From positions 19,043 through 83,042 of the forward strand of contig CAZQFB010000003.1 of the NCBI GenBank assembly GCA_964592525.1: a stretch of DNA of 64,000 nt, given 5' to 3'. The translations under genes and the position numbers were made by a program. Numbering within the stretch: the stretch's first letter is position 1; each line of letters begins with the position of its first letter. This DNA comes from an uncultured Candidatus Saccharibacteria bacterium (GTDB lineage: Bacteria > Patescibacteriota > WWE3 > CAZQFB01). This document shows, in pieces, positions 1 through 64,000 of this stretch. The notes beneath the pieces were generated by a model. The model was not told where the DNA came from, made no database searches, and saw nothing but the letters and a program-made list of their open reading frames with translations.

Positions 1-99
1 GACTAAAATAATTACCGAAAATAAAATGGCTAAGAATAAAGCAGCTCCCAAAAATACTACTACCTTGTCTTGGGGGTCGCCCGAGTTATTATTGTCGCC
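1..99 (-). CDS. partial ORF (N-terminal part of a small hydrophobic protein, continues past the window start); possible TTG start near 105
   Basis: Open frame on the minus strand from about 132 to 1, with a hydrophobic stretch (VVVFLGAALFLAILFSVIILV). No ATG. Weak. Confidence 0.2.
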
Positions 100-101
100 A
101 A

Positions 102-803
102 TCAATTGTAGACCTCTTCTTGATTCATAAGATTAATGACAATATTCAAATTGAAATAAGCATTTTGGAGCCTAGTCTTAAAATCATCATTGTGTTTGTT
201 TAAAAGTTCCCGCTGCAGGTTATGTAATTCTGCAGCACTGGAAACTAAAGTTTCTTCTAGCTGGGGGTTAGGCTCATTGGCTTGATCGTATTTTAGTTCC
301 AGCTGTTTTTCCGCAGCGACCAACCCATTTAAGATGTGGGTGTGTAATTGCTCGCGTTGTTTAGAGGCTAGAGTTTGTCTAAACGCCTGATTTTCCTGCC
401 AATGCTGTTGCAATTGAGTTTTAATTTCTGCTAGTGCGGTTTCGTTGGTGACTTGATTGATCAAGGTGTGATAGTTTGATAAGTTGGCTTGCAGTTGCTG
501 TATGTTTTCGGTGTGACTTGGTTCAGCATTATCAGCTAACAGCTTATAGTGAGCCTCCATTAAAGACAAAATCTGACTGACGTGTTCTTGTTGTTGGCTA
601 AGTGTGGGGTTAGTAGCTTGATTTTTAAGACTCTCTTGATAACTAGCCTCGGCGGCTTGTCTTTGTTGAAGCTTGTTTTGACTTGTGGTTAATAAGTTAG
701 ACACTTCATTGGCCAATACTTGGTTGATAATCAAACCAGCAAATAAATTGCTCATCAGCATCAGAAGAACCACTACAACCACAGTTATCTTTGGCGCGGT
801 CAT
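102..803 (-). CDS. hypothetical membrane-anchored Q-rich coiled-coil protein
   Basis: N-terminal TM helix (VVVVVLLMLMSNLFAGLII), followed by a long Q/L/E-rich heptad-like region. No recognisable catalytic motif. Confidence 0.45.
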   Translation of the reverse strand: MTAPKITVVVVVLLMLMSNLFAGLIINQVLANEVSNLLTTSQNKLQQRQAAEASYQESLKNQATNPTLSQQQEHVSQILSLMEAHYKLLADNAEPSHTENIQQLQANLSNYHTLINQVTNETALAEIKTQLQQHWQENQAFRQTLASKQREQLHTHILNGLVAAEKQLELKYDQANEPNPQLEETLVSSAAELHNLQRELLNKHNDDFKTRLQNAYFNLNIVINLMNQEEVYN

Positions 804-867
804 ATAACATAAATATAGTGGATATCTAAACTGTGGTCAATTTACCGCGACGAATATTTTTAATATA

Positions 868-1923
868 ATGGTGTTTATGCACCTGACAATTATTCGCCCC
901 AATCTGACTCTGCCAGGATTAACAAGCAAAGAAAAGATGCCCTTTCTACTCATCTTCGTTTTAGTTAGTGCTCTTTTGATTGAGTTCTTTTTTCTACTCT
1001 ATTCTTATTACTACCAGGCAAATAATAATTTGCCTTTGAGTTACCCACAGCAGGAAATACTTGTCCAAGCAGAGGCTAGTCAAGCAGCGGTGTTAGGTAA
1101 TAATGTTGATGACTTGTCTGCTCACAGTGGTTATTTTAGTGTCTTGCTAGCGGGTATTGATCGTCGCCACCGCTGGGACGAATCTTTTCGTTCTGACATT
1201 AATTTAATTGCCACCTTTACTCCCGATAGAAAAAAGGTGCTGTTAACTTCTATTCCGCGTGATTTGTGGATAGATAATTCAAGAATCAACGCCTTTATCA
1301 CCAGCGAGGGAATTGAAGCGCTGCAGGAAAAAGTTTCACAAGTTACCGGTTTGACTATTAATCGTTATATACAAATTGATTTTGATGCTTTGGTTGAAGG
1401 GGTTAATGCTTTGGGTGGGGTAGCTGTGGAAGTGCAACGCACTTTTACGGATTTTAACTACCCCAACGACCGCTCCGGTAAAGAGGAATTAATCACCGTG
1501 ACATTTGAGGAGGGTGTTCAGCACATGGATGGGGAAACCGCTCTTATTTTTTCCCGCTCTCGGAAAGGTGACAATGGTGAGGGTTCTGACTTTGCACGCA
1601 TGTTAAGGCAACAGCAAGTATTAAAGGCAATGCCTAAAGCTTTCTTTTCTCCCCAGTGCCTCTTTAATCCATTTGTGTTACATAACTTTTACACAGCGGT
1701 CACTGGGCAAATGAAAACCGATTTTAGTTTGCAGGATGTTTCTCTGGCCTATGATTTACTAGTTAATCACCAAGAGGTTACGGTTGAACATTTTGTGATT
1801 GATCATGATCTTTTATACCAACCACCACCTGCTGATTATGGTGGTGCTTATGTCTTAAGACCCAAGGATGAAAATTTTAATCAAATTAAGGAGCTTATTA
1901 AATTAAAGCTCGCAAGTTTTTAA
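868..1923 (+). CDS. LytR-CpsA-Psr (LCP) family cell-envelope polymer transferase
   Basis: N-terminal TM, then the LCP core (SVLLAGIDRR...DINLIATFTPDRKKVLLTSIPRDLWID...ALVEGVNALGGV). Confidence 0.75.
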   Translation: MVFMHLTIIRPNLTLPGLTSKEKMPFLLIFVLVSALLIEFFFLLYSYYYQANNNLPLSYPQQEILVQAEASQAAVLGNNVDDLSAHSGYFSVLLAGIDRRHRWDESFRSDINLIATFTPDRKKVLLTSIPRDLWIDNSRINAFITSEGIEALQEKVSQVTGLTINRYIQIDFDALVEGVNALGGVAVEVQRTFTDFNYPNDRSGKEELITVTFEEGVQHMDGETALIFSRSRKGDNGEGSDFARMLRQQQVLKAMPKAFFSPQCLFNPFVLHNFYTAVTGQMKTDFSLQDVSLAYDLLVNHQEVTVEHFVIDHDLLYQPPPADYGGAYVLRPKDENFNQIKELIKLKLASF

Positions 1924-2542
1924 TTTTTTTTTCCTCACCCACAGTAGTATTTGGACCGTGTCCCGGAAATAGTATGGTTGTGTCTGGCCAGGTCATAACT
2001 TTGGCAATGGATTTTAACAACTGTTCGTGGTCACTGTAAGAAAAATCGGTTCGCCCCATACCACCCCCCCAAAACAGCAAATCACCGACAAAAGCCCAAG
2101 CGTAATCAGGCACATAGAGGCTAATACTACCTGGCGTATGCCCCGGTGTAGGTACTACTTGTAGCTGATAAGATGCTAGCGGAAAGGTTGCATTGTCACT
2201 AAGGTAACCATTTGCTTTTGGGGCTAGCGCGTCCAGGTTACCGGTAAAATACTGGGCTGAATTTTTGGCTTGGTTTAACAGAAACACATCTTTTTTTGAG
2301 ATATAGAAGGGAATGTTGTAGGTTAACTGGAGCTGTGTCACTCCCAGGACATGGTCAAAGTGACCGTGGGTGGCTATGATTGCCTGTGGTGATAATTGAT
2401 TTTCAGCAATAATCTCCATCACATAATCCGCATCATCACCAGGATCAATAATGACAGTGTCTAAACTACTTGAAGCAGTGAGCAGATAACAGTTGGTATT
2501 TAATTTTCCCAGTACTAGCGTTCGCAGATCAAGGTTGTTCAT
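1898..2542 (-). CDS. MBL-fold metallo-hydrolase (glyoxalase II-like)
   Basis: HxHxDH motif (ATHGHFDHVLG) and downstream His/Asp ligands (PGHTPGS, HGP). 214 aa. Confidence 0.75.
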   Translation of the reverse strand: MNNLDLRTLVLGKLNTNCYLLTASSSLDTVIIDPGDDADYVMEIIAENQLSPQAIIATHGHFDHVLGVTQLQLTYNIPFYISKKDVFLLNQAKNSAQYFTGNLDALAPKANGYLSDNATFPLASYQLQVVPTPGHTPGSISLYVPDYAWAFVGDLLFWGGGMGRTDFSYSDHEQLLKSIAKVMTWPDTTILFPGHGPNTTVGEEKKIKNLRALI

Positions 2543-2620
2543 TAGCTTATCTTAACTCATGAATTGACAGGAGGACACTCTACAATTACGATTAAGTCAG
2601 TATTAACAAAAGGAGCTATC

Positions 2621-3262
2621 ATGAAAACACTGTCCGAAAAAATACAAGCTGCTCTGATTGCGGGGTTAGCGGGGGGTGCCTTATCTTCAATCGTCTTAGC
2701 CTTTAACGATCAGATCACCAAACTATCCCTATTACTTGGCTCAAGTAACATCTACTTGGGTATTGTTCTGCATTTAGTATTGATGGCGTTGTTAGCCATA
2801 TTATTTACTTTATTTAGTGGTCGCTTATTAAAAGATTTGAAGTCGGGGTTGCTTTTTGGTTTGGTGTTAGGTCTGCTTTGGTGGTTGGTGGGTGATCTCT
2901 TGCTCATACCTTTTTTCAAAAGTGGTGCCATTTCTTTTAATTTATTAGCTAATCCGATGTCTTTACTAGCTGATCTGATATTCGGTTTGGTTTATGGGGT
3001 CGTTTTTGTGGGTATGACCGCCGAGGAAAATAATACCCCCCCAGCTTCTGAAACAGTACCATTGTCGCAAGCAAAGGAGACGGAGAACACAGAATCCTTT
3101 GCGGAGGGTATTAGCTCTGATAGCTCTGCACAAACAGAGGAGACGCCACTAGTGGAAGAGATGAGCGAACCAGTACCTGAAACTGTAAGCGAGTCTACCA
3201 GGACATTAGAAGATGTTAACGCCGAAAGTCAAGAAGTAGATAACAATAATAACAACTGGTAG
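2621..3262 (+). CDS. hypothetical multi-TM membrane protein with acidic S/E/T-rich C-terminal tail
   Basis: ATG at 2621 preceded by AAAGGAG. About 4 TM helices, then a low-complexity acidic tail (ENTESFAEGISSDSSAQTEETPLVEEMSEPVPE). Confidence 0.5.
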   Translation: MKTLSEKIQAALIAGLAGGALSSIVLAFNDQITKLSLLLGSSNIYLGIVLHLVLMALLAILFTLFSGRLLKDLKSGLLFGLVLGLLWWLVGDLLLIPFFKSGAISFNLLANPMSLLADLIFGLVYGVVFVGMTAEENNTPPASETVPLSQAKETENTESFAEGISSDSSAQTEETPLVEEMSEPVPETVSESTRTLEDVNAESQEVDNNNNNW

Positions 3263-3346
3263 CCACCAATTTTAAGAATCTGCTGTTTATCTCTGCTCAC
3301 CCGAGTTAGTTTTTCGTAAAGGTAATTTAGTGCTAAGCTTAATGCT

Positions 3347-3748
3347 GTGAAGGGTTTAATTCGTGATTTTTCTATTTTCCTACTTATTTTTTATTTTTTA
3401 GCTCGGAGTATTAGCGGCTTTAGTTATGGTAATGATCTTAAAACCTTAGCGCTTGGGGTGGCTGTCTTTTTGTTACTAGATATTATCGCTAAACCTTTTA
3501 TCAAAGTGGTGTTTTTGCCAGTAAATATTATCACCTTGGGTCTTTTTAGCTGGCTGATTAATGTCATTATTTTGTATCTGACTGTTAAATTGGTTACAGG
3601 CTTGACGGTTGCTCCTTTTTGGTTTTCTGGGTATTCTGGTTTAGGAATTTATGTGGCTGCTAGAGACATCTCTCTCTTTGGTGCTTATATTGTGGTATCC
3701 TTCGCCATAAGCATCTTAGAAAAGTTTATTTATTGGATTATAGACTAA
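3347..3748 (+). CDS. YvlD / phage_holin_4_2 family small membrane protein (paralog 1)
   Basis: Pattern IAKPFIKVVFLPVNIITLGLFSWLINVIILYLTVKLVTGLTV resembles the B. subtilis YvlD family. Paralog of the ORF at 21888..22232. Confidence 0.5.
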   Translation: MKGLIRDFSIFLLIFYFLARSISGFSYGNDLKTLALGVAVFLLLDIIAKPFIKVVFLPVNIITLGLFSWLINVIILYLTVKLVTGLTVAPFWFSGYSGLGIYVAARDISLFGAYIVVSFAISILEKFIYWIID

Positions 3749-3963
3749 TGTATTTAGAGATAGCACAACTAATAATAAGTATTCTGCTCATTTTAGTGGT
3801 CTTGCTTCAAGGCCGGGGAACAGGTTTATCAGGATCGGCCTTTGGTGGTTCTGGTACGGCTATTTACCGTTCTAAAAGAGGTCTGGAAAAATATTTATTC
3901 TTTTTTACGATTATGCTAAGCCTACTGTTAATAGCTTTGTCTATTTACAGTCTGGCGGTATAA
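3733..3963 (+). CDS. secG: preprotein translocase subunit SecG
   Basis: 76 aa. LLQGRGTGLSGSAFGGSGTAIYRSKRGLEKYL matches the SecG signature (LLQ.GKG.GLS..FGGG...TKRG.EK.L) with two TM helices. Confidence 0.75.
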   Translation: MDYRLMYLEIAQLIISILLILVVLLQGRGTGLSGSAFGGSGTAIYRSKRGLEKYLFFFTIMLSLLLIALSIYSLAV

Positions 3964-3968
3964 CTTCA

Positions 3969-5432
3969 ATGAAGTCAAAATTACTTATTCCTTTAATTAT
4001 TTTACTTCTGCCCATCACTGGTATTATCTTTATTGATCGTTTTTATAGTCAGCTCCCGCGCGATACCATTACCGAAGGGATTGTTGGTCAACCCAGAAAT
4101 ATCCATCCTTTGTTAATGCAGAAAAATCCAGTGGACATAGATTTAGTTAATTTAATTTATGGTTCTTTGTTGAAATATAACTTAGCTGGTGAGTTAGTCA
4201 CCGATTTGGCTCATTCTTGGGAAGTGTCGGCTGATGGTCTGGTTTATAAAGTCAGGTTGCGTGATAATGTTTGGTGGCATGATGGGCAAAAGTTTACGGC
4301 GGATGATGTTATTTTTACAGCTACCAGACACGAGGCGCTAAGACAGGTTGAGGTGGTGAAGCTTGATGATTATACATTGGAAATTAAGCTATCTGAAGTT
4401 TATGCCCCCTTTCCTGATTTATTAACTATACCAATTGCTCCCGAACACATTTCTTTGGAAGAAGATCCCTTGCTGGGTGTTGGTACTGGGCCTTTTATGA
4501 TTAGTTACATTAATCCCGCCCCTAACTTTATTGAAGGTATTACGCTAGTAAGGGTGAATAAGGCTAAGGATGGTCGGATTAATAACCTAAATCTAAAGTT
4601 TTTTAATGATCGAGATGAATTGGAGCGTGCAATTCAACTAGGTGAGATAGACCTTTATGCGGGTGAGCCTTTTGAATGGAAAGGTTTTCGCACCGAAGTG
4701 GCTTCTTTAAAGGGAGTTCAGTATGCCATTTATCTTAATGTTAACCGGGAAGGTTTATTAGCGGATATTGATTTTAGAAAAGCTTTAGCGCAAAGTACCC
4801 CCAAGGGTGTGTTAGCCACACAGGTATTAAATAATCGCTACACTGTGATTGATGGTCCGATTCACGATTCTTGGGCAACTAATCGTGCTTTAGATAAATA
4901 TTATTTTGATTCAGATGTGGAGCCCCAATATGAAGGTGAATTAACCCTTGTCATTCCACGCACTAAGGATAACCAAGCAGTGTCTAAAGTACTGCAGGAG
5001 TCTTGGAGTCGCTTGGGAGTAGACATTACGATTAAGGTTGTCGAGCCTAGTGACCTTGAGGAAAAAGTCTTTAAAACCAGAGATTTTGATTTATTGCTCC
5101 TGGGACGTGAGGTGGGTCATGACCCAGACCGATATTCTTATTGGCATTCAACGCAAATAGATTATCCCGGCTTAAACATTACCGGTTATAAGCAAGTCAG
5201 GGTTGATAAGGCTCTGGAAAAAGGCAGACAGGTGTTGTCAGCGGAGGATCGTCAAGAGCATTATGATTTGTTTCAGGAAATGATTTTTGAAGATGTACCC
5301 GCTATTTATTTATATCAACCCCGTTATTATTTAACCTTGCGTAATAATATTCAAGAGGTGCAGTTGTATGATGTTTTCACTGCCAGTGATCGGTATAAAT
5401 CCTTAGACCAGTGGAGAATTATCTTTAAATAG
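3969..5432 (+). CDS. extracellular solute-binding protein family 5 (Dpp/Opp-like ABC substrate-binding protein)
   Basis: N-terminal signal/TM, then an SBP_bac_5-like core (YKVRLRDNVWWHDGQKFTADDVIFT...). No cognate permease or ATPase genes adjacent. Confidence 0.65.
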   Translation: MKSKLLIPLIILLLPITGIIFIDRFYSQLPRDTITEGIVGQPRNIHPLLMQKNPVDIDLVNLIYGSLLKYNLAGELVTDLAHSWEVSADGLVYKVRLRDNVWWHDGQKFTADDVIFTATRHEALRQVEVVKLDDYTLEIKLSEVYAPFPDLLTIPIAPEHISLEEDPLLGVGTGPFMISYINPAPNFIEGITLVRVNKAKDGRINNLNLKFFNDRDELERAIQLGEIDLYAGEPFEWKGFRTEVASLKGVQYAIYLNVNREGLLADIDFRKALAQSTPKGVLATQVLNNRYTVIDGPIHDSWATNRALDKYYFDSDVEPQYEGELTLVIPRTKDNQAVSKVLQESWSRLGVDITIKVVEPSDLEEKVFKTRDFDLLLLGREVGHDPDRYSYWHSTQIDYPGLNITGYKQVRVDKALEKGRQVLSAEDRQEHYDLFQEMIFEDVPAIYLYQPRYYLTLRNNIQEVQLYDVFTASDRYKSLDQWRIIFK

Positions 5433-5459
5433 ATATCCCATTCATAGTATCATTAAGGT

Positions 5460-6197
5460 ATGTATCAGAGATTGGCGACCAAAGTATTTGCTACTCCGGT
5501 TTATGATTTGTTTCCTTTACCGGAAGTCATTCGCAAGTTTTTCCCCAGACATCAAGTTGTTCATTCAACCTGTTTTGGGGTGCGGCATTATACTATTACC
5601 CACAACCACCCCCAATTAACTAAAAAATGGTCTAAAGAAGTGTGGCAAATTTATTATTTACTTAAGTCTGATAATCAGGCTGAATTGGCGACAGTGTTAG
5701 CAGGCAAAAATTATAAGAAAGATATCCGTAAGGTCTTATCTCGCTATTATGCTGATGGATACGGCGATGATGAGAGCCTGAAATTGATAGCGATTGGTAT
5801 GTGGGTTTTTAAAAATGCTGATTCTTGGGCGGGATTCCTTCGGATTGCTAACAAAATACTCCGTGGTGGGCGACATGATGTAACCACCTTTCTACAAAAA
5901 GGCAGTCACCCTTGTTGCTTGGATGTTGCTTCTTTAACCCATGTCTTAGCAGCAGAGATGGGGGTAAAAGGAGAGATAAAGAGAAAAAGAGGACCTTACG
6001 GTCATCGCTATTGGCAGAGTGCTTCAGGCAAAGTGGTTGATGCTCGCTTTGGTGCTTGGCGAGGTGGGGTATTTAATAACCTGGCTCAATATGTGGAACT
6101 CACCAAGAACCGCTATTTAGTATATAAGGTTAAGAAATTAATTTTGTCTCAAGTTATGCCTTTGTTTAAAAATCTCCCCGAAAAATATAACCGTTAA
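5460..6197 (+). CDS. hypothetical protein, possible transglutaminase-like cysteine peptidase fold
   Basis: Cys...His...Asp arrangement (SHPCCLD ... GHRYWQS ... VVDARFG) reminiscent of transglutaminase-like cores. Weak. Confidence 0.35.
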   Translation: MYQRLATKVFATPVYDLFPLPEVIRKFFPRHQVVHSTCFGVRHYTITHNHPQLTKKWSKEVWQIYYLLKSDNQAELATVLAGKNYKKDIRKVLSRYYADGYGDDESLKLIAIGMWVFKNADSWAGFLRIANKILRGGRHDVTTFLQKGSHPCCLDVASLTHVLAAEMGVKGEIKRKRGPYGHRYWQSASGKVVDARFGAWRGGVFNNLAQYVELTKNRYLVYKVKKLILSQVMPLFKNLPEKYNR

Positions 6198-6223
6198 CTT
6201 TTACTTACTGGTATCATCATAGT

Positions 6224-7327
6224 ATGCCCAGACAGTACTGGTTATTGGTTCTCGTTTTATTTATTCTCGCGGTATATTTAGTAGTGAGGGGTGACTATTT
6301 AGACGGTGTAACTGATCATCAATCAGTGGAATATGGTTTATCTACTCCCATTCCTACCTTTAGTGCAAACCCGCTGTTCCCTAAAGTGCCCGCAAATAAA
6401 TTAGATTTATCGCTGTTACTGGATCAGGACGTAACATGGCTAAATAAATATGATAGTAGCAAAATCATCACTCTAACTTCTGGTGGGGATGTGATACCTG
6501 CTCGATCAGGTAATGCTGCGGCAGTTAAACATAATGACTTTCACTATTCTTACCAAGAGATCGCTCCTTATTTTAAAGCAGCTGATTTGGCTTTGATAAA
6601 TTTTGAAACACCTCTAGTCGCCAACTGCCCGACGACTCTAGAAGGCATGATATTTTGTGGTGATGAGCGTCAGCTTGAGGGTTTGGCATCTATGGGTTTG
6701 GATGTGGTGTCTCTGGCTAATAATCATGCTGGTAACTGGGGTATCTCGGGTATTGAGAATACTGTTCGGTTATTTAACAGTGCGGGAGCGGATGTTGTGG
6801 GATTGGGAGCAGCAGTTATTAAAAGGGTAAATGATACAAGCTTTGGCTTTTTAGCTTACAACGACATCCCTGGTGGAATACCACCCATTGCGGAAGCGCA
6901 AACAGAAATAATTGAAAGTGATATCAAATCTCTTTCAGAACAGGTTGATGTGGTGGTGGTGATGTTTCATTGGGGTAATGAATATACCCGTCAGCCCAAC
7001 ACGCGTCAGAAAGAGCTGGCTTATACGGCGGTAGATAGCGGGGCGGATTTAATTATTGGCAACCACCCCCACTGGCTACAAAGTATGGAGATATACCAAA
7101 ACAAATTAATCTCTTATGCTTGGGGTAACCTGGTATTTGATCAGATGTGGAGTGAGGAAACCAAAATTGGCTTGCTTGCCCAATATTATTTTTATGAAGA
7201 TAAGTTGGTGGATATATTTTTAGTACCCATTTATATGGCGGATTATGGCAAGCCGATTGTTGTTGAAGACGAAGCCTTAAAACAAAATATTTTGGATAGG
7301 GTTAGAAATTCTAGTCTTTTACCTTAG
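6224..7327 (+). CDS. CapA/PgsA-family metallophosphatase (PGA_cap, capsule/poly-gamma-glutamate biosynthesis-like)
   Basis: Signal/TM, then PGA_cap motifs (FETPL, VVSLANNHAGNWG, VVVMFHWGNEYTRQP, IGNHPHWLQ). Confidence 0.7.
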   Translation: MPRQYWLLVLVLFILAVYLVVRGDYLDGVTDHQSVEYGLSTPIPTFSANPLFPKVPANKLDLSLLLDQDVTWLNKYDSSKIITLTSGGDVIPARSGNAAAVKHNDFHYSYQEIAPYFKAADLALINFETPLVANCPTTLEGMIFCGDERQLEGLASMGLDVVSLANNHAGNWGISGIENTVRLFNSAGADVVGLGAAVIKRVNDTSFGFLAYNDIPGGIPPIAEAQTEIIESDIKSLSEQVDVVVVMFHWGNEYTRQPNTRQKELAYTAVDSGADLIIGNHPHWLQSMEIYQNKLISYAWGNLVFDQMWSEETKIGLLAQYYFYEDKLVDIFLVPIYMADYGKPIVVEDEALKQNILDRVRNSSLLP

Positions 7328-8584
7328 GAATTGTAGGTCCTTTAGATCCCATAATTTGGTTTGGTCTTGGTCAATATTAGTAGGAGTGGTATTCCATAAC
7401 CAAGTTTGCCAAGAGAAAGCCCCCTTAACGTGAACGTAAATACTGAAGCCAACAATTACAATAAATATACCTAATAATATTTTACGGTGGGTAATCAATT
7501 TCAGCGTTGGCGTTAAAAAGTAGATAAATATTGGAGTTAACTCTGCTAAATACCTATTACCGTAGCTATGTCCGCCCCACCAAGCGGGAAACATAGACAC
7601 AGCGAGGTATTGGCTTACAATCATTAAAAAGAGCAAGGTATCAAAAAGAGTGAAGCGATTACGGTTTAATTTAATGCCAATTCCCCAAAAAGAGAAGATA
7701 AAGAGGGGATTAAACACAAAAAGTCCACGGGCAGGACTAAAAAGGTTACCTGTTAGGGCTGTGGTGAGTTGGGGGTGGAAACTGATTCGTTGTAGAAGGT
7801 AATAGTTGGGGAATAGTTGTTCATATTGTATATGGTTTATGAGGAGAAAAGGAATAAGAGTTAAAGCTATCCAAAAGAGATAATAAACTAAATACGAGCG
7901 GTATTTGATCAGTACCAGCAGCGTAAAAAGTACTAAGGCGATAAAACCAGTGGGTCTGATTAGGCACCAATACGCTAGCGGGAGCGCGCTAAATTGTATA
8001 ACCCACGGGTGTTTTAGCGCTAGTAGCTGAAAATAAATAACCATACTAAGCATGAGCATGACCGAACCGTGTGGCCACAAACCACGGCTACTTAAAGATA
8101 AAGCGGCTGTAGCCAAGGCGTAAAATAAAGTTAGAAAGAGAGCTTTAGGTAGTTTTAGTTTCCGGCGCAGGAACAGAAAGACAAAGGCAACGGAAAGGGC
8201 AGTAATAATTGAGGCTAAAAGTCGTTCAATATCCCAAATAACTAGATCTGGTTGGTTGTGTTTGGCTAGAGAGTATAAATTTACACCTTGGCTTGAATAG
8301 TAATAATTTATTACCGCTAAAAAGGGGGTGGTTAAATAGACAGTCCCTGCTGGGAAATAGGAATATAGGTGACCCTTGACCTTTTCGACTCGATAATCGT
8401 TGGGGGGAATGACGCTTTTATATTCATCCAAGTTGTTATCGCCGTTTTCAATTATGCTAAGACCTTGATGGATAAACCATCTAGAATCAAAGGAGGTGGT
8501 GTTTGGCGCCTTGACATATATAAGTAAGGAGCAGCAAAATAATATAATCGCCAGACTAGCATTACTTAAAGATTTAATCGTCAT
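7319..8584 (-). CDS. polytopic integral membrane protein (GT-C-like or O-antigen-polymerase-like; function unknown)
   Basis: 421 aa with more than 10 predicted TM helices and no soluble domain. No diagnostic motif recognised. Confidence 0.45.
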   Translation of the reverse strand: MTIKSLSNASLAIILFCCSLLIYVKAPNTTSFDSRWFIHQGLSIIENGDNNLDEYKSVIPPNDYRVEKVKGHLYSYFPAGTVYLTTPFLAVINYYYSSQGVNLYSLAKHNQPDLVIWDIERLLASIITALSVAFVFLFLRRKLKLPKALFLTLFYALATAALSLSSRGLWPHGSVMLMLSMVIYFQLLALKHPWVIQFSALPLAYWCLIRPTGFIALVLFTLLVLIKYRSYLVYYLFWIALTLIPFLLINHIQYEQLFPNYYLLQRISFHPQLTTALTGNLFSPARGLFVFNPLFIFSFWGIGIKLNRNRFTLFDTLLFLMIVSQYLAVSMFPAWWGGHSYGNRYLAELTPIFIYFLTPTLKLITHRKILLGIFIVIVGFSIYVHVKGAFSWQTWLWNTTPTNIDQDQTKLWDLKDLQFLR

Positions 8585-8768
8585 TAGTTAAAGTGTATCT
8601 ATATCTTACACATTTGAAACGAAATGAGAAAAATGGTAAGACAATACCAGTCAGTTAAAGCTAGTATCTAATGCCGACCCTAGTCAAATTAAGCCAGCAC
8701 TTTAAAACAAAGTGCTGGGCAATTGGATAGGAAGTTTGTGATCTGGAAGTTATTTGAACATATAGGAT

Positions 8769-8846
8769 GGTGACGGTAGCTCAATTGGTTAGAGCGTCCG
8801 CCTGTGGAGCGGAAGGTTGCGGGTTCAATTCCCGTTCGTCACCCCA
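8769..8846 (+). tRNA. tRNA-His (anticodon GTG), with G-1 and encoded CCA
   Basis: Cloverleaf GGTGACGG/..TCGTCAC. Anticodon loop CTGTGGA. The extra 5' G pairs with C73, which is characteristic of tRNA-His. CCA is encoded. Confidence 0.85.
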
Positions 8847-8907
8847 ATATCACTGTGGTGCAAATAAGAGCTCCTGTTTCTTGTTTCGCTGAAACTGTTA
8901 TGTTATT

Positions 8908-9204
8908 ATGCTGCCCAGTAATCCTATAGCCCGAGAGGGGGAAACGGTGTTTCTGATACTTCTGGTGCTGCTTGTCGTCTGTTTTATCTTGATAGGGATG
9001 ACTAATATAGGGCTGGTTGATCGAGGTCATGCCCAGTGGGGTAGAGAAATAGCCATCGCTTTTCTTTGCTTCATCATCGGGTCGCTAGTGACCTTCGTTT
9101 ACTCGTCAGCGCAAGCAACCGTAAGGTTTGGTGGTGAGCATCTTGTGCTCCTGATTGTGGCTTTGTTTGCCCTAGGATACTATTGGTTGGAGGATTACCT
9201 TTAG
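8908..9204 (+). CDS. hypothetical small membrane protein (3 TM)
   Basis: ORF with three hydrophobic helices, followed by a GC-rich hairpin (9218-9250). No homolog recognised. Confidence 0.35.
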   Translation: MLPSNPIAREGETVFLILLVLLVVCFILIGMTNIGLVDRGHAQWGREIAIAFLCFIIGSLVTFVYSSAQATVRFGGEHLVLLIVALFALGYYWLEDYL

Positions 9205-9416
9205 CCTTTGAGTTTGCGGGTGGGGTGGTTGCTAGCCAACCCCACCCCTAGTTTTGGTATACATAATTTAATTAATCTCACTTGTAGCTAATAACTTTTA
9301 ATGGAAAAGATGATTATCCTTGCGATAAAGGCTGATTGAGATTGCTTTACCTGGTAAGACTAAATTAAAGAAGGCACCCCACCGAGGTAGGGTGCATTTA
9401 CTACCTAGTGGGGTTG

Positions 9417-9830
9417 TCAAAACACAGCCATTATTTCACCGGCTATCATTAGTAGAAAACCTACTACTAAGACAGCAGTACCAAGCATCATTGCGTTGGC
9501 AAGGATGAAAAGTAGTGTGGTAGGTACTAGGAAAATTACGTGCATCAGGTAGTGTGCTGGTGAATTACTTCCATCATAGCAGGAGCAGGGATGCGCACCT
9601 AGAGTGAAGACGTACCTGATATTGTGATTTATGATTCTCCAGCATCTAAAGTAGTCCGCCCAGAAACCTTTGCCATAAGCACTATACCCACCACCCCCAT
9701 TTCCACTAACACCGTCTACATAATATTCTCCAGTACCCTCGTGGACAGACCTATTGCAGCATTCTCTGCAAAATTCTTCGCATCGGTCACGATTAGAGCT
9801 ACTCGTTCTCCAACCACCTCCATCTGGCAT
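9417..9830 (-). CDS. hypothetical Cys/Gly-rich protein with C-terminal TM anchor
   Basis: N-terminal soluble part with 11 Cys (CEEFCRECCNRS...FRCW...HPCSCYDG) and a G-rich stretch. C-terminal 2 TM. No family recognised. May be spurious. Confidence 0.3.
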   Translation of the reverse strand: MPDGGGWRTSSSNRDRCEEFCRECCNRSVHEGTGEYYVDGVSGNGGGGYSAYGKGFWADYFRCWRIINHNIRYVFTLGAHPCSCYDGSNSPAHYLMHVIFLVPTTLLFILANAMMLGTAVLVVGFLLMIAGEIMAVF

Positions 9831-10107
9831 TTCTTAATCCCTTTCTGTTAGTGCTTATAGGGACTTCATAGTCATTGATTATACAATTTATTCTTGCAAG
9901 TATTCCACTTACCTATTAGTACGGTCGCATTTAGATTGGCATGAAATAAATGCTAATAATTATTTTCACACCGAGATAGTTATTTAATCCACCCTTGATG
10001 GTATCAGTACAATTAAATTGTGATTGTAGGTATTATTTTGCTTAGTTCATATCTTATGCGATGGTTTTGAGGGGTTAAGCAGGGGTGGTGGAGAACACTA
10101 CCCCTGC

Positions 10108-10683
10108 TCAACCACATTTTTTAGCTAGGATCATTTCTCGCTCTTGTGCTATGCCTCTGATTGTTCCTCCCATCTGTTTTTTATACGCTAGTATTTCCCA
10201 ACCCCTGTAAAGCTCTAAAAGCTCGTTTGGTTCAAGATAAAACCTAGAAGGATCTTCATTTTGAAGCTGACCATTATTAGTAAAAGCAATGATTAAATTT
10301 ACCCCTTGGGGCATGGTGTGTTGTTTTACCCTGTTAATTAATTGATAAGCCTTTTCTTTACTTAAGTAGTGCAGTACCCAAGTACACACGATACTGTCAT
10401 AATCTCTCGCAAACAAATAATCTTCAATGTTACATTCGCAAGTACTGATCGCCAAATGGCTTTGCCGGGCTTGTTGCTGAAGAGTAGCTAATGCTTTTTT
10501 GTCATTATCCACAGCTGTGACTCTAAACCCCTTAGACGATAGGTACAAAGCGTTTTTGCCGTCTCCTGACCCCAGATCCAAAATTTCTGGTCCTTTAAGA
10601 CGTTGGTGGTTTTCTCTGACAAAGTGAGTGGCTTTGATCCCCCAAGGGTGTGCTTCTTTTTGGTAAAAATCTGACCATTTCAT
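10108..10683 (-). CDS. class I SAM-dependent methyltransferase (TehB-like)
   Basis: Motif I ILDLGSGDGKNALYLSSKGFRVTAVDNDKKAL. About 190 aa, the size of TehB-type MTases. Confidence 0.7.
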   Translation of the reverse strand: MKWSDFYQKEAHPWGIKATHFVRENHQRLKGPEILDLGSGDGKNALYLSSKGFRVTAVDNDKKALATLQQQARQSHLAISTCECNIEDYLFARDYDSIVCTWVLHYLSKEKAYQLINRVKQHTMPQGVNLIIAFTNNGQLQNEDPSRFYLEPNELLELYRGWEILAYKKQMGGTIRGIAQEREMILAKKCG

Positions 10684-10730
10684 GTTGATCTTAACTTGAT
10701 TTCACTACTCTTTAAGTATAGGTTTATATT

Positions 10731-10946
10731 ATGCTGAAATTAGTCACACTGCTAATAATTGTAATCTTAAGTGTGGTTTTTGCCCTACAAAACGCATTTG
10801 TAGTGCGAGTTACTTTTTTAGCTTGGCAGTTTGATATCTCGCTAGCGCTTCTTCTGGTGATAACTTTTCTGTTAGGTTTCATGTTCACCTTCTTGGCTTC
10901 GGCTTCAATGCGCTTACACAAGAAAATAAGCCATACCCATGACTAA
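10731..10946 (+). CDS. LapA/DUF1049-family small inner-membrane protein
   Basis: 71 aa, two TM helices (LIIVILSVVFALQNAFVVRVTFLAWQFDISLALLLVITFLLGFMF), typical of the LapA/YciS domain. Confidence 0.55.
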   Translation: MLKLVTLLIIVILSVVFALQNAFVVRVTFLAWQFDISLALLLVITFLLGFMFTFLASASMRLHKKISHTHD

Positions 10947-11829
10947 AAAAAAAGACCAAAAACCATTAGCCGATATCAAAACGGCTTGGCTTCAAAAACA
11001 CGAATTAATTACCAAAAGAGTTCAAGCCAAACATGCTGAAGCACTTAAATACCTTAAACAAAAAGCTGATCCTAAAAAGTTAACTGCCGGTGCTGCGGGT
11101 AGTGTGTTGTTATTATTAAGTCCGGCTCATAATCTATTACCATCCGCCCACGAGATAGCCTCTGCTTTCCAAGCCGATCCGGATTGGCAGATTAATCAGA
11201 ACAAGAACTTGGTTAATCTGATTAAAGCTTTAGTGCCAACAGAAACACGTAACCTTAATGCCGATGAGGAATGGCATCTGGCGTCTACGTTGAGTGATTA
11301 TTTTGGGTTTTCGGTAGCAGGAGAGCTAGACGAGAAAAGGTTAAACCGGACTTATGGCATTATGGGTGCGGAACAACACCTTTATCGTTATCCGGGTGAT
11401 TCTCTCGCCCACCATAGTTCATTGACTGAAGGTGATAAATATATCGCGGCGGGGATTGCTCCTGGTTTGGGGGCGTGGGGTTATTTTGCTCCTTCCCAAG
11501 AAGTCTTTACGAGCCAAGATGAAGAAAAAGAACGTTGGTATCTGGCAGTGCAGACCTTTTTAGTGCCTGATTACAATGAGAGATTTCAGGAATACCGTGA
11601 TTTCTTTAAATACCGCAAGATGCTGGTAGTTAACCCGCAAACTGGACAAGCGGTAGTGGCGGTGATTGGTGATGCCGGTCCGGCACCTTGGACTGGTAAG
11701 CAGTTAGGAGGTTCTCCAGAGGTTATGGATAATCTGGGTTTGCGTGGTGAAGGAGCAGTCCTCTATTTTTTTGTGAACGATCCCGAAAATAAGATCCCAC
11801 TGGGTCCAGTAGCTGGAGGATATTTATGA
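10939..11829 (+). CDS. hypothetical exported protein with possible C-terminal RlpA-like double-psi beta-barrel
   Basis: N-terminal hydrophobic segment. The C-terminal stretch KMLVVNPQTGQAVVAVIGDAGPAPWTGKQLGGSPEVMDNLGL resembles the DPBB/3D-domain pattern (V.V.N..G.sV.V.v.DrGP....iDLS..a...LG). Low confidence. Confidence 0.35.
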   Translation: MTKKKDQKPLADIKTAWLQKHELITKRVQAKHAEALKYLKQKADPKKLTAGAAGSVLLLLSPAHNLLPSAHEIASAFQADPDWQINQNKNLVNLIKALVPTETRNLNADEEWHLASTLSDYFGFSVAGELDEKRLNRTYGIMGAEQHLYRYPGDSLAHHSSLTEGDKYIAAGIAPGLGAWGYFAPSQEVFTSQDEEKERWYLAVQTFLVPDYNERFQEYRDFFKYRKMLVVNPQTGQAVVAVIGDAGPAPWTGKQLGGSPEVMDNLGLRGEGAVLYFFVNDPENKIPLGPVAGGYL

Positions 11830-12125
11830 CCTATTTTTATAAAAACTGTATTGATATCAGTCAGATATTAGAGCTTTTAGGAGAGTTGGGTGAATCCGAA
11901 CGACAAGAGTTTGGTCGGCTAACAGAATCAATGGTTCATCATGTGGTGGTTGATGTGGTGCTTATTAATTTATCAGCTAAGGATCAAAAGGTGTTTTTAC
12001 GTAATTTAACTAAAGATGATCATGACAAAACGTGGTCTCATTTATCTAAAAAGATTGACCATTTAGAAGATAAAATCATGGTTGCCTTTTTGGAATTAAA
12101 AGCCTCTCTTCAGCAAGATCTTTAA
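11826..12125 (+). CDS. hypothetical protein (99 aa), translationally coupled to upstream gene
   Basis: Start overlaps the upstream stop (ATGA). No motif recognised. Confidence 0.35.
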   Translation: MTYFYKNCIDISQILELLGELGESERQEFGRLTESMVHHVVVDVVLINLSAKDQKVFLRNLTKDDHDKTWSHLSKKIDHLEDKIMVAFLELKASLQQDL

Positions 12126-13189
12126 AGCTGGTGTAAGGCTTGTTCAACCAGTAACATGGTGTCGGTAGCTAAGATTTTGGCGCGTTGGTTACCTTGGTTA
12201 ATTATTTCTTCTAGCTCTTGGGGATTATCTACATATTGCAGTTTTCTATGCTGATACTCTTTTAAAAAGTGGTTAATGATCGTGATTAACAACTCCTTAA
12301 AATCGGCCATGACCTGGTTACCTTGTTGGTGTTGTTGGCACAAATGTTTTAGTTGTGTCCGTTGCTCCTCACTACTGGTTAAATTACGCGCGATGGTGAT
12401 TAAACTCTGCAGGTTAGGGCTCATCTCTCCCGCTTCTGCGGTTTCGGCCCGCATAATTTTTTTGGCTACCTCATCTGGAGTATCACTAAGAAAAATAGCA
12501 CCTTCTGGGTAACTTTTACTCATTTTTGAAGATCCTTTAAGAGATAAAATCCTTAATGCCCTCATGGTGTGGGGTTGTGGTTCAACAAAGATATTGTGGT
12601 AGGTGGAGTTAAAACGGTGGGTTAGTTTTCTTGTTACTTCCAGATGGGCTAGTTGGTCCTCACCTACTGGTACTTTAGCGGCTCTAACTAAAAGGATATC
12701 CGCTGCCATTAAAACCGGGTAAAGCAGCAGCAGGGTGTTAGCCGTTTCCGTTTGTTGCTTAGCATCAATTTTATCTTTCAGGGTAGGAACGCGCAATAAT
12801 TCGGCTACACTGATGTGCTTTGATAAGATTAGGGTCAACTGGCTTAATTCTTTAAATAAATATGATTGCTGGTAAAGAGCTGTTTTATGCGGGTCTATAC
12901 CTAAAGCTAATAAATCAAGGCTGACCTCTTTTGCGTATTGATCAGCTGTAGTTGGGGCATGGGTGGTGTAGGCATGGAGATCCGCGATAAAGACCATCAT
13001 CTCCAGCTCTTTTTGCTGAAGCTCAACAATGGGTTTAATGGCGCCAATGTAGTTAGCTAAGGTTAAATTACCAGTAGGTCTAATTCCAGTGACGATATCT
13101 AGTTTGGTTTCAGGCTTGATGTTGTTCACAGCTTCAATTTTAACACTAAATAACACATTAACGGTTCCTAAGCCACCGGACCATTTCAC
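12122..13189 (-). CDS. trpS: tryptophan--tRNA ligase
   Basis: Class I aaRS. N-terminal TGIRPTGNLTLANYIGAI (TrpRS HIGH-region variant) and a KMSKS motif (SSKMSKSYP). Size fits TrpRS with a short C-terminal extension. Confidence 0.75.
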   Translation of the reverse strand: MKWSGGLGTVNVLFSVKIEAVNNIKPETKLDIVTGIRPTGNLTLANYIGAIKPIVELQQKELEMMVFIADLHAYTTHAPTTADQYAKEVSLDLLALGIDPHKTALYQQSYLFKELSQLTLILSKHISVAELLRVPTLKDKIDAKQQTETANTLLLLYPVLMAADILLVRAAKVPVGEDQLAHLEVTRKLTHRFNSTYHNIFVEPQPHTMRALRILSLKGSSKMSKSYPEGAIFLSDTPDEVAKKIMRAETAEAGEMSPNLQSLITIARNLTSSEEQRTQLKHLCQQHQQGNQVMADFKELLITIINHFLKEYQHRKLQYVDNPQELEEIINQGNQRAKILATDTMLLVEQALHQL

Positions 13190-14114
13190 TTAGGCCTTGA
13201 GATATGGGGGTGTGTGGCGAAAAGCCAAGCAGCCTTTCTGCCTTGGTGGTATCAGCAAAGGTTTGCTTAACATCACCCAGCTGTTCTGGTAAATGTTTAA
13301 TAACAGCCTGTTTTGCTAGCACCTTTTCAATTTCAGCTATCAGTTCAAGGACACTAATGGGAGAGGCGTTGCCTAAATTGATAATTTCATAAGCAACGTT
13401 TTTAGTTATGCTGGCGACCACACCCGCGATAATATCATCAATATAAGTAAAATCTCGGCTCATAGAACCATCCCCATAGACAGGTATTTCTTGCCCTGCT
13501 TCAATTAGTTCCATAAATTTGCGAATGGCAAGGTCGGGTCTTTGCCGTGGACCATAGACCGTGAAAAAGCGTAAACAGACCACTGGTAATTGGTATAGTT
13601 GGTGATAGGTGTAACATAGTAACTCACCAGCTTTTTTCGTGGCAGCATAGGGGGAAATAGGACGATCAACCGGATCGGACTCACTAAAGGGTATCCTAGT
13701 GCTGTTGCCATAGACCGAGGATGAAGAAGCAAAGATCAGCCTAGCCACCCCAAATTGGCGACACATTTCTAATATGTTTAAGGTGCCTTTAATGTTTACT
13801 TCTTCATAGAGTAGGGGGTTTTCAATGGAAGGTCTTACCCCAGCTTTAGCTGCTAAGTGTATTACGACCTCTGGTTTAAACAGTGAAAATGCTTGCTCTA
13901 AAAAAGTATAATCCCGAATATCATCTTCAAAAAGCTTGACCTTATTATTTTGCACAGATTGATTGATATTAGCTCTTTTTTCCTCTGGGCTATAAAAGTC
14001 ATCAAAATTATCAATAAGGGCAAGATTATGATTTTGCTGTAATAAATGATCAACTAAATGAGAGCCAATAAACCCAGCTCCGCCAGTGACTAATATTTTC
14101 ATAATATCTATCAT
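13158..14114 (-). CDS. NAD-dependent nucleotide-sugar epimerase/dehydratase (UDP-glucose/glucuronate 4-epimerase-like SDR)
   Basis: Rossmann TGGAGFIGSHL, catalytic YAATK, SSSSVYG. Extended SDR. Confidence 0.8.
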   Translation of the reverse strand: MIDIMKILVTGGAGFIGSHLVDHLLQQNHNLALIDNFDDFYSPEEKRANINQSVQNNKVKLFEDDIRDYTFLEQAFSLFKPEVVIHLAAKAGVRPSIENPLLYEEVNIKGTLNILEMCRQFGVARLIFASSSSVYGNSTRIPFSESDPVDRPISPYAATKKAGELLCYTYHQLYQLPVVCLRFFTVYGPRQRPDLAIRKFMELIEAGQEIPVYGDGSMSRDFTYIDDIIAGVVASITKNVAYEIINLGNASPISVLELIAEIEKVLAKQAVIKHLPEQLGDVKQTFADTTKAERLLGFSPHTPISQGLSEMVRWLRNR

Positions 14115-14763
14115 AACAGGTGACTAGAACCCTATAGTGTGGTAGTATGTATGCAAATCTCAACCATATCACCAGGAGGATGGGCAATGAGTGATGACAC
14201 TCCGTCTTGTTCATTGTTGGCAGCCATCCCGGTGGCAGCCCTAGTGTTGACTGTTTTACCAGACAGGCTGGAATCGGTATTCTTGGCCCTTGTTGTCTGG
14301 TTGGTGGGAGTAGTGTTTGGCTGGCCGCTACGAAATGAGAACGAATGGCTGCTGCTGGGCTTTACTGCGGTGTCCCAAGTAACCATCATTGCGTTGGTGA
14401 GATTGTTGTTTGTAGTGACAGCTGGTGGATAGTATTATCCACCAGCGCTTTTCTAATTTACTCTACCAGCTTTGCTTAAGCGCACAAAATAAGTGTTAAT
14501 ATATTTAGATCACCCTTAAGACTTTGTCGTTTGAATGAAAACTTGTTGAAGGCAAACGAATTAAGCTAGAGCTATAGTTAACCCAGCACTTTTAAAAATA
14601 ACTGGGTGATGGCTAAGCGAGAGAATTGGTAAAATATTTAGTTGTAAATGTAATATTGCTTTCGTAGCCTGGCTCCGTGCTAATACTTCAAAGCGACAGG
14701 AGTCGGTCGTTTGTTGCTTGGTTCTGAATAAGAGGGCAAAATATCATCTTGAGTATCTATTTT

Positions 14764-14836
14764 GCCTCCGTAGCTCAAAGGATAGAGTGTCTGGCTTCGA
14801 ACCAGAAGGTTGGGGGTTCAAGTCCTCCCGGAGGCG
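14764..14836 (+). tRNA. tRNA-Arg (anticodon TCG)
   Basis: Acceptor GCCTCCG/CGGAGGC. Anticodon stem TCTGG/CCAGA with loop CTTCGAA. T-loop TTCAAGT. Confidence 0.8.
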
Positions 14837-15094
14837 CCGATCATAGTATATATTTGTTTTTTGGGATTTTGACCCACTAACTGAAAGTATTTAGGTCCCA
14901 CAATTGTGTAAGCAAGAAAGTTGAAGGCGCACGAGGAGAGGAAAGCACCAACCACCCAAAAGCAGCTATCGTTTAGTGTGCGTGTTGGTCAAGAATGTAG
15001 CTTAGATATTTTAGTTGGAGTACAAATTTAAGCATGGGTCTATTAAGTAAGCCTATTAGAAAAGGTATCTTTAAGCGTATAGAATAGAAACATT

Positions 15095-15766
15095 ATGTCA
15101 GCTGACTATCTAATCTGGGAGCAGATAAATTTAAAGAATCCACATGCTCAAGAAATCACAATAAAATATGACTCCGGTTTTTTGTTTACCCGCACCGGGA
15201 AAGGGGACATGATCCAAACTAGATCCTTAAGAGCTAATTTGGGTGAGTTTAAGTTTAATTCGGAAAACCGCAGAATATTGAAAAATTGGTCAAATCTAAA
15301 ACTCCAACCCACCCCCCTCCCACTACCGTTGTGCGACTATAGTTGGGGCATTCATAAGCTGGGAAATGAGTATTATTCTAAAAAATTTGGTCCGGATACT
15401 TTTAGTGCTAATAAGATTCGGCAATTAATTACTGATAAAGAAAGCTCAAATTTTAATATGCTTATGGAATATGTTTTAGATTCAGACAAAGTTGGGTATG
15501 CAATATGTTACGAGAATAATGACCTATTTCATTATGCTTATCCGTTTTATAAGTTTGAGTATTATAAGGGTCTTGGTATGGGAATGATGGTTAGGGCCGT
15601 AGAATACGCTGTTAACACCGGTAAAAAGTATTTATATTTAGGTTCTGCCAGCAAGCCAAAAGATCGTTATAAGCTTCAGTTTGAAAACCTAGAGTGGTTT
15701 GATGGAATATCTTGGCATAGTAGCACCAAAGAGCTAAAAGATATTATTCAAAGCAAACATTTGTAA
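15095..15766 (+). CDS. Bpt/ATE_C-family aminoacyl-tRNA--protein transferase-like (GNAT fold)
   Basis: C-terminal KKYLYLGSASKPKDRYKLQFENLEWFDGISW matches the ATE_C/Bpt pattern (YvYLGYWI...Y K..F.P.E.L..W). Confidence 0.5.
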   Translation: MSADYLIWEQINLKNPHAQEITIKYDSGFLFTRTGKGDMIQTRSLRANLGEFKFNSENRRILKNWSNLKLQPTPLPLPLCDYSWGIHKLGNEYYSKKFGPDTFSANKIRQLITDKESSNFNMLMEYVLDSDKVGYAICYENNDLFHYAYPFYKFEYYKGLGMGMMVRAVEYAVNTGKKYLYLGSASKPKDRYKLQFENLEWFDGISWHSSTKELKDIIQSKHL

Positions 15767-15825
15767 TTGACACTAGACCTATAGTAGGTTATATTGCTGA
15801 TCCGTACGCAACAAGGAGAGAGAAC

Positions 15826-16029
15826 ATGTTCGGTTTCACGACTGTTTTTGTAGTGGTGTTTATACTGGTGCTCGTTTCGGATAAGAGGGAAGAGGGCTTA
15901 AGCAGAACCTACAGACTGGCGGTTCTCACCCTGCTCTATCTAGTGAGTTACCGGATTTGGGAGTTGGCGGAAATGATTGAAGAGCAGGCTCAAATCTTGG
16001 TTGAGATCCAGAAGTACCTGGTCCAGTAA
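15826..16029 (+). CDS. hypothetical small protein (67 aa, one TM)
   Basis: ORF only. N-terminal hydrophobic helix. Confidence 0.25.
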   Translation: MFGFTTVFVVVFILVLVSDKREEGLSRTYRLAVLTLLYLVSYRIWELAEMIEEQAQILVEIQKYLVQ

Positions 16030-16343
16030 CTTGTCATGACCCCGTATCATTGCACTAGGTGTATTTGAGTTGCGGGGTTATTTATTTAATTAGAAGATAA
16101 TTCAAATTATTAAATAGTTGTTGCTCGTGTAGGTTCAGCATTTTCTTTTTGTTAAGGCGGGCTTTCGTCATAGGACTCTTATTTATTCGCCACAGCCACA
16201 TTTAATTTGTTTGAATATTTTCATTTGTTGGATAGCCCACTAGTGGTTAGTAGGTTTTACAACCCAGAACATCGACGATGCTTCCCATCCTGAATGACAA
16301 ATTACAAAGTCAGGTGTTCCTATTATCATAAGCAACGTCGAAA

Positions 16344-16373
16344 AAAGGAGTCTCCTTACAAGGAGACTCCTTT
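16344..16373 (-). terminator. intrinsic terminator-like hairpin (14-bp stem) with U-run on the minus strand
   Basis: AAAGGAGTCTCCTT aca AAGGAGACTCCTTT. The plus strand has an A6 run immediately 5', which gives a U-run after the hairpin on the minus strand. Confidence 0.5.
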
Positions 16374-16380
16374 ATATAAC

Positions 16381-16452
16381 ACTAGAGTGGTTTGATGGTA
16401 GTAGCTGGTCTGGGGATATGGATGCTTTGAAAAATATAATCAGTGCAAAGTG
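16381..16452 (+). pseudogene. 3' fragment of a second Bpt/ATE_C-like gene (remnant paralog)
   Basis: Nucleotide and protein similarity to the 3' end of the gene at 15095..15766: LEWFDGSSWSGDMDALKNIISAK* versus LEWFDGISWHSSTKELKDIIQSKHL*. No upstream ORF body. Confidence 0.5.
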
Positions 16453-16533
16453 ATTAACCCGGCTGATAGTAATCTTATACTTATGTATAAAAACGAACCC
16501 GTTAGCTAGAATATCTAACGGGTTCATGGTGGT

Positions 16534-16737
16534 CTAGAAGACAAGTAGTGCTGTTACTACTACTGCAATACCAACCGCTGTTCCAACCATGCCTTTTAGT
16601 ATAGCTCCTGTAACTATCAGGTGCTCCTCCTCGTCCAGTAACCGAAACAACTTTTCTAGGTTGATCATTGCGTACATAAATCCCAAAAAAGCCATCAAGC
16701 TGCCTACGATCACATACATTCTTTCAACCTCGGTCAC
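16534..16737 (-). CDS. hypothetical small membrane protein (67 aa, 2 TM)
   Basis: ORF with two hydrophobic helices. Terminator-like hairpin lies downstream (16344-16373). Confidence 0.35.
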   Translation of the reverse strand: MTEVERMYVIVGSLMAFLGFMYAMINLEKLFRLLDEEEHLIVTGAILKGMVGTAVGIAVVVTALLVF

Positions 16738-16935
16738 GTCTTCCCCCTAGTGGTGTGTGGTTGATACTTGACAGACTTATAGCAAGTTAGCATCTTGAAG
16801 TCAATTACAAAATTGTAATACCGAACTTCAAACCAAAAAGGACCGTCCTTTTACGGATTTAGTAACCTGGGGAGTTGTAATTGATCTTTCGGCTTTCCTA
16901 GCTTTAGAGTTTAAAAGTATGCGCTTAACTAAGTG

Positions 16936-17007
16936 TACCCCGTGCAGGATTCGAACCTGCGACCAATCGGTTAAGAGCCGAGTGCTCTACCACTGAGCTA
17001 ACGGGGC
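16936..17007 (-). tRNA. tRNA-Lys (anticodon CTT)
   Basis: Reverse complement GCCCCGTTAGCTCAGTGGTAGAGCACTCGGCTCTTAACCGA...TTCGAATCCTGCACGGGGT. Anticodon loop CTCTTAA. Confidence 0.75.
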
Positions 17008-17226
17008 GTAGCCGTAAGATGACGACACCGCTATCCTTTATCACTACTGTGCAATATGGTAACAAAAAGCAGCGTTATTCTCTCCAAAGTTAGGAAACTA
17101 ATATTTACCAGCTAGCATAGCTGCCTATTAACAAGATATTGTACTGTGCAGAAACCATTCTCTCAAGTAGTGTGCTAAAATAAATATGCGGAATGAGACT
17201 AATGCCATTTTCTCCTCCTCCTTGCT

Positions 17227-17274
17227 GGAGGGAGGGTGTCCCGGGGCAGACACCCTCCCTCCATTTTATTTGTC
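17227..17274 (+). terminator. strong intrinsic terminator (perfect 14-bp GC-rich stem + T-rich tail)
   Basis: GGAGGGAGGGTGTC ccggggca GACACCCTCCCTCC followed by ATTTTATTTG. No annotated plus-strand gene lies upstream, so it may end a small RNA or insulate the tRNA array. Confidence 0.55.
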
Positions 17275-17320
17275 TACTTATCCTAAATTATGTATCTTTA
17301 CAGCAGCAAATGTTGCTATT

Positions 17321-17404
17321 GCCCACGTGGCGGAATTGGTAGACGCGCTACGTTCAGAGCGTAGTTTTCGCAAGAAAGTGTAGGTTCGAATCCTATCGTG
17401 GGCA
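17321..17404 (+). tRNA. tRNA-Leu (anticodon CAG)
   Basis: Acceptor GCCCACG/CGTGGGC. Anticodon stem CTACG/CGTAG with loop TTCAGAG. Long variable arm, T-loop TTCGAAT. Confidence 0.85.
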
Positions 17405-17537
17405 CTATCCTTCGCTAAAGCTTCAGATAGCTAGAGAGAAAGACAGCTCTGCCTAGGTGTCTTTACTACTCGTAGTTTTATCAGCGAAGTGTGGACTCCT
17501 CTCGTGGGTACATATTTGGTAAAATAAGGTCTCATCT

Positions 17538-17624
17538 GGGCGAGTGGTGGAATTGGTAGACACGCTACCTTGAGGGGGTAGTGCCAGAAATGGTGTGGAG
17601 GTTCAAGTCCTCTCTCGCCCACCA
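17538..17624 (+). tRNA. tRNA-Leu (anticodon GAG), CCA encoded
   Basis: Acceptor GGGCGAG/CTCGCCC. Anticodon stem CTACC/GGTAG with loop TTGAGGG. Long variable arm. 3' ACCA. Confidence 0.85.
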
Positions 17625-17690
17625 ATAATGAGGTGCAGGTGCTTTACGTCGCTTTAAAAGATGTTTAGTATGTAAGCAATCATTGAACCT

Positions 17691-17763
17691 GCCGAGGTAG
17701 CCAAGGTGGTCACGGCACATGTCTGAAAAACATGGGATGTCAGTTCGACTCTGACCCTCGGCA
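17691..17763 (+). tRNA. tRNA-Phe (anticodon GAA)
   Basis: Acceptor GCCGAGG/CCTCGGC. Anticodon stem CATGT/ACATG with loop CTGAAAA. T-loop TTCGACT. Confidence 0.75.
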
Positions 17764-17767
17764 CACT

Positions 17768-17840
17768 GCGGGAGTAGCTCAGTTGGTAGAGCGTTTCCTT
17801 GCCATGGAAAAGGTCGCGGGTTCAAATCCCGTCTCCCGCT
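17768..17840 (+). tRNA. tRNA-Gly (anticodon GCC)
   Basis: Acceptor GCGGGAG/CTCCCGC. Anticodon stem TTTCC/GGAAA with loop TTGCCAT. T-loop TTCAAAT. Confidence 0.85.
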
Positions 17841-17844
17841 CATA

Positions 17845-18081
17845 ATGTACACGACATACATTATTAGAGGTAGAGCTACTGGCAGGTATTATATTGGTAG
17901 CACAGCTGATTTTGAGAGAAGATTAGCTGAGCATAATCGGGGGCACACTTTATTTGATAAGGTCAACGAACCATTTGAAGTCATTAGGGTTGAAAAGTAT
18001 AGTACAAAGAGAGAAGCGCTTAAGAGAGAAGGGAAGATTAAGAGCTTTAAGGGAGGTAATAGTTTTAGAAAACTAGTTTGA
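17845..18081 (+). CDS. free-standing GIY-YIG nuclease domain protein (78 aa)
   Basis: MYTTYIIRGRATGRYYIGSTADFERRLAEHNRG carries the canonical GIY-YIG core (Y-I...Y-IG-T..R..EHN). Starts 5 nt after the tRNA-Gly 3' end. Confidence 0.75.
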   Translation: MYTTYIIRGRATGRYYIGSTADFERRLAEHNRGHTLFDKVNEPFEVIRVEKYSTKREALKREGKIKSFKGGNSFRKLV

Positions 18082-18133
18082 AGAGCGTCCCGCTTAGCGG
18101 GAAGGTCGCGGGTTCGAATCCCGTCTCCCGCTC
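18082..18133 (+). pseudogene. 3' fragment of a tRNA-Gly-like gene (direct repeat of tRNA-Gly 3' end; putative att or degraded tandem tRNA)
   Basis: AAGGTCGCGGGTTCgAATCCCGTCTCCCGCTC matches tRNA-Gly positions 17810-17841 at 31/32 nt. It is preceded by the D-stem remnant GAGCG and a degenerate anticodon arm. There is no 5' acceptor or D-arm half. Confidence 0.6.
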
Positions 18134-18213
18134 TGGTGCTAAAATGATCTTGGGAATCACTATCCCACTTATGCTTATCAATATCTCAATTATTAAACAA
18201 AGAAAGGAAAATC

Positions 18214-18549
18214 ATGACCGATGTACATGACGTTACGGTGATTTATAACAATCTGGAGGAATACCTTAACGAGCAAGAAAGAGAAAATATTAATCACCTT
18301 ATTACTAATTTTTGTTTAAAAATCAGTCGGCAAGAAGAGATAGAAAAAATTGAGGTCAGTGCAACAGTACAAAAAAACCCTGTAGGCGAAGCTAACACTT
18401 TTCAAATTACCACCAAGCTGAATTTTTTTTCGGGTGAATATTTGGTTGCCCATGCCGGTGGTTGGGAGCTTGATTTGGCTATTAGAGAAGCATTAAAGAG
18501 ATTGGAAAAGCAGGAGAGAAGAAAACACCAACAAAAAGTTGACCATTAA
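18214..18549 (+). CDS. hpf: ribosome hibernation promoting factor / RaiA-family protein (short form)
   Basis: C-terminal ...TTKLNFFSGEYLVAHAGGWELDLAIREALKRLEKQERRKHQQK parallels the HPF pattern (..GGE.HA.AE..DMYAAID.L.DKL.RQL.KHKDK). Confidence 0.55.
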   Translation: MTDVHDVTVIYNNLEEYLNEQERENINHLITNFCLKISRQEEIEKIEVSATVQKNPVGEANTFQITTKLNFFSGEYLVAHAGGWELDLAIREALKRLEKQERRKHQQKVDH

Positions 18550-18561
18550 TATAAATACCTG

Positions 18562-18633
18562 TGAGCGGTACTGGACTCGAACCAGTGACCTTTCGGATGT
18601 AAGCCGAATGCTCTACCAACTGAGCTAACCGCT
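18562..18633 (-). tRNA. tRNA-Val (anticodon TAC)
   Basis: Reverse complement GAGCGGTTAGCTCAGTTGGTAGAGCATTCGGCTTACATCCGAAAGGTCACTGGTTCGAGTCCAGTACCGCTC. Anticodon loop CTTACAT. Confidence 0.8.
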
Positions 18634-18691
18634 CCAATTAGGCTATTTTAACAAAATATAGCCTCTCTACCCAAATCATGAGTGCTATACT

Positions 18692-19378
18692 TTGACTATT
18701 GCCATGAACAAAAAAGTAAAGCCCCTAGCCCCACAATTTAATTATACTAATCCTTTTAATATTGAGGCGACAGTTAATTTAACTAGTATTTTACTAACCC
18801 TGCTGTTATTGATCATAGCTTTTTGTGGTGGTTGGTTAACAGCTTACTTCATTAAGCTAAACGACACCAAGATACCAGCATATCTTCAGCTACAAAATCA
18901 TAACAACACTTCTCTCACCGAGGCTGTGAAAACAGAAATACCTGGACAGATACCTGGTGCTTGGGTGCGTTATGTCAACAAAGAGCATCACTTCTCGCTA
19001 CTTTTCCCTCCAACTACTAGTGATGTTCGCCTGCTTAATTACCCCCCAGTGCTAACTGATTACACCAAAAATCAGGTGCCTAATGTTATGCTTCGGGTGC
19101 AACTTAAACTAGTTCCCGAAAACTTTAACAAAGAGCAAGAGCTTAAACATAAATTATTGCTCACTTCAGAAAACCAAACCATCGCCTCACGAGAGGCTTA
19201 TAAATATGAATACTTAGTAACGGAAGGATTCCACGAAGTACATTTCCTCGTGCCAATTACGTCATCGGATTACCTGATTATGTCTTATCTTTATCACCCC
19301 GTGAAGACAACCGAAGCAGAAAAAAGTGAACTATCAACTATTATTAACACTTTACAGTTTGAGCACCAGACCCTCTAA
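18692..19378 (+). CDS. hypothetical membrane-anchored extracytoplasmic protein (228 aa)
   Basis: Single N-terminal TM (ILLTLLLLIIAFCGGWLTAYFI), then a soluble domain without recognisable motifs. Sits immediately upstream of the Fic gene. Confidence 0.4.
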   Translation: MTIAMNKKVKPLAPQFNYTNPFNIEATVNLTSILLTLLLLIIAFCGGWLTAYFIKLNDTKIPAYLQLQNHNNTSLTEAVKTEIPGQIPGAWVRYVNKEHHFSLLFPPTTSDVRLLNYPPVLTDYTKNQVPNVMLRVQLKLVPENFNKEQELKHKLLLTSENQTIASREAYKYEYLVTEGFHEVHFLVPITSSDYLIMSYLYHPVKTTEAEKSELSTIINTLQFEHQTL

Positions 19379-19410
19379 CTTACGCGTAACTTGCGTGATA
19401 TAATCAACTT

Positions 19411-20478
19411 ATGTTTAGACCTAATTACCAAATATCCAATAAAGTACTGAATAATTTAATGCGAATTGCGACCTTAAAAACATTTATTGAGCAGTCAAAT
19501 ATTGTCCCTAAGCAAGAGATAATTCTTAAGCGCAAAGCGGCTATCAGAATGGCAGCCAGCTCTACAGCGATAGAAGGAAATGTTCTTAATGAAAACGAGG
19601 TTGAACGTGTTTTTGAAGGTAAACACACCCACGCCCCAGATAAAGACGCTTTAGAGGTAAAAAACTATAAACGAGGGATTGAGTTTGTCAATAAAATATT
19701 AGTGGATAATCTGAAATTAGATCATCACTTGGTTCTACATATTCATAAAATATTAATGGCGGGTTTGTTGCCTGATGAGAAGTTAGGCAAATATCGCTCT
19801 GGTCCGGTGTATGTGGTTAATTTAGGAGCTACGGCTAAAAACGATAAACTTCTTTACACTGCCCCCAAAGCGGAAGAAGTACGACATCATGTGGGGGATT
19901 TACTTAAATGGGTGGATGAAGCTAAAAGCGAGGAATTATCATTAGTTATCATTGCTGCCTTGTTTCATTACCAATTTGTGACCATCCATCCCTTTACAGA
20001 TGGTAACGGCAGAACAACCCGTCTACTCACTACCTACCTCTTATATCAAGGCGGTTTGGATCTGGATAAGATCTATGCACTAGATTCTTATTATAACCAA
20101 GACCGCTTAGAGTACTATAAACAGTTGGATGTTGGTAAGACCTTTGCCCTTAGGAAAAAAGCTAATTTAACTCCTTGGTTAGAGTACTTTACCACTGGTT
20201 TTGTGTGGGAACTGGAAAGAATAAGAGAACAAATCCATATTCTCAAAGTGCAAACTAAAGATGATCAACACCAGACTATCTACTTGGATCAAGATGAAAT
20301 TAGAATCATTGATTTTTTAGCCAGTATGGGTCGTATAACTAGTACTGACGTGATGGATATCTTAAAGGTTTCTAAAAGATCGGCGCAATTAAAGATCAAA
20401 GAATTACTGGATAACGGCTTGATAGAAAAAAGAAGCCAGGGACCAGCCAGCTATTATGTAATGGTCAACAAGCATTAA
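19411..20478 (+). CDS. Fic-family protein (AMPylase type) with N-terminal inhibitory motif and C-terminal winged-HTH
   Basis: Fic active-site motif HPFTDGNGRTTR. N-terminal inhibitory motif SSTAIEGN (S/TxxxEG/N). C-terminal HTH-like ...DVMDILKVSKRSAQLKIKELLDNGLIEK. Confidence 0.8.
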   Translation: MFRPNYQISNKVLNNLMRIATLKTFIEQSNIVPKQEIILKRKAAIRMAASSTAIEGNVLNENEVERVFEGKHTHAPDKDALEVKNYKRGIEFVNKILVDNLKLDHHLVLHIHKILMAGLLPDEKLGKYRSGPVYVVNLGATAKNDKLLYTAPKAEEVRHHVGDLLKWVDEAKSEELSLVIIAALFHYQFVTIHPFTDGNGRTTRLLTTYLLYQGGLDLDKIYALDSYYNQDRLEYYKQLDVGKTFALRKKANLTPWLEYFTTGFVWELERIREQIHILKVQTKDDQHQTIYLDQDEIRIIDFLASMGRITSTDVMDILKVSKRSAQLKIKELLDNGLIEKRSQGPASYYVMVNKH

Positions 20479-20536
20479 TTTTGACTAAGGGCATTATATC
20501 CTATATTATTAAGCAATCCCAAAAAGGAGCGTTGCC

Positions 20537-20809
20537 GTGCTTAATCTACTCGGGTTGTTCTTCGGACTTGTCCTAGCGCGCATGATTTGGTGGTGGAATG
20601 AGGGTCGAGAAGTCAAACACCCGGTTTGTTGGATGGCAGTTGTGTTTGCTTGTTGTGGGTTTGCTGCTGGTAATGCGGTTAATTGGTGGTTCAACCAGTA
20701 CACTTGGCAGTGGCTAATGGTTTCTTTGGTAGTTGCTCTTTGTTTTTGGTTGGGGCTGTGTGTTTATTATTGGTTAGTTGATTGTAGGCGACCTTTGCTG
20801 CGTAAGTAA
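20537..20809 (+). CDS. hypothetical small membrane protein (90 aa, Trp-rich, 3 TM)
   Basis: ORF with hydrophobic helices, directly followed by an intrinsic terminator. Confidence 0.4.
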   Translation: MLNLLGLFFGLVLARMIWWWNEGREVKHPVCWMAVVFACCGFAAGNAVNWWFNQYTWQWLMVSLVVALCFWLGLCVYYWLVDCRRPLLRK

Positions 20810-20810
20810 A

Positions 20811-20834
20811 CCGGCGAGGCCGCCGGTTTTTTTA
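20811..20834 (+). terminator. rho-independent terminator
   Basis: CCGGCG aggc CGCCGG followed by TTTTTTT. Sits between convergent genes, so it probably acts in both directions. Confidence 0.65.
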
Positions 20835-20842
20835 TTGCTTAT

Positions 20843-21844
20843 TTAATACTTAGTAGCACTGGTTAGGGTTGTTTGACCAAGTTCGGCTGCGACTTCTTTT
20901 GCTAAGCATTCTTTAAAGACTTGTCTAGCTTCTGGGTATTTGGAGTTATCTCCACGCCAAGTTTCTAAAGCAGGTTGTTCAAGAGCGCGCAGGAATGAAA
21001 AAGATATTTGCCAAGGGAGGGGTTCAAGTTGAGCGATAGCATTAAGGTTAGCTGTTGCTTGGTCAGGCGTTTGACCACCCGATAAAAAAACAATGCCCGG
21101 AACATCATTAGGCACTGTTTGTTTTAATACCTGCACCGTTAGTTGCGCAGTTTCTGCGGGGGTGCTGGGTTGACCGTTGCTGGGTAGGATCATATTGGTT
21201 TTTAAAATAATTTGCTCGCGATTAACGCGCAGGAAATCAAGCTCACGAAACAAGCTTAGTAATATTTCAGTAGAAACTTCGCCGCATTTTTCTGCACTAT
21301 GCTGACCATTCATTAATACCTCTGGTTCAAGGATAGGGACTAAACCTGCCTGTTGCACGATTGAAGCATATAAGGCCAACAGGTTTGAATTAACTGCAAT
21401 TGCTTGTGGGGAGGGAATGCCATCGCCAATACTATAAACGCTTCGCCATTTGGTAAAGCTTGCCCCCAAACTTTTAAAAACCCTAACCTTAACGGCTAAT
21501 TGGTCAAGTCCCTCGGTATATTTTTCCTGTGGAAAACCCGGCAAGTTGGTAGTACCAAGATCTACTTTAACCCCGATCAAGATGCCCTTTTGTTTTAATA
21601 TTTCCGTAAAACCTAGCCCGTTACTAGCTGTTTGTTGAATAGTATCTTCGGCTAAGATGATACCGTTAATGTAATTTTCCAAGCCATCAGTGCAGATAAA
21701 TAGTTGACGGTACGCTCGTCGCATTTCTGCCGTTGGGGGTATGCCCAAGCTTGTAAATTTCTTATTTAAGGAGGAAATTCTCTCATCCGAGGCCAAGATC
21801 CCTTTACCGGGATGGACTAATAGTCGGGCAGTATTAGTTTGCAT
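20843..21844 (-). CDS. class I (glycolytic/eukaryotic-type) fructose-bisphosphate aldolase
   Basis: GKGILASDERISSLNKKFTSLGIPPTAEMRRAYRQLF...GIILAEDTI matches the class I FBA N-terminal pattern (GKGILAADES...TAENRR.YR..L....GVILFEET). 333 aa. Confidence 0.8.
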   Translation of the reverse strand: MQTNTARLLVHPGKGILASDERISSLNKKFTSLGIPPTAEMRRAYRQLFICTDGLENYINGIILAEDTIQQTASNGLGFTEILKQKGILIGVKVDLGTTNLPGFPQEKYTEGLDQLAVKVRVFKSLGASFTKWRSVYSIGDGIPSPQAIAVNSNLLALYASIVQQAGLVPILEPEVLMNGQHSAEKCGEVSTEILLSLFRELDFLRVNREQIILKTNMILPSNGQPSTPAETAQLTVQVLKQTVPNDVPGIVFLSGGQTPDQATANLNAIAQLEPLPWQISFSFLRALEQPALETWRGDNSKYPEARQVFKECLAKEVAAELGQTTLTSATKY

Positions 21845-21887
21845 GATACCCTAAGTTTAGCAAAGGTTACTAGCTATAGCGATAGGC

Positions 21888-22232
21888 TTAGTTAAGAAAA
21901 CGGTTAAAAAACCAATTAATTATGGTGAGCAAGATACTAAACAAAAGTGCCCAACCAATTCCTTGCACAGTGAACCCCGGCACCAGCCAAGCAGCGAGTA
22001 AAATTAAGCTAGCATTAATCACCAGAGTGAACAAGCCAAAGCTCATTAAATTAATGGGTAGGGTTAAGATCAGCAGTACTGGTTTTATCAGGGCATTAAC
22101 TACGCCTAAGATAATAGCGGTAATCAGAGCTGCGGTGGAGGAGTCAATAGTAACCCCACTTAATATATAAGCTGCAGTGTAAACCGCTAAACCATTGATT
22201 ATGAGCGTCAAGAACAAATTAGTAACTTTCAT
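21888..22232 (-). CDS. YvlD / phage_holin_4_2 family small membrane protein (paralog 2)
   Basis: ALIKPVLLILTLPINLMSFGLFTLVINASLILLAAWLVPGFTVQG closely follows the YvlD family pattern (IRPILLLLTLPINLLTLGLFTFVINA....LVPGF.V.GF). Confidence 0.6.
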   Translation of the reverse strand: MKVTNLFLTLIINGLAVYTAAYILSGVTIDSSTAALITAIILGVVNALIKPVLLILTLPINLMSFGLFTLVINASLILLAAWLVPGFTVQGIGWALLFSILLTIINWFFNRFLN

Positions 22233-22292
22233 ACCTTCAGTATAACTATTTAGACCCTCATTGCCAAGATTACAGACTGGCTTAGAAAAATA

Positions 22293-22322
22293 TTGACAAC
22301 TAAATATTATCAGCGTATTAAT
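22293..22322 (+). promoter_or_regulatory. sigma70-like promoter candidate (TTGACA -17- TATTAA) upstream of DUF2207 gene
   Basis: TTGACA at 22293-22298. 17-nt spacer. TATTAA(T) at 22316-22322. Followed by a hairpin+T4 (GGCGAT...ATCGCC TTTT) in the leader. Confidence 0.4.
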
Positions 22323-22473
22323 ACTTTTGTACTCGAATAAGGCTCAACCTTATTTGAGTGCACGATCAGGCGATTTCCCTTGTGGTGATCGCCTTTTCGA
22401 TTATTCACCCTCTATATTATTTTTAAAGATGCTATTTATATCTCTCATATTTTGGCTTTTATTTTGTTAATAT

Positions 22474-24237
22474 TTGATTATGAGTCCTTTAAAAACAGCA
22501 CTATTATTGCTCACTTTAGTTTTTTGTTTCCCCTCTCATATATATGCTCAAGAGGATCAATGGGTTATTAACAACTTTGATTCTAAGATTGACATAGAGG
22601 AAACCGGTTCGGTATTTGTGGAGGAGACCATCACCGTAGATTTTAAGGAGTTAGAAAAGCACGGCATTTTTAGAGTACTACCCTATTTATATACAAGTAC
22701 AACAAGTGAAATATATACAAAAGTTGATATTTTATCTGTGATTCAGGATGGTGTTCAAGTGGAGTATGAGCTTTCCAAAGATAACAACAACATCTCAATT
22801 AAAATTGGCTCTCCCTCAAAAACGATAAGTGGTCGGCATAGCTACACTATTAAATACAAGGTTCTCGGTGTTTTGTCTTCGTACCATGATTTTGATGAAT
22901 TATATTGGAATGTTACTGGCAATCAGTGGGAGGTGCCTATTATTAGCTCATCAGCTACCATTGATTTGAGGGCCACGAAAATAGGACAAACCGCTTGTTA
23001 TCAGGGTTATAGTCAAAAAACAGATTTCTGCCAATCTCAAACCTTATCAGATTCCAAAGTCTATTTTAAGGCGAATGGCAGATTGGAACCTTACGAAGGT
23101 CTTACGGTGGCTGTCAATTGGGAGAAAGACAGGATGCCCATTGTAAAAGTGGAAAAACCACTCACAGTTAGTGCTCTATTTTTCCAAAGAAGATCAATGG
23201 CACTAACGGGAATAGGAATTCTTGCTGGGATACTTTACCTAATAATTCATTGGCAAATGTATGGTCGTGATTATTGGTTTGGTCAGAAAGTATTGAGTGA
23301 TAAAAATATTAAAGGGGCGAAAAAGCCAATAGGTGGTCATGAAACAATAGTGGTGGAATATACCCCACCGGATAAACTCACCCCCGCAGAACTTGGCGTA
23401 ACAATTGATGAAACGGCGGATTCAAACGATATCGTTTCAATTATCATAGATCTTGCCAGCAGGGAATATATAAAAATTACCGAAATTGATAAAAAGCTTA
23501 TGAAAGATGATTTTGAACTAGAGAAATTAGATAATGACGAAACTAAGCTACAAAGTTTTGAAAAGGTTCTTTTAAAAGGTATATTTTCTGATGGTGATAA
23601 AGTTAGAGTATCCAATCTTAAACGTAACCTATACCGCCACCTTGATTCTGTTAAATTTTACCTTTATAGGGAACTTACAGATAAAAGAATCTTTTTCTCA
23701 AATCCAGATACCGTACGCACTAAGTATTTTGGCATCGGCTTTATCATAGGTGTGGCTGGGATAATATTAATATTTTCTTTAAAAAATACACCGTATATTT
23801 TTATATTTGATCTTGCTGTGGTAATTACCATATTCGGCATATTAACTATTCTAATATCAAAATTCATGCCAAAAAAGACTGCCTATGGTAGGGATTTATA
23901 TCGCAGAGCTAAAGGTTATGAGCTTTTCCTCAAAACAGCAGAGAAACATAAACAACAATTTTTAGAGGATAAAAACTTAATAAACGAAGTATTACCCTAT
24001 GTTGTGATGTTTGGTCTTACGAAAAGATTTGCTAAGGCAATGAAGGAAACAGGTATTAAACCAAACACCCCTAATTGGTATATATCCAACAAAGCGTTTA
24101 GTGCTGATGCCTTTGCTGACAATATGTCCTCCCTAAGTTCAAATCTTTCCCGAGCAACTGCCCCAAAAAGCAGTGGTAGTGGTGGTGGGGGCTTTAGTGG
24201 TGGTGGTTTTGGTGGGGGTGGGGGCGGAAGCTGGTAG
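22474..24237 (+). CDS. DUF2207-family membrane protein with Gly-rich C-terminal tail
   Basis: Signal peptide, large extracytoplasmic domain, TM helices and C-terminal tail SGSGGGGFSGGGFGGGGGGSW, typical of DUF2207 proteins. Confidence 0.6.
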   Translation: MIMSPLKTALLLLTLVFCFPSHIYAQEDQWVINNFDSKIDIEETGSVFVEETITVDFKELEKHGIFRVLPYLYTSTTSEIYTKVDILSVIQDGVQVEYELSKDNNNISIKIGSPSKTISGRHSYTIKYKVLGVLSSYHDFDELYWNVTGNQWEVPIISSSATIDLRATKIGQTACYQGYSQKTDFCQSQTLSDSKVYFKANGRLEPYEGLTVAVNWEKDRMPIVKVEKPLTVSALFFQRRSMALTGIGILAGILYLIIHWQMYGRDYWFGQKVLSDKNIKGAKKPIGGHETIVVEYTPPDKLTPAELGVTIDETADSNDIVSIIIDLASREYIKITEIDKKLMKDDFELEKLDNDETKLQSFEKVLLKGIFSDGDKVRVSNLKRNLYRHLDSVKFYLYRELTDKRIFFSNPDTVRTKYFGIGFIIGVAGIILIFSLKNTPYIFIFDLAVVITIFGILTILISKFMPKKTAYGRDLYRRAKGYELFLKTAEKHKQQFLEDKNLINEVLPYVVMFGLTKRFAKAMKETGIKPNTPNWYISNKAFSADAFADNMSSLSSNLSRATAPKSSGSGGGGFSGGGFGGGGGGSW

Positions 24238-24284
24238 TAAGGCAGTGCCATGAGTACTCTTTTATTGTTATAATTATCTTGTTT

Positions 24285-24405
24285 CTTTTATCAAGAGTGC
24301 GGTTAGAGATTTGGCTCAATGACCCGCCGGCAACCAATGCTTTAGCATCAGGTGCCTCCGCCAAAAACGATGAGAGCAAGCCTTAGACTAATCCCTTGAT
24401 AAAAG
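24285..24405 (+). promoter_or_regulatory. SAM-I (S-box) riboswitch candidate in metK leader
   Basis: P1 halves CTTTTATCAAG (24285-24295) and CTTGATAAAAG (24395-24405). Core resembles the S-box consensus (UUAUCAAGAG...GAUUUGGCUCAAUGACCCGCCGGCAACC...GGUGCC). Lies immediately 5' of the SAM synthetase gene. Confidence 0.55.
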
Positions 24406-24439
24406 ATTCAGCATAATAGTTAAAGCAAAGGAGGCTTAA

Positions 24440-25396
24440 ATGTCTAAATTAATAGCTGAAGCAGTATCTTTTATGCATCCTGATAAAATCTGCGACCAAT
24501 TTTCTGATCTGTTACTAGATGAGTATTTAAAGCAAGATCCCAGGTCACGTGTGGCCGTAGAATGTGTGGGAGGTCATGGCCACCTTTCATTATTTGGGGA
24601 AGTAACCTCTCAAGCGCAACTGGATGCTGCTGCGGTTGCTCGTAAATATTACCAAGCACTAACCGGGGAGGATATTGAGGTCAATTCATATTTAAGCCAA
24701 CAATCGGCTGATATTGCACAGGGTGTAAATTTGGGTGGTGCTGGTGATCAGGGAATCATGATCGGTTATGCTTGTAGTGAAAACAAACTACTTCTACCCC
24801 AAGAAATGTATCTTGCCAGAAAATTGCTTAAAGGACTTAAGGTTGATGCTAAATCACAGGTGGTGATGAATGGTTCTAAGGTAGAGTCTGTAGTGATTTC
24901 AGTTCAAGGTAAAGAGCAAAAGGAATTAGTTGATTATGTTTTGAATCTTGGCATAAATGTAGATAAAAATCATATCTATGCTAATCAGACGGGCAAGTTT
25001 GAGCTTGGGGGATTTGAAGCCGATAGTGGGTGTACGGGTAGAAAGATTGTAGTAGATGCTTACGGACCACGAGTGCCTGTTGGTGGGGGTGCTTTTTCTG
25101 GTAAAGATCCTTCTAAAGTAGATCGTTCATCTGCCTATATGGCACGTTGGATAGCCATTCAGTTATTGCATGAATATGATGCCAAAGAGACATTAGTCCG
25201 ACTTGGATACGTCATTGGTAAGGCAGAACCTTTAATGAAACAAGCCGTTGTTGATGGCAAAGAAATAAACCTTGCTTATGATTGCCGACCAACTGCAATT
25301 ATAGAAAGATTTGATCTTCTAAGACCCATTTATCTGGATACAGCCAAAAATGGTCACTTCGGGAGGAAAGAGCTGCCTTGGGAAAAATTATCTTAA
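24440..25396 (+). CDS. metK: S-adenosylmethionine synthetase (MetK), shortened 318-aa form
   Basis: MetK motifs present: HPDKICDQ, GAGDQGIMIGYA, DAKSQV, GGFEADSGCTGRKIVVDAYG...GGGAFSGKDPSKVDRSSAY, LRPIY..TAKNGHFGR. The central region is about 65 aa shorter than in E. coli MetK. Confidence 0.8.
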   Translation: MSKLIAEAVSFMHPDKICDQFSDLLLDEYLKQDPRSRVAVECVGGHGHLSLFGEVTSQAQLDAAAVARKYYQALTGEDIEVNSYLSQQSADIAQGVNLGGAGDQGIMIGYACSENKLLLPQEMYLARKLLKGLKVDAKSQVVMNGSKVESVVISVQGKEQKELVDYVLNLGINVDKNHIYANQTGKFELGGFEADSGCTGRKIVVDAYGPRVPVGGGAFSGKDPSKVDRSSAYMARWIAIQLLHEYDAKETLVRLGYVIGKAEPLMKQAVVDGKEINLAYDCRPTAIIERFDLLRPIYLDTAKNGHFGRKELPWEKLS

Positions 25397-25911
25397 GAGA
25401 GTATGACAGAAGCAGCGAAGAAGAACACGATGATACTTAAAGTGTCTTGAATAATGGTGGCAATTGGTCCGCTCGCTTCCGCTGGATCTTGGTGGAAACG
25501 CCAAAAGTAATAAGGGATGATAGTACCCGAGAGCAGTGAGCTTAATATACCACCTAATACCCCCACAGACACCGCTAAACCTACTTTAGCTGAATTGTGG
25601 ATCAAAGTAATAGTGGGTAGGGCGATGATGAAAATAGTAAAACCTACTAAGATGGTTAGTAAGAACTGTTTAACTAAAAAAGACTGAAAGATAAATTTCT
25701 TGTCGGTGCTAATAGCTCTGATAATGACACTTTCCATTTGTGTCCCCACCGCATCTGAAATGTACACAATCATGGGGATATACGCTGCTAAAAAAAGATA
25801 TTGGCTGATGAGCTTTTCGTAATAACCAATTATGCGAGCAATAAAAAAACTGCCCCCCAAACCCAAAAGTAGCCAAAACACTCGTAAGCGATATTCTTGT
25901 AGGAGGGACAT
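25393..25911 (-). CDS. MgtE-like divalent-cation transporter, membrane domain only
   Basis: 5 TM. YIPMIVYISDAVGTQMESVIIRAI and C-terminal DPAEASGPIATIIQDTLSIIVFFF parallel the MgtE TM-domain motifs (PML.GTGGN.GSQ...IRGL ; DPA..SSP.ITT..D..GL.IYF). No CBS or N-terminal domain. Confidence 0.5.
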   Translation of the reverse strand: MSLLQEYRLRVFWLLLGLGGSFFIARIIGYYEKLISQYLFLAAYIPMIVYISDAVGTQMESVIIRAISTDKKFIFQSFLVKQFLLTILVGFTIFIIALPTITLIHNSAKVGLAVSVGVLGGILSSLLSGTIIPYYFWRFHQDPAEASGPIATIIQDTLSIIVFFFAASVILS

Positions 25912-25985
25912 ACTTTAAGTATGACACTCACCCCATAACTTGGGAAGCATAAGAAAAAGTGAAGAAAATATGATAACTTAATATT

Positions 25986-26312
25986 ATGCAATACCATCTG
26001 GTATCGTTGTTAATTGCTGGTGGGTTTGGTGGTTTAGTGCGGGGAATAGTTGGTTTTCTTAAACACCAGTTTGCTTATAAAGAAGTGTCTTTTAAACCCA
26101 AGTATATAACTGCCATCATGTTACTTTCCGCTTTAGTTGGTTTGGTAGTGACCTGGTCAATTGTGAAAAGCGGTTTGACGATAGCGGGTATGGAGGAGAT
26201 TAACCCAGCCATAGCTTTTATTGTGGGTTACGCTGGGGGTGACTTAATTGAGAACATCTATAAAATAATTGCAGGTAAAACGACTCTTTACCCGCTTAGT
26301 GAGAAAAAATGA
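25986..26312 (+). CDS. hypothetical membrane protein (108 aa, 3 TM)
   Basis: ORF with hydrophobic helices. Stop overlaps the start of the next gene (ATGA coupling). Confidence 0.4.
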   Translation: MQYHLVSLLIAGGFGGLVRGIVGFLKHQFAYKEVSFKPKYITAIMLLSALVGLVVTWSIVKSGLTIAGMEEINPAIAFIVGYAGGDLIENIYKIIAGKTTLYPLSEKK

Positions 26313-26899
26313 AAAAAATACTTGTTTTGCTAATTATTATTCTGGCGGGAGTGTGGTTTTTGTTTTTACGTCCCCAGGATACGGGTGACTTAATTGTAGA
26401 AACCAAGATCCCGGAAAAAGAATCCCCAGCCGTTAAAGATGACTCAGTCAATCTAGCCAACCCAGCTTCCGTGTTTTGCGAGGAGGAGGGAGGGGAACTG
26501 GAACTAGTAACACTTTCCTCTGGAAATCAGCTGGGAATTTGTCAATTTGGTGATTATGCTTGTGAAGAATGGTCTCTTTACAGGGGTGAATGCACTATAG
26601 AAGAGGATCAAGTTGCGATCAAGCAAGCCTTAGTAGCCAAAGGCTTGGATTTATCAATGTCGGAGGTTATTATTCATAACCATTTAGGCAGGGATATTGG
26701 TGGGGGTGTGGTAGCAACCTCCGGAGAAGCTGGTGGTGGTTATGTTTTTGCCCACAAGTCTGATGGTGGCATTATTTCTATAGTGGCTGATGGTAACGGT
26801 TCAATTATGTGCAGTGCCTTGGCAGAATACCCCGATTTTTCCACTTATCTTATACCGGAATGTATTGATGATGCGACTAGCCAGCCCGTTAAGCGTTAA
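26309..26899 (+). CDS. DUF333 (putative hemolysin-like) domain lipoprotein/exported protein
   Basis: Signal/TM, then the DUF333 Cys pattern (ANPASVFCEEEGGELELVT..GNQLGICQFGDYACEEWSLYRGEC). Confidence 0.6.
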   Translation: MKKILVLLIIILAGVWFLFLRPQDTGDLIVETKIPEKESPAVKDDSVNLANPASVFCEEEGGELELVTLSSGNQLGICQFGDYACEEWSLYRGECTIEEDQVAIKQALVAKGLDLSMSEVIIHNHLGRDIGGGVVATSGEAGGGYVFAHKSDGGIISIVADGNGSIMCSALAEYPDFSTYLIPECIDDATSQPVKR

Positions 26900-27169
26900 T
26901 TTGGTCTTCTAATATTATTTTGTTAATTTCACACATGGCATATCAAGCGTTGGGCTTGATAACTTCATGTCTTATTGTGTAAGAATAAAATAGTGACTAA
27001 CAACTTACATTTATTTTCGTAATTGGTGGTGTATAAATGGGTGGTAAAATTGTTATGCTTTTTTGATTATTACAACCAGCCGTTAGCTTAAATTTATACT
27101 AAAACGTTCCAAAATTCACTTAATAGCCACATTAATATGTTGTATAACTAGTGTATTTAATAATGGTAA

Positions 27170-27792
27170 ATGAGTCATAAATATTTAGCGATTACGGGTA
27201 CCATGGGAGCCGGAAAGACTACTGTTGGCTTGTTGTTGGCAAGTCATTTCAAGATACCATTTTTTGAAGAGCGCTTTTTAAATAATCCCTTTTTAGAGCT
27301 TTTCTATCAAGATATGAATAGGTGGTCCTTTCACTCGCAACTATTCTTTTTAAAAGAAAAAGGTAAACAATTATCAATCTTAAGAGACCAGTTAGCTAAA
27401 ACCCATGTTTTGGTAGATGCGCCTTTAGAACAAACTATGTTTTGCTACAGTAGCGCTCAACATAAGTTGGGTTACCTGAATAAACAAGAATGGTTATTAT
27501 TAAGGGAATATTACGATTTGTTAGCTAAATATTTACCCAAACCAGATGTGATTATTTACATTGACACACCCCTTGAAATTATTTTGGAGCGCATTAATTC
27601 AGAGCGCGATCCTTTGAGCAAGCTGTTAGCCACGAATATTTGACTTTGTTACATCAGTTAACTGGTGACTGGTTAGCTAAATGTGGGATTCCTCTGATTA
27701 GATTAGATAATGCTACTTTAAGTATTAATGATGAGCAAGAACAGGTGGCATTAGTAGAAAAGATTAAAAGCCAGCTTCCCTTTAGCATTTAG
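27170..27792 (+). pseudogene. deoxynucleoside kinase (dNK family), interrupted by a -1 frameshift near 27599-27601
   Basis: Frame 1 (27170-27643) gives P-loop AITGTMGAGKTT and dNK-like FFEE..NPFLELFY. A second frame (27601-27792) continues with RARSFEQAVSHEYLTLLHQLTGDW...PLIRLDNATL, matching the dNK C-terminus (RGRSFEQ.IS.DYL..LH.LYE.W). The joined length, about 207 aa, is typical. Confidence 0.6.
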
Positions 27793-27819
27793 AGGTAAAA
27801 TGTTAAAATAGCGTTACTT

Positions 27820-27893
27820 TGCCGGATGGTGTAAAGGTAGCACGTCGGGTTTTGGTCCCGAAAATTGAGGTTCGAATCCTTGTCCGGCAGCCA
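27820..27893 (+). tRNA. tRNA-Gln (anticodon TTG), U1:A72, CCA encoded
   Basis: Acceptor TGCCGGA/TCCGGCA. Anticodon stem TCGGG/CCCGA with loop TTTTGGT. T-loop TTCGAAT. 3' GCCA. Confidence 0.8.
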
Positions 27894-28183
27894 AGTTTGA
27901 CGAGAGGCATAATTAGCTATCTTGTCAAAGGGTTTTACCCAGTCAAATTGGGCTTTATCACCCTTTAGCTCAATGTTCTGAAGTGTCATTTTCAAAAGTT
28001 GCCTTTTTTCGTGGGCTTCAGAACTTTCAAACAATTTCTGTGCATTGGAAGCTAGCTTTAGCACATAGTCAGCGGTTATGTAATACTCCTCATCCGCAAG
28101 GCGCAGTCTTGAAGTTTTAGTCTCAAGTTCCACCTGTTTAGCCCTATACTCTTTTCGTTTTTTCTCATACTCGCTCTCAGTAA
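27894..28183 (-). pseudogene. C-terminal fragment of a large serine recombinase (DUF4368-like tail), remnant abutting tRNA-Gln
   Basis: Minus-strand frame open from a stop at about 28184. It encodes ...EYEKKRKEYRAKQVELETKTSRLRLADEEYYITADYVLKLASNAQKLFESSEAHEKRQLLKMTLQNIELKGDKAQFDWVKPFD, a coiled-coil plus the E.KR.LL..L..IE......F...F tail seen at large serine recombinase C-termini. No catalytic N-terminal domain is present. The ORF track extends it across the tRNA on the opposite strand, which is an artefact. Confidence 0.4.
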
Positions 28184-28224
28184 TACGCCAAACTCAACCT
28201 CCTTACTTTTTATCAAATTTAACA

Positions 28225-29154
28225 TTGAGTTATAATTTGGAAATGAACTGGTTTTTAATAGCTCTCATCCCACCAGCTTTGTGGGCAGCCACTAATCACA
28301 TAGATAAGTACCTAGTAAGCAAATACTTTAAAGGGGCTGGAGTTGGAGCTTTGATGGTATTTTCCTCTTTAATCGGAGTGTTCCTATTGCCGATTATTGC
28401 CTTTCTGCATCCAGAGGTAATATCGTTTTCACATACGAGCATTCTGATAGCCTTAAATGGATTCCTTTACATCCTTGCCGTTCTGCCTTACTTTTACGCC
28501 CTTCAAAAGGATGAGACATCAATTTGTGTACCTCTTTTCCAGCTCATACCCGTTTTTACCTATGTCTTAGCATTTTTTGTTCTGGGTGAAACGCTTACTA
28601 ACAACCAACTGCTTGGCGGGTTGTTAGTTGTAACTGGAGCTATTGGAATATCACTTGATTTGACCAACATAAAGAAGATTAAGTTCAAAAAAGAGGTCTT
28701 TGGGTTAATGATGTTGTCGTCTCTGATTTTTGCCCTTAACTTTCTATTCTTTAAGTATTTTGCTATTCAGTCTAGTTTCTGGTTTACCAGCTTCTGGGAA
28801 TACGTGGGATTTGCAGTTTTTGCCTTTCTTCTTATGATTTTTGTTAAGTCATACAGAAAACAGTTCGTAACGGTAATGAAAACTAATCGGGTGTTCGTAT
28901 TGAGCCTTAATGGGCTAAATGAGATTGCGAATATAATTGCAAAGCTAGCTTTTAACTTCGCTTCACTTCTAACTCCGATAACAGTAACTTGGATTGTTGA
29001 TGGGTTTCAGCCATTTTTTGTTTTTACCTACGGTGTGTTTCTCACTCTTCTCTTCCCCAGAGTGGTAAAAGAAGACATTGGGCGAAAATCCTTATCTCAG
29101 AAAATATTGGCAATTTTGGTAATGTTTATCGGCACTTACTTCTTAAACGCCTAA
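28225..29154 (+). CDS. EamA/DMT-family (drug/metabolite) transporter
   Basis: 309 aa, 10 TM, two EamA-like halves. Confidence 0.65.
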   Translation: MSYNLEMNWFLIALIPPALWAATNHIDKYLVSKYFKGAGVGALMVFSSLIGVFLLPIIAFLHPEVISFSHTSILIALNGFLYILAVLPYFYALQKDETSICVPLFQLIPVFTYVLAFFVLGETLTNNQLLGGLLVVTGAIGISLDLTNIKKIKFKKEVFGLMMLSSLIFALNFLFFKYFAIQSSFWFTSFWEYVGFAVFAFLLMIFVKSYRKQFVTVMKTNRVFVLSLNGLNEIANIIAKLAFNFASLLTPITVTWIVDGFQPFFVFTYGVFLTLLFPRVVKEDIGRKSLSQKILAILVMFIGTYFLNA

Positions 29155-29260
29155 ATTACAATACTGCTCATTAAGATTAAACGTGGAAGAAAAGATTTTT
29201 AGGTCGCTCAAACTTACGCCAAACTCTAGTTTTTTGTTGCAGAATAAGTCCTTTAGGGGC

Positions 29261-29445
29261 AGCCAGAAAGAATTGGAAAGCCGCGAAGAGGTGGCGCTTG
29301 CCGCGCCCGCCTCCGCGGCAAGCGCGTCAAATCCGCCTTTTTTGAAACTTGCGGACAGCCGCCGATTCAATAATAAGAAGTTCGAGCCGACAGTTTCGGA
29401 GGCGCGGCGGGTGGGGGTGCCGCGCCGGAGCAAGCTCATGATCCT
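29261..29445 (+). other. GC-rich (about 60%) structured intergenic island with two perfect GC dyads
   Basis: CGCTTGCCGCG cccgcctc CGCGGCAAGCG (29295-29324), then spacer and T6. GGCGCGGC gggtgggggt GCCGCGCC (29401-29426). Local GC is far above the roughly 40% window background. The overlapping ORFs on both strands have no features. Confidence 0.4.
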
Positions 29446-29461
29446 TGTCCATCAGCAACAA

Positions 29462-29490
29462 ATCGAAAAGGGCTAGTAGCCCTTTTCGAT
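29462..29490. terminator. perfect 12-bp hairpin (ATCGAAAAGGGC tagta GCCCTTTTCGAT)
   Basis: Perfect inverted repeat between the GC island and the next gene. Weak T-tract. Could be a terminator or a protein-binding palindrome. Confidence 0.4.
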
Positions 29491-29510
29491 TTGGAGTATA
29501 ATCATTTCAA

Positions 29511-30020
29511 ATGGTTAAAGAAAAGAAGATATGGATATTAATTCTGGTTTTGTACACTTCAAACTTAGCCTTTAGTATTTTATACCCAACCTTCAAATCG
29601 TATCTATATTCAAAAGACACAGCGCCCATTTCTGTTCCTTCTATAAACCTGAACATAGATGGCTCGTCGAGCTCTTCGACGGAGTTAGTCCCACCCGAAC
29701 CCGCACCTTTTTTTCTGAAAGAGCTTTTGACTGACTTCACATTGAGTTACTTCCTGATGGTGTTTCCTGCGCAGTTATTGGGGTTTTGGTTGCTGACTCC
29801 CATTGTATGGCTTGGTTCTGGTTCCGCTTTTCTTCACCTTCTTCTTCAACCACCTATTTTGATTGCTAATATTTTGTGGCTTGGGGCCGTGGTGTTTGTT
29901 TTTCTGTTGCTTAAATATTCCAAGGGAATCCCAGTTTGGCGCCGTTTGCTGTATTGTTACTTGATTGCCACACAAATAGCGGCCTTTGGAGCAATCAACT
30001 GGGCACCTATTGGCAGCTGA
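29511..30020 (+). CDS. hypothetical membrane protein (169 aa, 4-5 TM)
   Basis: ORF with multiple hydrophobic helices. No motif recognised. Confidence 0.4.
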   Translation: MVKEKKIWILILVLYTSNLAFSILYPTFKSYLYSKDTAPISVPSINLNIDGSSSSSTELVPPEPAPFFLKELLTDFTLSYFLMVFPAQLLGFWLLTPIVWLGSGSAFLHLLLQPPILIANILWLGAVVFVFLLLKYSKGIPVWRRLLYCYLIATQIAAFGAINWAPIGS

Positions 30021-30324
30021 CATAACCTTCGCTAATTTACCTAAGTACGTTTCACACCTAGGTAAAGGCACGATAACTCACTCCAGAAAGGCTCCCTCTA
30101 ATTGAAGATCTTTTTTCACCTACAAACTAAAGGCATTCGAAAGAATACTATATACGCCTTTAAGTTGGGGTATAGTTTTAATTAATATATATTTGGATAT
30201 GCAAAATAGCTGTAGCAGCATCAACAGTCTGAAGATGAGCCGGAAAATAATGTTATTTGCAGCGTTTTTATTAATAGTTAGAATATAAAGATCTTCAAAT
30301 AATTCTCTTTGATACAATAGTAAA

Positions 30325-30801
30325 ATGCAACCTACCAGACAAACTCGTGCAGTATGCATCATGCTTAATGATAATAAGGTTCTCTTAATGCATCGCCTAA
30401 AAGACGGTGATGAATATTTCACTTTTCCTGGTGGTGGGGTGGAAGAAGGAGAATCAATAGAAGAAGCAGTTGTTAGGGAAGTCATGGAAGAAACCTCAAT
30501 GCCCACAAATATTGAGCGGTTGTTGTACGCTCACCATTATGAAAGCAGTGATCAATATTACTATCTATGCTCTTATATTAGTGGAGAGCCGGTGCTTGGG
30601 AACGCAATTGAGAAAGAAAGGATGGAGAAAGCATCCAGTGATATATATGGTCCAGAATGGGTAGATACAAAATTAATACCGAATTTGCTTCTATACCCGC
30701 TTGAAATTAGAGATTGGCTTATTGAAGATTTGAAAAACGGTTTCAAAAATGAGGTTAGAAGTTTAGATATAAAAACTTCTGAGCTTCGCCAAAAGATCTA
30801 A
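30325..30801 (+). CDS. NUDIX hydrolase
   Basis: Nudix box GGGVEEGESIEEAVVREVMEETS (GX5EX7REVXEEXG). Confidence 0.75.
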   Translation: MQPTRQTRAVCIMLNDNKVLLMHRLKDGDEYFTFPGGGVEEGESIEEAVVREVMEETSMPTNIERLLYAHHYESSDQYYYLCSYISGEPVLGNAIEKERMEKASSDIYGPEWVDTKLIPNLLLYPLEIRDWLIEDLKNGFKNEVRSLDIKTSELRQKI

Positions 30802-30840
30802 AAAATAATTAACTTCTCTCTGTTCAACAACACTAGAACA

Positions 30841-32091
30841 TCAACCAAACATCAAGACTTCTGGTTTGTAGATGAGTAACAAACCAATAATTACCATGAC
30901 CAGACCGCCAATTAAATGTGAATAGCGACTGTATTTAGTGCTGAAACCAGTCATTTCTAGAGTAAGCATGGCGGAAAAAAAGACCAGTAAATCATCCAGC
31001 ATGAATATAACGATATACATAAGCATATAGGCGTAATACTGCCAAGGTGATAAGTTATTGATCGCTAGTATTTGCGTAAATATGACCGGTAACCCAGCAG
31101 AGCAGATTAACTCAACCAGATTAACCGCAAAGGCTAACAAAATAATACCAACTAAAGCTAGCCACAACTGCTGTTGTTGCGTGATGGCTCGTAACCGAGC
31201 AAAGATGGCTTGCCTTTTGGCTCCTCCCGTCACCTTACAACCACTTTCTTTGCTGCAACTAAATTCTTTAAGGTTATACAGACCCCCGCCCAAAGCTACC
31301 AAACCAATGCCAATTTGGATTTTAGATAACTCCTTAGCAAACATGAGCAAATTCAACCAAGATGCCATAAAGACAAAATAAACCAACGACGATGCGATAA
31401 TAAAAGCTGTTCCCAGAAACCAGCGCCTTTTTTTGTCCGATAAACCAAGGAGTAAGCTAATTAAGAATAAGAGTACCCACATGGCACATGGATTAAAGCC
31501 ATCTAGACCAGCTAGGACGATAGTGATTAAAGGTAGAGATAAATCTTTTAAGTTAACCTTGCCAAGCACAGGCACATTAATTTCTTGAGTAATATCAGAT
31601 ACCAAGGATTGTTGTTCCACAGGTGTTGGGGTTTCCTTGTCTACACAATCACAAGGCTCTGTGTTGGGCATGGGGTCTGTGGTTGGTGGTGAAATTATTT
31701 CCTGCACGACGTCTTGGCAGCCATCATTCAAGAGGCACGTTACCGCTTTCTCTATAGAAGCACCGGTGGTGGCTTCATTAAGCCAACCAATAAAATATTC
31801 CTCACCCACCACAGTAAAAGGAACACCTTGCACATCAGCGTTTAGTTTGTCACTTACTTTGAGCCATAACTCAAAGTTAGCCTCATTATCCCAAACCTCA
31901 TACTCATAAACATTAACCTGGGGGTTATTTCTGGCTAAGTTGTCTAAATATCTTTTTTCCAAAGCACAATGAGGGCAACCATGCCCCCAAAAGAAATAAA
32001 TATTAGCTTGTGGTTCTTGCGCATTAGCCGGTAACGCCATAAGCGCTAATAAATACAACCCCAAGCTTAATGAGCTTAATTTCTTGATCAT
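30841..32091 (-). CDS. thioredoxin-fold domain fused to CcdA/DsbD-family disulfide-electron-transfer membrane protein
   Basis: N-terminal signal plus WGHGCPHCA (CxxC thioredoxin/glutaredoxin-like). Linker with extra Cys. C-terminal 6-TM region with LAGLDGFNPCAMWVL (the CcdA/DsbD conserved Cys). Confidence 0.65.
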   Translation of the reverse strand: MIKKLSSLSLGLYLLALMALPANAQEPQANIYFFWGHGCPHCALEKRYLDNLARNNPQVNVYEYEVWDNEANFELWLKVSDKLNADVQGVPFTVVGEEYFIGWLNEATTGASIEKAVTCLLNDGCQDVVQEIISPPTTDPMPNTEPCDCVDKETPTPVEQQSLVSDITQEINVPVLGKVNLKDLSLPLITIVLAGLDGFNPCAMWVLLFLISLLLGLSDKKRRWFLGTAFIIASSLVYFVFMASWLNLLMFAKELSKIQIGIGLVALGGGLYNLKEFSCSKESGCKVTGGAKRQAIFARLRAITQQQQLWLALVGIILLAFAVNLVELICSAGLPVIFTQILAINNLSPWQYYAYMLMYIVIFMLDDLLVFFSAMLTLEMTGFSTKYSRYSHLIGGLVMVIIGLLLIYKPEVLMFG

Positions 32092-32094
32092 AGT

Positions 32095-32364
32095 TTATTT
32101 ATCTTTATGTTCCTGAATTAACCTGACTAGCTCTGCCTTGTCCACCTCACCATGTAAACGTAACAACTCATTACCATTTTGGTCTAAAAAGATAAAGGTA
32201 GGTAATTTATCGGTAATGTTGTACTTTTCCACCATTTCTTTGTTCTCATCATAATCATACATTTCCGTTTCCAGCCAAGGATATTCTTTTTCAATTTCCG
32301 CCCAGCGTGGTTTCATAATCAAACACCCATTACACCACACCGCACCAAATTTTAGTACTTTCAT
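32095..32364 (-). CDS. thioredoxin-family small protein
   Basis: 89 aa with WCNGC active-site motif (FGAVWCNGCLIMKP). Confidence 0.7.
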   Translation of the reverse strand: MKVLKFGAVWCNGCLIMKPRWAEIEKEYPWLETEMYDYDENKEMVEKYNITDKLPTFIFLDQNGNELLRLHGEVDKAELVRLIQEHKDK

Positions 32365-32538
32365 AACATTTCACCACCCCCTTATATAGATTATATTCTA
32401 GAAGCAATGGTTTTAGCAGTTTTATCATAAACCACTCAAATTATTGTAACTTATCTTGAGTATTTTTGGCTAAACTAGATTAGCTAGCGGAGAGAAATAG
32501 GGGTGTATAGTGTATACTAATGACATGAGGAGGTTTAT

Positions 32539-33198
32539 ATGAAAAAACCAATCATTCTTTTAATCATTGTCATTACCGTTATACTGTTGGTGTTATTTAT
32601 CCGCCAAAGATCAACTGACAAATCACTCACGCAAGAAGCTAAGGAAGCCACCAAAAACATGCTTGACGAAGGAAGTAACCAAGCAGAAATATTTAAAGGT
32701 AGCTTAGAACAATTAGTAGCCAGGGGCTTACCTATGCAATGTACTTTTACTACTTCAGACAAAGCCGGGGATACGGAAGGTAAAATTTATGTGTCTGGTC
32801 AGCGGTTGCGCGGAGATTTTACCTTAACTAATACCGAAGTTGGGGATATGGACAGCTTTATTATTAAAGATGGAGATACTTATTATACTTGGAACTCAAT
32901 GACACCAGGTCAAGGTACAAAATTTACCATCACCCCAGATATGGAAGAGGCAGAGCAAAACGAAGCGATGCAGGTCTTACCGCAAGAAACTGATGTAGAG
33001 TATTCTTGTTTGCCTTGGGTAGTAAAAAGTAGTCTTTTTGAACCGCCCCAAGAGATAAGTTTTACCGATGCGACAAAGCAATTGGAAGAAGTACAGGAAA
33101 AAACACAACAACAATTGGATGTGTTATGTGAAAATTGTAATCAATTACCACCAGGTGAAGCCCAAGACCAATGTAAAGCAACTTTAGGTTGCCAATAA
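32539..33198 (+). CDS. hypothetical exported protein (N-terminal TM/signal, Cys-containing C-terminal part)
   Basis: N-terminal hydrophobic helix. No recognisable domain. Confidence 0.4.
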   Translation: MKKPIILLIIVITVILLVLFIRQRSTDKSLTQEAKEATKNMLDEGSNQAEIFKGSLEQLVARGLPMQCTFTTSDKAGDTEGKIYVSGQRLRGDFTLTNTEVGDMDSFIIKDGDTYYTWNSMTPGQGTKFTITPDMEEAEQNEAMQVLPQETDVEYSCLPWVVKSSLFEPPQEISFTDATKQLEEVQEKTQQQLDVLCENCNQLPPGEAQDQCKATLGCQ

Positions 33199-33209
33199 AG
33201 ATATAAATA

Positions 33210-34070
33210 GTGGCTAAAGATAAATATTCAGCTTTGTGGGTATCTCATTCCTCCATTAACACCTTCCGGCACTGTCCCAGAGCGTATTATTTAGCCAATG
33301 TTTATAAAGATCCCGCCACCCATCATAAAATAAGAGTCATTAATCCTCCTTTAGCGATGGGTCAGGTGGTACATGAGGTGTTGGAACAAATTAGTGTGCT
33401 ACCTGCTAAAGAAAGGTTTCAGCAATCTTTAGTATTAAGGTTAGATGCGGTCTGGTCTAAGATTACTGGTAAAAGGGGTGGCTTTTTGTCTGTGGATATT
33501 GAACATACCTACAAAGCAAGAGCGCAAGCAATGCTCAAAACACTTATGGACAACCCCGGAGTGTTAATTGAACCTGCCGTGAAGATTAAAGGAGACCTAC
33601 CTTACTTCTGGCTCTCCGATCAGGACAATATTATTCTTTGCGGTAAAATTGATTGGCTACAATATTTACCTAAGACAACTGCTGTTCATATCATTGATTT
33701 TAAAACTGGTAAGAGAGAAAAAGACGAAGAATCCTATCAATTACCTATTTACCAACTGTTGGTGAGTAATATCCAAACCCGCCCAATCCATGGATCTAGT
33801 TATTGGTATTTAGATTTAGGTGGGGAAATTGTGGACTGTAAACTACCAACGCTGGAAAAGTCTTACCAACAAATTATGGAGATCGCCAAAAAAATAAAGT
33901 TACACCGTCAATTAAATAAGTATCAGTGCCCACATCAGGGCTGTAATCATTGTTTACCCTTGGAACGGGTTATAAAAGGTGAGGGGGAGTTGGTTGGTGT
34001 TGATGAGTATAATAATGACTTGTACTGTCTACTAGATCGAGAAACAGAGCAAACAACTATTGTTCATTGA
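33210..34070 (+). CDS. PD-(D/E)XK nuclease-family protein with 4-Cys cluster (Cas4/RecB-like, standalone)
   Basis: Motifs GKIDWLQY ... IIDFKTGK (D ... D-x-K) and QLPIYQLL (QxxxY). Cys at RHCPRAY plus C-terminal CPHQGCNHC, consistent with a Cas4/AddB-type Fe-S nuclease. No CRISPR or cas genes nearby. Confidence 0.55.
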   Translation: MAKDKYSALWVSHSSINTFRHCPRAYYLANVYKDPATHHKIRVINPPLAMGQVVHEVLEQISVLPAKERFQQSLVLRLDAVWSKITGKRGGFLSVDIEHTYKARAQAMLKTLMDNPGVLIEPAVKIKGDLPYFWLSDQDNIILCGKIDWLQYLPKTTAVHIIDFKTGKREKDEESYQLPIYQLLVSNIQTRPIHGSSYWYLDLGGEIVDCKLPTLEKSYQQIMEIAKKIKLHRQLNKYQCPHQGCNHCLPLERVIKGEGELVGVDEYNNDLYCLLDRETEQTTIVH

Positions 34071-34084
34071 TAACACAAAAGGGC

Positions 34085-34112
34085 ACTCCCAAAAGGAAGT
34101 GCCCATTTGTGT
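34085..34112 (+). terminator. terminator-like hairpin after nuclease gene
   Basis: GGGCACTcc caaaa ggAAGTGCCC followed by ATTTGTGTT. Confidence 0.4.
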
Positions 34113-34202
34113 TGGCGACGTTAATTCGTCAACAAAGCTACTTTACCAAACAATTAAATTTTTGTCAACACCTTTGCTTTAATTATTTTAAACAGAGATA
34201 AT

Positions 34203-35471
34203 ATGACTATCATGGCATCTGCCCTTCCCACTGTACCAGAAATAGTCGCTTCCATTAGAACTAGCAAAAAAGAAAAACGGTTGCCTTTAATTTTAGCGCA
34301 GGCACCTCATCTGCAAGGTCAAGTGCTTGGTGCGCTGCCAAACAGAATTAGAAAACCAATCATTAACACTTTACAGATTAAAGAATTACTGATCATACTA
34401 AATCATTTAGACCCAACCCAAGCGACTGATCTACTGCAAACCTTGCCAGTGAGCAAGGCAAAGAAAGTAACCCAAAAGTTAGCTTATGAAACCCGTCAAA
34501 AAGTTGAATTTCTGTTGAAATTTGCTCCTGATACAGCTGCGGGTTTAATGAATCTTGATTATGTGTTATTACCCAAGGAAATAAAATTCAGCCAAGCTGC
34601 CGAGCTAGCTCTAGAACATGAAAAAAGAGCTGGTACCTTTCCTAACATTTTAATTGAAGATAATGGGCAACTAGTTGGTGAAGTACCGCTGCAGGAGTTA
34701 TTACGTCAACCGAGTCATAAAAAGGTTACTGATTCTATAAAACCGATTCCTTCCATAAGTTATTTAGCAGACTGGCGAAGCGTCACCCATAAATTCCAGC
34801 AACATCCTCATCAGGAATTGGTGGTGCTAGATGACGATGGTAGTGTTTTGGGTTTAATTCACACTGACGATATCTTAGCGCTGCTTAACCAAGAACGAGG
34901 GCATTCACTATATAGCTTTGCCGGAGTTAAAAGTGAGGAAGATATCTTGGATTCAGGCTTAAACAAGGTCCATTTTCGCTATCGCTGGCTAATTCTCAAC
35001 CTGTTAACTGCTTTTATGGCTGCTTGGGTTGTAGCTATTTTTGAGGGTACCCTTGAACGACTTGTGTTGTTGGCTGCTTATATGCCAGTGGTGGCTGGCA
35101 TGGGGGGCAATACCGGCACACAAGCCATGGCAGTTACCGTCCGAGGTTTGGTGTATCACCAGCCTTCCTTATCATTGGCAAAAAAAGTAATCAGTCAGGA
35201 AATCGTTTCGGGGATAGTTAATGGCTTTGTTATTGGTGTAATTGTGACGCTTGTGGCTTATTTGGTCCAGTCTAATTTATTACTTGGTTTGGTTGCTGGC
35301 GTGTCCTTAATTATCACTATGGTAGTAGCCAGTATGGTCGGTTCCCTGATACCCATTTTAATGAAGGCATTAGGTAAAGACCCCGCAAGCTCGGCTTCTA
35401 TATTTATCACTACCGCTACTGATATGGTTGGTTTTTTTGTCTTTTTAGGCTTGGCTTCGTTAATCCTCTAA
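34203..35471 (+). CDS. mgtE: magnesium transporter MgtE
   Basis: N-terminal MgtE_N-like region, CBS-like region, and TM domain with AAYMPVVAGMGGNTGTQAMAVTVRGL and C-terminal DPASSASIFITTATDMVGFFVFLG. Confidence 0.8.
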   Translation: MTIMASALPTVPEIVASIRTSKKEKRLPLILAQAPHLQGQVLGALPNRIRKPIINTLQIKELLIILNHLDPTQATDLLQTLPVSKAKKVTQKLAYETRQKVEFLLKFAPDTAAGLMNLDYVLLPKEIKFSQAAELALEHEKRAGTFPNILIEDNGQLVGEVPLQELLRQPSHKKVTDSIKPIPSISYLADWRSVTHKFQQHPHQELVVLDDDGSVLGLIHTDDILALLNQERGHSLYSFAGVKSEEDILDSGLNKVHFRYRWLILNLLTAFMAAWVVAIFEGTLERLVLLAAYMPVVAGMGGNTGTQAMAVTVRGLVYHQPSLSLAKKVISQEIVSGIVNGFVIGVIVTLVAYLVQSNLLLGLVAGVSLIITMVVASMVGSLIPILMKALGKDPASSASIFITTATDMVGFFVFLGLASLIL

Positions 35472-35475
35472 TTAA

Positions 35476-36282
35476 ATGAATAAGTACTTTTGGGTATTTG
35501 TAGCAGTAGGGCTAGTTAGTATTGTCTGGCTTGTACAACACCGTGTTGCTATCTTTAGTTCAGATAATTTGCCCAATATCATTGCAGAAAAACCCTTGCT
35601 GCCTAAAAAGATACCCATCTTGCTCTATCATTATGTGGAGATAGTAGCGGATGCTAATGATACTACTCGGCAAAGTCTCAATATTCCTCCCCGTGTTTTT
35701 GAGCAGCAAATAATTGACCTTAAGCAAGCTGGTTATACCTTTATTACTCCCCAACAACTTAGAGCGGCTTTAGATGATGATAGTGACACTAAGTATATTA
35801 TCCTCTCTTTTGATGATGGCTACCGGACTTTTTATGAACAAACTTACCCCATTATTAAAAGGCAAAATATACCGGTAGTCGTTTATGTGTTAGCGGGATT
35901 ACTAAACCAGCCAAACTATATGTACTCATGGCAAGTGCAAGATTTAGCCACTGATAAGCTAATTGAAATTGGCTTTCACGGCTACACCCACCAGACAATC
36001 ACCTCCTTAAGCGAAACCGAATTAAACTCTCATTTTATTTTGGGACTACAGATTTTAGAAAATATAACCGGTAATAAAGCAGTCTCATACGCTTATCCTT
36101 ACGGCATATACGAGGAGAGGTGCTTTACCCAGCTTAATGAATTAGGGTTAACTTCGGCGGTAACGACAAAGCCAGGTAACCTGATTAGTTATCCTAATCG
36201 CTATCAATTACCGCGTCTTAGACCAGGTCAGACTACCGGAGTAGCGTTGATTAATTTAATTACTGCTAACTATGAGTTTTAG
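35476..36282 (+). CDS. polysaccharide deacetylase (NodB-homology domain) protein
   Basis: N-terminal TM. ILSFDDGYRTFYEQTYPIIKRQNIPVVVYV and HGYTHQ motifs of the carbohydrate esterase family 4. Confidence 0.7.
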   Translation: MNKYFWVFVAVGLVSIVWLVQHRVAIFSSDNLPNIIAEKPLLPKKIPILLYHYVEIVADANDTTRQSLNIPPRVFEQQIIDLKQAGYTFITPQQLRAALDDDSDTKYIILSFDDGYRTFYEQTYPIIKRQNIPVVVYVLAGLLNQPNYMYSWQVQDLATDKLIEIGFHGYTHQTITSLSETELNSHFILGLQILENITGNKAVSYAYPYGIYEERCFTQLNELGLTSAVTTKPGNLISYPNRYQLPRLRPGQTTGVALINLITANYEF

Positions 36283-36405
36283 TTTAGCTAACTATGCTTA
36301 TAAATAAGGCTCTTTTAGACACCCATTCCCTATAGTATTGCTAATGGCTTAGAAATTGAGTAAAATTAAAATTAGCTAGTCTTTTCTAACAGAAAGGCGG
36401 AGGAG

Positions 36406-36822
36406 ATGGATCTCATCGACCAAGCGCAAGAGTGGGCGGAGCGGCAGAGGCAGTGGTGGCTTGAGGAAATGCAGCAACAACAACCAGAACGTCGGTTGGT
36501 AGTTGATCCACCCACGGGAAGAAATCTAGGAGTGGTATGCCGAGGAGATCTAGTAAGTCTCCTGGATGAGGGTGGTAATTTGTTAGAAGTACTATTGGTG
36601 AAGGTTAAAGGAATCCCTCCTGGTGAAGGAATACCTGAAGGTGTGGTGTGCGCTATACCGGGCAGTGGGTTGTATCAGGCGCTGCATCAGCGCCCCGCAC
36701 CCCAAGAGGGAGAGGAGATTGTTGTCAGAGTTGAAACAGGGGATGGGGAGATTTCGTTAACCCGCTATGTGGTTTGCGAGTATTGCCCACGCTGGTACGA
36801 AAGGCGTCGATTGACTACGTAG
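36406..36822 (+). CDS. hypothetical GC-rich ORF with Q-rich N-terminus and C-terminal CxxC
   Basis: 138 aa. Composition markedly GC-richer than its neighbours. Cys at VVCRGD, VVCAIPG and CEYCPRW. No family recognised. Confidence 0.35.
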   Translation: MDLIDQAQEWAERQRQWWLEEMQQQQPERRLVVDPPTGRNLGVVCRGDLVSLLDEGGNLLEVLLVKVKGIPPGEGIPEGVVCAIPGSGLYQALHQRPAPQEGEEIVVRVETGDGEISLTRYVVCEYCPRWYERRRLTT

Positions 36823-36835
36823 GCTTGTGGCAGAT

Positions 36836-36868
36836 GAGCAGTGAGGGGTATCTACCCCTCACTGCTCC
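36836..36868. terminator. perfect 15-bp inverted repeat (bidirectional terminator candidate between convergent genes)
   Basis: GAGCAGTGAGGGGTA tc TACCCCTCACTGCTC. Confidence 0.5.
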
Positions 36869-36877
36869 TTGTTATAG

Positions 36878-37711
36878 CTAGAGGGACTGGTAATACCTTT
36901 GTGCCTGTCGGGCACTTATTTCAATATCGGGTGTTTCCACACTAACCCAACCAGATACATGCCTATCTTTCAGAGCTTTGAGTAGTTCTTGCCATTTAAA
37001 AGTGTGCTCTTTTGCTAAAGTTTGGTGTTTTAGCTCACCTTTGTCCCCAAAGAGCATGCCACCAAAATGAAGATGCATTTGCTTTAGTTTGTCCTTCCCT
37101 AAGTGCTTACTAATCGTTTGAAGAGACTGTTTAAATAAATCATAACCATTTTGTCGACCCCCAGTCCGAGCATAATAGTGAGTAAAGTCTATGCATACGG
37201 AGGTATTACTACCAAGCTCCTTGGCCACAGCACACAACTGATTCAGATCACCAAATTGACTGGGTTTACCCGTAAGTTCGGGAGCAAGTTGTACGTTTTC
37301 TAACACCTTATCATCAAGCCGAGTTAATACTTCCTGCAAACCTTTTACGACCACAGTAGTGACCTCATCCACACTATCATCATGCATATAAGCAGCATGG
37401 AAGGTGACACTTTTAGCTCCTAACTCATAAGCTTTTGTTAAAGAGGCAATTAGATATTGTTTGCTTTTTTCTATTTTCTCTTGTTCTTTAGAATTAAAAT
37501 TGATCCAATATGGACCATGAACTGTCAAACTCAAATTTAGCTCTTGGGCCTTAGCTCTGACCTTATTTGTTAATTCAGGATTCATCCTGACTCCCTGGAC
37601 AAATTGTATTTCTATACCATCAAGCCCATACTCGGACACTCTTGACAACCCGGCAAGGATATTCGGTGGCTGACTGGATCTTGGTATACCGGGTGAATGA
37701 AACCTTAGCAT
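36878..37711 (-). CDS. AP endonuclease family 2 / xylose-isomerase-like TIM-barrel protein (endonuclease IV-like)
   Basis: Pattern parallels Nfo: LTVHGPYWINFNS, SVCIDFTHYYA, MHLHFGG, WVSVETP (metal-ligand His/Glu/Asp positions of the TIM barrel). Confidence 0.55.
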   Translation of the reverse strand: MLRFHSPGIPRSSQPPNILAGLSRVSEYGLDGIEIQFVQGVRMNPELTNKVRAKAQELNLSLTVHGPYWINFNSKEQEKIEKSKQYLIASLTKAYELGAKSVTFHAAYMHDDSVDEVTTVVVKGLQEVLTRLDDKVLENVQLAPELTGKPSQFGDLNQLCAVAKELGSNTSVCIDFTHYYARTGGRQNGYDLFKQSLQTISKHLGKDKLKQMHLHFGGMLFGDKGELKHQTLAKEHTFKWQELLKALKDRHVSGWVSVETPDIEISARQAQRYYQSL

Positions 37712-37766
37712 ATTAATATTTTAACAAAGAGCTGTCCTTCACTATATTAGTATGTTTTGATATGAT

Positions 37767-38828
37767 ATGCAGGACATGAAGAGCAAACGATTCTTTTCAG
37801 TAAGAAGGGTACTAATCTTAATTGTTGCAGGACTTATTGTTTTATGGATAACCAGCAGAAGTCAAGAAACTGTATTAGTAGAGGTCATAAACCCAGAGCA
37901 GCAAAGTCTGGCTATTACCCTCTCTGTATCAGGTGAGGTAGCTGCTAATCATAGTGCCGATATGGGCTTTAATACTACAGGTAAGTTAATTGCTCTTTCG
38001 GTAGCAGAAGGCGAAGCGGTACGTGCAGGTCAAGTATTAGCAGCAGTTGATAGCAGGCAAGCTTCCGAGAGCTTAAATAACGCTGTTATTGCCCGCAATA
38101 AGGCGATAGCGGTTGCCGATGAAATAACTGAAACCTATGGAGAGGATATAACCTGGGGAATTGGGTTTTATAAACTAAGACAAGCTCAACAAGCCATTGA
38201 GCAAGCCGAAACCCAGATCGCTGTTTACCAATCTCAATTGGGTTATACCCAAGTGACTTCACCATTTGATGGCATTGTGCTTGACACTAATAAACAACCT
38301 GGAGAAATTATTAAAATCACCGATACGCAACCCGTAGTGAAAATTGTTGATCTAGCTTCTCTTTATTTTACAGCCCAGGTTGACGAAGAAGATATTGGAC
38401 TAATACAGAAAGGTCAAAAAGTAAATATAACTTTAGATGCTTACGAAGATAAAGGGTACCCTGGATCGGTAGCCCTCATCAAAAGATTTACCACGACAGA
38501 TCCTACCGGAAGTAAGGTTATTGAAGTGGAAATTAGTTTTGATGACCGTTCAAATATGCCAGATATTATAGGTTTAAGTGGTGATGCTGAAATAATGCTG
38601 GAGAATATCCCCACATCACTTACCATTCCCTTAGAGTCAGTTCAATATGACAATGGGCATCCTTACGTTTATTTGGTGGTTAAAAATACTGTACACCAAC
38701 AAAATGTTGAGCTTGGTAAGGATAACGATGAGCTGGTTCAAATTATTCAAGGTTTAGAACCCGATGACATAATAGTTTTTGATTCCAACGCACCTCTTGA
38801 GGAAGGCACCAGCATAAAAATAAGGTGA
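37767..38828 (+). CDS. efflux-transporter periplasmic adaptor subunit (HlyD/MacA family)
   Basis: N-terminal TM, coiled-coil hairpin region, beta-barrel/lipoyl-like segments. Operon with ABC ATPase and FtsX permease. Confidence 0.65.
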   Translation: MQDMKSKRFFSVRRVLILIVAGLIVLWITSRSQETVLVEVINPEQQSLAITLSVSGEVAANHSADMGFNTTGKLIALSVAEGEAVRAGQVLAAVDSRQASESLNNAVIARNKAIAVADEITETYGEDITWGIGFYKLRQAQQAIEQAETQIAVYQSQLGYTQVTSPFDGIVLDTNKQPGEIIKITDTQPVVKIVDLASLYFTAQVDEEDIGLIQKGQKVNITLDAYEDKGYPGSVALIKRFTTTDPTGSKVIEVEISFDDRSNMPDIIGLSGDAEIMLENIPTSLTIPLESVQYDNGHPYVYLVVKNTVHQQNVELGKDNDELVQIIQGLEPDDIIVFDSNAPLEEGTSIKIR

Positions 38829-38834
38829 CCTTGC

Positions 38835-39503
38835 ATGTTTATCTATACCAAAGATCTTACCAAAACCTATATTCTTAGTGATACCGTTAAAGTTGAAGCT
38901 CTTAAAGGTGTTTCCATTTCAATTGAAGAGCGTGAGTTTGTAGCGATCATGGGTGCTTCGGGAAGTGGAAAATCAACTTTACTGAATCTGATTGGTTGCC
39001 TAGACACACCAACTTCAGGATCCTATCTTTTGGATAAATTAAATATTGATATGGACGCTAACTTAGCTAGAATCAGACGAGAGAAGATTGGCTTTATTTT
39101 TCAATCATTTAATCTCATTCCGCAATTAACCGCCCTGCAAAATGTGGAAGTACCGATGATCTATGCTGGTTTAAATCCCAATGACCGGCGTGATATCGCC
39201 CTTCAGCTTCTTACTGATGTCGGTTTAGCTGACAGATCACAACACCACCCAAATGAATTATCTGGGGGTCAAAAACAACGGGTCGCGATTGCCAGAGCTT
39301 TAGCTAACAATCCGCAACTAATTATTGCTGATGAACCGACCGGTAACCTAGACAGTGTCACCGCCGATGCCATTATTAATCTGTTAGCTAAGCTTAATGA
39401 GGATGGTAAAACGATTGTCATGGTCACCCATGAAGAAGATATTGGTCAACACGCCCATAGAATTATTAGATTGCACGATGGAGAGGTAGTAAACACAAAC
39501 TAA
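38835..39503 (+). CDS. ABC transporter ATP-binding protein (MacB/LolD-type)
   Basis: Walker [10 protein letters not shown]. Signature [15 protein letters not shown]. Walker [13 protein letters not shown]-loop. Confidence 0.85.
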
Positions 39504-40708
39504 TGGAAATGTATTGGGAAAATGTCCTTATTGCCTTTAGATCACTCAAAGCGAACAAGGTTAGATCTTTTCTGACGGTTTTAGGTACTACTATTGGTGT
39601 GTTTGCGGTGATCATGATTATTGCCATTGTCACTGGTTTAAAAGATGATATTAGATCACAAATTGTTAGTTTAGGTGCGGATGTATTGGATATTATCCCT
39701 GCTGATGCAAATCAATATGGTCCAGGTTCGGAGCAAATGTTTGCTACTTTTAAGCGCAGTGAGGTTGAAGAAATGAAGGACAGGAAAGATCTCTATCGCT
39801 ACTTTAGTGAAATGTATACCGTTAGTGGTAATTTTAACTATAAAGATGAAGAAAAGTCTGGTTTTGTTGTTGGGGTAACCCCAGAGTACTTCACCATGGG
39901 TGATCGACAAGCAATTGCCGGTGAATTATTTGCTAAAAAAGAAGAAAAAGCAGCTAAAAAAACGGCAGTGTTAGGTGTTAAAGCGGCCGAAGATTTGTTT
40001 GGTTCACCCGCAAGAAGTATTGGTAAAGAGTTTAAGATCAATGGTAACGATTTCAAGATCATGGGCGTATTAGAAGCCCAAGATATTAAGTTTGGTAGTT
40101 TTGATATTGATGATGCTGTGTATGTGCCTGCTACCACCGCTTATAAGTCTTTAGAGAATAGTCGGTTGCAGGAGGTGTTGCTTACTGTGCCAGATGAATC
40201 TCGCTTGGATTATTACCAGCTTGAATGGGAGAAGGAATTAAAGCAGATAAGAGGGGATGACGATTTTACGGTAATGGCACAAGAAGATCTGCTGGATATG
40301 GTCGATAGGATCATGAGCATGATCACTACCGCTCTAGGAGGTATTGCTTCAATCTCACTACTAGTTGGGGGCATCGGTATTATGAACATCATGTTGGTCT
40401 CGGTAACAGAAAGAACCAGGGAGATTGGGATTAGAAAAGCCGTTGGGGCTGAAGATAAACATATTCTGACCCAATTCTTGATAGAATCAATTACCCTTTC
40501 AATTCTAGGCGGAGTTATTGGCTTAATCTTAGTATTTATTGTTTCCCTCCCGCTACAAAAGTTTTTTAGCATTAGTTCACTGGTTACCGTACCTGTGATT
40601 TTAGGAGCTATTGGTTTTTCTGTGTTTGTGGGAGTAGTGTTTGGTACAGCCCCTGCCTATAAAGCAGCTAAAAAAGACCCGATTGAGGCTTTAAGTTACA
40701 ACCAGTAA
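39503..40708 (+). CDS. ABC transporter permease, FtsX/MacB family
   Basis: N-terminal TM, large periplasmic MacB_PCD-like domain, C-terminal FtsX 3-TM bundle (GGIGIMNIMLVSVTERTREIGIRKAVGA). Confidence 0.8.
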   Translation: MEMYWENVLIAFRSLKANKVRSFLTVLGTTIGVFAVIMIIAIVTGLKDDIRSQIVSLGADVLDIIPADANQYGPGSEQMFATFKRSEVEEMKDRKDLYRYFSEMYTVSGNFNYKDEEKSGFVVGVTPEYFTMGDRQAIAGELFAKKEEKAAKKTAVLGVKAAEDLFGSPARSIGKEFKINGNDFKIMGVLEAQDIKFGSFDIDDAVYVPATTAYKSLENSRLQEVLLTVPDESRLDYYQLEWEKELKQIRGDDDFTVMAQEDLLDMVDRIMSMITTALGGIASISLLVGGIGIMNIMLVSVTERTREIGIRKAVGAEDKHILTQFLIESITLSILGGVIGLILVFIVSLPLQKFFSISSLVTVPVILGAIGFSVFVGVVFGTAPAYKAAKKDPIEALSYNQ

Positions 40709-40835
40709 TCCTATGGGATATTAGGTACGAGATGACTTGGTGACACTTATAACTCATTAGGATTAATGATGTGTGTCTGCTCTTATAACAACTGCACTTT
40801 TTACCGCTCACTTCTCAATGTGCTAGGATTAAACT

Positions 40836-42221
40836 ATGAAGCCCTTACCAGTTAAAGACTTACCGAAAGCCTTACCCCTAAAAAGGTTAATTGGACCATC
40901 TTTTATTTTACTGGGTTTGGGTTTGGGAAGCGGCGAAGTCATACTGTGGCCGTATTTAACCTCTAATTATGGTTTAGGTATCATTTGGGGCGCTCTGCTT
41001 GGCTTGACCTTTCAATTTTTTATGAATATGGAAATTGAACGCTATGCCTTAATTAACGGCGAAAGTATCTTTGTTGGTTTTGCCCGTAAATGCCGATTAC
41101 TTCCCTGGTGGTTTATTATCTCAACCTTTATCCCTTGGCTCTGGCCCGGTATAGCAGTTTCTTCTGCTACACTTTTAGGAAGTGCGTTTGGCTATCAAAA
41201 TTACTCTATTTTAGCGATTATCTTGATCTTAATTATGGGTCTTATACTCACTTTAGGTCCAGTCTTATATAAAACATTAGAAAACTTTCAAAAAATGGTT
41301 ATTTTTGTTGGTGTACCAACCATTCTTGTTTTAAGTATCTTTTTAGCTGATAAAAGTGATTATTTGAGTCTGCTTAAAGGAAGTCTGGGAGTCGGCGAGG
41401 GATATCTGTGGTTACCAATTGGTATCCCTTTGGCTTCGTTCTTGGCTGCTTTAGCTTATTCTGGAGCGGGAGGCAATTTAAATCTAGCACAATCTTTCTA
41501 CATTCGTGAAAAAGGTTACGGTATGGGCAAATATGCTGGTAAAATCACTGGTTTGTTAACCGGTAAGTCAGAAAACCTAATTCTCACCGGTAATACCTTT
41601 AAGCTTATAAAAGCCAATCTTCGTGAATTTCAGCAATGGTGGCGTAATATTAATATTGAGCATTTTCTGATTTTTTGGCTTACGGGTTCTGTGACCATTC
41701 TTCTTTTAGGTTTGCTTTCCTATGTCACTACTTATGGTATGCCCGGCAATCAAGAAGGTATTACCTTTGTCATCAGAGAGGCAGAGCAGATTGGCAGAAT
41801 GACGTTACCAATATTTGGTATTGCCTTTTTGTTAGTTACCGGCCTCACTCTGTTTGGAACACAAATGACTGTTTATGATGCCACCAGCCGCATATTAACC
41901 GAAAACATTCTACTAGCCTATCCTAATATTAACCGGGGTCACTCAATCCGCAAACTTTATTATGGAGTTCTGTGGTGGCAATTATTGGCAGCCATTATGG
42001 TTATATTACTGGGTTTTAACCAACCCCTACAATTATTAATACTAGCAGCAGTACTTAATGCCGTAGCCATGTTTATTCATATTGGTTTGACAGTGTGGGT
42101 TAATAAAACTCTCTTACATCAGACACTCCAACCCAACCAATTTAGGCTGATTATGATGCTTCTAGCCTTTATATTTTACGGTAGCTTTAGCCTATATACA
42201 ATTTATAATTATTTAACTTAA
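40836..42221 (+). CDS. NRAMP-like divalent metal transporter (divergent)
   Basis: 461 aa, 11-12 TM. N-terminal GPSFILLGLGLGSGEVILWPYLTSNYGLGIIWGALL resembles the NRAMP TM1 region but has SGE in place of DPGN. Weak. Confidence 0.35.
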   Translation: MKPLPVKDLPKALPLKRLIGPSFILLGLGLGSGEVILWPYLTSNYGLGIIWGALLGLTFQFFMNMEIERYALINGESIFVGFARKCRLLPWWFIISTFIPWLWPGIAVSSATLLGSAFGYQNYSILAIILILIMGLILTLGPVLYKTLENFQKMVIFVGVPTILVLSIFLADKSDYLSLLKGSLGVGEGYLWLPIGIPLASFLAALAYSGAGGNLNLAQSFYIREKGYGMGKYAGKITGLLTGKSENLILTGNTFKLIKANLREFQQWWRNINIEHFLIFWLTGSVTILLLGLLSYVTTYGMPGNQEGITFVIREAEQIGRMTLPIFGIAFLLVTGLTLFGTQMTVYDATSRILTENILLAYPNINRGHSIRKLYYGVLWWQLLAAIMVILLGFNQPLQLLILAAVLNAVAMFIHIGLTVWVNKTLLHQTLQPNQFRLIMMLLAFIFYGSFSLYTIYNYLT

Positions 42222-42254
42222 ACACAAAACCTGCTAAGCCAGCAGGTTTTGTGT
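42222..42254. terminator. perfect 14-bp hairpin between convergent genes (bidirectional terminator candidate)
   Basis: ACACAAAACCTGCT aagcc AGCAGGTTTTGTGT. Confidence 0.5.
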
Positions 42255-42271
42255 GTAATTAAATAAGCTGC

Positions 42272-42487
42272 TTATTTTTTATTGTTGAAGTTTATTAGCT
42301 CATACACAGCAGCTAAGCCAACTAAAACATAAACAATTAAATTAAGAGGCGCAAATGCCCCAAACAGCATATTCACCAAATCGTACCCAAAAGCATATAA
42401 ACCCCAGTTAAGACCTCCAATGATAAGTAAAACCAGTGAAACTTTGTCTAATTGAGTTTTGTTCATCTGATACTCACCACCTTTCAA
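42272..42487 (-). CDS. DUF378-family small membrane protein
   Basis: VLLIIGGLNWGLYAFGYDLVNMLFGAFAPLNLIVYVLVGLAAVYEL matches the DUF378 pattern (GGLNWGL...FDLV..LFG......IVY.LVGLAAL). Confidence 0.6.
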   Translation of the reverse strand: MKGGEYQMNKTQLDKVSLVLLIIGGLNWGLYAFGYDLVNMLFGAFAPLNLIVYVLVGLAAVYELINFNNKK

Positions 42488-42528
42488 TGAAGATATACTT
42501 TATTTTACACCAAAACCAGCTAGCAGCA

Positions 42529-43989
42529 CTACTTTATCCACAGACGGACATCAGCTACGCGTGGTATTTCTTGGTACTCATTTTTCTTTATATAGGAGTC
42601 AAAGGCGTGATTGAGTTTAGGATCCTTAATCGCGTCGCGATCTAAATCAACAATTAAATCTGGTGGCTGTTTATTTAAATAGGTCTCTAAATCTGCATCT
42701 GTAAGGTGTTCTTGTAACTGAAATAAGGTTAGATACCGACCACTGGGTAAAACCCCAGATTGAGCATATAGTTGTGGTAAATCACCAATAATCAATATTT
42801 GTTGGTTTGGTAGTACACTATGCTTAAGATAATTACCTAATTGTTCGATTCGCCACATACGCTGGTCAAAATATTGCTGGTAAGTTTCCACACTTATTTG
42901 CTTACTTTGGAATTGCATAAAATTATGATAATAAGACCACACCGGAACAGCGCTGAAATTGTAGAGGTTAAATACGTAAATAAAGAATAAGGTAAAGATT
43001 ATTGATACTACCTTATCTTTCGTAAGACTAAAGAGCACGGCTAGGGTGAGGGCTAAGGAAGGGGCGACTTGAACTAAATAATGAGGGTAAGAACGATTGG
43101 ATAAAGTGACCGCAAAGAGGGTGGCGAGAAGCCAGATTAATGCTACCAGGGTTAGCTGACTAAGCCTCCTTTTTAGAAGTATTAACGCTAATAAAAACAA
43201 TGCCCAAATTATTATTTTGGGTAACCAACTTAAAGATAGACTACCCCAGACTAGGGGAGGTGAAAAGACCTCAATATACCCCTGGTTATAAATTAAAGTA
43301 CTGTAAACAAAAGCGCCTAAAGCCTGCTTGCTTAAGAAATACATAATCGTTACCAGCCAGGGCAGCAATAACCCAGTGATACTAACCATTAATTCGCTTA
43401 CTAAATAAGTCATGTTAGCGGGGGGTCTTAACACTAAAATGATCAAGAGCAAAGTGAAAAAATCAAACAGGGCAACAGCTTTAATTAGCGTGGCAAGACC
43501 ACATAGTAACCCTGCGCCAAAAAGCCATCGGTAGGCACTTGCTGGGCTTTTATTTAAATAGCACCACCCCAAGTAAAAAGCACCAATGACAAAAGGTGAC
43601 ATTAATATTTCTGCATTGGTAATGTTACCTTCCCACACTGGCGTAGCAGTAAGTAATACCAACAGCAAGGTAGCTAAAAAAGCAATGTTGTTTCGCCCAC
43701 CTATTTTCTTAGTTAAATGGAAAAAGAGAAACACACTCACAAACTGACTAACTAAAGCTATTAAACGAAAGACCCATAATGAGGGAGAAAGTAACGCTAG
43801 CCAGTATATACCAGGTGGCTTGTTATCAAATATGTCTTGGTATAATAACCAACCGTGGCGTAGACATCGACCAATCGTCAGATACATAGCTTCATCTAAA
43901 TACCAATAAGGCTCAAACAAAGAGGGCAGCCTTAATAGCACTAGCAAGATTAAAATTAGTATTAAAGACCGGGGGAAATAGGTTTTCAT
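42529..43989 (-). CDS. GT-C membrane glycosyltransferase (family 39/83, ArnT/PMT-like)
   Basis: 486 aa polytopic. YWYLDEAMY (DE motif in first extracytoplasmic loop) typical of ArnT/PMT_2-type glycosyltransferases. C-terminal soluble domain. Confidence 0.55.
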   Translation of the reverse strand: MKTYFPRSLILILILLVLLRLPSLFEPYWYLDEAMYLTIGRCLRHGWLLYQDIFDNKPPGIYWLALLSPSLWVFRLIALVSQFVSVFLFFHLTKKIGGRNNIAFLATLLLVLLTATPVWEGNITNAEILMSPFVIGAFYLGWCYLNKSPASAYRWLFGAGLLCGLATLIKAVALFDFFTLLLIILVLRPPANMTYLVSELMVSITGLLLPWLVTIMYFLSKQALGAFVYSTLIYNQGYIEVFSPPLVWGSLSLSWLPKIIIWALFLLALILLKRRLSQLTLVALIWLLATLFAVTLSNRSYPHYLVQVAPSLALTLAVLFSLTKDKVVSIIFTLFFIYVFNLYNFSAVPVWSYYHNFMQFQSKQISVETYQQYFDQRMWRIEQLGNYLKHSVLPNQQILIIGDLPQLYAQSGVLPSGRYLTLFQLQEHLTDADLETYLNKQPPDLIVDLDRDAIKDPKLNHAFDSYIKKNEYQEIPRVADVRLWIK

Positions 43990-46196
43990 TATCCCTCAAC
44001 TTTATGCCATCCAAACATACGTCGCAAAGCAGATAAGACTTGACCAGTGTAGGATGGTTTATTGGGGGATTGTAATCTAAACTGATAGGCCTTTTCAATG
44101 ACTGGTAAGGATAATGAAAATCGCTGCGCAGTACTGATTGTCCATTCTCCTTCTCCGGTGTGATCTACCTCACTACTAATGCCTTTTAAATCAACTCCAA
44201 ACTCAAGGTAGGCTTTACCTAGCCAGGAAATTAGGGCTGAATCAATAATACTACCCTCATCATAAATCTGCGCAATACGGGCTAAGGGTAATGAGTACTC
44301 ACCTTGATGCAAGAGGGTAAAGCCTTCCGCAATCGCTTGCATCATACCGTATTCAATGCCATTGTGGACCATTTTAACAAAATGACCAGCACCAGAAGCA
44401 CCCATATAGCCATAACTATTATTCGTGGACAAGTTTTTAAAAAGAGCTTCATATCTCTCAAAAACCTGACGATCTCCACCAATCATCAACGAAGCGCCTT
44501 TAAGAGTACTTTCTGGCCCACCATTAACCCCGCAATCTAAAAAATTAATACCATGGTGTTTAAATTCTTGGTATCGTCTGACTGACTCTTGGTAATAAGA
44601 ATTACCCCCATCTATGACCGTGTCTCCTGGCTCAAGTAAAGGTAGTAATTCGGCAATTTTTTTATCAACCTGCTGATAAGGTAACATCAACCAAATTATC
44701 CGTGGTGTTTTAAGTTGTCTGACTAGCTCATCAGTAGCAAAGACGGGTGTAATTGTATTGGCTAGTGCTTCTACCTTTTCCGTTACCTTATCAGTTCCGA
44801 TTACTTCCCACTGAAAACTTGCCAACCTCTTAGCGATACCACTGCCCATCTTGCCTAAACCGATTAAACCCAATTGTGGTTTAGTATGAGGTGTTGCTTG
44901 TTTACCCGCTAAGATATTACGAGTGGCTTCTTTATAAAGCTCCACTTGTGGCTGATTGAAGGCATTAATATTCAACAACTTAGCTAAGTAGGTAATTTCA
45001 ATCATTTTAAACTGTAAAAACGAACCCAGCTCGGCTTCCGTTAGCTGTTCCAGTTCAAGTTCCATAAAAGGCAGCCCTAGTTGTTGGTAACTTTGCACGG
45101 TACCTTTTTGTATAGCCAAACTAATTTGATTAACATTTAAGCCAGAAACCTCCGGTAATACTTTGGCAAAAGAAAATTTAGTCGCAACTACAGGACCGGG
45201 TAGAGGATTATTAATGGTAATAAAGGTGGTTATTTTATCCCTGGGTCCAGCCATATTTAACTGCAACATACTATGTAAATCGATTGATCCGATAGATACC
45301 GTTGGGGTGATGCCAACATTGACTAGATCATTATGGTCATTAACTAATTTACCCAAACTCTCGGCCATAAGCTGGCGGTACCATTTACCTAAGGATTCTA
45401 GTTCGGGGGCAAAATAAAAGTGATCACTGATATTATTACCCTGAAGATAGAGATGATACTGAATACAGGCTGATAATAAGGCTGGGTTTTCCAAAGCACC
45501 TTGTTTTAAACAGGAAGGCGTAATTTCAGAAGCTCCCTTAATCAAAGAGTCAATGTCTATCACAAAACTTAACGGTACTAAACCCGCGGCTGAAAACACA
45601 CAAAAGCGCCCGACTATTTTATCTGGTATAGCCATAAAAGGTAATTGTTTTTGCTGTGCATACTCAAACAACGGGGAACCAGCTTGAGAAATAATAAGCA
45701 CCCTTTGAGCAAAAAGTGGGAATTGCTGGCTAATAACATCAAGGTTAATAAGTGTTTCTGTGGTGGTACCAGACTTGCTAATAACAATAAAGAGCACTTT
45801 TTCGGGAGCAGATACTTCCTGATTTAAAAATTGATTTAAAGAGTTAAGCAAAGAGCTGTTAGTAGTATCAGCAAAGATAATTTTGGGGTATTTATTGGGG
45901 TTAAGATGTTCATAATAACCTTGCAGGGCATCATAGATGGCTTTGGCTCCTAGGTTAGAACCCCCAATACCAATCAGCACTAGGTAACTAAGTCCCTCAT
46001 GACTATATTGTTGTCTGATCGCTTTAACTTGATTTAATAAATTTTGATCAAAGGGGAGCTTAATAAAACTGGTAAAGCCTTCATCAGCCGACGAGGTATT
46101 TAGCTTGTTAATATAATCAGTTAAAGAATCAGCTAATTTAGTTAGTTCGGTGGTCGCAATGCCATGGGTTTGGGCAGTAGCTTTTAGCTTCAGCAT
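43989..46196 (-). CDS. fusion protein: glucose-6-phosphate isomerase (N) :: 6-phosphogluconate dehydrogenase-like (C)
   Basis: N-terminal PGI motifs (LIGIGGSNLG, VISKSGTTTET, GRFCVFSAAGL, LMAESLGK, NQPQVELYK). From about residue 440, Gnd-like motifs (LGLIGLGKMGSGIAKRL, GAGHFVKMVHNGIEYGMMQAIAEGF, GEWT, ALRRMFGWH). One continuous 735-aa frame. Confidence 0.7.
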   Translation of the reverse strand: MLKLKATAQTHGIATTELTKLADSLTDYINKLNTSSADEGFTSFIKLPFDQNLLNQVKAIRQQYSHEGLSYLVLIGIGGSNLGAKAIYDALQGYYEHLNPNKYPKIIFADTTNSSLLNSLNQFLNQEVSAPEKVLFIVISKSGTTTETLINLDVISQQFPLFAQRVLIISQAGSPLFEYAQQKQLPFMAIPDKIVGRFCVFSAAGLVPLSFVIDIDSLIKGASEITPSCLKQGALENPALLSACIQYHLYLQGNNISDHFYFAPELESLGKWYRQLMAESLGKLVNDHNDLVNVGITPTVSIGSIDLHSMLQLNMAGPRDKITTFITINNPLPGPVVATKFSFAKVLPEVSGLNVNQISLAIQKGTVQSYQQLGLPFMELELEQLTEAELGSFLQFKMIEITYLAKLLNINAFNQPQVELYKEATRNILAGKQATPHTKPQLGLIGLGKMGSGIAKRLASFQWEVIGTDKVTEKVEALANTITPVFATDELVRQLKTPRIIWLMLPYQQVDKKIAELLPLLEPGDTVIDGGNSYYQESVRRYQEFKHHGINFLDCGVNGGPESTLKGASLMIGGDRQVFERYEALFKNLSTNNSYGYMGASGAGHFVKMVHNGIEYGMMQAIAEGFTLLHQGEYSLPLARIAQIYDEGSIIDSALISWLGKAYLEFGVDLKGISSEVDHTGEGEWTISTAQRFSLSLPVIEKAYQFRLQSPNKPSYTGQVLSALRRMFGWHKVEG

Positions 46197-46245
46197 AGTG
46201 CAAGGTCTATACTCAAAGCATACACTGGCAACGTAGCTAGGGCAA

Positions 46246-47469
46246 TCAATCGGATGATCGGCACACCAGACTAGGGATGGTTTGTTTTTTTAGCACTGGG
46301 GGGTAACCGCGGATTTTTGGAAGTTGTTGAACGACCTTGAACTGGGGGTAGACTTCATGATTATTTTTTTTAATCCAAGAAAAATGATCATGCGGTGGAT
46401 CATAGCGAATAGTGAAGGGGGTGACTGCCACGACTCGTTCATCCTTCAACCAGACATCAGTATAGGCTACTTTAATATAATCAGCGGTGGTAAATTGATC
46501 ATAGTAACTGTCATTATCAACCTCTCCTTCGGCATGGGGCCAACCTGTTTCGGTTATAAATACTGGTAGGTTATTCACCCCAAAATAATCTTTTAGTACG
46601 GCTAATTCCCACTCATAGCCACGAATACTCTGTCGCCCTTGCTCGTAAGGTTTGCCTTGGTAATGAGGTTGCGGATAGGAATGGCTAGCCCAACCATCTA
46701 ACTTTTTAAAGATGCCTGGTATTTGGTTATCCATTCTAACCATAAAGCTAACTTGATCTAAATAACCATTGGTAGTTGGCGCGGTAGCATTGAAGGCACC
46801 ATTTAGCATAAAAAAATTATTATTGAGTGTCTTAAAAATATTAATGGTTTCGCTTAAAACTATAGCGTAACCTTCGGGATCTAAACCACCGTTCCAAAAT
46901 CGGGCATCATTAACTTCATTATAAACACTGACATATCTCGGTCTAATAGGCCAATCTTGAGCATTTAAAAATTTGGCTGCTGCTTGAGTTTGTTCTAAAT
47001 ATAACTCGGGATCAACATCCCATAACTGGATAATCGGTATTAATTGTTTTTGCGTTAACAGTGCAAAAAGCTTACGCCATTTATCATAATCTAAGTCCTT
47101 TACATTATATGGTATTAACACGTAACCCCAGGCGCCACCCTGACTGTTAACCAAATCGCCGGCTATTTCAATAAAATCAGCCACATCATAGATATACAGA
47201 CCAAATTTGTTATTGATATAACCGATATTTTCTTGTCGCCCAACAAGCGTCGTTGCTTCTGGCTGGTAGGATATTGAACTGATATTTGCTTGGTAGCGAC
47301 AAACTTCCCGTCTGTTTTTTAGTTTCAGAGATTGACTATCTTTATCAGAAACACTGTTTTCAATTCTGACGGAAGTTAAGTAATTATGAACCTGCTCTGG
47401 CTGATATTTAATTGTGACGGTGATGAGGATAACCAGTATCACCGCTAATATTAAGGTGTACTTGCACAT
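46246..47469 (-). CDS. membrane-anchored glycoside hydrolase-like TIM-barrel protein
   Basis: N-terminal TM. YVSVYNEVN (acid/base-like NE) and ITETGWPHAEG (nucleophile-like ETGWP) motifs reminiscent of clan GH-A enzymes. Family not assigned. Confidence 0.4.
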   Translation of the reverse strand: MCKYTLILAVILVILITVTIKYQPEQVHNYLTSVRIENSVSDKDSQSLKLKNRREVCRYQANISSISYQPEATTLVGRQENIGYINNKFGLYIYDVADFIEIAGDLVNSQGGAWGYVLIPYNVKDLDYDKWRKLFALLTQKQLIPIIQLWDVDPELYLEQTQAAAKFLNAQDWPIRPRYVSVYNEVNDARFWNGGLDPEGYAIVLSETINIFKTLNNNFFMLNGAFNATAPTTNGYLDQVSFMVRMDNQIPGIFKKLDGWASHSYPQPHYQGKPYEQGRQSIRGYEWELAVLKDYFGVNNLPVFITETGWPHAEGEVDNDSYYDQFTTADYIKVAYTDVWLKDERVVAVTPFTIRYDPPHDHFSWIKKNNHEVYPQFKVVQQLPKIRGYPPVLKKQTIPSLVCRSSD

Positions 47470-47493
47470 ATCATGACTAAATAACTTTTTCTT

Positions 47494-48501
47494 GTGCCCA
47501 ACCTAGAAACTAGTTACTATAGTGTTATGGACGATCTTGATCTTATCGCCATTGGTGACACCACAGTAGATGTTTTCTTTGATTTAGAAGAAGCTGCCGT
47601 TAATTGTGAACTAGATACTAATAATTGCAAGCTATTACTTAATTATGCCGAGAAAATACCGGTAAAAAAAGTGGTGCAGGTACCTGGGGTTGGCAACGCG
47701 GCTAATTGTACTGTTGGGGCTACTAGGCTTGGACTTAAAACAGCACTGTACACTGTTATTGGCAAAGATCACGCCGGTCAACAAATCAAAGATATTTTAA
47801 TTAAAGAAAAGATTATTTGTGATTACCTACAAGAAGATGAACACCGGGGTTCAAATTATTCAGCCGTGATAAATTATCTGACAGAAAGAACCATTCTAGT
47901 TTATCATGAACCCCGCGACTATAATTTACCCCCACTACCCAAAGCTAAATGGTTGTACTTTTCTTCCGTAGCCCATACTCACGGCCAGTTGTATAACCAG
48001 ATATTAGATTATCTAGAAACTAATCAGAGCTTATTAGGCTTTAATCCTGGTACTTATCAATTACAGGAAGGTTTATCTACTCTGGAACCAATCATAAAAA
48101 ATACTGATGTGTTAATTCTTAACCGAGAGGAGGGTAAAAAATTACTCGGTCGGGATCAAGACCCAGCTCAATTAGCAGAAAGTCTTTATCAGTTAGGTGC
48201 CAAAAAAGTCATTGTCACCAACAGTGCTTCAGGCGCTTATGCCTATGACGGTGAGCATCATTATTACCAACCTATTTTAGAGTGTGCCGTCGTGGAACGA
48301 ACGGGTGCGGGGGATGCTTTTTCCACTGGCGTTATTACGGCACTAGTTTATGGTTTTGAATTCAGCGAAGCTTTGCGTTGGGGAACCATTAACGCTTGGT
48401 CGGTGCTTCAGTATATTGGCGCCCAAGAAGGCTTACTGGCAAAGGCTAAAATGCAGGAGCTTTTGCATAATAACCCACAACTACAACCCCAGATTAACTA
48501 A
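47494..48501 (+). CDS. PfkB-family carbohydrate kinase (ribokinase-like)
   Basis: Signature GAGDAFSTGVITAL near the C-terminus and N-terminal GG-type nucleotide-sugar-binding region. Confidence 0.75.
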   Translation: MPNLETSYYSVMDDLDLIAIGDTTVDVFFDLEEAAVNCELDTNNCKLLLNYAEKIPVKKVVQVPGVGNAANCTVGATRLGLKTALYTVIGKDHAGQQIKDILIKEKIICDYLQEDEHRGSNYSAVINYLTERTILVYHEPRDYNLPPLPKAKWLYFSSVAHTHGQLYNQILDYLETNQSLLGFNPGTYQLQEGLSTLEPIIKNTDVLILNREEGKKLLGRDQDPAQLAESLYQLGAKKVIVTNSASGAYAYDGEHHYYQPILECAVVERTGAGDAFSTGVITALVYGFEFSEALRWGTINAWSVLQYIGAQEGLLAKAKMQELLHNNPQLQPQIN

Positions 48502-49676
48502 GCGACAAAACTGTTATTTAAAAACATTTGGATGAAAATAACTTGCAGACTTATAGAGATAGCCAAGTAATAAATTAAGGCTAAGGGTTTAGCAGCTAAA
48601 TGGAGACCAAGGATAAGTAGCAGTGGAAAGGCTGATAGTATAAAGCGGGGAGCACTAATAGTACCACCACTCAACAGCGGTAATAATAATTGCCAGGCGG
48701 AATACCACCACAATTGCCAACTTAACTTTCCTCTAAATTTAACCAGCAGGACTACGAAAAAGAGAATAAAACAAATATCTATTATTTGACGACTGACCAA
48801 TGGAAAGTCAACCAGCAAAAGAGTAATCATCCGCCAAGCTTCTTTAATAGTAGCGATCAACCCATGAGTAATATTACCCGAAGAGCGGTACCATTCCTGT
48901 TGCGCTTCAAAGAATATCCTGGCACTGCCAAATTTAAGTTGTAGATAAACAAAATAGCTTGCCGTACCTAAAGCACTAAACAACCCATAATAAATACTTG
49001 TTAATAAAACATAAATGTTTTTAACTGATTTAGTTTGTAGGTAACTAATCATAATTAAGGGTATGAAAATCAAACCTTGCGGACGAGTTAAACCAGCTAA
49101 TAAAGCAAACAGACAAGCCCGTTTAAACTTTTTTTGATGGATCATCATTAAGCCCCAAGCACAAAAGAGCAGATACAGAGTTTCTGGGTAATTAGCCTGT
49201 AAATAAAATGAGGTTGGAAAAGACATGAAAGTACAAATGGCAATTAGTGCTTTATCTGCTTCAATTTTAAGGTCTTTCAAAAAAAGCCACAGCGAAGCTA
49301 ACAAGAGGGGAAGGATGATTATATTAACCCGGTAAGCTAAAGTTAACGGTAAAAACCAATCCAGCATCCTAATAATGAGCGGGTACAAGGGAAAAAACGC
49401 TTGGTTTGGAAAATGATAACCATGAGTAGCAATGGTCAAGTAATGCCAACCATCCCAACCATAACCCCAGACGGCAAAATAAAGCTCTTTTATGGTGTGT
49501 ACTTGGCTAGATAACTGTAAATGAGTAGCCGCCAAAGAAATGGTTAGATGAATAATAATTAGATAGCTAATATAAATAACCAGTAATTTTAGCCACGGCA
49601 GTCTGTTTTTCAACAACATGCTTTTAATCTTCATAACCTTGTTTCTGTAGTTTAAAGGCGTGGGCATAGACCCCAC
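48498..49676 (-). CDS. polytopic membrane protein (GT-C/mannosyltransferase-like; function unknown)
   Basis: 392 aa, more than 9 TM. Overlaps the ABC exporter ORF end by about 50 nt (start may be internal). Confidence 0.4.
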   Translation of the reverse strand: MGSMPTPLNYRNKVMKIKSMLLKNRLPWLKLLVIYISYLIIIHLTISLAATHLQLSSQVHTIKELYFAVWGYGWDGWHYLTIATHGYHFPNQAFFPLYPLIIRMLDWFLPLTLAYRVNIIILPLLLASLWLFLKDLKIEADKALIAICTFMSFPTSFYLQANYPETLYLLFCAWGLMMIHQKKFKRACLFALLAGLTRPQGLIFIPLIMISYLQTKSVKNIYVLLTSIYYGLFSALGTASYFVYLQLKFGSARIFFEAQQEWYRSSGNITHGLIATIKEAWRMITLLLVDFPLVSRQIIDICFILFFVVLLVKFRGKLSWQLWWYSAWQLLLPLLSGGTISAPRFILSAFPLLLILGLHLAAKPLALIYYLAISISLQVIFIQMFLNNSFVA

Positions 49677-51450
49677 TCATTTTCATCAACTGCTCATGCG
49701 AACCATCCTCAATAATTAATCCCTTCTCCAAGACAATAATTCTTTGCGCATTACGCACGGTTGAAAAACGATGCGAGATAATAAGAATAGATTTATCCTG
49801 CCCGAACTTTTTAAAAATGTTTTGGAAGATCTCATATTCAGCTTTCGGGTCTATAGCTGAAGTGGGCTCGTCCAAGATTAGAACCAGCGAGTTTTTAAAA
49901 AATGCTCTCGCTAAAGCCACCTTTTGCCACTGTCCAGCAGAAAGCTGAATACCTCCTTTAAATTTGCGACTTAAGACTTGTTTGTAGCCCCGATCAAATT
50001 TACTAATAAAGGCATTAGCTCCTGATAGTTTAGCTGCTTTTTTAATGGCTTTAATATCCGAAATATTATCGATATTGCCAACGCCAATGTTAGTTTGAAC
50101 ATCAAAATGATATTTAGAATAATCTTGGGTTAGGAAAGCGATATATTTGTACCAACTTTTAATATCTAATTGTTTAATATTTACTCCGTCAATTAATATT
50201 TCACCCCTGGTGACATCATAAAACCGACATAGAAGTTTCACTAAGGTGGTTTTACCCGCCCCATTTTCTCCTACGATTGCCAAGTTGGTACCAGGAGTAA
50301 TTTTAAAGTTAAGATCTTTAAATATGTGCTTATTTGTACCAGGATATTTAAAATAAACCTGCTTAAATTCAATTTCTGGTGGTTTATGACCCAAAGTCAT
50401 TTTGTGATGACCGTTGATAATTTTGGCCGGTAAACTCATAACCGCGTATAGGTCCTTAAGATATAAGCTATCTTCAAATGAGCGGGTTACCCTCCAAAAC
50501 AAGCCATTGATGTTGTTGATAAAGCCATTAACCGTACTTAAGTAAAAAGTAAAAGAACCAACAGTAATATTGCCTTTAAGCACATCTTGAATAATCAACC
50601 ACACCGCGCCAACTAAAAATAGATTAGAGATAATACTTAACACTACTTGCATACTTGTTCTCTTAGTTTCCACCAGTACCTCCCGTTGCTTAAATTTGCG
50701 ATAAAGCTTTTTCACCAGAAGCAAAAAGTACTTGCGCACCCCATAAACCTTTAACTCAAGAAGACTTGCTTCATCCATTAAATAGCCCAAAGTCCGACCA
50801 TAGTTACGTCTAGTTTCAGCGTCAAGATTCCAAACCGACCACTTCCTCTGACCAAAATAAATATCACTTGCTAGTGCTGGTATCAGGCTGATTAAAATAA
50901 GACTCATTATTAAAGGAGAAAGTGAAAAAAGAATGGTTGCCCCGGTAATTAATGATACAACACCGCCAATCATGCTAAATACTCTTCCTGAAAACTCCGC
51001 GGGTTTTCCCGAATAACTTCGTTGTGCCCGATCTAATAAATCCATTGACTCTGGATTTTCATAGTACTCTAGATCAAATGACGAATATTTTTCGGCCATT
51101 TGATAGGTCATATGCTCCATCATATTTTGGAAATATATGAAACTTAAATAAGTCTCTAATATGCCGATTATCCGGTGGGTAATGGTGCCCAAAGAAAGAA
51201 GCAAAAATGGTACCAAGATAATCCTGATATCACTACTAGATGTGGTGTAACTAATAAGACCATCTATTAACCCCTTTTCAAACCACCTGTTTAAGAATGG
51301 GAAAAGAAAACTGACAATTGTAATCGTTAGACTTAATAGGGTTAACGAAGGAAAGGTATGAAAACTATAAACGACCGTTCTTTTTGCCACGGCGAGTAGA
51401 TCGGGCAATTGCTTAAGCTTTTCTTTACGTGATAGATCACTAGCTTCCAT
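49624..51450 (-). CDS. ABC exporter, fused transmembrane + ATP-binding (MsbA/type I exporter-like)
   Basis: 6 TM, then Walker A GENGAGKTTL, signature LSAGQWQKVALARAF, Walker B ILDEPTSAID. Confidence 0.8.
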   Translation of the reverse strand: MEASDLSRKEKLKQLPDLLAVAKRTVVYSFHTFPSLTLLSLTITIVSFLFPFLNRWFEKGLIDGLISYTTSSSDIRIILVPFLLLSLGTITHRIIGILETYLSFIYFQNMMEHMTYQMAEKYSSFDLEYYENPESMDLLDRAQRSYSGKPAEFSGRVFSMIGGVVSLITGATILFSLSPLIMSLILISLIPALASDIYFGQRKWSVWNLDAETRRNYGRTLGYLMDEASLLELKVYGVRKYFLLLVKKLYRKFKQREVLVETKRTSMQVVLSIISNLFLVGAVWLIIQDVLKGNITVGSFTFYLSTVNGFINNINGLFWRVTRSFEDSLYLKDLYAVMSLPAKIINGHHKMTLGHKPPEIEFKQVYFKYPGTNKHIFKDLNFKITPGTNLAIVGENGAGKTTLVKLLCRFYDVTRGEILIDGVNIKQLDIKSWYKYIAFLTQDYSKYHFDVQTNIGVGNIDNISDIKAIKKAAKLSGANAFISKFDRGYKQVLSRKFKGGIQLSAGQWQKVALARAFFKNSLVLILDEPTSAIDPKAEYEIFQNIFKKFGQDKSILIISHRFSTVRNAQRIIVLEKGLIIEDGSHEQLMKMSGVYAHAFKLQKQGYED

Positions 51451-52327
51451 GTCTAAATATTACAACATTAGCTTCAGAATAATTGCTTTTAATTCAACAC
51501 TCCGCTATTTTTATAATGTGCGTATATTTAGAACATTATTAGCTCTTGTTATTGCGATCATTATTATCACCTTTACCCTTCTTGTTTTTCTAACTGCAGA
51601 TAACGTAGAACTTAATAATAAGCTGGCATTAAAGTATGATTTTTGGCCCCAATTTGGCACCAACGCAGAAATCAATACCCTAACAAGTGTAAAGGCTAAT
51701 GATTTTGCACCGATTACCAGTCAATTGATTGACATTAAAGCTACGGCTCCAGAGCTAATCATTAGCGCTAAGAAAAGCAGCAATATTTTAACTTTTGAAG
51801 CTACCTATACCAAAAAAGCAGATAAACCAAAGATAGTCTGGGAGCAGAACGAAGAAGGTCGTGTGACGGTAGAAATGAGAAGGAACTGGGGCATAGTCGA
51901 TTTACCACTAATGCCTTATGAAAACGCTTTATATGAAGTGCTGCTAGGTAATTTGGAGGTACCTACCCAGTTAATATTAAACCTCAAAGGTGGTTATACA
52001 GAAATAGAATTTTTGGAAGCTGGACCAGAAACCATTGATATTTATATGGACAGTGGAAAATGTAAAATAAGTTTAGGGGAAAGCATAGCTGCAAATTTAA
52101 TATTGAGTTCAGAATATGCTGATTTTGAAATTATGCTGCAACCTAACACTGACTATACTCTAACCTATAACTTGGGAGAAAACGCTAAATTAACTATGCC
52201 AAATAATGATGTTTATCGCCATAGTTACGGTAATATGGAAAGTGAAACCGCCCAACTATCGATTAATGTGGTCACGATTGCTGGTGACGTTTCAATTGCT
52301 CACCTAGAAAACTTAACTACTGATTAG
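51449..52327 (+). CDS. hypothetical membrane-anchored beta-rich protein (DUF4097/adhesin-like?)
   Basis: N-terminal TM, then a repetitive beta-strand-like region. No motif recognised. Confidence 0.35.
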   Translation: MSKYYNISFRIIAFNSTLRYFYNVRIFRTLLALVIAIIIITFTLLVFLTADNVELNNKLALKYDFWPQFGTNAEINTLTSVKANDFAPITSQLIDIKATAPELIISAKKSSNILTFEATYTKKADKPKIVWEQNEEGRVTVEMRRNWGIVDLPLMPYENALYEVLLGNLEVPTQLILNLKGGYTEIEFLEAGPETIDIYMDSGKCKISLGESIAANLILSSEYADFEIMLQPNTDYTLTYNLGENAKLTMPNNDVYRHSYGNMESETAQLSINVVTIAGDVSIAHLENLTTD

Positions 52328-53522
52328 TTAAGCGCAATTTTAAATCAGTTAAGGCATTCATAAACACGATAAAAGCTTGATAAGGAGATTCGTAAGGCGA
52401 AAAGTATTTATGAACATCACCATCATTAAACCATTTCGTGCACATGAAATAAAAATGGTCTGAAGTTTGTAATTTTTGCCAATCGCGTATTAGGTCCTCA
52501 TCACCACAAGACAATACCTCTTTTTCTATTTCATAAATGGCGTGAAGAGCATCTCGTTGCATTTTATTACCATTCCAAGCAGACAAATCCCTTTCCGTAT
52601 CTGCCCAGGTAATTACTTGCGGAACATCAAGTTCGCCAACTGCCTCAAAGGAATCTATGACCTCCGTTGTCGTCATGAAAGTATTATCAGGGTGTTTAAG
52701 TAGCTCACCTGGTAAAGCAGACAAAAAATCAAAGATGCCCTCTGCTTCCCATTGATGTTCCCCAAAGGTCTCAAAATCCATAAACAAATTGATATTAGTA
52801 CCAGTACCATTTATGGCATTGACCCAGTGGGCATATTTTTCAGTTGTCAGTGGCCACTCCTTCCAACTTTTTTCCGAAAAGCGAAAAGCAATATCATCCG
52901 ATAATCTAAAGTTTTTCAGTAGCACTTTAATCTTCTTGGTATTAGCGGGTCGGTAGACAAAATTTGGACTCCGCCAGCCTAATACCGGGTCCCAACCTTC
53001 AGTGACTATTCCTTTATACCCCGCTTGATCAGCCCATTGGCCAAGCTGATTATTATAAGCTAGTTCCGTATTAACAAAAACCTCGGGTTTGGTACCTAGG
53101 ACATCTATAATTAGACGTTGGTGCTTTTCTACCTGACGTTCAAATTCCTTAAGGCTATAAAAAAAAGAAAGTGAGTGGTAATACGTTTCTGCTAATATTT
53201 CACATTTTCCGGTACGTACCATCGCATGGATTGATTCAACGACATCAGGAAAGTGCGCCAACAATTGTTCTAATAAGGTGCCGGTCAGAGATAAGCTGAT
53301 TTTAAATTGGGGATATTTTTTCAATAAAGATAATAATATCTGGTTAGTCGGCCGATATGATTTTTCCACTATTTTTTTTAAGATTTTGAGGTTATCTGGG
53401 TTTTGTACATCCGTACTGGCATTACCATTAAAGTACGAGTGGTCCTTACCAATATCAAAAACTCGGTATTTTTTAATCCGATAGGGTTGATGAGCTTTTA
53501 GATACAAACATATAGCCGCCAT
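52317..53522 (-). CDS. glycoside hydrolase family 57-like protein
   Basis: N-terminal LYLKAHQPYR (the GH57 HQP region) and conserved acidic residues. Adjacent to glycogen-synthase-like GT and a GH15-like gene. Confidence 0.5.
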   Translation of the reverse strand: MAAICLYLKAHQPYRIKKYRVFDIGKDHSYFNGNASTDVQNPDNLKILKKIVEKSYRPTNQILLSLLKKYPQFKISLSLTGTLLEQLLAHFPDVVESIHAMVRTGKCEILAETYYHSLSFFYSLKEFERQVEKHQRLIIDVLGTKPEVFVNTELAYNNQLGQWADQAGYKGIVTEGWDPVLGWRSPNFVYRPANTKKIKVLLKNFRLSDDIAFRFSEKSWKEWPLTTEKYAHWVNAINGTGTNINLFMDFETFGEHQWEAEGIFDFLSALPGELLKHPDNTFMTTTEVIDSFEAVGELDVPQVITWADTERDLSAWNGNKMQRDALHAIYEIEKEVLSCGDEDLIRDWQKLQTSDHFYFMCTKWFNDGDVHKYFSPYESPYQAFIVFMNALTDLKLRLTNQ

Positions 53523-53527
53523 AGCAA

Positions 53528-54763
53528 TTATTTATTAAGCACTTCTTGGTAGACTTGCAGTACTTTGTCGGCTGCCAAAGACCAAGTTTGCTTACAGGTA
53601 TCTTGATAGCCATTGTCGCTTAATTCTTGTTTTAATGCCGAATATTTCAACACCGCAATGATATTGTTAGCCATTTCCTCAATATCCCAACAATCAACTT
53701 TAAGCGAATTTGGTAGCACCTCACTCACTCCTGATTGTTTGGAAATAATAACCGGTGTTTTGTGGGCTAATGCTTCCAGAGCCGTCATACCGAAGGGCTC
53801 GGAAATTGAAGGCATGACAAAAACATCAACATGAGACAATACCTGCTGTAGCTCTTTGCCGCGTAAAAATCCGGTAAATAAAGTTCTTTGGGCAATACCC
53901 AAATCAGCCACTAGGCTGATTAATTCGTTTTCTTGTTCACCACTACCAGCAACCAAAAAGTAGGCTTGTGGATAATGAGCTAATACTTTTTTGGCACTGC
54001 GTAAAAACAAATCCACACCTTTGTGCAAGCTTAACCGACCAAAATACAAGACGCATTGATAGTTATTTTTTTTAAGCAAGCTGATAATAGCAGGCATTTC
54101 AGCCTCCCTTTTATAAACACCCATATCTACACCATTATGAACCACACTAATTTGCGCTAAGGGGACTTGATATTCTTGGTGAATAATATTTTTAGTGTAA
54201 TGTGAATTAGCGATCACTCCATCAGCACTGTGTAATGCTTGGTACTCAATCATTTTACAAAAAGCGTTACCATGACTAGAAGCGCCGGAACGATCATATT
54301 CAGTGGAATGGACGTGGGTGATTAACGGAACCTGTGCCACTTCACGAGCGGCTAAACCAGCTTTAAAAGTTAACCAATCATGGGCGTGTAAAACATCAAA
54401 CTTTTTTTGCTTGACCACTTTGGCAGCTTGTCGCGCATAACTTAAAACCTTATGGGCTAAATCATGGTCCTTGATCGTTATTTCTTCCGCGCTTAGGCGC
54501 TGGTATTCAGCTAAAGTTAAATAACCTGACATAAAGGGCTTGTATTCAGTAAGCGGACTTGCCTCATCGGCAAACAGAAACTGCACTAAACCATCCTTCG
54601 CCTCAATTTTCCAGGGTAAGAGAAAGGAAACATTAACTCCCTTTGCAGCCAGTGCTTCACATAAGTGTTTACAAGCTACCCCCAAACCACCGCTATTGTA
54701 GGGAGGATACTCCCAACCTAAAATTAGCGTATTAATCATTGTGGTGGTACGCAAGTCGCGCAC
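53528..54763 (-). CDS. glycosyltransferase family 4/5 (archaeal-type glycogen/alpha-glucan synthase-like)
   Basis: N-terminal GGLGVACKHLCEALAAKGVNVSFLLP and C-terminal GT-B donor-binding region (SISEPFGMTALEALA). Confidence 0.65.
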   Translation of the reverse strand: MRDLRTTTMINTLILGWEYPPYNSGGLGVACKHLCEALAAKGVNVSFLLPWKIEAKDGLVQFLFADEASPLTEYKPFMSGYLTLAEYQRLSAEEITIKDHDLAHKVLSYARQAAKVVKQKKFDVLHAHDWLTFKAGLAAREVAQVPLITHVHSTEYDRSGASSHGNAFCKMIEYQALHSADGVIANSHYTKNIIHQEYQVPLAQISVVHNGVDMGVYKREAEMPAIISLLKKNNYQCVLYFGRLSLHKGVDLFLRSAKKVLAHYPQAYFLVAGSGEQENELISLVADLGIAQRTLFTGFLRGKELQQVLSHVDVFVMPSISEPFGMTALEALAHKTPVIISKQSGVSEVLPNSLKVDCWDIEEMANNIIAVLKYSALKQELSDNGYQDTCKQTWSLAADKVLQVYQEVLNK

Positions 54764-56784
54764 ACTCCTAAATCTCTTAATTTCTCTAGGTATTCAATGA
54801 TGGTAACCACATATTCCGCATGGCTCCAGGTTAAAGGCGCTGCTGATATTTGTTCTCCGGAATCGGGGTTTAATTGTTCAGACAAAACTCCCGCTGCCGA
54901 TTGATGTTCCGTTATCCAAGCCAACTGTTTCATGACCACATCTAAGTCTTTGGTTGATTGTGCTACCGCAATATAGTATTGAGTTAGCCAAAGAGTAGTC
55001 ACAAACCAGGGATTACTGGGGCTATCTTTGTGCACCCTAAAATAATTATCATTTTCGTATCTTTGTAGACCGCCAATTTTGGTGGGGTTAGTCAGCTTAC
55101 TTTCCGCTAGCTTGATTAATTTAGACATCTTCTCATCATGTAAAGGTATAAGTTGAAACTTAAAAGCAGCGTAAACACTAGACATGTCCATGGTATGGTC
55201 AATTTCTATGGTGCCATCTTTAGCAGTGTTGATCATTTTATAAAAGTATCCTTCTTGTTCATTGTATAAATGACCCATAATAGACCGCCTAATAACTTCT
55301 ACCTGCTGCAGATATTTTTCGGAAAGTTCGGTTTTTCCTAATATCTGGGCAAACTTACCAGCCACTTCTAAGGCTTGGGCAACTGCTGCACAAGTAAAAG
55401 TAGACACGCCAAACTTTTCTTCCCAAAGGTCATAACTGGGTCTAGGTAAACCAGTTCGCTCGTCAATATAACTGACCATAAAATCAGCGGCCTTTCTGAC
55501 TAAGGGGTTAAACAATTCCTCAATAAATTCAATTTGTCGATCTAACAAGTAATGATTCCAAAGAGCAATAAGCACTAAGGCCGTTTCATCTTCTTGAATG
55601 GGTAATTCCACATAGTCACCTCTAACCCAAGGATGCCAAGAGGAACCAAGCGAAAAATCAGCACGATATTTATGCAACATATAACCATCCTGATGAAGGA
55701 CTTTGCGACAAAACTGAAAGTAATTATTAGTCGTTGAGAAATAACGCGCTTTATCCATCGCTACTGAGGCAAAGGCAGCATCGCGCGGCCAGACATAACA
55801 ATAGGTATCACGACCTTGTTTAAGTAGGTCAGAATCTCCAGAAGCAATCACCCCACCGTGGTTATCAAAATGAGTTCTAATATTAAAAAGCGATTTAGTG
55901 AAAAGCTTAACAACTTCAGGTTTAAGCCCGTAGAAACTAAATCTTTCCTTACTAGCCCAAGCTTTCCAGTAATTACGCGTGGATGAAATTAAATATTCCG
56001 GGCTTCGTTGAATAACATAGTTGTTTAAGAAATAGACTTCCGCTAAATATTTAGATACCGTTAACCAATAATAAAAACTGACCGTTTCTGTGGCTGGCAA
56101 AGTTAGTGACGCGGCGCAAACTGAATCCACCAAGCCGTGTTCGATGGGATTTTTGCTTAAATTACCATCTTCAGCATCTTTGTAGGTCCCTTCTTTACCT
56201 TCCATGCCTAGTAAACCAATACTGTAATCGGTAATACCAATTTCACCATTGGTTATTAAATTAGCTAAAAATACGCGTCTACCTTTATAGTGAATTAACA
56301 CTTTTTCTAGCGGATCATAATAAGCCGTATCACCACGATGCGATTCATACAACTCAAATTGATGATTAATAAATAATTTGGCATACCTTTGCTCATTAAC
56401 TAGGTTATGTAATTGAATTTTACGGATTAAGATATTTTTCTCGTTATACACCACATCGTTAAAGAGTATTTCTAGCTGAAAGCGATGATTTATGGCTTTT
56501 ATGTCACTTACTAATGCATCATCTGCACAATCAACGCTAATTTCCCAAGTACCATCATCTAACCAGGAAAAGTTGCCATCTATTTGCACTCCGATTTTGT
56601 GCAAGTAGCCATTACCTATTTGATTTTCTAAGCCAACATAAGGGAAGTAGAGGTCATAAACCTGACCATAGCGATCAAAAGTCACTAAAACTGAACCATT
56701 TCCTAAAGTAAGCGCTTTGGGCATGAAAAAACTCCAAATCCAGTGTAACATAAGAGTAAATAGAAAAGAACACCCCGCCAGCAT
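54736..56784 (-). CDS. glycoside hydrolase family 15-like (glucoamylase/glucodextranase, (alpha/alpha)6 barrel)
   Basis: N-terminal beta-sandwich domain and catalytic-domain motifs including DLWEE (general acid region). 682 aa. Confidence 0.5.
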   Translation of the reverse strand: MLAGCSFLFTLMLHWIWSFFMPKALTLGNGSVLVTFDRYGQVYDLYFPYVGLENQIGNGYLHKIGVQIDGNFSWLDDGTWEISVDCADDALVSDIKAINHRFQLEILFNDVVYNEKNILIRKIQLHNLVNEQRYAKLFINHQFELYESHRGDTAYYDPLEKVLIHYKGRRVFLANLITNGEIGITDYSIGLLGMEGKEGTYKDAEDGNLSKNPIEHGLVDSVCAASLTLPATETVSFYYWLTVSKYLAEVYFLNNYVIQRSPEYLISSTRNYWKAWASKERFSFYGLKPEVVKLFTKSLFNIRTHFDNHGGVIASGDSDLLKQGRDTYCYVWPRDAAFASVAMDKARYFSTTNNYFQFCRKVLHQDGYMLHKYRADFSLGSSWHPWVRGDYVELPIQEDETALVLIALWNHYLLDRQIEFIEELFNPLVRKAADFMVSYIDERTGLPRPSYDLWEEKFGVSTFTCAAVAQALEVAGKFAQILGKTELSEKYLQQVEVIRRSIMGHLYNEQEGYFYKMINTAKDGTIEIDHTMDMSSVYAAFKFQLIPLHDEKMSKLIKLAESKLTNPTKIGGLQRYENDNYFRVHKDSPSNPWFVTTLWLTQYYIAVAQSTKDLDVVMKQLAWITEHQSAAGVLSEQLNPDSGEQISAAPLTWSHAEYVVTIIEYLEKLRDLGVCATCVPPQ

Positions 56785-56853
56785 TGCACTGTAGCACCCA
56801 TACTGACAGAGCGCTACTTATTTTAACTAATTCTATTATGCTAGACTTAAGTC

Positions 56854-57795
56854 ATGACTAAATTATTTTTGGGGGTGAATGGGGGTGGTTCCGGTACCAC
56901 TGCTTGTTTAATTGAGCCCTCAAACACAAGTAAACTTAGCGGTGGACCAACCCATTATTTTAGTGTCGGTTTAGACACCGCCCTAGATAACTTAAACCAA
57001 TTGTTGGAAGCATTGCTGGGTCAACAAAATCATAATGAAATAAAGGCAGTGATCAGCTTATCGGGACTAGATACTGCCCATGATATCGCTTTGTGGCAAA
57101 CCAAGCTGCATGATATATGGTCAAGTAAATATCCGCACTTACAGTTTTATCTGATTAATGACACGTTAGCTGCCCTGCGGTCGGGGACCCAGAATGCTAA
57201 TGCTGCTGTCATTATCAGCGGTACTGGTTCGGTCGCTTATGGTCGTAATCATAAAGGGGAAAGTAGTAAAACCGGTGGTTTAAAGCAGATCTTATCTGAT
57301 GAGGGTAGTGGTTATGATATTGGTCTCCAGGCACTTAAACATGTTACCCGCACCATGGACGGTCGGGATAAACCCACGCCACTATCACAAAGATTTCAAC
57401 AGCATTACCAAGTAGCTACTTTGGAAGAGTTACATAACCTAATCTACAGCTCCTCAAGTAAACAAGGCTGGGATAAAAAACAAATCGCAGCGGTGGCCAT
57501 ATTAGTGGGCGAAGCACTTGAAGAAGGCGACCAATACGCTTTATCTATATGTCACCAAGCATCAGCCAATTTGTTTTTGATGGTTGACACCGTGATCCAA
57601 AACTTGGCGCTAACTAAATTTGATTTGGTGCTCGCTGGAGGAATACTAGAACATATACTCGTTGTTAGTGACTTGTTAACTACTCAAGTCAAGAATAAGT
57701 ACCCTGATAGCACTATCTGTCAGCCTCAAATTGAGTATGCAGAAGCAGCTGCCTTACTTGCCCGGGAAAACCTACACTTTTTCCGGAGCGGGTAG
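56854..57795 (+). CDS. BadF/BadG/BcrA/BcrD-type ATPase (N-acetylglucosamine kinase-like, ASKHA fold)
   Basis: N-terminal LGVNGGGSGTT phosphate-1 motif. ISGTGSVAYG phosphate-2 motif. Confidence 0.65.
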   Translation: MTKLFLGVNGGGSGTTACLIEPSNTSKLSGGPTHYFSVGLDTALDNLNQLLEALLGQQNHNEIKAVISLSGLDTAHDIALWQTKLHDIWSSKYPHLQFYLINDTLAALRSGTQNANAAVIISGTGSVAYGRNHKGESSKTGGLKQILSDEGSGYDIGLQALKHVTRTMDGRDKPTPLSQRFQQHYQVATLEELHNLIYSSSSKQGWDKKQIAAVAILVGEALEEGDQYALSICHQASANLFLMVDTVIQNLALTKFDLVLAGGILEHILVVSDLLTTQVKNKYPDSTICQPQIEYAEAAALLARENLHFFRSG

Positions 57796-59523
57796 ACCCA
57801 GCACTCCCAAACCATGCTTTAAAACCATCATTACTGTCTTAGTCAAGGCGATTCTTCTTAAACGGTCTGTTTCCTGATCAGCCTGCAGTATTCTTAAATC
57901 ATTATAAAGACTGTTAAATCCTTGGCTTAAAGTAAATAAGTAAGCACACAAAATACTCGGATTGTAGTGCTCTGAAGCTCTAAGTAATTGTTGGTTATAC
58001 TGTAGTAACACATTTAGTAAAGCTGATTCTGTGCTGTGAAAAGGACCTTGGAGTGGTTTGAGCTTAATGCTTTGCACTTCGTTGATAATACTAGTAGCTC
58101 GCGCATGTGTATATTGTAGATAGGGACCGGTATTACCCACAATTTGCGTAGCCACAGCTTCATTATAGGTAATGTTATTGCCAATAGAATGAGCAAGAAT
58201 ACTATATTTAATGGCGCCAAGTGCTAGTTCCTCGGCGCTATGCTTAGCAGTCACCAACGCTAACGTTTTTTTAAGGCTAGCTTCAAGTAAAGCTTCTGCT
58301 GGCACCACTTCTCCTGTTCGGGAAGACATTTTACCGCCCTCTAGCCGCATCATGCCGTGACCCAAGTGCTTAGTTTTACGTGCTAAATCAGAATCAATCT
58401 TGCCTAAAGCCTTAAGCACCACCTGAAAATAATCATTAACTTCGTTACCCGTGATAATTATTGATAGGTCATAGGGTGATGTTTCTTTTTTCACAAAAGC
58501 CAGGCCTAAATCCTTGGCTTCATAGGTTGGCATACCTTGTGAGTTAATAAACACTCTGTTATGCAAGCCTTCCCGCTCACCCCGAAAAATAACTGCCCCC
58601 TCACTCAATTCAAAGATACCCTCCCTCAAACCTTTTTGTACTATCCTTTCACCAACAACTGCCGTTTGTGATTCAAAGTAATACTGGTCAAACTTGGTTC
58701 CCAGCTTCTGGTAAAGTAATTCAAAGTAATCCAAGCTCCACTGGCGACCGTCTAAGTACCAACGCTTGATGATTTCATAGGGAATAGGTAAATCAGTAGG
58801 TGGGGGGTAGGGGTTTTCACCTTTAGCTACCAATTCCTGGTGAGCGATATGGGCAACAGCTATATTAATTTTTTCAATTGCCTCCAAGTTTTCTTTATTT
58901 GTCTCGGATCCTCTTTTATAAGCTTGTCCTAGCCAAGCGATTCGCTCGGGGAGAGGTTTAGTACTAAGATCCTTTTGCTCGCTGCCTGTCTCGGCAAACA
59001 TTAACTGCATACCGTAAATAGTTTTAGCTACATGAAGTCCCACGTCTCCTTGGTAGTTTGCTCTGCTAACTTGCGCCCCCTGCGTTTCCAACAACCGAGC
59101 AATCGCTTCACCAATAGCATTACTCATGACATGACCCACGTGAAATAGTTTGAAGGGATTAGGATCGGTATACTCAACCACAATGTGTTGATTATGTAAG
59201 GAATCACCTTTGCTCATACTGTCGTTTTGAGCTATTTTCTGTAGTATTTCCACTTTAAAAAGATCCGAGTAATAAAGATTGATAAATCCAGGGGAGACCG
59301 CTTCCGCTCTCTCTATAAAGTTACTTTCCAAGCCTTCACAGATAACCTGACTTAATTCTAGTGCCGTGTAGTCTGTCTGCTTAGCTAAGGTTAGCGCCAC
59401 GTTAGTACAAATATCTCCTTGGTCAGGCTGGGGGGGTATTGATAGTTGAACTGGTACATTAGTTAAACCAATCTTTTTTAAAGATGCTTTGATAATTTCT
59501 TCAATTTCAGTTAATGGGTTCAT
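57772..59523 (-). CDS. argS: arginine--tRNA ligase
   Basis: Arg_tRNA_synt_N-like N-terminus (GFINLYYSD), HIGH-type KLFHVGHVMS, class I core, DALR anticodon-binding C-terminus. 583 aa. Confidence 0.8.
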   Translation of the reverse strand: MNPLTEIEEIIKASLKKIGLTNVPVQLSIPPQPDQGDICTNVALTLAKQTDYTALELSQVICEGLESNFIERAEAVSPGFINLYYSDLFKVEILQKIAQNDSMSKGDSLHNQHIVVEYTDPNPFKLFHVGHVMSNAIGEAIARLLETQGAQVSRANYQGDVGLHVAKTIYGMQLMFAETGSEQKDLSTKPLPERIAWLGQAYKRGSETNKENLEAIEKINIAVAHIAHQELVAKGENPYPPPTDLPIPYEIIKRWYLDGRQWSLDYFELLYQKLGTKFDQYYFESQTAVVGERIVQKGLREGIFELSEGAVIFRGEREGLHNRVFINSQGMPTYEAKDLGLAFVKKETSPYDLSIIITGNEVNDYFQVVLKALGKIDSDLARKTKHLGHGMMRLEGGKMSSRTGEVVPAEALLEASLKKTLALVTAKHSAEELALGAIKYSILAHSIGNNITYNEAVATQIVGNTGPYLQYTHARATSIINEVQSIKLKPLQGPFHSTESALLNVLLQYNQQLLRASEHYNPSILCAYLFTLSQGFNSLYNDLRILQADQETDRLRRIALTKTVMMVLKHGLGVLGLPAPEKV

Positions 59524-59601
59524 CAGAATTTATTATACTTTAAGTAGCTAGTTATGGGGTATTAATTAACTGATTTATGCTAGAATTATGTATTCTAAAT
59601 T

Positions 59602-59690
59602 GCCGGGGTGGCGGAATGGAAGACGCGACGGACTTAAAATCCGTTGATCCTATGCGGATCGTGAGGGTTCGAGTCCCTCTCCCGGCACCA
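59602..59690 (+). tRNA. tRNA-Leu (anticodon TAA), CCA encoded
   Basis: Acceptor GCCGGGG/TCCCGGC. Anticodon stem ACGGA/TCCGT with loop CTTAAAA. Long variable arm. 3' ACCA. Confidence 0.85.
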
Positions 59691-59731
59691 CATTTCACAT
59701 AGTTACCTTATTAACTAGAAAGGATACATAA

Positions 59732-60037
59732 ATGAAAGGATTTTTAATTTTTGTTAGAGAACAAGGCGTAGTTGGTTTAGCTGTTGGTTTTATTCTGGGT
59801 GGTGCTATTTCTAAACTAGTCGCTTCTTTAGTAGCAGATATTATTAATCCTTTATTAGGCATACTTATTGGTAGTGTGGGGGGCATTAAAACAGCCACCT
59901 TAACCATTGGTCCAGCTAACTTAATGGTTGGTAACTTTATCACCGTGTTAATAGACTTTTTCATTGTGGCTTTGGTGGTTTACTTTGGTGTAAAAAAATT
60001 AGGCTTAGACAAACTGGATAAAAGTAAAGAGGGTTAA
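59732..60037 (+). CDS. mscL: large-conductance mechanosensitive channel MscL
   Basis: MKGFLIFVREQGVVGLAVGFILGGAISKLVASLVADIINPLLG matches the MscL N-terminal/TM1 consensus. 101 aa. Confidence 0.85.
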   Translation: MKGFLIFVREQGVVGLAVGFILGGAISKLVASLVADIINPLLGILIGSVGGIKTATLTIGPANLMVGNFITVLIDFFIVALVVYFGVKKLGLDKLDKSKEG

Positions 60038-60412
60038 TTATACACCATGCGTAATAGTCTCTTTGTTAGCTGGTCTATAAACCCAGTAAAAACCGCCACA
60101 TGAATCTGGATAGTTCATTTGAGAATGATAGCTGGCGTAACCCCAATTATCGGGTAGGGGGTCGAGGGTGACTAAAAAATACTCTAACTCACTTAAAACC
60201 CATTTTTCAATATTTGCTTTTTCTGCAAGTTGAGCACTAGGTAGCGGCAGAAACTCATAGACAAACTCAAACCTGTTATCACCTCGGCAAACCCTTGCTA
60301 CCGGTGAATTGTTACTGGAGGAGTCAATATCTCCATAATATAGATAAATATAATCTTTTTGCTTAGCTACTAAACCTTGTTTCAGATAATTATTTTCAGC
60401 CAGTAGTAAGTA
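60038..60412 (-). CDS. possible unannotated ORF (about 124 codons) lacking an ATG start
   Basis: Minus-strand frame open from a TAG at 60413-60415 to a TAA at 60038-60040. It encodes ...YGDIDSSSNNSPVARVCRGDNRFEFVYEF...DPLPDNWGYASYHSQMNYPDSCGGFYWVYRPANKETITHGV. Protein-like composition but no canonical start. Confidence 0.25.
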   Translation of the reverse strand, partial: YLLLAENNYLKQGLVAKQKDYIYLYYGDIDSSSNNSPVARVCRGDNRFEFVYEFLPLPSAQLAEKANIEKWVLSELEYFLVTLDPLPDNWGYASYHSQMNYPDSCGGFYWVYRPANKETITHGV

Positions 60413-60547
60413 CTAATTGATTTTGAGCTTTAGAGCTACTTTTGTTAAACTTTGGGTTATTCACGGGTGTAACTTTTATTTGTCTGTGCTTTTTCTATAG
60501 AAAGTACGGACCTTGGAAAAAAGAAGTAAAGGTTAATTCCAATAAGG

Positions 60548-60620
60548 CGGGGTGTGGCGCAGTTGGCAGCGCGCACGCTTTGGGAGCGTGAGGTCCCCGG
60601 TTCGAGCCCGGGCACCCCGA
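60548..60620 (+). tRNA. tRNA-Pro (anticodon TGG)
   Basis: Acceptor CGGGGTG/CACCCCG. Anticodon stem CACGC/GCGTG with loop TTTGGGA. T-loop TTCGAGC. Confidence 0.8.
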
Positions 60621-60653
60621 CACTACATTAGCTAATGATAAAATACCTGTAAC

Positions 60654-62780
60654 ATGCAGCTGCATAAATATTACTTCTTAATTGGCGTCATTTTCTTCCA
60701 CTGCAAGCGCTTTATCAAAACCATGATTCTTTCTGCAAGCACCCTTTTGTTGTTGGGGCTTGGTTTAGGTATCGGTTATGCTTTTTCCTTTTATGATTGG
60801 TTTTACACTACTATTTACCCGGAAGTACCCAGACAAATATTTATTGAACCCTACAAATTAGGTCAAGCTTCTTATTATTATGACAATGATGATAACGAAA
60901 TATACCGGGAATATCACAATGAAAATAGGACTATTATTAAATATGAAGAGATCCCACCCCAACTTATCAATGCCATTGTGGCGATTGAGGACCGGGAATA
61001 TTTTGAGCATTCGGGTATTTCCTACCGAGGTATTGCCCGAGCTTTATACAATAATTATCTACTCAAGCAAGGTTATCTGGAAGGTGGTTCTACGATAACG
61101 CAGCAACTCGCGAAAAACTTATTTCTCTCACCAGAAAAGACAATTGAACGCAAATTAAAAGAAATGCTTTATGCCTATAGAATTGAGAAGCAATACCTTA
61201 AGGAAGAAATACTGGAGTTTTATTTAAACACTGTACCGTTTGGTGGCACGGCTTACGGTATTGAAGCTGCTGCCCAACAGTTTTTTCACAAGACCACCAA
61301 AGAACTTTCTTTAGCGGAAGCTTCTTTCTTGGCTGGTCTGCCAGCAGCACCAACAGAATATTCTCCTTATAATTCAGAGGAAATAGCTAAAGAAAGACAA
61401 AAACAAGTCCTCTATGCCATGCAAGCAATGGGTTTTATTGACTGGCACACCGTTCGCGAAGCCTACTGGACCAAGCTGCCGATTTATGCCCCAGTGGCTA
61501 CCATCACCCACCCCCATTTTATTTTTTATACGCAACAATACGTAGCTGATTTACTCGGTGAGGAAGTGCTGCAAAAAGGGGGCTTAAAAATATATACCAC
61601 CATTGATGCTAATCTGCAAAGCTTGGCGCAAGATGCCACCAGCAACACCTTACCCGAATTGAGGCAATACCACATTTCCAATGCTGCTGCTTTAATTACC
61701 GAAAATGATTCAGGAGCGATTAGAGCCATGGTCGGTAGTAAAAATTATTACGCCCAAGACATAGATGGGTTTGTTAATTTAACAACTGCTTTTCGTCAAC
61801 CCGGATCAGCCATCAAGCCAATTAACTACACGCTGTTTTTAGAAAACGGAAACACCTTATCTACCCTGATTAAAGATGCCCAAATATCATATCCACAAGC
61901 AAACGGTGAAAAATATGAACCCGTTAATTACGATAATAAATTTAGAGGTGATGTCACGGTGAGAAGAGCTTTAGCGAATTCCTTAAACATACCATCGGTT
62001 AAAGCCCTTGAGCAAAATGGCATTGAAGAATTTGCCTCCTTAGCGGTTAAGTTTGGTCTTGATCCATGGCCTCCAGAAACATGGGGTTTAGCTTTGGCTT
62101 TAGGTTCTGCAGAAATACGCATGGTGAAAATGAACGAGGCTTACAGCGTTTTTCCCAATCATGGTAGGAGGATTAGAGTGACTCCTATTCGTTACATTCT
62201 AGATAGTAATAATAACCTCCTATATTTTAATTCCTGTCTATACTTAAAGGAATCATTTCCAAAGCTTGCTCTGCTGGTTGAGCAATCGTGCAGTCATCAA
62301 ATTATTCACCAAGAAACAGCCTTTTTGATTACCTCGGTGCTGACCGATCAAAAAACGAGAAAAGAAGCTTTTGGCACCGAAAACGAGCTTAATATTGATG
62401 GTGTTGCTGCCAAAACCGGCACGACCAATGAATTAAGAGATAACTGGACTTTTGGTTTTAATAAGCAGTACACCGTTGGTGCCTGGGTAGGCAACAACGA
62501 TAATTCGCCTATGACGGAATTTGCGAGTGGCTTAACTGGAGCAGCTACCGTTTGGCATAAACTTATTGTTGCTGTGACTAACGAGGAAAATAAAATTATT
62601 CTGGATGATTGGCAACCAGAAACCATCAAGAAAGTTAAAGTCTGTGCTCCCAGGAACACTTTGCCTTGTCAAAGCTGTAACACTGGCGAGGAGTATTATA
62701 TTGATAAAACCCAGCCGACTCTTTATTGCCTAGACCCCAAACCACCCGAAGGCGAAAAGAAAGAAGAGGAGAAAGATTGA
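60654..62780 (+). CDS. class A penicillin-binding protein (PBP1A-type: glycosyltransferase 51 + transpeptidase)
   Basis: N-terminal TM. GT51 motifs (AIEDREYFEHSGI, GGSTITQQLAKN). Transpeptidase SAIKP (SxxK), SLN, KTGTT. Lys/Glu-rich C-terminal tail. Confidence 0.8.
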   Translation: MQLHKYYFLIGVIFFHCKRFIKTMILSASTLLLLGLGLGIGYAFSFYDWFYTTIYPEVPRQIFIEPYKLGQASYYYDNDDNEIYREYHNENRTIIKYEEIPPQLINAIVAIEDREYFEHSGISYRGIARALYNNYLLKQGYLEGGSTITQQLAKNLFLSPEKTIERKLKEMLYAYRIEKQYLKEEILEFYLNTVPFGGTAYGIEAAAQQFFHKTTKELSLAEASFLAGLPAAPTEYSPYNSEEIAKERQKQVLYAMQAMGFIDWHTVREAYWTKLPIYAPVATITHPHFIFYTQQYVADLLGEEVLQKGGLKIYTTIDANLQSLAQDATSNTLPELRQYHISNAAALITENDSGAIRAMVGSKNYYAQDIDGFVNLTTAFRQPGSAIKPINYTLFLENGNTLSTLIKDAQISYPQANGEKYEPVNYDNKFRGDVTVRRALANSLNIPSVKALEQNGIEEFASLAVKFGLDPWPPETWGLALALGSAEIRMVKMNEAYSVFPNHGRRIRVTPIRYILDSNNNLLYFNSCLYLKESFPKLALLVEQSCSHQIIHQETAFLITSVLTDQKTRKEAFGTENELNIDGVAAKTGTTNELRDNWTFGFNKQYTVGAWVGNNDNSPMTEFASGLTGAATVWHKLIVAVTNEENKIILDDWQPETIKKVKVCAPRNTLPCQSCNTGEEYYIDKTQPTLYCLDPKPPEGEKKEEEKD

Positions 62781-63847
62781 TATTAGCAAAGAACCCCAAA
62801 ACAAAAAGGGCTTATCTGGCAATTACTGTAGTCTTAAATAGCCTGTTGCTTCTCTTTGCTGGGCAGCTTTTCTTCCCCCAAGTAACAGCTTTTATTCTCA
62901 CAACCTTGTGGTTTTTACTGCTGATTATTGTCGTTATCTTTATCAGCTTAGGGTCTTTTGTGTTGTTAGGAATGAAGACTGAAGTTAGTAACATCTTAGA
63001 TATGTTAGTTGAGGGCACTTTATCGTTTTTTGATTTTGTTGAGTTATTAAAGCAAGTAATCAGGAAATTTTGGCAAGAGCTACAGGAATTTTTAGTTTTT
63101 TTCTCTCCTTTTGTTGCTTACTTGATCGTTACTGTTCTTTATTTTGGACTGTTACTTATTTATAAGTATTTCAGTCAAACCTCTGACGTCACGATGATTA
63201 CCGTCCTTTTGACGGTCTTATTAATCACCTTTATCGGTATCATGAATTTACCAAGAAAAAACAAGGTTTCGCCTGTTACCGCAAAGGTGCGCATCCTCAA
63301 CCGTTTTAAAGCTGGCTTTTCTGATGCTGCAGAGATAGCGGTTTTTGTTTTTTTTATTACTTTGGACAGTACTAAGTTGTTTTTTTTACCCCCCACGTTA
63401 AACATACCTATTCGAGCCGATTTTCTGGGTTATGATCTAATGCGTTCCAGCATTACTTCTCTAGGCGCCGGTTTTACTATTTCCTTAATCATTTTAGCAG
63501 TGACTTCAGAAATCCTAAAAAATGCTATACGTATTATTATCATTGCGGTTGATTATTATGATGAAGCAATGAATGGAAAAGAGCCTACACCTAAAGTCAA
63601 AACGGAAGTGATTAAAAGAGCAATTCGACGTAGCTTTGGCGAATCAAAAGACGACACCCTTAAGTTTATTGCCTTCACTACGATTTTATTGTGTGTCTTT
63701 TTATTTTTCCCACGCTTGAAAGTACTGTCAATGGCCGTAGCGAGTCTTTCTGGTTTGGCGCTAGACTTTATTTTTCCCATACGGTTACATGCTACTAGAG
63801 GCACTGATCTGTTTTCCCGGTTAATCTTCAAGGTCTTTCGTCTTTAA
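62726..63847 (+). CDS. hypothetical polytopic membrane protein
   Basis: 373 aa, more than 8 TM. The first 55 nt overlap the PBP gene, so the real start is probably internal. Confidence 0.4.
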   Translation: MPRPQTTRRRKERRGERLILAKNPKTKRAYLAITVVLNSLLLLFAGQLFFPQVTAFILTTLWFLLLIIVVIFISLGSFVLLGMKTEVSNILDMLVEGTLSFFDFVELLKQVIRKFWQELQEFLVFFSPFVAYLIVTVLYFGLLLIYKYFSQTSDVTMITVLLTVLLITFIGIMNLPRKNKVSPVTAKVRILNRFKAGFSDAAEIAVFVFFITLDSTKLFFLPPTLNIPIRADFLGYDLMRSSITSLGAGFTISLIILAVTSEILKNAIRIIIIAVDYYDEAMNGKEPTPKVKTEVIKRAIRRSFGESKDDTLKFIAFTTILLCVFLFFPRLKVLSMAVASLSGLALDFIFPIRLHATRGTDLFSRLIFKVFRL

Positions 63848-63889
63848 TTAGCCGGGCAACGTGATAACATAAAAATGTAACGTCTGCCC

Positions 63890-64000
63890 ATGACTAACGA
63901 TGAATTTGAACAGGTAATTAGAAGCCACGCTTTTTATAATAACGATGAGCTTAAACCGACCGATATTAGTGCTATTTTAGGTTGTAACCTGACCTTATTA
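63890..64000 (+). CDS. partial ORF (5' end only, continues past the window end)
   Basis: ATG at 63890. MTNDEFEQVIRSHAFYNNDELKPTDISAILGCNLTL. No stop before the window end. Confidence 0.25.
   Translation, partial: MTNDEFEQVIRSHAFYNNDELKPTDISAILGCNLTLL

Follow-up and report, generated by a model that had tools for sequence, protein, structure and literature searches.

At the end of a Leu-Leu-Phe-Gly tRNA array in the 64-kb window (the whole stretch of DNA that was analysed), amid housekeeping, chromosomal surroundings, a very small GIY-YIG gene is flanked by an intact tRNA-Gly(GCC) gene on one side and by a partial copy of it on the other. The parts of the locus are:

17768..17841, + strand: intact tRNA-Gly(GCC) (ARAGORN; Rfam tRNA, 73.7 bits)
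17810..17841, + strand: repeat copy 1, formed by the last base of the anticodon stem, the variable loop, the T arm and the acceptor 3' strand of the intact tRNA-Gly
17845..18081, + strand: gene for a predicted 78-aa minimal GIY-YIG nuclease, UPF0213/Slx1-like (ORF list; PF01541)
~18073..18087, + strand: decayed D-arm remnant of the pseudo-tRNA (pairwise alignment against the intact tRNA-Gly; direct sequence reading)
18088..18102, + strand: hairpin H, TCCCGC-TTA-GCGGGA (sequence; motif search)
18102..18133, + strand: repeat copy 2, formed by the variable loop, the T arm GCGGG-TTCGAAT-CCCGT and the acceptor 3' strand of the pseudo-tRNA

Both genes are where a preliminary description of the sequence had put them, with one correction: the ATG of the open reading frame (ORF) follows the tRNA-Gly, in which CCA is not encoded, by 3 nt (ARAGORN end) or 4 nt (discriminator) rather than by 5 nt. 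Sequence inspection and a promoter scan revealed no Shine-Dalgarno sequence and no promoter of the ORF's own. The repeat given in that description was recovered by pattern search: the 32-mer AAGGTCGCGGGTTC[A/G]AATCCCGTCTCCCGCTC has just two matches in the window (17810-17841 and 18102-18133) and none in 100 dinucleotide shuffles; the two copies are identical at 31 of 32 positions and differ solely by A at 17824 versus G at 18116. The insert measures ~290 bp and sits at 1 of the window's 11 tRNA genes. Within the 64 kb its fragment is the sole extragenic tRNA fragment, its ORF the sole GIY-YIG ORF and its hairpin the sole copy of the strict H motif.

The fragment had been described as lacking a 5' half and as having a degenerate anticodon arm. 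The former holds, and neither ARAGORN nor Rfam calls the fragment a tRNA; the latter gives way to a more orderly picture. Aligned pairwise with the intact tRNA-Gly, the D-arm remnant reads CT-AGTTTGAAGAGCG versus CTCAGTTGGTAGAGCG and overlaps the ORF's last codons and TGA stop, with AGAGCG at 18082-18087 corresponding to the D-stem 3' strand. Directly after it, flanked by AGAGCG and AGGTC, a perfect hairpin with a 6-bp stem and a 3-nt loop stands exactly in place of the 17-nt anticodon arm. The predicted closing stem of the fragment RNA, AGAGCG/CGCUCU, is peculiar to the window's tRNA-Gly and not general; on this, the missing 5' half and the missing tRNA call, we rejected a suppressor or otherwise odd tRNA and a minihelix. 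No Rfam intron family was found at E ≤ 1 across 16500-19000, and a group I intron was rejected on that result together with the uninterrupted tRNA-Gly. The G at 18116 recurs as the T-loop G of a tRNA-Gly 3' end upstream of a raiA-like gene in one relative (L089); set against the A of the intact tRNA, it is a weak hint compatible with possible co-conversion of the tRNA 3' part.

The 78-aa product matches the GIY-YIG family PF01541, as the preliminary description had expected (E 1.3e-14, 54.7 bits against a cut-off of 22.6). All of the catalytic residues (Y5, Y16, R26, H30 and E62) are present, are conserved in 97-100% of 107 relatives and are invariant in our alignment A1. Matches in the PDB include 1zg2 (UPF0213 BH0048; E 9.1e-12), 1ywl (E 6.9e-11) and SLX1 (E 2.4e-6). 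An AF2 model (pLDDT 87, secondary elements E-E-H-H-E-H) recovered the GIY-YIG fold of a three-stranded sheet with helices; Foldseek ranked Slx1 best (TMq 0.70-0.72), with I-TevI and UvrC domains further down. As is characteristic of UPF0213 and prokaryotic Slx1-like proteins, it consists of a single domain and has BH0048/EF2693-type closest relatives. These comparisons mark the protein as a minimal nuclease of the UPF0213/Slx1-like type whose catalytic residues are intact, and it looks active, as predicted from the conservation of those residues. Eukaryotic Slx1 cuts branched DNA in a structure-selective manner, and the closest structures, Slx1 and UPF0213, are both described as structure-selective nucleases. 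Nothing in a bare catalytic domain of 78 aa evidently equips it to locate tRNA genes.

We surveyed about 160 related loci, scoring an ORF as tRNA-adjacent when a co-oriented tRNA gene lay within 150 nt. This applied to 72 of 87 metagenome copies of the ORF and to 25 of the 28 closest genome matches, where local tRNA density predicts ~1.5%. Among 100 tRNA-adjacent ORFs, 90 had a partial copy of the same tRNA on their other side, most such copies being 95-100% identical to the adjoining tRNA. Two mirror-image arrangements recur: tRNA, ORF and 3' pseudo-copy, as in the window (configuration A; partial copy in 21 of 23), and a duplicated 5' half with the ORF lying before the intact tRNA (configuration B; 69 of 77). 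Unlike the window, about three quarters of relatives (69/90) thus duplicate the 5' half. Relatives at 35-55% protein identity almost always abut a tRNA gene and have a partial copy on the far side, the opposite of the non-tRNA loci devoid of repeats that the preliminary description had named as counter-evidence.

At least 14 isotypes take part in this layout (Gly, Ser, Tyr, Val, Ile, Pro, Ala, Arg, Asp, Glu, Lys, Leu, Asn, Thr, Gln, Phe and Met are listed), in Patescibacteria, Bacteroidota, Acidobacteriota, Armatimonadota, Verrucomicrobiota, Elusimicrobia and Proteobacteria. The family comprises 4,958 cluster representatives at E ≤ 1e-10, and its occurrence is patchy. Its culturable carriers include Parafilimonas terrae DSM 28286, Lacibacter sp. 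H375 and Phnomibacter sp. MR. Configurations A and B occur together inside single ORF clades and even at the same Phe-Gly array, where the window and L160 have A and L106, L140, L163 and L101 have B. One pseudo-copy (L130) is heterologous to its adjoining tRNA, those of L022 are mosaics, and tandem arrays were seen in L024 (7 units), L022, L113 and L102; arrays of H-bearing pseudo units without an ORF differ in copy number between strains. No second conserved gene accompanies the ORF in the related loci examined. It is well supported that the window locus belongs to a large family of one-gene cassettes, and equally that the family layout is a minimal Slx1/UPF0213-type GIY-YIG gene between an intact tRNA and a partial copy of that tRNA.

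The hairpin, too, recurs across the family. Its family consensus, YCCCGCC-N2-4-GGCGGGR, is found in almost every pseudo-copy; the motif adjoins the ORF in 75 of 106 related loci, and its density is 1.63/kb near ORFs versus 0.10/kb far from them, a 16-fold enrichment. All 24 class-I pseudo-copies have H in the anticodon arm's place, flush with the D arm and the variable loop. More generally, H occupies D, anticodon or T loops, or is swapped for the anticodon arm, and occurs nowhere else. Its stem sequence is conserved and covarying, and its loop is free. Several pseudo-copies (L116, L112, L162) have 2-3 H units, and in L179 a new H, missing from L170, lies in the T loop beside an older, decayed one. 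The H variant tracks the ORF lineage and not the tRNA isotype; one variant, TCCCGA..TCGGGA, was found with Ala, Val, Ile and Arg. Derivation of H from the acceptor stem was rejected because tRNA-Ile, tRNA-Val and tRNA-Arg loci share the same hairpin types. Judged by this distribution, H is the family's signature cis element, and the reading of the fragment as a partial tRNA copy presumably disabled by H is well supported. A role as homology breaker would, by itself, leave the fixed sequence of H unaccounted for.

Taken as a whole, the layout points to what may be a widespread selfish element living in tRNA genes, and the nesting of the clade suggests tRNA-gene-directed recombination or homing. 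Our preferred explanation, put forward tentatively although it may well be right, is a one-gene selfish cassette whose persistence and spread would rest on recombination, with halves of tRNA genes for homology arms, and which would regenerate the tRNA and leave an H-plugged pseudo-copy behind; both mobility and cleavage are inferred. Both tRNA-like flanks would serve as arms: recombination with a resident tRNA gene via the 3' part (44-76) would yield configuration A, and via the 5' part (1-26) configuration B, with breaks made by the structure-selective nuclease in or near tRNA genes probably stimulating the exchange. Either outcome would restore a functional tRNA and so make the cassette free of cost for its host. 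The displaced or extra copy would bear H, which would move together with the ORF; by interrupting the direct repeat, H would keep the cassette from being looped out, and it would bar the copy both from tRNA function and from being a target. Near-universal D-arm and T-arm boxes may permit occasional jumps between isotypes, after which gene conversion would bring the flanks into line with the local tRNA. The ORF probably shares a transcript with the tRNA array, from which tRNA processing would release it. We read the heterologous copy of L130, the mosaics of L022, the new H of L179 and the tandem arrays as probable signs of exchange. A nuclease that cuts tRNA genes would, as a counterpoint, have the adjoining intact tRNA as a target too.

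Searches for vehicles and for movement yielded little. The 2.9 M viral contigs of IMG/VR held just 3 partial matches to the family and phage genomes only 12 weak ones, and no relatives were found on plasmids. Neither an empty site nor within-species presence/absence polymorphism of the ORF was seen among the loci and relatives examined. The empty tRNA-Gly or tandem-pair site that the preliminary description had proposed looking for in relatives was searched for and not found: the raiA-like downstream protein has only two database homologues, and their contigs, L088 and L089, are too short or rearranged, L089 showing just a tRNA-Gly 3' end truncated at the contig's edge. Three proteins (P0008, P0108, P0030) each occupy one fixed locus across all their contigs, with no dispersal of identical proteins over several loci. 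Two expectations of the recombination model were not clearly borne out: outer flanks did not clearly exceed inner remnants in tRNA likeness (means 0.89 vs 0.85; 14 vs 8 cases, with 7 ties), and a comparison of L002 with L003 gave no co-conversion gradient around the ORF.

Such stability bears on an alternative that we consider unlikely, if less so than those that follow, namely that the small nuclease is a domesticated, vertically inherited part of tRNA loci with a cellular role, the cassette being immobile now and the pseudo-tRNA and H being old by-products or regulatory parts. It might, for example, serve at strongly transcribed tRNA genes to process R-loops or the intermediates of replication or recombination, or it might protect tRNA genes from integrating elements. 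Chitinophagaceae genera retain the cassette at the same UDG / tRNA-Arg / MatE locus, with proteins 67-99% identical, which implies long vertical residence. The single locus of every protein examined, the strictly conserved catalytic residues, the huge family and the lack of plasmid or phage relatives all agree with a host function, as does the position of distant UPF0213 relatives, 44 of 52 weaker genome matches being away from tRNA genes; prokaryotic Slx1-like genes have also been linked to tRNA-modifying methyltransferases (PMC1564403). What a host function leaves unexplained is that the flank copies whichever tRNA adjoins. Nor does it account for the many isotypes, the mirror configurations within single clades, the heterologous L130 copy, the tandem arrays, the patchiness, or the presence of the cassette at merely one of the window's tRNA genes.

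Two further possibilities give the hairpin a larger part. A rather unlikely elaboration holds that the GIY-YIG protein and palindrome H form an unrecognised mobile system with no DNA-binding domain or recombinase. Such a system would find tRNA genes by structure (a cloverleaf or cruciform-prone, highly transcribed DNA stretch), with D- and T-arm boxes as homology arms portable across isotypes and phyla, and H, plugged into the loops of the extra copy, would immunise and stabilise the flank; if so, the members of the large UPF0213-like clade would function as tRNA-gene parasites. Less probable again is a two-component arrangement in which H is the enzyme's cis site and itself the mobile or targeted unit, the pair plugging palindromes into the loops of tRNA copies and the pseudo-tRNA being the product. 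The covarying stem with its free loop, the confinement of H to tRNA loops or the anticodon-arm position, the fresh hairpin of L179, the multiple H units and the ORF-less arrays of variable copy number would fit this. However, GIY-YIG enzymes hydrolyse DNA and perform no strand transfer unaided, H is rare away from ORFs rather than scattered, and its uniformity could also come from common descent with gene conversion.

An RNA-level role has little probability in our estimate. Here the hairpin-bearing, tRNA-like RNA would be a decoy, antitoxin or regulator for a nuclease whose substrate is tRNA or RNA, much as in a type III toxin-antitoxin system, or a module for mRNA processing or stability. 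The ORF abuts the tRNA without a promoter or Shine-Dalgarno sequence of its own, and in configuration B 40 of 67 ORFs extend into the intact tRNA and end there, so that translation and tRNA processing are bound to affect each other; the fragment RNA is predicted to fold stably (-27.4 kcal/mol, z -2.6), and tandem pseudo-tRNA repeats recall antitoxin RNA arrays. Yet the pseudo-copy imitates the adjoining tRNA and offers no single fixed target, it is usually truncated, with one of its two acceptor strands missing, the closing stem predicted for the window's fragment is not shared, and the GIY-YIG superfamily and the closest structures are DNA nucleases.

An ordinary relic, whether an integrase-type att duplication from a decayed island or two tandem tRNA-Gly genes of which the second was invaded by a stray homing-endonuclease gene, is very improbable: the 32-nt direct repeat of a tRNA 3' part around the insert is the classic attL/attR picture, and integration-derived tRNA fragments are common in prokaryotes (PMC9897764), but the small insert has no integrase and no gene besides the GIY-YIG one, most relatives duplicate the 5' half, the hairpin substitutes for the anticodon arm across unrelated isotypes, and the layout was seen about 100 times. 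Both readings in the preliminary description are affected. Its minimal GIY-YIG cassette bounded by repeats at a tRNA gene survives in its core, since relatives share the layout, and loses its attL/attR-like ends, a misleading label where there is no integrase, the 5' half is mostly duplicated and the hairpin is conserved and element-specific. Its destroyed tandem tRNA-Gly is not favoured, given the number of isotypes and the way H follows the ORF lineage.

Returning to the selfish cassette, the arrangement is apparently undescribed: a full-text literature search turned up no account of tRNA-flanked minimal GIY-YIG genes accompanied by hairpin pseudo-tRNAs. The early impression that the locus is unusual is wrong as to rarity, the family having thousands of members, and seems to hold for the arrangement. 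Structures of minimal bacterial GIY-YIG proteins of the UPF0213/YhbQ-like type have been solved since 2005, and to our knowledge these proteins have no assigned role. A clade of thousands of members nested in tRNA-gene duplications provides a testable hypothesis for this orphan family. The swap of an anticodon arm for a hairpin may be a new route by which an element neutralises the duplicate of an essential RNA gene. Such pseudo-copies may lie behind partial or 'undetermined' tRNA calls (ARAGORN tRNA-???), and over-extended GIY-YIG gene calls that read through a tRNA may likewise stem from them.

Several known systems resemble the cassette in part. Integrase islands and prophages also use a tRNA-gene site, regenerate the gene and leave a displaced partial tRNA copy at the far end. 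In the window, as in such elements, the tRNA 3' part is directly repeated at the two ends of the insert, whereas 69 of 90 relatives duplicate the 5' part. The cassette differs in having no integrase, in spanning ~0.3 kb rather than kilobases, in duplicating either tRNA half and in rebuilding the pseudo-copy with a conserved hairpin; an integrase-type element was rejected, with no tyrosine or serine recombinase and the GIY-YIG gene as the sole ORF between the repeats. REP/RAYT and IS200/IS605-type elements combine one small nuclease gene with flanking palindromic hairpins that are conserved in their stems and not in their loops. Their enzymes are HUH/Y1 transposases that work through covalent intermediates, and their hairpins are scattered over the whole genome; for the cassette a hydrolytic GIY-YIG enzyme is predicted, and the hairpins are confined to pseudo-tRNAs beside the gene. 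Group I introns, with or without homing-endonuclease genes, are known in bacterial tRNA genes, including those of Patescibacteria (PMC13011429; PMC3984707), and the survey of Patescibacteria tRNA genes does not mention GIY-YIG. They too are small selfish insertions tied to tRNA-gene loops with the host cost neutralised; unlike them, the cassette has no detected ribozyme, leaves the tRNA unbroken and would be neutral through duplication rather than splicing.

The UPF0213/YhbQ/Slx1-like proteins (PDB 1zg2, 1ywl) give the best sequence and fold matches and share the single-domain size and catalytic residues, but their distant members mostly do not lie beside tRNA genes. The survey of Dunin-Horkawicz et al. 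(2006) noted links to methyltransferases and no tRNA-gene nesting, pseudo-tRNA or hairpin (PMC1564403). A precedent is phage SegB, a free-standing GIY-YIG homing endonuclease of the T4/T6 tRNA gene cluster that recognises a T-arm motif, cuts inside tRNA genes and, besides homing, causes tRNA plus segB to be amplified in tandem through recombination (PMC2330249; PMC13096335). SegB differs in being phage-borne, where the cassette family is chromosomal and nearly missing from viral contigs, in its 221 aa with a DNA-binding part against the bare catalytic domain here, and in having no hairpin-plugged pseudo-tRNA at its loci. Membership of the SegB family was rejected: past the GIY..YIG motif and the shared superfamily there is no detectable sequence relationship (BLASTP E 0.45; hhalign probability 20% over 25 columns), the 78-aa protein has no extra domain, and it scores 21.3 bits on TIGR01453 against a cut-off of 56. 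In both, a nuclease gene sits amid tRNA genes irrespective of isotype and forms tandem tRNA-plus-nuclease arrays, and SegB spreads by recombination through flanking tRNA homology; tRNA-locus remodelling of the SegB type, a recent finding in phages, may extend to bacterial chromosomes in many phyla, including the genome-reduced Patescibacteria.

The preliminary description had placed a 78-amino-acid GIY-YIG gene between an intact tRNA-Gly(GCC) and a 3′ tRNA fragment, and this arrangement was confirmed in the following features.

17321–17841, co-oriented: tRNA array Leu(CAG), Leu(GAG), Phe(GAA), Gly(GCC), called by ARAGORN
17768–17841 (+): tRNA-Gly(GCC), a normal tRNA (Rfam, 73.7 bits)
17845–18081 (+): GIY-YIG ORF of 78 codons, its ATG 3 nt past tRNA-Gly, matching PF01541

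After the ORF stop come, in order, AGAGCG (the D-stem 3′ strand), TCCCGC-TTA-GCGGGA, AGGTC, the T arm and the acceptor 3′ strand, and pairwise alignment shows the final ORF codons overlapping a decayed D arm. The 32-mer at 17810–17841 is repeated at 18102–18133 with a single mismatch (A17824 versus G18116), a repeat pair absent from 100 shuffles. As anticipated, the protein matches PF01541 (54.7 bits, cut-off 22.6) and the fragment draws no tRNA call from ARAGORN or Rfam. Its anticodon arm, by contrast, is not degenerate as first read but has been cleanly swapped for a stable, perfect hairpin (TCCCGC-TTA-GCGGGA). The 64 kb hold no second extragenic tRNA fragment, GIY-YIG ORF or hairpin of this type.

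The window is bacterial chromosome (G+C 39.8%), and the neighbouring genes are housekeeping: a class I aminoacyl-tRNA synthetase, an aldolase and metK (24440–25396, S-adenosylmethionine synthetase domains), the last directly behind a SAM riboswitch (RF00162, 24285–24376 (+), 54.2 bits). About 60 nt 5′ of the tRNA array, a perfect 15-bp GC-rich stem-loop with a T run (17226–17263 (+)) looks like a terminator of whatever precedes the array. A 111-amino-acid ORF 3′ of the cassette (18214–18549 (+)) weakly resembles RaiA/HPF (PF02482, 20.2 bits, below cut-off) and has only two homologues in a set of 5.8 billion proteins. A Fic/DOC-domain protein (19411–20478 (+)), with a winged-helix (MarR/TrmB-like) domain at its C terminus, is encoded two genes downstream of the cassette.

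The protein belongs to the GIY-YIG superfamily and the UPF0213/Slx1-like group. A profile built from it and its first ten homologues best matched the structural-genomics proteins UPF0213 BH0048 (E 9e-12) and EF2693, then eukaryotic SLX1; its AlphaFold model (pLDDT 87) ranked Slx1 first among structure matches (TMq 0.70–0.72), followed by UPF0213 and the I-TevI catalytic domain. Catalytic Tyr5, Tyr16, Arg26, His30 and Glu62 are kept in 97–100% of 107 distinct relatives, and at 78 amino acids the protein is too small to hold a DNA-binding domain. The wider family comprises 22,387 cluster representatives (50% identity) at E ≤ 1e-3 and 4,958 at E ≤ 1e-10. The protein falls outside the SegB family, as only the N-terminal GIY..YIG stretch aligns with T4 SegB (BLASTP E 0.45; hhalign probability 20%). 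The locus is neither an integrase-type island nor an intron, no intron ribozyme being detected there.

The first hint of a wider tRNA association came from a 51% identical protein (P0008): nine contigs carry a 5′ copy of tRNA-Gly(CCC) before its gene, with CCCCGCC-GAC-GGCGGGG in place of the anticodon arm, and its stop codon falls within the intact tRNA-Gly(CCC). The survey covered 80 loci on one-genome-per-species contigs and another 80 in metagenomes, annotated with tblastn, ARAGORN and short-word BLAST. A same-strand tRNA gene lay within 150 nt, mostly at 0–30 nt, for 25 of the 28 closest genome matches and for 72 of the 87 ORF copies in metagenomes, against ~1.5% expected from the tRNA density of the remaining parts of these loci. 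Weaker genome matches, from haloarchaea, alphaproteobacteria and actinobacteria, were rarely near tRNA genes (8 of 52 within 150 nt, 12 within 200 nt), so tRNA association marks a clade within UPF0213. Ser (26) and Gly (23) were the commonest isotypes in the metagenomic set, with Tyr (9) next; other isotypes in use are Val, Ile, Pro, Ala, Arg, Asp, Glu, Lys, Leu, Asn, Thr, Gln, Phe and Met. The named hosts belong to Patescibacteria, Bacteroidota, Acidobacteriota, Armatimonadota, Verrucomicrobiota, Elusimicrobia and Proteobacteria. The same picture emerges from an independent sample, in which many of the family's database gene calls are extended at the N or C terminus by translated tRNA or hairpin (for example GSNP, RFES, VRIP, GGVPPEAG and ERWQSG). 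For proteins P0135 and P0136, gene callers read through the tRNA-like spacer, fusing two tandem GIY-YIG copies into 205–214 amino acids.

A three-part architecture recurs. Among 100 tRNA-adjacent ORFs, a few of whose loci are repeat samples of one species, 90 have a partial copy of the adjoining tRNA on the ORF's opposite side. In configuration A, that of the window (21 of 23), the intact tRNA is followed by the ORF and a pseudo-copy that extends from the D arm via the hairpin (H) to the 3′ end; in configuration B (69 of 77), a pseudo-copy that starts at position 1, continues across the D arm and H, and stops within the T loop precedes the ORF and the intact tRNA. Start codons lie 1–6 nt past the tRNA in one third of A cases; of 67 B ORFs, 40 run 10–24 nt into the intact tRNA, and 29 of these stop at the TAG of U8-A9-G10 or of the D loop. 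Both configurations occur inside single ORF clades and at one conserved Phe-Gly array (A in the window and locus L160; B in L106, L140, L163 and L101).

At many loci the tRNA is flanked by pseudo-copies both 5′ and 3′, the ORF and pseudo-copy are repeated in tandem, or there are ORF-less pseudo-copy arrays whose unit number varies between strains. In L024 (1385–3805), on the complete chromosome of a Bacteroidota MAG, seven tandem units of GIY-YIG ORF and pseudo-tRNA with a period of 336 nt follow a single tRNA-Val(TAC). Tandem ORF-less units of ~63 nt, from D loop to CCA and each with a hairpin, lie directly 3′ of an intact tRNA in L015 (2880–2964), L002, L005 and L009, their copy number varying among near-identical strains. 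One Gottesmanbacteria strain carries a 767-nt insertion 3′ of tRNA-Gly(CCC) (L002 3311–4077) that is absent in another strain (L003); bounded by the 8-nt repeat CCGCTCCA, it starts with a hairpin-bearing pseudo-tRNA 3′ part and encodes a 51-amino-acid ORF that is not GIY-YIG. Hairpin-bearing pseudo-tRNAs are a likely source of spurious tRNA annotations: ARAGORN calls full-length examples (L160 2234–2304; L018 2726–2798) 'tRNA-???' with 2-nt anticodons, and that of L160 exceeds the Rfam tRNA threshold (44.3 bits). Some intact tRNA-Gly genes beside cassettes (L130 1664–1736, L101 and L091) have non-canonical T loops (AGCGTAA, TCCAATT and TCCGACT versus TTCRAAT), and that of L130 scores just 53 bits in Rfam.

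GC-rich hairpins are concentrated around the ORFs (4.15 per kb within 130 nt versus 0.64 per kb beyond 500 nt), as is the H motif itself (CCCGCC..GGCGGG and close variants; 1.63 versus 0.10 per kb away), which 75 of 106 loci have next to the ORF. Class-I pseudo-copies with both flanks placeable have the hairpin between D arm and variable loop in 24 of 24 cases, at about the length of the arm replaced. At Ser, Tyr and Thr loci hairpins are inserted rather than replacing an arm, at three alternative sites:

D loop, after position 14
Anticodon loop, after position 35/36
T loop, between TTC and GAAT

H conserves the sequence of its stem, in which the outer pair covaries (T..A or C..G), and leaves the loop free. 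The variants are:

TCCCGA..TCGGGA: Ala, Val, Ile, Arg; Saccharibacteria/Bacteroidota clade
TTCCGCC-AAA-GGCGGAA: one Ser(CGA) clade
YCCCGCC..GGCGGGR: Gly, Ser, Tyr, Thr, Pro, Glu, Ala

As the variant tracks the ORF clade and not the tRNA isotype, H is part of the cassette, not of the tRNA. In lineage L179, a pseudo-copy with a decayed older H carries a fresh, perfect one in its T loop; the new one is absent from the related L170.

Pseudo-copies are homogenised with the local tRNA, being mostly 95–100% identical to it while ORFs are just 35–55% identical across loci. Parafilimonas pseudo-copies are mosaics of one another, which indicates gene conversion. One flank is heterologous: the L130 pseudo-copy takes its T arm and acceptor strand from another tRNA-Gly than the adjoining one, implying that the cassette or the tRNA came from elsewhere. 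The window's fragment has a T-loop G that the only informative relative likewise shows ahead of its raiA-like gene, whereas the window's intact tRNA has A, a single-base observation.

The reading we rank first, at a little under an even chance, is a selfish cassette spreading by recombination with tRNA genes. Recombination through either tRNA half would yield configuration A or B, always restoring the tRNA, with the nuclease making initiating breaks or resolving joint molecules. H would hold the direct repeats short (roughly 25 and 33 nt) and keep the extra copy non-functional; these lengths are close to the minimum needed for RecA-type recombination. Isotype changes might proceed via D and T arms that are nearly identical from one tRNA to another. 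The window tRNA-Gly D arm (17775–17792 (+)) is 18/18 identical to tRNA-Val(TAC) (18610–18627 (−)), and its variable loop plus T arm (17810–17832) is 21/23 identical to tRNA-His (8813–8835); such identity could serve as recombination microhomology. We hold the selfish cassette below even because two predictions of the recombination model (outer flanks more tRNA-like than inner; a co-conversion gradient in L002/L003) gave no clear signal. Self-targeting also strains this reading.

Other observations point to stability. The order UDG, pseudo-copy, tRNA-Arg(UCU), terminator, ORF, pseudo-copy, MatE is shared across several Chitinophagaceae genera, with one inversion of the cassette relative to the UDG/MatE flanks (L170–L177 versus L178–L185). 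Every traceable protein keeps a single locus, relatives are almost absent from the viral contigs, phage genomes and plasmids searched, and no empty site was found. A domesticated host function, the strongest competitor, is rather unlikely. The selfish cassette leaves the sequence conservation of H unaccounted for. An active nuclease-plus-palindrome system is distinctly improbable, and a role at the RNA level is more doubtful again. That the locus is an ordinary relic seems very improbable indeed.

The preliminary description called the locus unusual; within its family it is ordinary, and it is the family-level pattern that appears undescribed. A full-text literature search found no description of the arrangement, and it is unmentioned in the 2006 GIY-YIG superfamily survey (PMC1564403), a survey of prokaryotic tRNA fragments (PMC9897764) and the 2026 Patescibacteria tRNA-gene survey (PMC13011429). 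The pattern around tRNA genes is directly testable. The cassette hairpin is reminiscent of other systems, and harm is avoided by duplication as at integrase att sites. In mode of working the cassette would stand nearest to SegB-type free-standing endonuclease genes located in tRNA clusters. The GIY-YIG enzyme SegB recognises the T-arm motif, cuts within tRNA genes and homes, and it promotes recombination-dependent amplification of tRNA plus segB in tandem (PMC2330249, PMC13096335).

Follow-up and report, generated by a model that had tools for sequence, protein, structure and literature searches.

Phosphoglucose isomerase (PGI) interconverts fructose 6-phosphate (F6P) and glucose 6-phosphate (G6P), whereas the substrate of the decarboxylating 6-phosphogluconate dehydrogenase (6PGDH; Gnd) is 6-phosphogluconate (6PG), and the Zwf and Pgl steps intervene between the two. 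Several enzymes of sugar-phosphate metabolism are fused in nature, including the G6PD-6PGL proteins GluPho of Plasmodium, those of Giardia and Trichomonas, and vertebrate H6PD (PMC3148214, PMC4470864). A G6PD-6PGD fusion is described from diatoms (Stover et al. 2011, PMC3148214). In Patescibacteria and Actinomycetota, Zwf-Gnd fusions are widespread, which is the by-product of this analysis with the broader use; limited literature searches for them gave the diatom example only. That transaldolase-PGI fusions are known, as the original prediction stated, is confirmed by a dedicated protein family (NF007080) and by one of the loci compared here (L077). No description of a PGI-6PGDH fusion was found in limited searches of the literature.

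The window, i.e., the whole 64-kb stretch of DNA analyzed, comes from an uncultured Patescibacteria-like bacterium and contains such a protein. An open reading frame (ORF) at 43989..46196 on the minus strand encodes 735 amino acids (aa), starts with ATG, ends with a single terminal TAA (43989-43991), and is uninterrupted in the ORF listing. The original prediction gave no strand. Its reading of one unbroken 735-aa frame is upheld, all the PGI and Gnd motifs that it quoted are present in the translation, and the Pfam scan that it proposed matched the PGI, NAD_binding_2, and 6PGD domains in this ORF. The complete PGI domain, delimited by PF00342 and our alignment A1, covers residues 1-432 (44901..46196, minus strand); a 9-residue linker follows (residues 433-441, 44874..44900, minus strand), and a complete short-type decarboxylating 6PGDH, delimited by TIGR00872, alignment A2, and an alignment with 8ihe and 4e21, covers residues 442-735 (43992..44873, minus strand). 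The linker agrees with the junction predicted at about 44880-44900. A stop codon or frameshift there would have undone the prediction; none is present in the sequence, and a second assembly is identical. This is the Logan assembly of run SRR11845625, whose contig L001 carries the same ORF and is 100% identical across 43894..46725, junction included, although both assemblies possibly share reads. The accession of this run is absent from searchable papers. Gene calling gave 735 aa in both NCBI and Logan. The PGI-Gnd fusion is real as assembled.

The N-terminal part is a predicted glucose-6-phosphate isomerase. PF00342 matches residues 64-430 (model positions 91-467 of 486) with 65.5 bits (cutoff 22), and the PGI structure matched is PDB chain 2q8n (E 5e-43). 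Residues of the catalytic type are present at R197 (GRF), E279 (AESLGK), H308 (DLHS), and K422 (VELYK), presumably corresponding to R272, E357, H388, and K518 of the rabbit/human enzyme; these four and K141-T145 of the SKSGTT loop all occupy invariant columns of A1, and none of 40 near-invariant columns shows a departure (250 sequences). The NCBIfam equivalog cutoffs for glucose-6-phosphate isomerase are missed, with scores of 229 versus 487 (NF003016) and 209.5 versus 443 (NF010697). Stand-alone Patescibacteria PGIs also stay below the cutoff (244-264 versus 443), indicating that the shortfall is typical of the lineage and not a sign of decay. Compared with two such stand-alone enzymes (P0002 and P0003; 47-48% identity), the PGI half is an ordinary member of its family that has kept the catalytic residues.

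The junction itself points to how the two halves were joined. Its linker, QATPHTKPQ, can be read as an old stop codon followed by a 24-nt intergenic spacer, and the junction-spanning peptide of the fusion is ...ILAGKQATPHTKPQLGLIGLGK.... Codon 433 (44898..44900, minus strand), the putative old pgi stop, is CAA (Gln), a single T-to-C transition away from TAA. In A1, stand-alone Patescibacteria PGIs terminate 0 to 5 residues past ...ILAG, at K432 or no more than 5 residues from it, and one PGI gene (P0389, locus L087) ends with ATA CTG GCG GGG AAA TAA where the fusion reads ATC TTA GCG GGT AAA CAA. P0389 was also considered as a nearer relative and rejected: it is 69% identical over the last 60 residues yet 53% over 177 aa, a contig end truncates the gene, and it is useful solely for the position of the stop codon. 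At the other end of the linker, codon 442 (44871..44873, minus strand), TTG (Leu), encodes the first Gnd residue, with the Rossmann motif following, and is a possible ancestral or residual gnd start; the Met of typical stand-alone Gnds aligns at P440, two codons 5' of this TTG, and homolog N termini fall at P440-L442. No SD-like motif was found upstream of TTG 442, such motifs being scarce in the genome anyway (5 of 34 starts), and no promoter-like site, terminator, or unusual RNA structure at the junction exceeded chance.

Unfused pgi-gnd(-zwf) operons occur in Bacteroidetes (L055), Thermoflexus hugenholtzii (L058), and Chloroflexota (L076 and L077), with pgi ahead of gnd on one strand and gaps of about 30 to 120 nt. 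In T. hugenholtzii, pgi and gnd lie in the same frame with one stop and 13 codons between them, presumably resembling the state before fusion. In these operons pgi and gnd are separate genes with zwf next, whereas at the fusion the stop is gone and the next gene is membrane glycosyltransferase-like. Most likely, the fusion arose by single-base loss of the pgi stop (TAA to CAA) in a pgi-gnd operon, an origin argued from relatives only about 50% identical. The ancestral operon would have held separate genes; after the mutation at codon 433, the ribosome would read through the 24-nt spacer and on into gnd, whose frame matched by chance. If so, the birth of the fusion is still legible in the presumed single-base event, the old spacer, and the old start region, and its pre-fusion operon can be seen in other bacteria. 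We regard it as probable, with a fair share of doubt, that this is a genuine in-frame fusion of stop-loss origin that yields a bifunctional PGI and Gnd polypeptide, with independent domains and with co-expression but no channelling.

No second PGI-Gnd fusion emerged from collections that derive from about 15 billion proteins, whether 5.8 billion clusters were searched by word index or 1.84 billion representatives exhaustively with phmmer, nor from GTDB species-representative genomes, which exclude the source genome. A codon-degenerate junction pattern allowing TAA, TAG, CAA, or CAG at codon 433 gave no second case in JGI metagenomes. A junction-centred 140-aa query returned no second fusion, a weak negative since the fusion itself (P0001) was not returned either, and a further sub-query search that likewise missed P0001 is also weak as a negative for other fusions. 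Proteins of 738-799 aa that end in a Gnd domain were considered as candidates, and all proved to be Zwf-Gnd, the architecture of 7 protein clusters of this length. The architecture is rarer than the "not a common architecture" of the original prediction, being a singleton in the collections searched. It comes from one genome and one sample, and no second lineage speaks for its persistence, which counts against the reading as a genuine fusion.

Such a singleton could be an error of sequencing or of the consensus, or an allele that is rare or short-lived; most cells would then carry TAA at codon 433 and make PGI and Gnd separately, the latter from TTG 442. CAA is one transition from TAA, a legal in-frame start lies 24 nt downstream, and the Logan contigs from the source organism, of 2.8 and 4.6 kb, are short, suggesting modest coverage. 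We nevertheless consider this explanation unlikely, given that the same base appears in two different assemblies, that consensus substitution errors are rare, that both gene calls span the full frame, and that the other ORFs of the window are clean and compact, without signs of bad assembly.

The C-terminal part is a predicted decarboxylating 6PGDH. NAD_binding_2 matches residues 442-592 (118 bits) and 6PGD residues 604-713 (62.8 bits). With 320.4 bits, residues 441-734 exceed the cutoff of 297.2 set for the NCBIfam model TIGR00872 (gnd_rel), of whose 299 positions they cover 2-296. Competing Rossmann models (hydroxyacid, HIBADH, and tartronate semialdehyde reductase) reach at most 62 bits on this half, far below the Gnd model, and the predicted Gnd identity thus prevails over the hydroxyacid dehydrogenase family that the original prediction had weighed against it. 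The 6PGDH structures matched by the fusion are PDB chains 4e21 and 8ihe (E 1e-50). Characteristic motifs and residues include GLGKMG (446-451), D469, N532, K608, H611, N612, E615, Y616, and, in the tail, R725 and H731. From K608 onward, these are invariant columns of A2, lying in the catalytic block GAGHxVKMVHNGIEYG and the LRxxFGxH tail, and all residues invariant in A2 are kept. We take the Gnd residues to correspond to K183, H186, N187, E190, R446, and H452 of sheep 6PGDH, with K608 as general base and E615 as general acid. In these respects the Gnd half is an ordinary member of the short 6PGDH family (TIGR00872), to which Gnd2 of M. tuberculosis (8ihe) and 4e21 also belong, with its catalytic residues retained. 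In this family, an Asp at the end of beta-2 that replaces an Asn-Arg-Ser/Thr motif is taken as a mark of preference for NAD+ over NADP+. In 8ihe, an entry labelled NAD(+)-dependent by its depositors, and in 4e21, the Asp lines up with D469 (VIGTDK); both the D type and the NRS/NRT type occur at this position among close relatives. Judged from this residue, the Gnd half probably prefers NAD+.

What sets the Gnd half apart from ordinary TIGR00872 enzymes, besides its union with PGI, is S558N and changes in the adjacent loop. Codon 558 (44523..44525, minus strand), AAT, encodes Asn where sheep 6PGDH has Ser128; 133 of 134 homologs have Ser there, and the fusion alone has Asn. Sheep Ser128, in the GxSGG loop, is part of a Ser128/His186/Asn187 triad for the substrate carboxylate. 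Two further atypical residues, G563S and A564T, sit in the same substrate loop (GVNGGPEST). Altogether, the Gnd half departs at 6 of 88 near-invariant columns, compared with a homolog median of 1, and as many departures are seen in 4 of 121 homologs. These departures, including the unique S558N, mean that full Gnd activity is not assured.

These changes raise a different question about a fusion that is itself real. Is selection on its Gnd half relaxed or altered, so that 6PGDH activity is being lost or specificity is shifting, perhaps through an unlinked or absent zwf? Both the substitution unique to this protein and the excess of departures fit this scenario, as does the position of zwf, which directly adjoins gnd in 43 of 80 relatives' loci but is not adjacent here; neither zwf nor pgl was found within the 64-kb window. 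Four proteins at the window edges, looked up to extend the search for zwf, gave either no match or only short Logan contigs of the same run. Yet the TIGR00872 equivalog cutoff is still passed, the A2 invariants remain, including Lys608, Glu615, and the C-terminal Arg/His tail, the Asn could still form hydrogen bonds, no internal stop or frameshift interrupts the frame, and the few homologs with equal departures are ordinary ones. Relaxed or altered selection is improbable in our judgment.

There is also a more ambitious interpretation, a speculative one to which we give only a slim chance: a fixed adaptive fusion of an unsampled Patescibacteria lineage. In one version, the protein would be a scaffold for a cyclic oxidative pentose-phosphate route in which F6P is recycled to G6P beside the decarboxylating step, while Zwf would be recruited or come from a gene located elsewhere. 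In the other, the remodelled loop GVNGGPEST with S558N would confer an altered substrate or regulatory property tied to the fused PGI.

The downstream gene (42529..43989, minus strand) encodes a membrane protein of 486 aa that weakly resembles PMT-like glycosyltransferases, and its ATG overlaps the TAA of the fusion by 1 nt (TAATG), which suggests that the two are co-transcribed. The upstream gene (46246..47469, minus strand) ends 50 nt before the fusion ATG and encodes a 407-aa protein with an N-terminal hydrophobic segment and no Pfam match. Nearby genes include a PfkB kinase, a GH15/GT4-5/GH57 glycogen-type cluster, and class I FBA. Under the preferred reading of a genuine fusion with independent domains, one domain would interconvert F6P and G6P and the other would convert 6PG and NAD(P)+ to Ru5P, CO2, and NAD(P)H, each probably dimerizing with its own kind. 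Both activities would serve an oxidative or cyclic pentose-phosphate route, with G6P supplied from glycogen or glucose. The effect of the fusion would be obligatory equimolar co-expression rather than substrate channelling, since the Zwf and Pgl reactions intervene between the two activities. That zwf and pgl are missing from the 64-kb window, in contrast to most relatives, weighs against this reading.

For the same reason, the proposal in the original prediction that hexose phosphate is channelled into pentoses is not supported, PGI and Gnd being non-consecutive. The idea that the fusion passes hexose phosphate straight to pentose phosphate and so replaces a missing G6PDH could draw on the unusual active-site loop of Gnd and on the window, which holds no zwf or pgl. 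However, the products of PGI are not substrates of Gnd, the ORF has no G6P-oxidizing domain, its Gnd half is conventional for TIGR00872, and the absence of zwf pertains to the 64-kb window only, making this idea very improbable. Least credible of all is a chimeric misassembly of pgi and gnd from different organisms, a reading that has only the singleton architecture in its favor and is dismissed because of sequence composition and the second assembly: GC3 is uniform in the two halves (0.340 and 0.342), their codon usage is host-like (cosines to the window background of 0.96 and 0.93, both inside the range of other ORFs), both have their best matches in Patescibacteria at similar distances, the join is an exact in-frame end-to-start one, and the identical 2.8-kb Logan contig crosses it.

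How does this PGI-Gnd fusion compare with the known ones? The bacterial Zwf-Gnd proteins (L010, L012, L017, L034, L036, L037, and P0295-P0362) are close counterparts, having the same short Gnd family at the C terminus. They account for 13 of 33 adjacent zwf-gnd loci as single ORFs, indicating that short Gnd tolerates N-terminal fusion. As in PGI-Gnd, a co-operonic upstream gene is joined through a short linker and the start Met of Gnd is lost; the partner, however, is G6PD in many lineages, compared with PGI in a single case. Our ORF is not of this type, as it gave no Pfam match to the G6PD domains PF00479 and PF02781. The bifunctional transaldolase/PGI (NF007080, PRK09533; L077) likewise fuses PGI to a pentose-phosphate-pathway enzyme, but there PGI is C-terminal and the partner is transaldolase, whereas here PGI is N-terminal; the fusion scores 96.4 bits against the NF007080 cutoff of 712, on the PGI part only, and the transaldolase Pfam domain is absent. 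The G6PD-6PGL proteins, also natural fusions in the oxidative pentose-phosphate branch, join consecutive steps for which channelling of a labile lactone is plausible, unlike PGI and Gnd. If real and active, PGI-Gnd would be a new pairing beside transaldolase-PGI, G6PD-6PGL, and G6PD-6PGD among natural fusions of sugar-phosphate enzymes. It would also be a "Rosetta-stone" link placing PGI in an oxidative or cyclic pentose-phosphate module, as pgi-gnd-zwf operons also suggest. Its interest is modest, as it neither introduces a new mechanism nor settles a question; the combination appears to vary a familiar theme only slightly.

The fusion occupies 43989..46196 on the minus strand as one ORF with an ATG start, 735 codons and a single TAA at its end. 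Three Pfam matches, each above its gathering score, bear out the predicted single-polypeptide fusion of phosphoglucose isomerase (PGI) and short-type 6-phosphogluconate dehydrogenase (Gnd): PGI at residues 64-430, and the NAD-binding and C-terminal domains of 6PGDH at 442-592 and 604-713. All the PGI and Gnd motifs quoted in the original prediction are found in the translation. The C-terminal half is truly Gnd and not a Rossmann look-alike, as TIGR00872 (gnd_rel), the NCBIfam equivalog model of the short decarboxylating 6PGDH, scores 320.4 bits over residues 441-734 against a cutoff of 297.2. Other NCBIfam Rossmann dehydrogenases (HIBADH, tartronate semialdehyde reductase and 2-hydroxyacid dehydrogenases) all score ≤62 bits, so the original prediction withstands the refutation test it had set for this half. 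Among solved structures, the Gnd half matches the short 6PGDHs 4e21 and 8ihe (E about 1e-50), and the PGI half matches bacterial PGI 2q8n (E 5e-43).

A chimeric join is unlikely, because GC3 is equal in the two halves (0.340 and 0.342) and their codon usage matches the window, with cosines of 0.96 and 0.93 to the rest of it (0.82-0.97 for the other window ORFs). A residual doubt is that the join reflects an error in the consensus or a minority allele, the C at 44900 perhaps not being fixed in the population. Against this, an independent Logan assembly of run SRR11845625 contains a 2,832-bp contig, with the identical 735-aa product called on it, that is 100% identical to window 43894..46725 across the junction, although the same reads may underlie both assemblies.

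The architecture is new and has been seen once, and each half is an ordinary member of its family. When 5.8 billion protein clusters were searched by a word index, no second protein spanning both halves came up; the sole match was the query's own cluster, which has one member recorded on one contig, and the remaining top matches were stand-alone PGIs from Patescibacteria, about 435 aa long (42-48% identity). Exhaustive phmmer against 1.84 billion representatives again gave no second PGI-Gnd protein. No second fusion emerged from a scan of GTDB species representatives, from JGI metagenomes probed with a degenerate pattern of the junction, or from a junction-centred 140-aa query, the last being a weak negative since it did not return the fusion's own database entry (P0001). 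The search with the exact 304-aa Gnd half, in which the best stand-alone Gnds were about 300 aa long, 50-54% identical and from Patescibacteria and Nitrospirota, also missed P0001, so that its negative is equally weak. Literature searches found no description of a PGI-6PGD fusion. No relative nearer than about 50% identity occurs in any searched collection, so the singleton status partly reflects a lineage that is essentially unsampled.

How did the two genes become one? Alignment with ten stand-alone Patescibacteria PGIs, which terminate 0-5 residues past the equivalent of ...ILAG, ends the PGI part at K432. In stand-alone short Gnds the N-terminus reads M-(K/Q)-(L/I)-G-x-I-G-L-G-K-M-G, with the Met aligning to P440 of the fusion and the third residue to L442. 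Between lies a linker, QATPHTKPQ (residues 433-441; 44900..44874, minus strand), that is part of neither enzyme. The junction DNA reads ...GCG GGT AAA CAA GCA ACA CCT CAT ACT AAA CCA CAA TTG GGT TTA ATC GGT..., and the database PGI P0389 (contig L087), ending ...ATA CTG GCG GGG AAA TAA, shares ILAGK and then stops at the exact codon that reads CAA in the fusion. On the simplest reading, a TAA->CAA transition removed the pgi stop codon and would have opened a 24-nt spacer leading into an in-frame gnd, whose ancestral start may have been codon 442 (TTG) or a nearby ATG since lost. The junction shows no promoter-like site, no terminator and no RNA fold out of the ordinary. The missing Shine-Dalgarno (SD) motif before TTG 442 is uninformative, because SD-like motifs are scarce in the window (5/34 ORF starts). 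Judging from these starts, translation initiation in the source organism seems largely SD independent.

Both halves retain catalytic residues. The PGI half keeps every invariant family residue, including R197, E279, H308 and K422, with no departures at 40 near-invariant columns; it falls below the NCBIfam equivalog cutoffs, a shortfall common to stand-alone Patescibacteria PGIs. The Gnd half keeps the GAGHFVKMVHNGIEYG block (K608, H611, N612, E615, Y616) and the C-terminal R725/H731 tail, and it probably prefers NAD+, because D469 aligns with the Asp of 8ihe, an enzyme deposited as NAD(+)-dependent. It departs at six of 88 near-invariant columns (median, 1), as many as in only 4 of 121 homologs. 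Three of the six cluster in the substrate loop (residues 558-564; 44505-44525, minus strand), which reads GVNGGPEST against the consensus GVSGGPxGA: the rare G563S and A564T, and S558N, unique among 134 homologs, at the position of sheep Ser128. In sheep 6PGDH, Ser128, His186 and Asn187 form a triad at the substrate carboxylate. Since Asn could still hydrogen-bond, we expect an active Gnd half, perhaps altered, with some residual doubt that it is fully active.

The fusion locus sits among sugar genes. As a sign of an operon, its stop shares 1 base with the ATG of the next gene downstream, which encodes a PMT-like membrane protein, and nearby lies a PfkB kinase (47494-48501). Farther off are a class I aldolase (20843-21844) and a GH15/GT4-5/GH57 glycogen-type cluster (52317-56784; 52317-57795 with a BadF-type sugar kinase), whose GT4/GT5 members are synthase-like and whose GH15 member is glucoamylase-like. 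The same gene set adjoins zwf-gnd-pgi-ROK in a Vogelbacteria relative (L002), whereas in the window it stands apart from pgi-gnd and without zwf. Directly upstream of the fusion, a 407-aa protein (46246-47469, minus strand) carries a hydrophobic segment at its N-terminus and matches no Pfam family; by eye, its motifs …YNEVND… and …FITETGWPH… look similar to those that contain the acid/base and nucleophile in clan GH-A glycosidases. Elsewhere in the window, a SAM riboswitch (RF00162, 54 bits; 24285-24376, plus strand) immediately precedes the gene of an S-adenosylmethionine synthetase (24440-25396, plus strand) that is unusually short at 318 aa and matches all three MetK domains only in part, and seven tRNA genes on both strands cluster within 1.7 kb (16936-18634).

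It had been proposed that the fusion channels hexose phosphate into pentoses and bypasses G6PDH. PGI and Gnd do not catalyze consecutive reactions; the Zwf (G6PDH) and Pgl steps lie between them, leaving direct channelling or a bypass chemically unfounded. If the fusion brings any advantage, it is that two enzymes of the same module are co-expressed at a fixed 1:1 ratio; that module is the cyclic oxidative pentose-phosphate route, where PGI converts F6P back to G6P. No zwf, pgl, tkt or tal occurs within the 64-kb window.

Of 80 Gnd loci taken from species-representative genomes, 43 have zwf as the immediate neighbour of gnd, 34 in the order zwf->gnd and 9 in the order gnd->zwf. The order pgi->gnd occurs in four, from Bacteroidetes (L055), Thermoflexus (L058), Chloroflexota (L076) and Dehalococcoidia (L077), all followed by zwf. 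In Thermoflexus hugenholtzii JAD2 (L058:6800-9529), pgi and gnd share a frame with one stop and 13 codons between them, suggestive of a pre-fusion state from which one substitution would yield a fusion like that of the window. Single-ORF Zwf-Gnd fusions are common (loci L010, L012, L016, L017, L020, L021, L029, L033, L034, L036, L037, L039 and L040; proteins P0295, P0298, P0302, P0311, P0330, P0355 and P0362) and account for 13 of 33 adjacent zwf->gnd pairs, with the Gnd Met gone and linkers of about 15-30 aa. The hosts are Patescibacteria (Doudna-, Wolfe-, Magasanik- and Saccharibacteria), Actinomycetes and Coriobacteriia. Zwf-Gnd, not PGI-Gnd, is also the architecture of the seven 738-799-aa clusters with a C-terminal Gnd in the representative library. 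The zwf-gnd loci L016, L021, L023 and L029 come from "uncultured Gammaproteobacteria" MAGs; their Gnd is 43-48% identical to that of the window, as near as that of named Patescibacteria, and the taxon labels may be unreliable.

Short Gnd thus readily turns into a C-terminal module. Documented fusions of the oxidative branch include G6PD-6PGL in Plasmodium, in Giardia and Trichomonas and as the protein H6PD (PMC3148214, PMC4470864) and G6PD-6PGD in a diatom (PMC3148214), the only Zwf-Gnd pairing described in the literature searched; PGI itself is fused in the same pathway to transaldolase (NF007080). Given the 13/33 Zwf-Gnd pairs and the operon context of gnd, PGI-Gnd represents a rare partner, pgi rather than zwf, in a common process, in which gnd fuses with the operon gene just upstream of it: the architecture is new, and the route is familiar.
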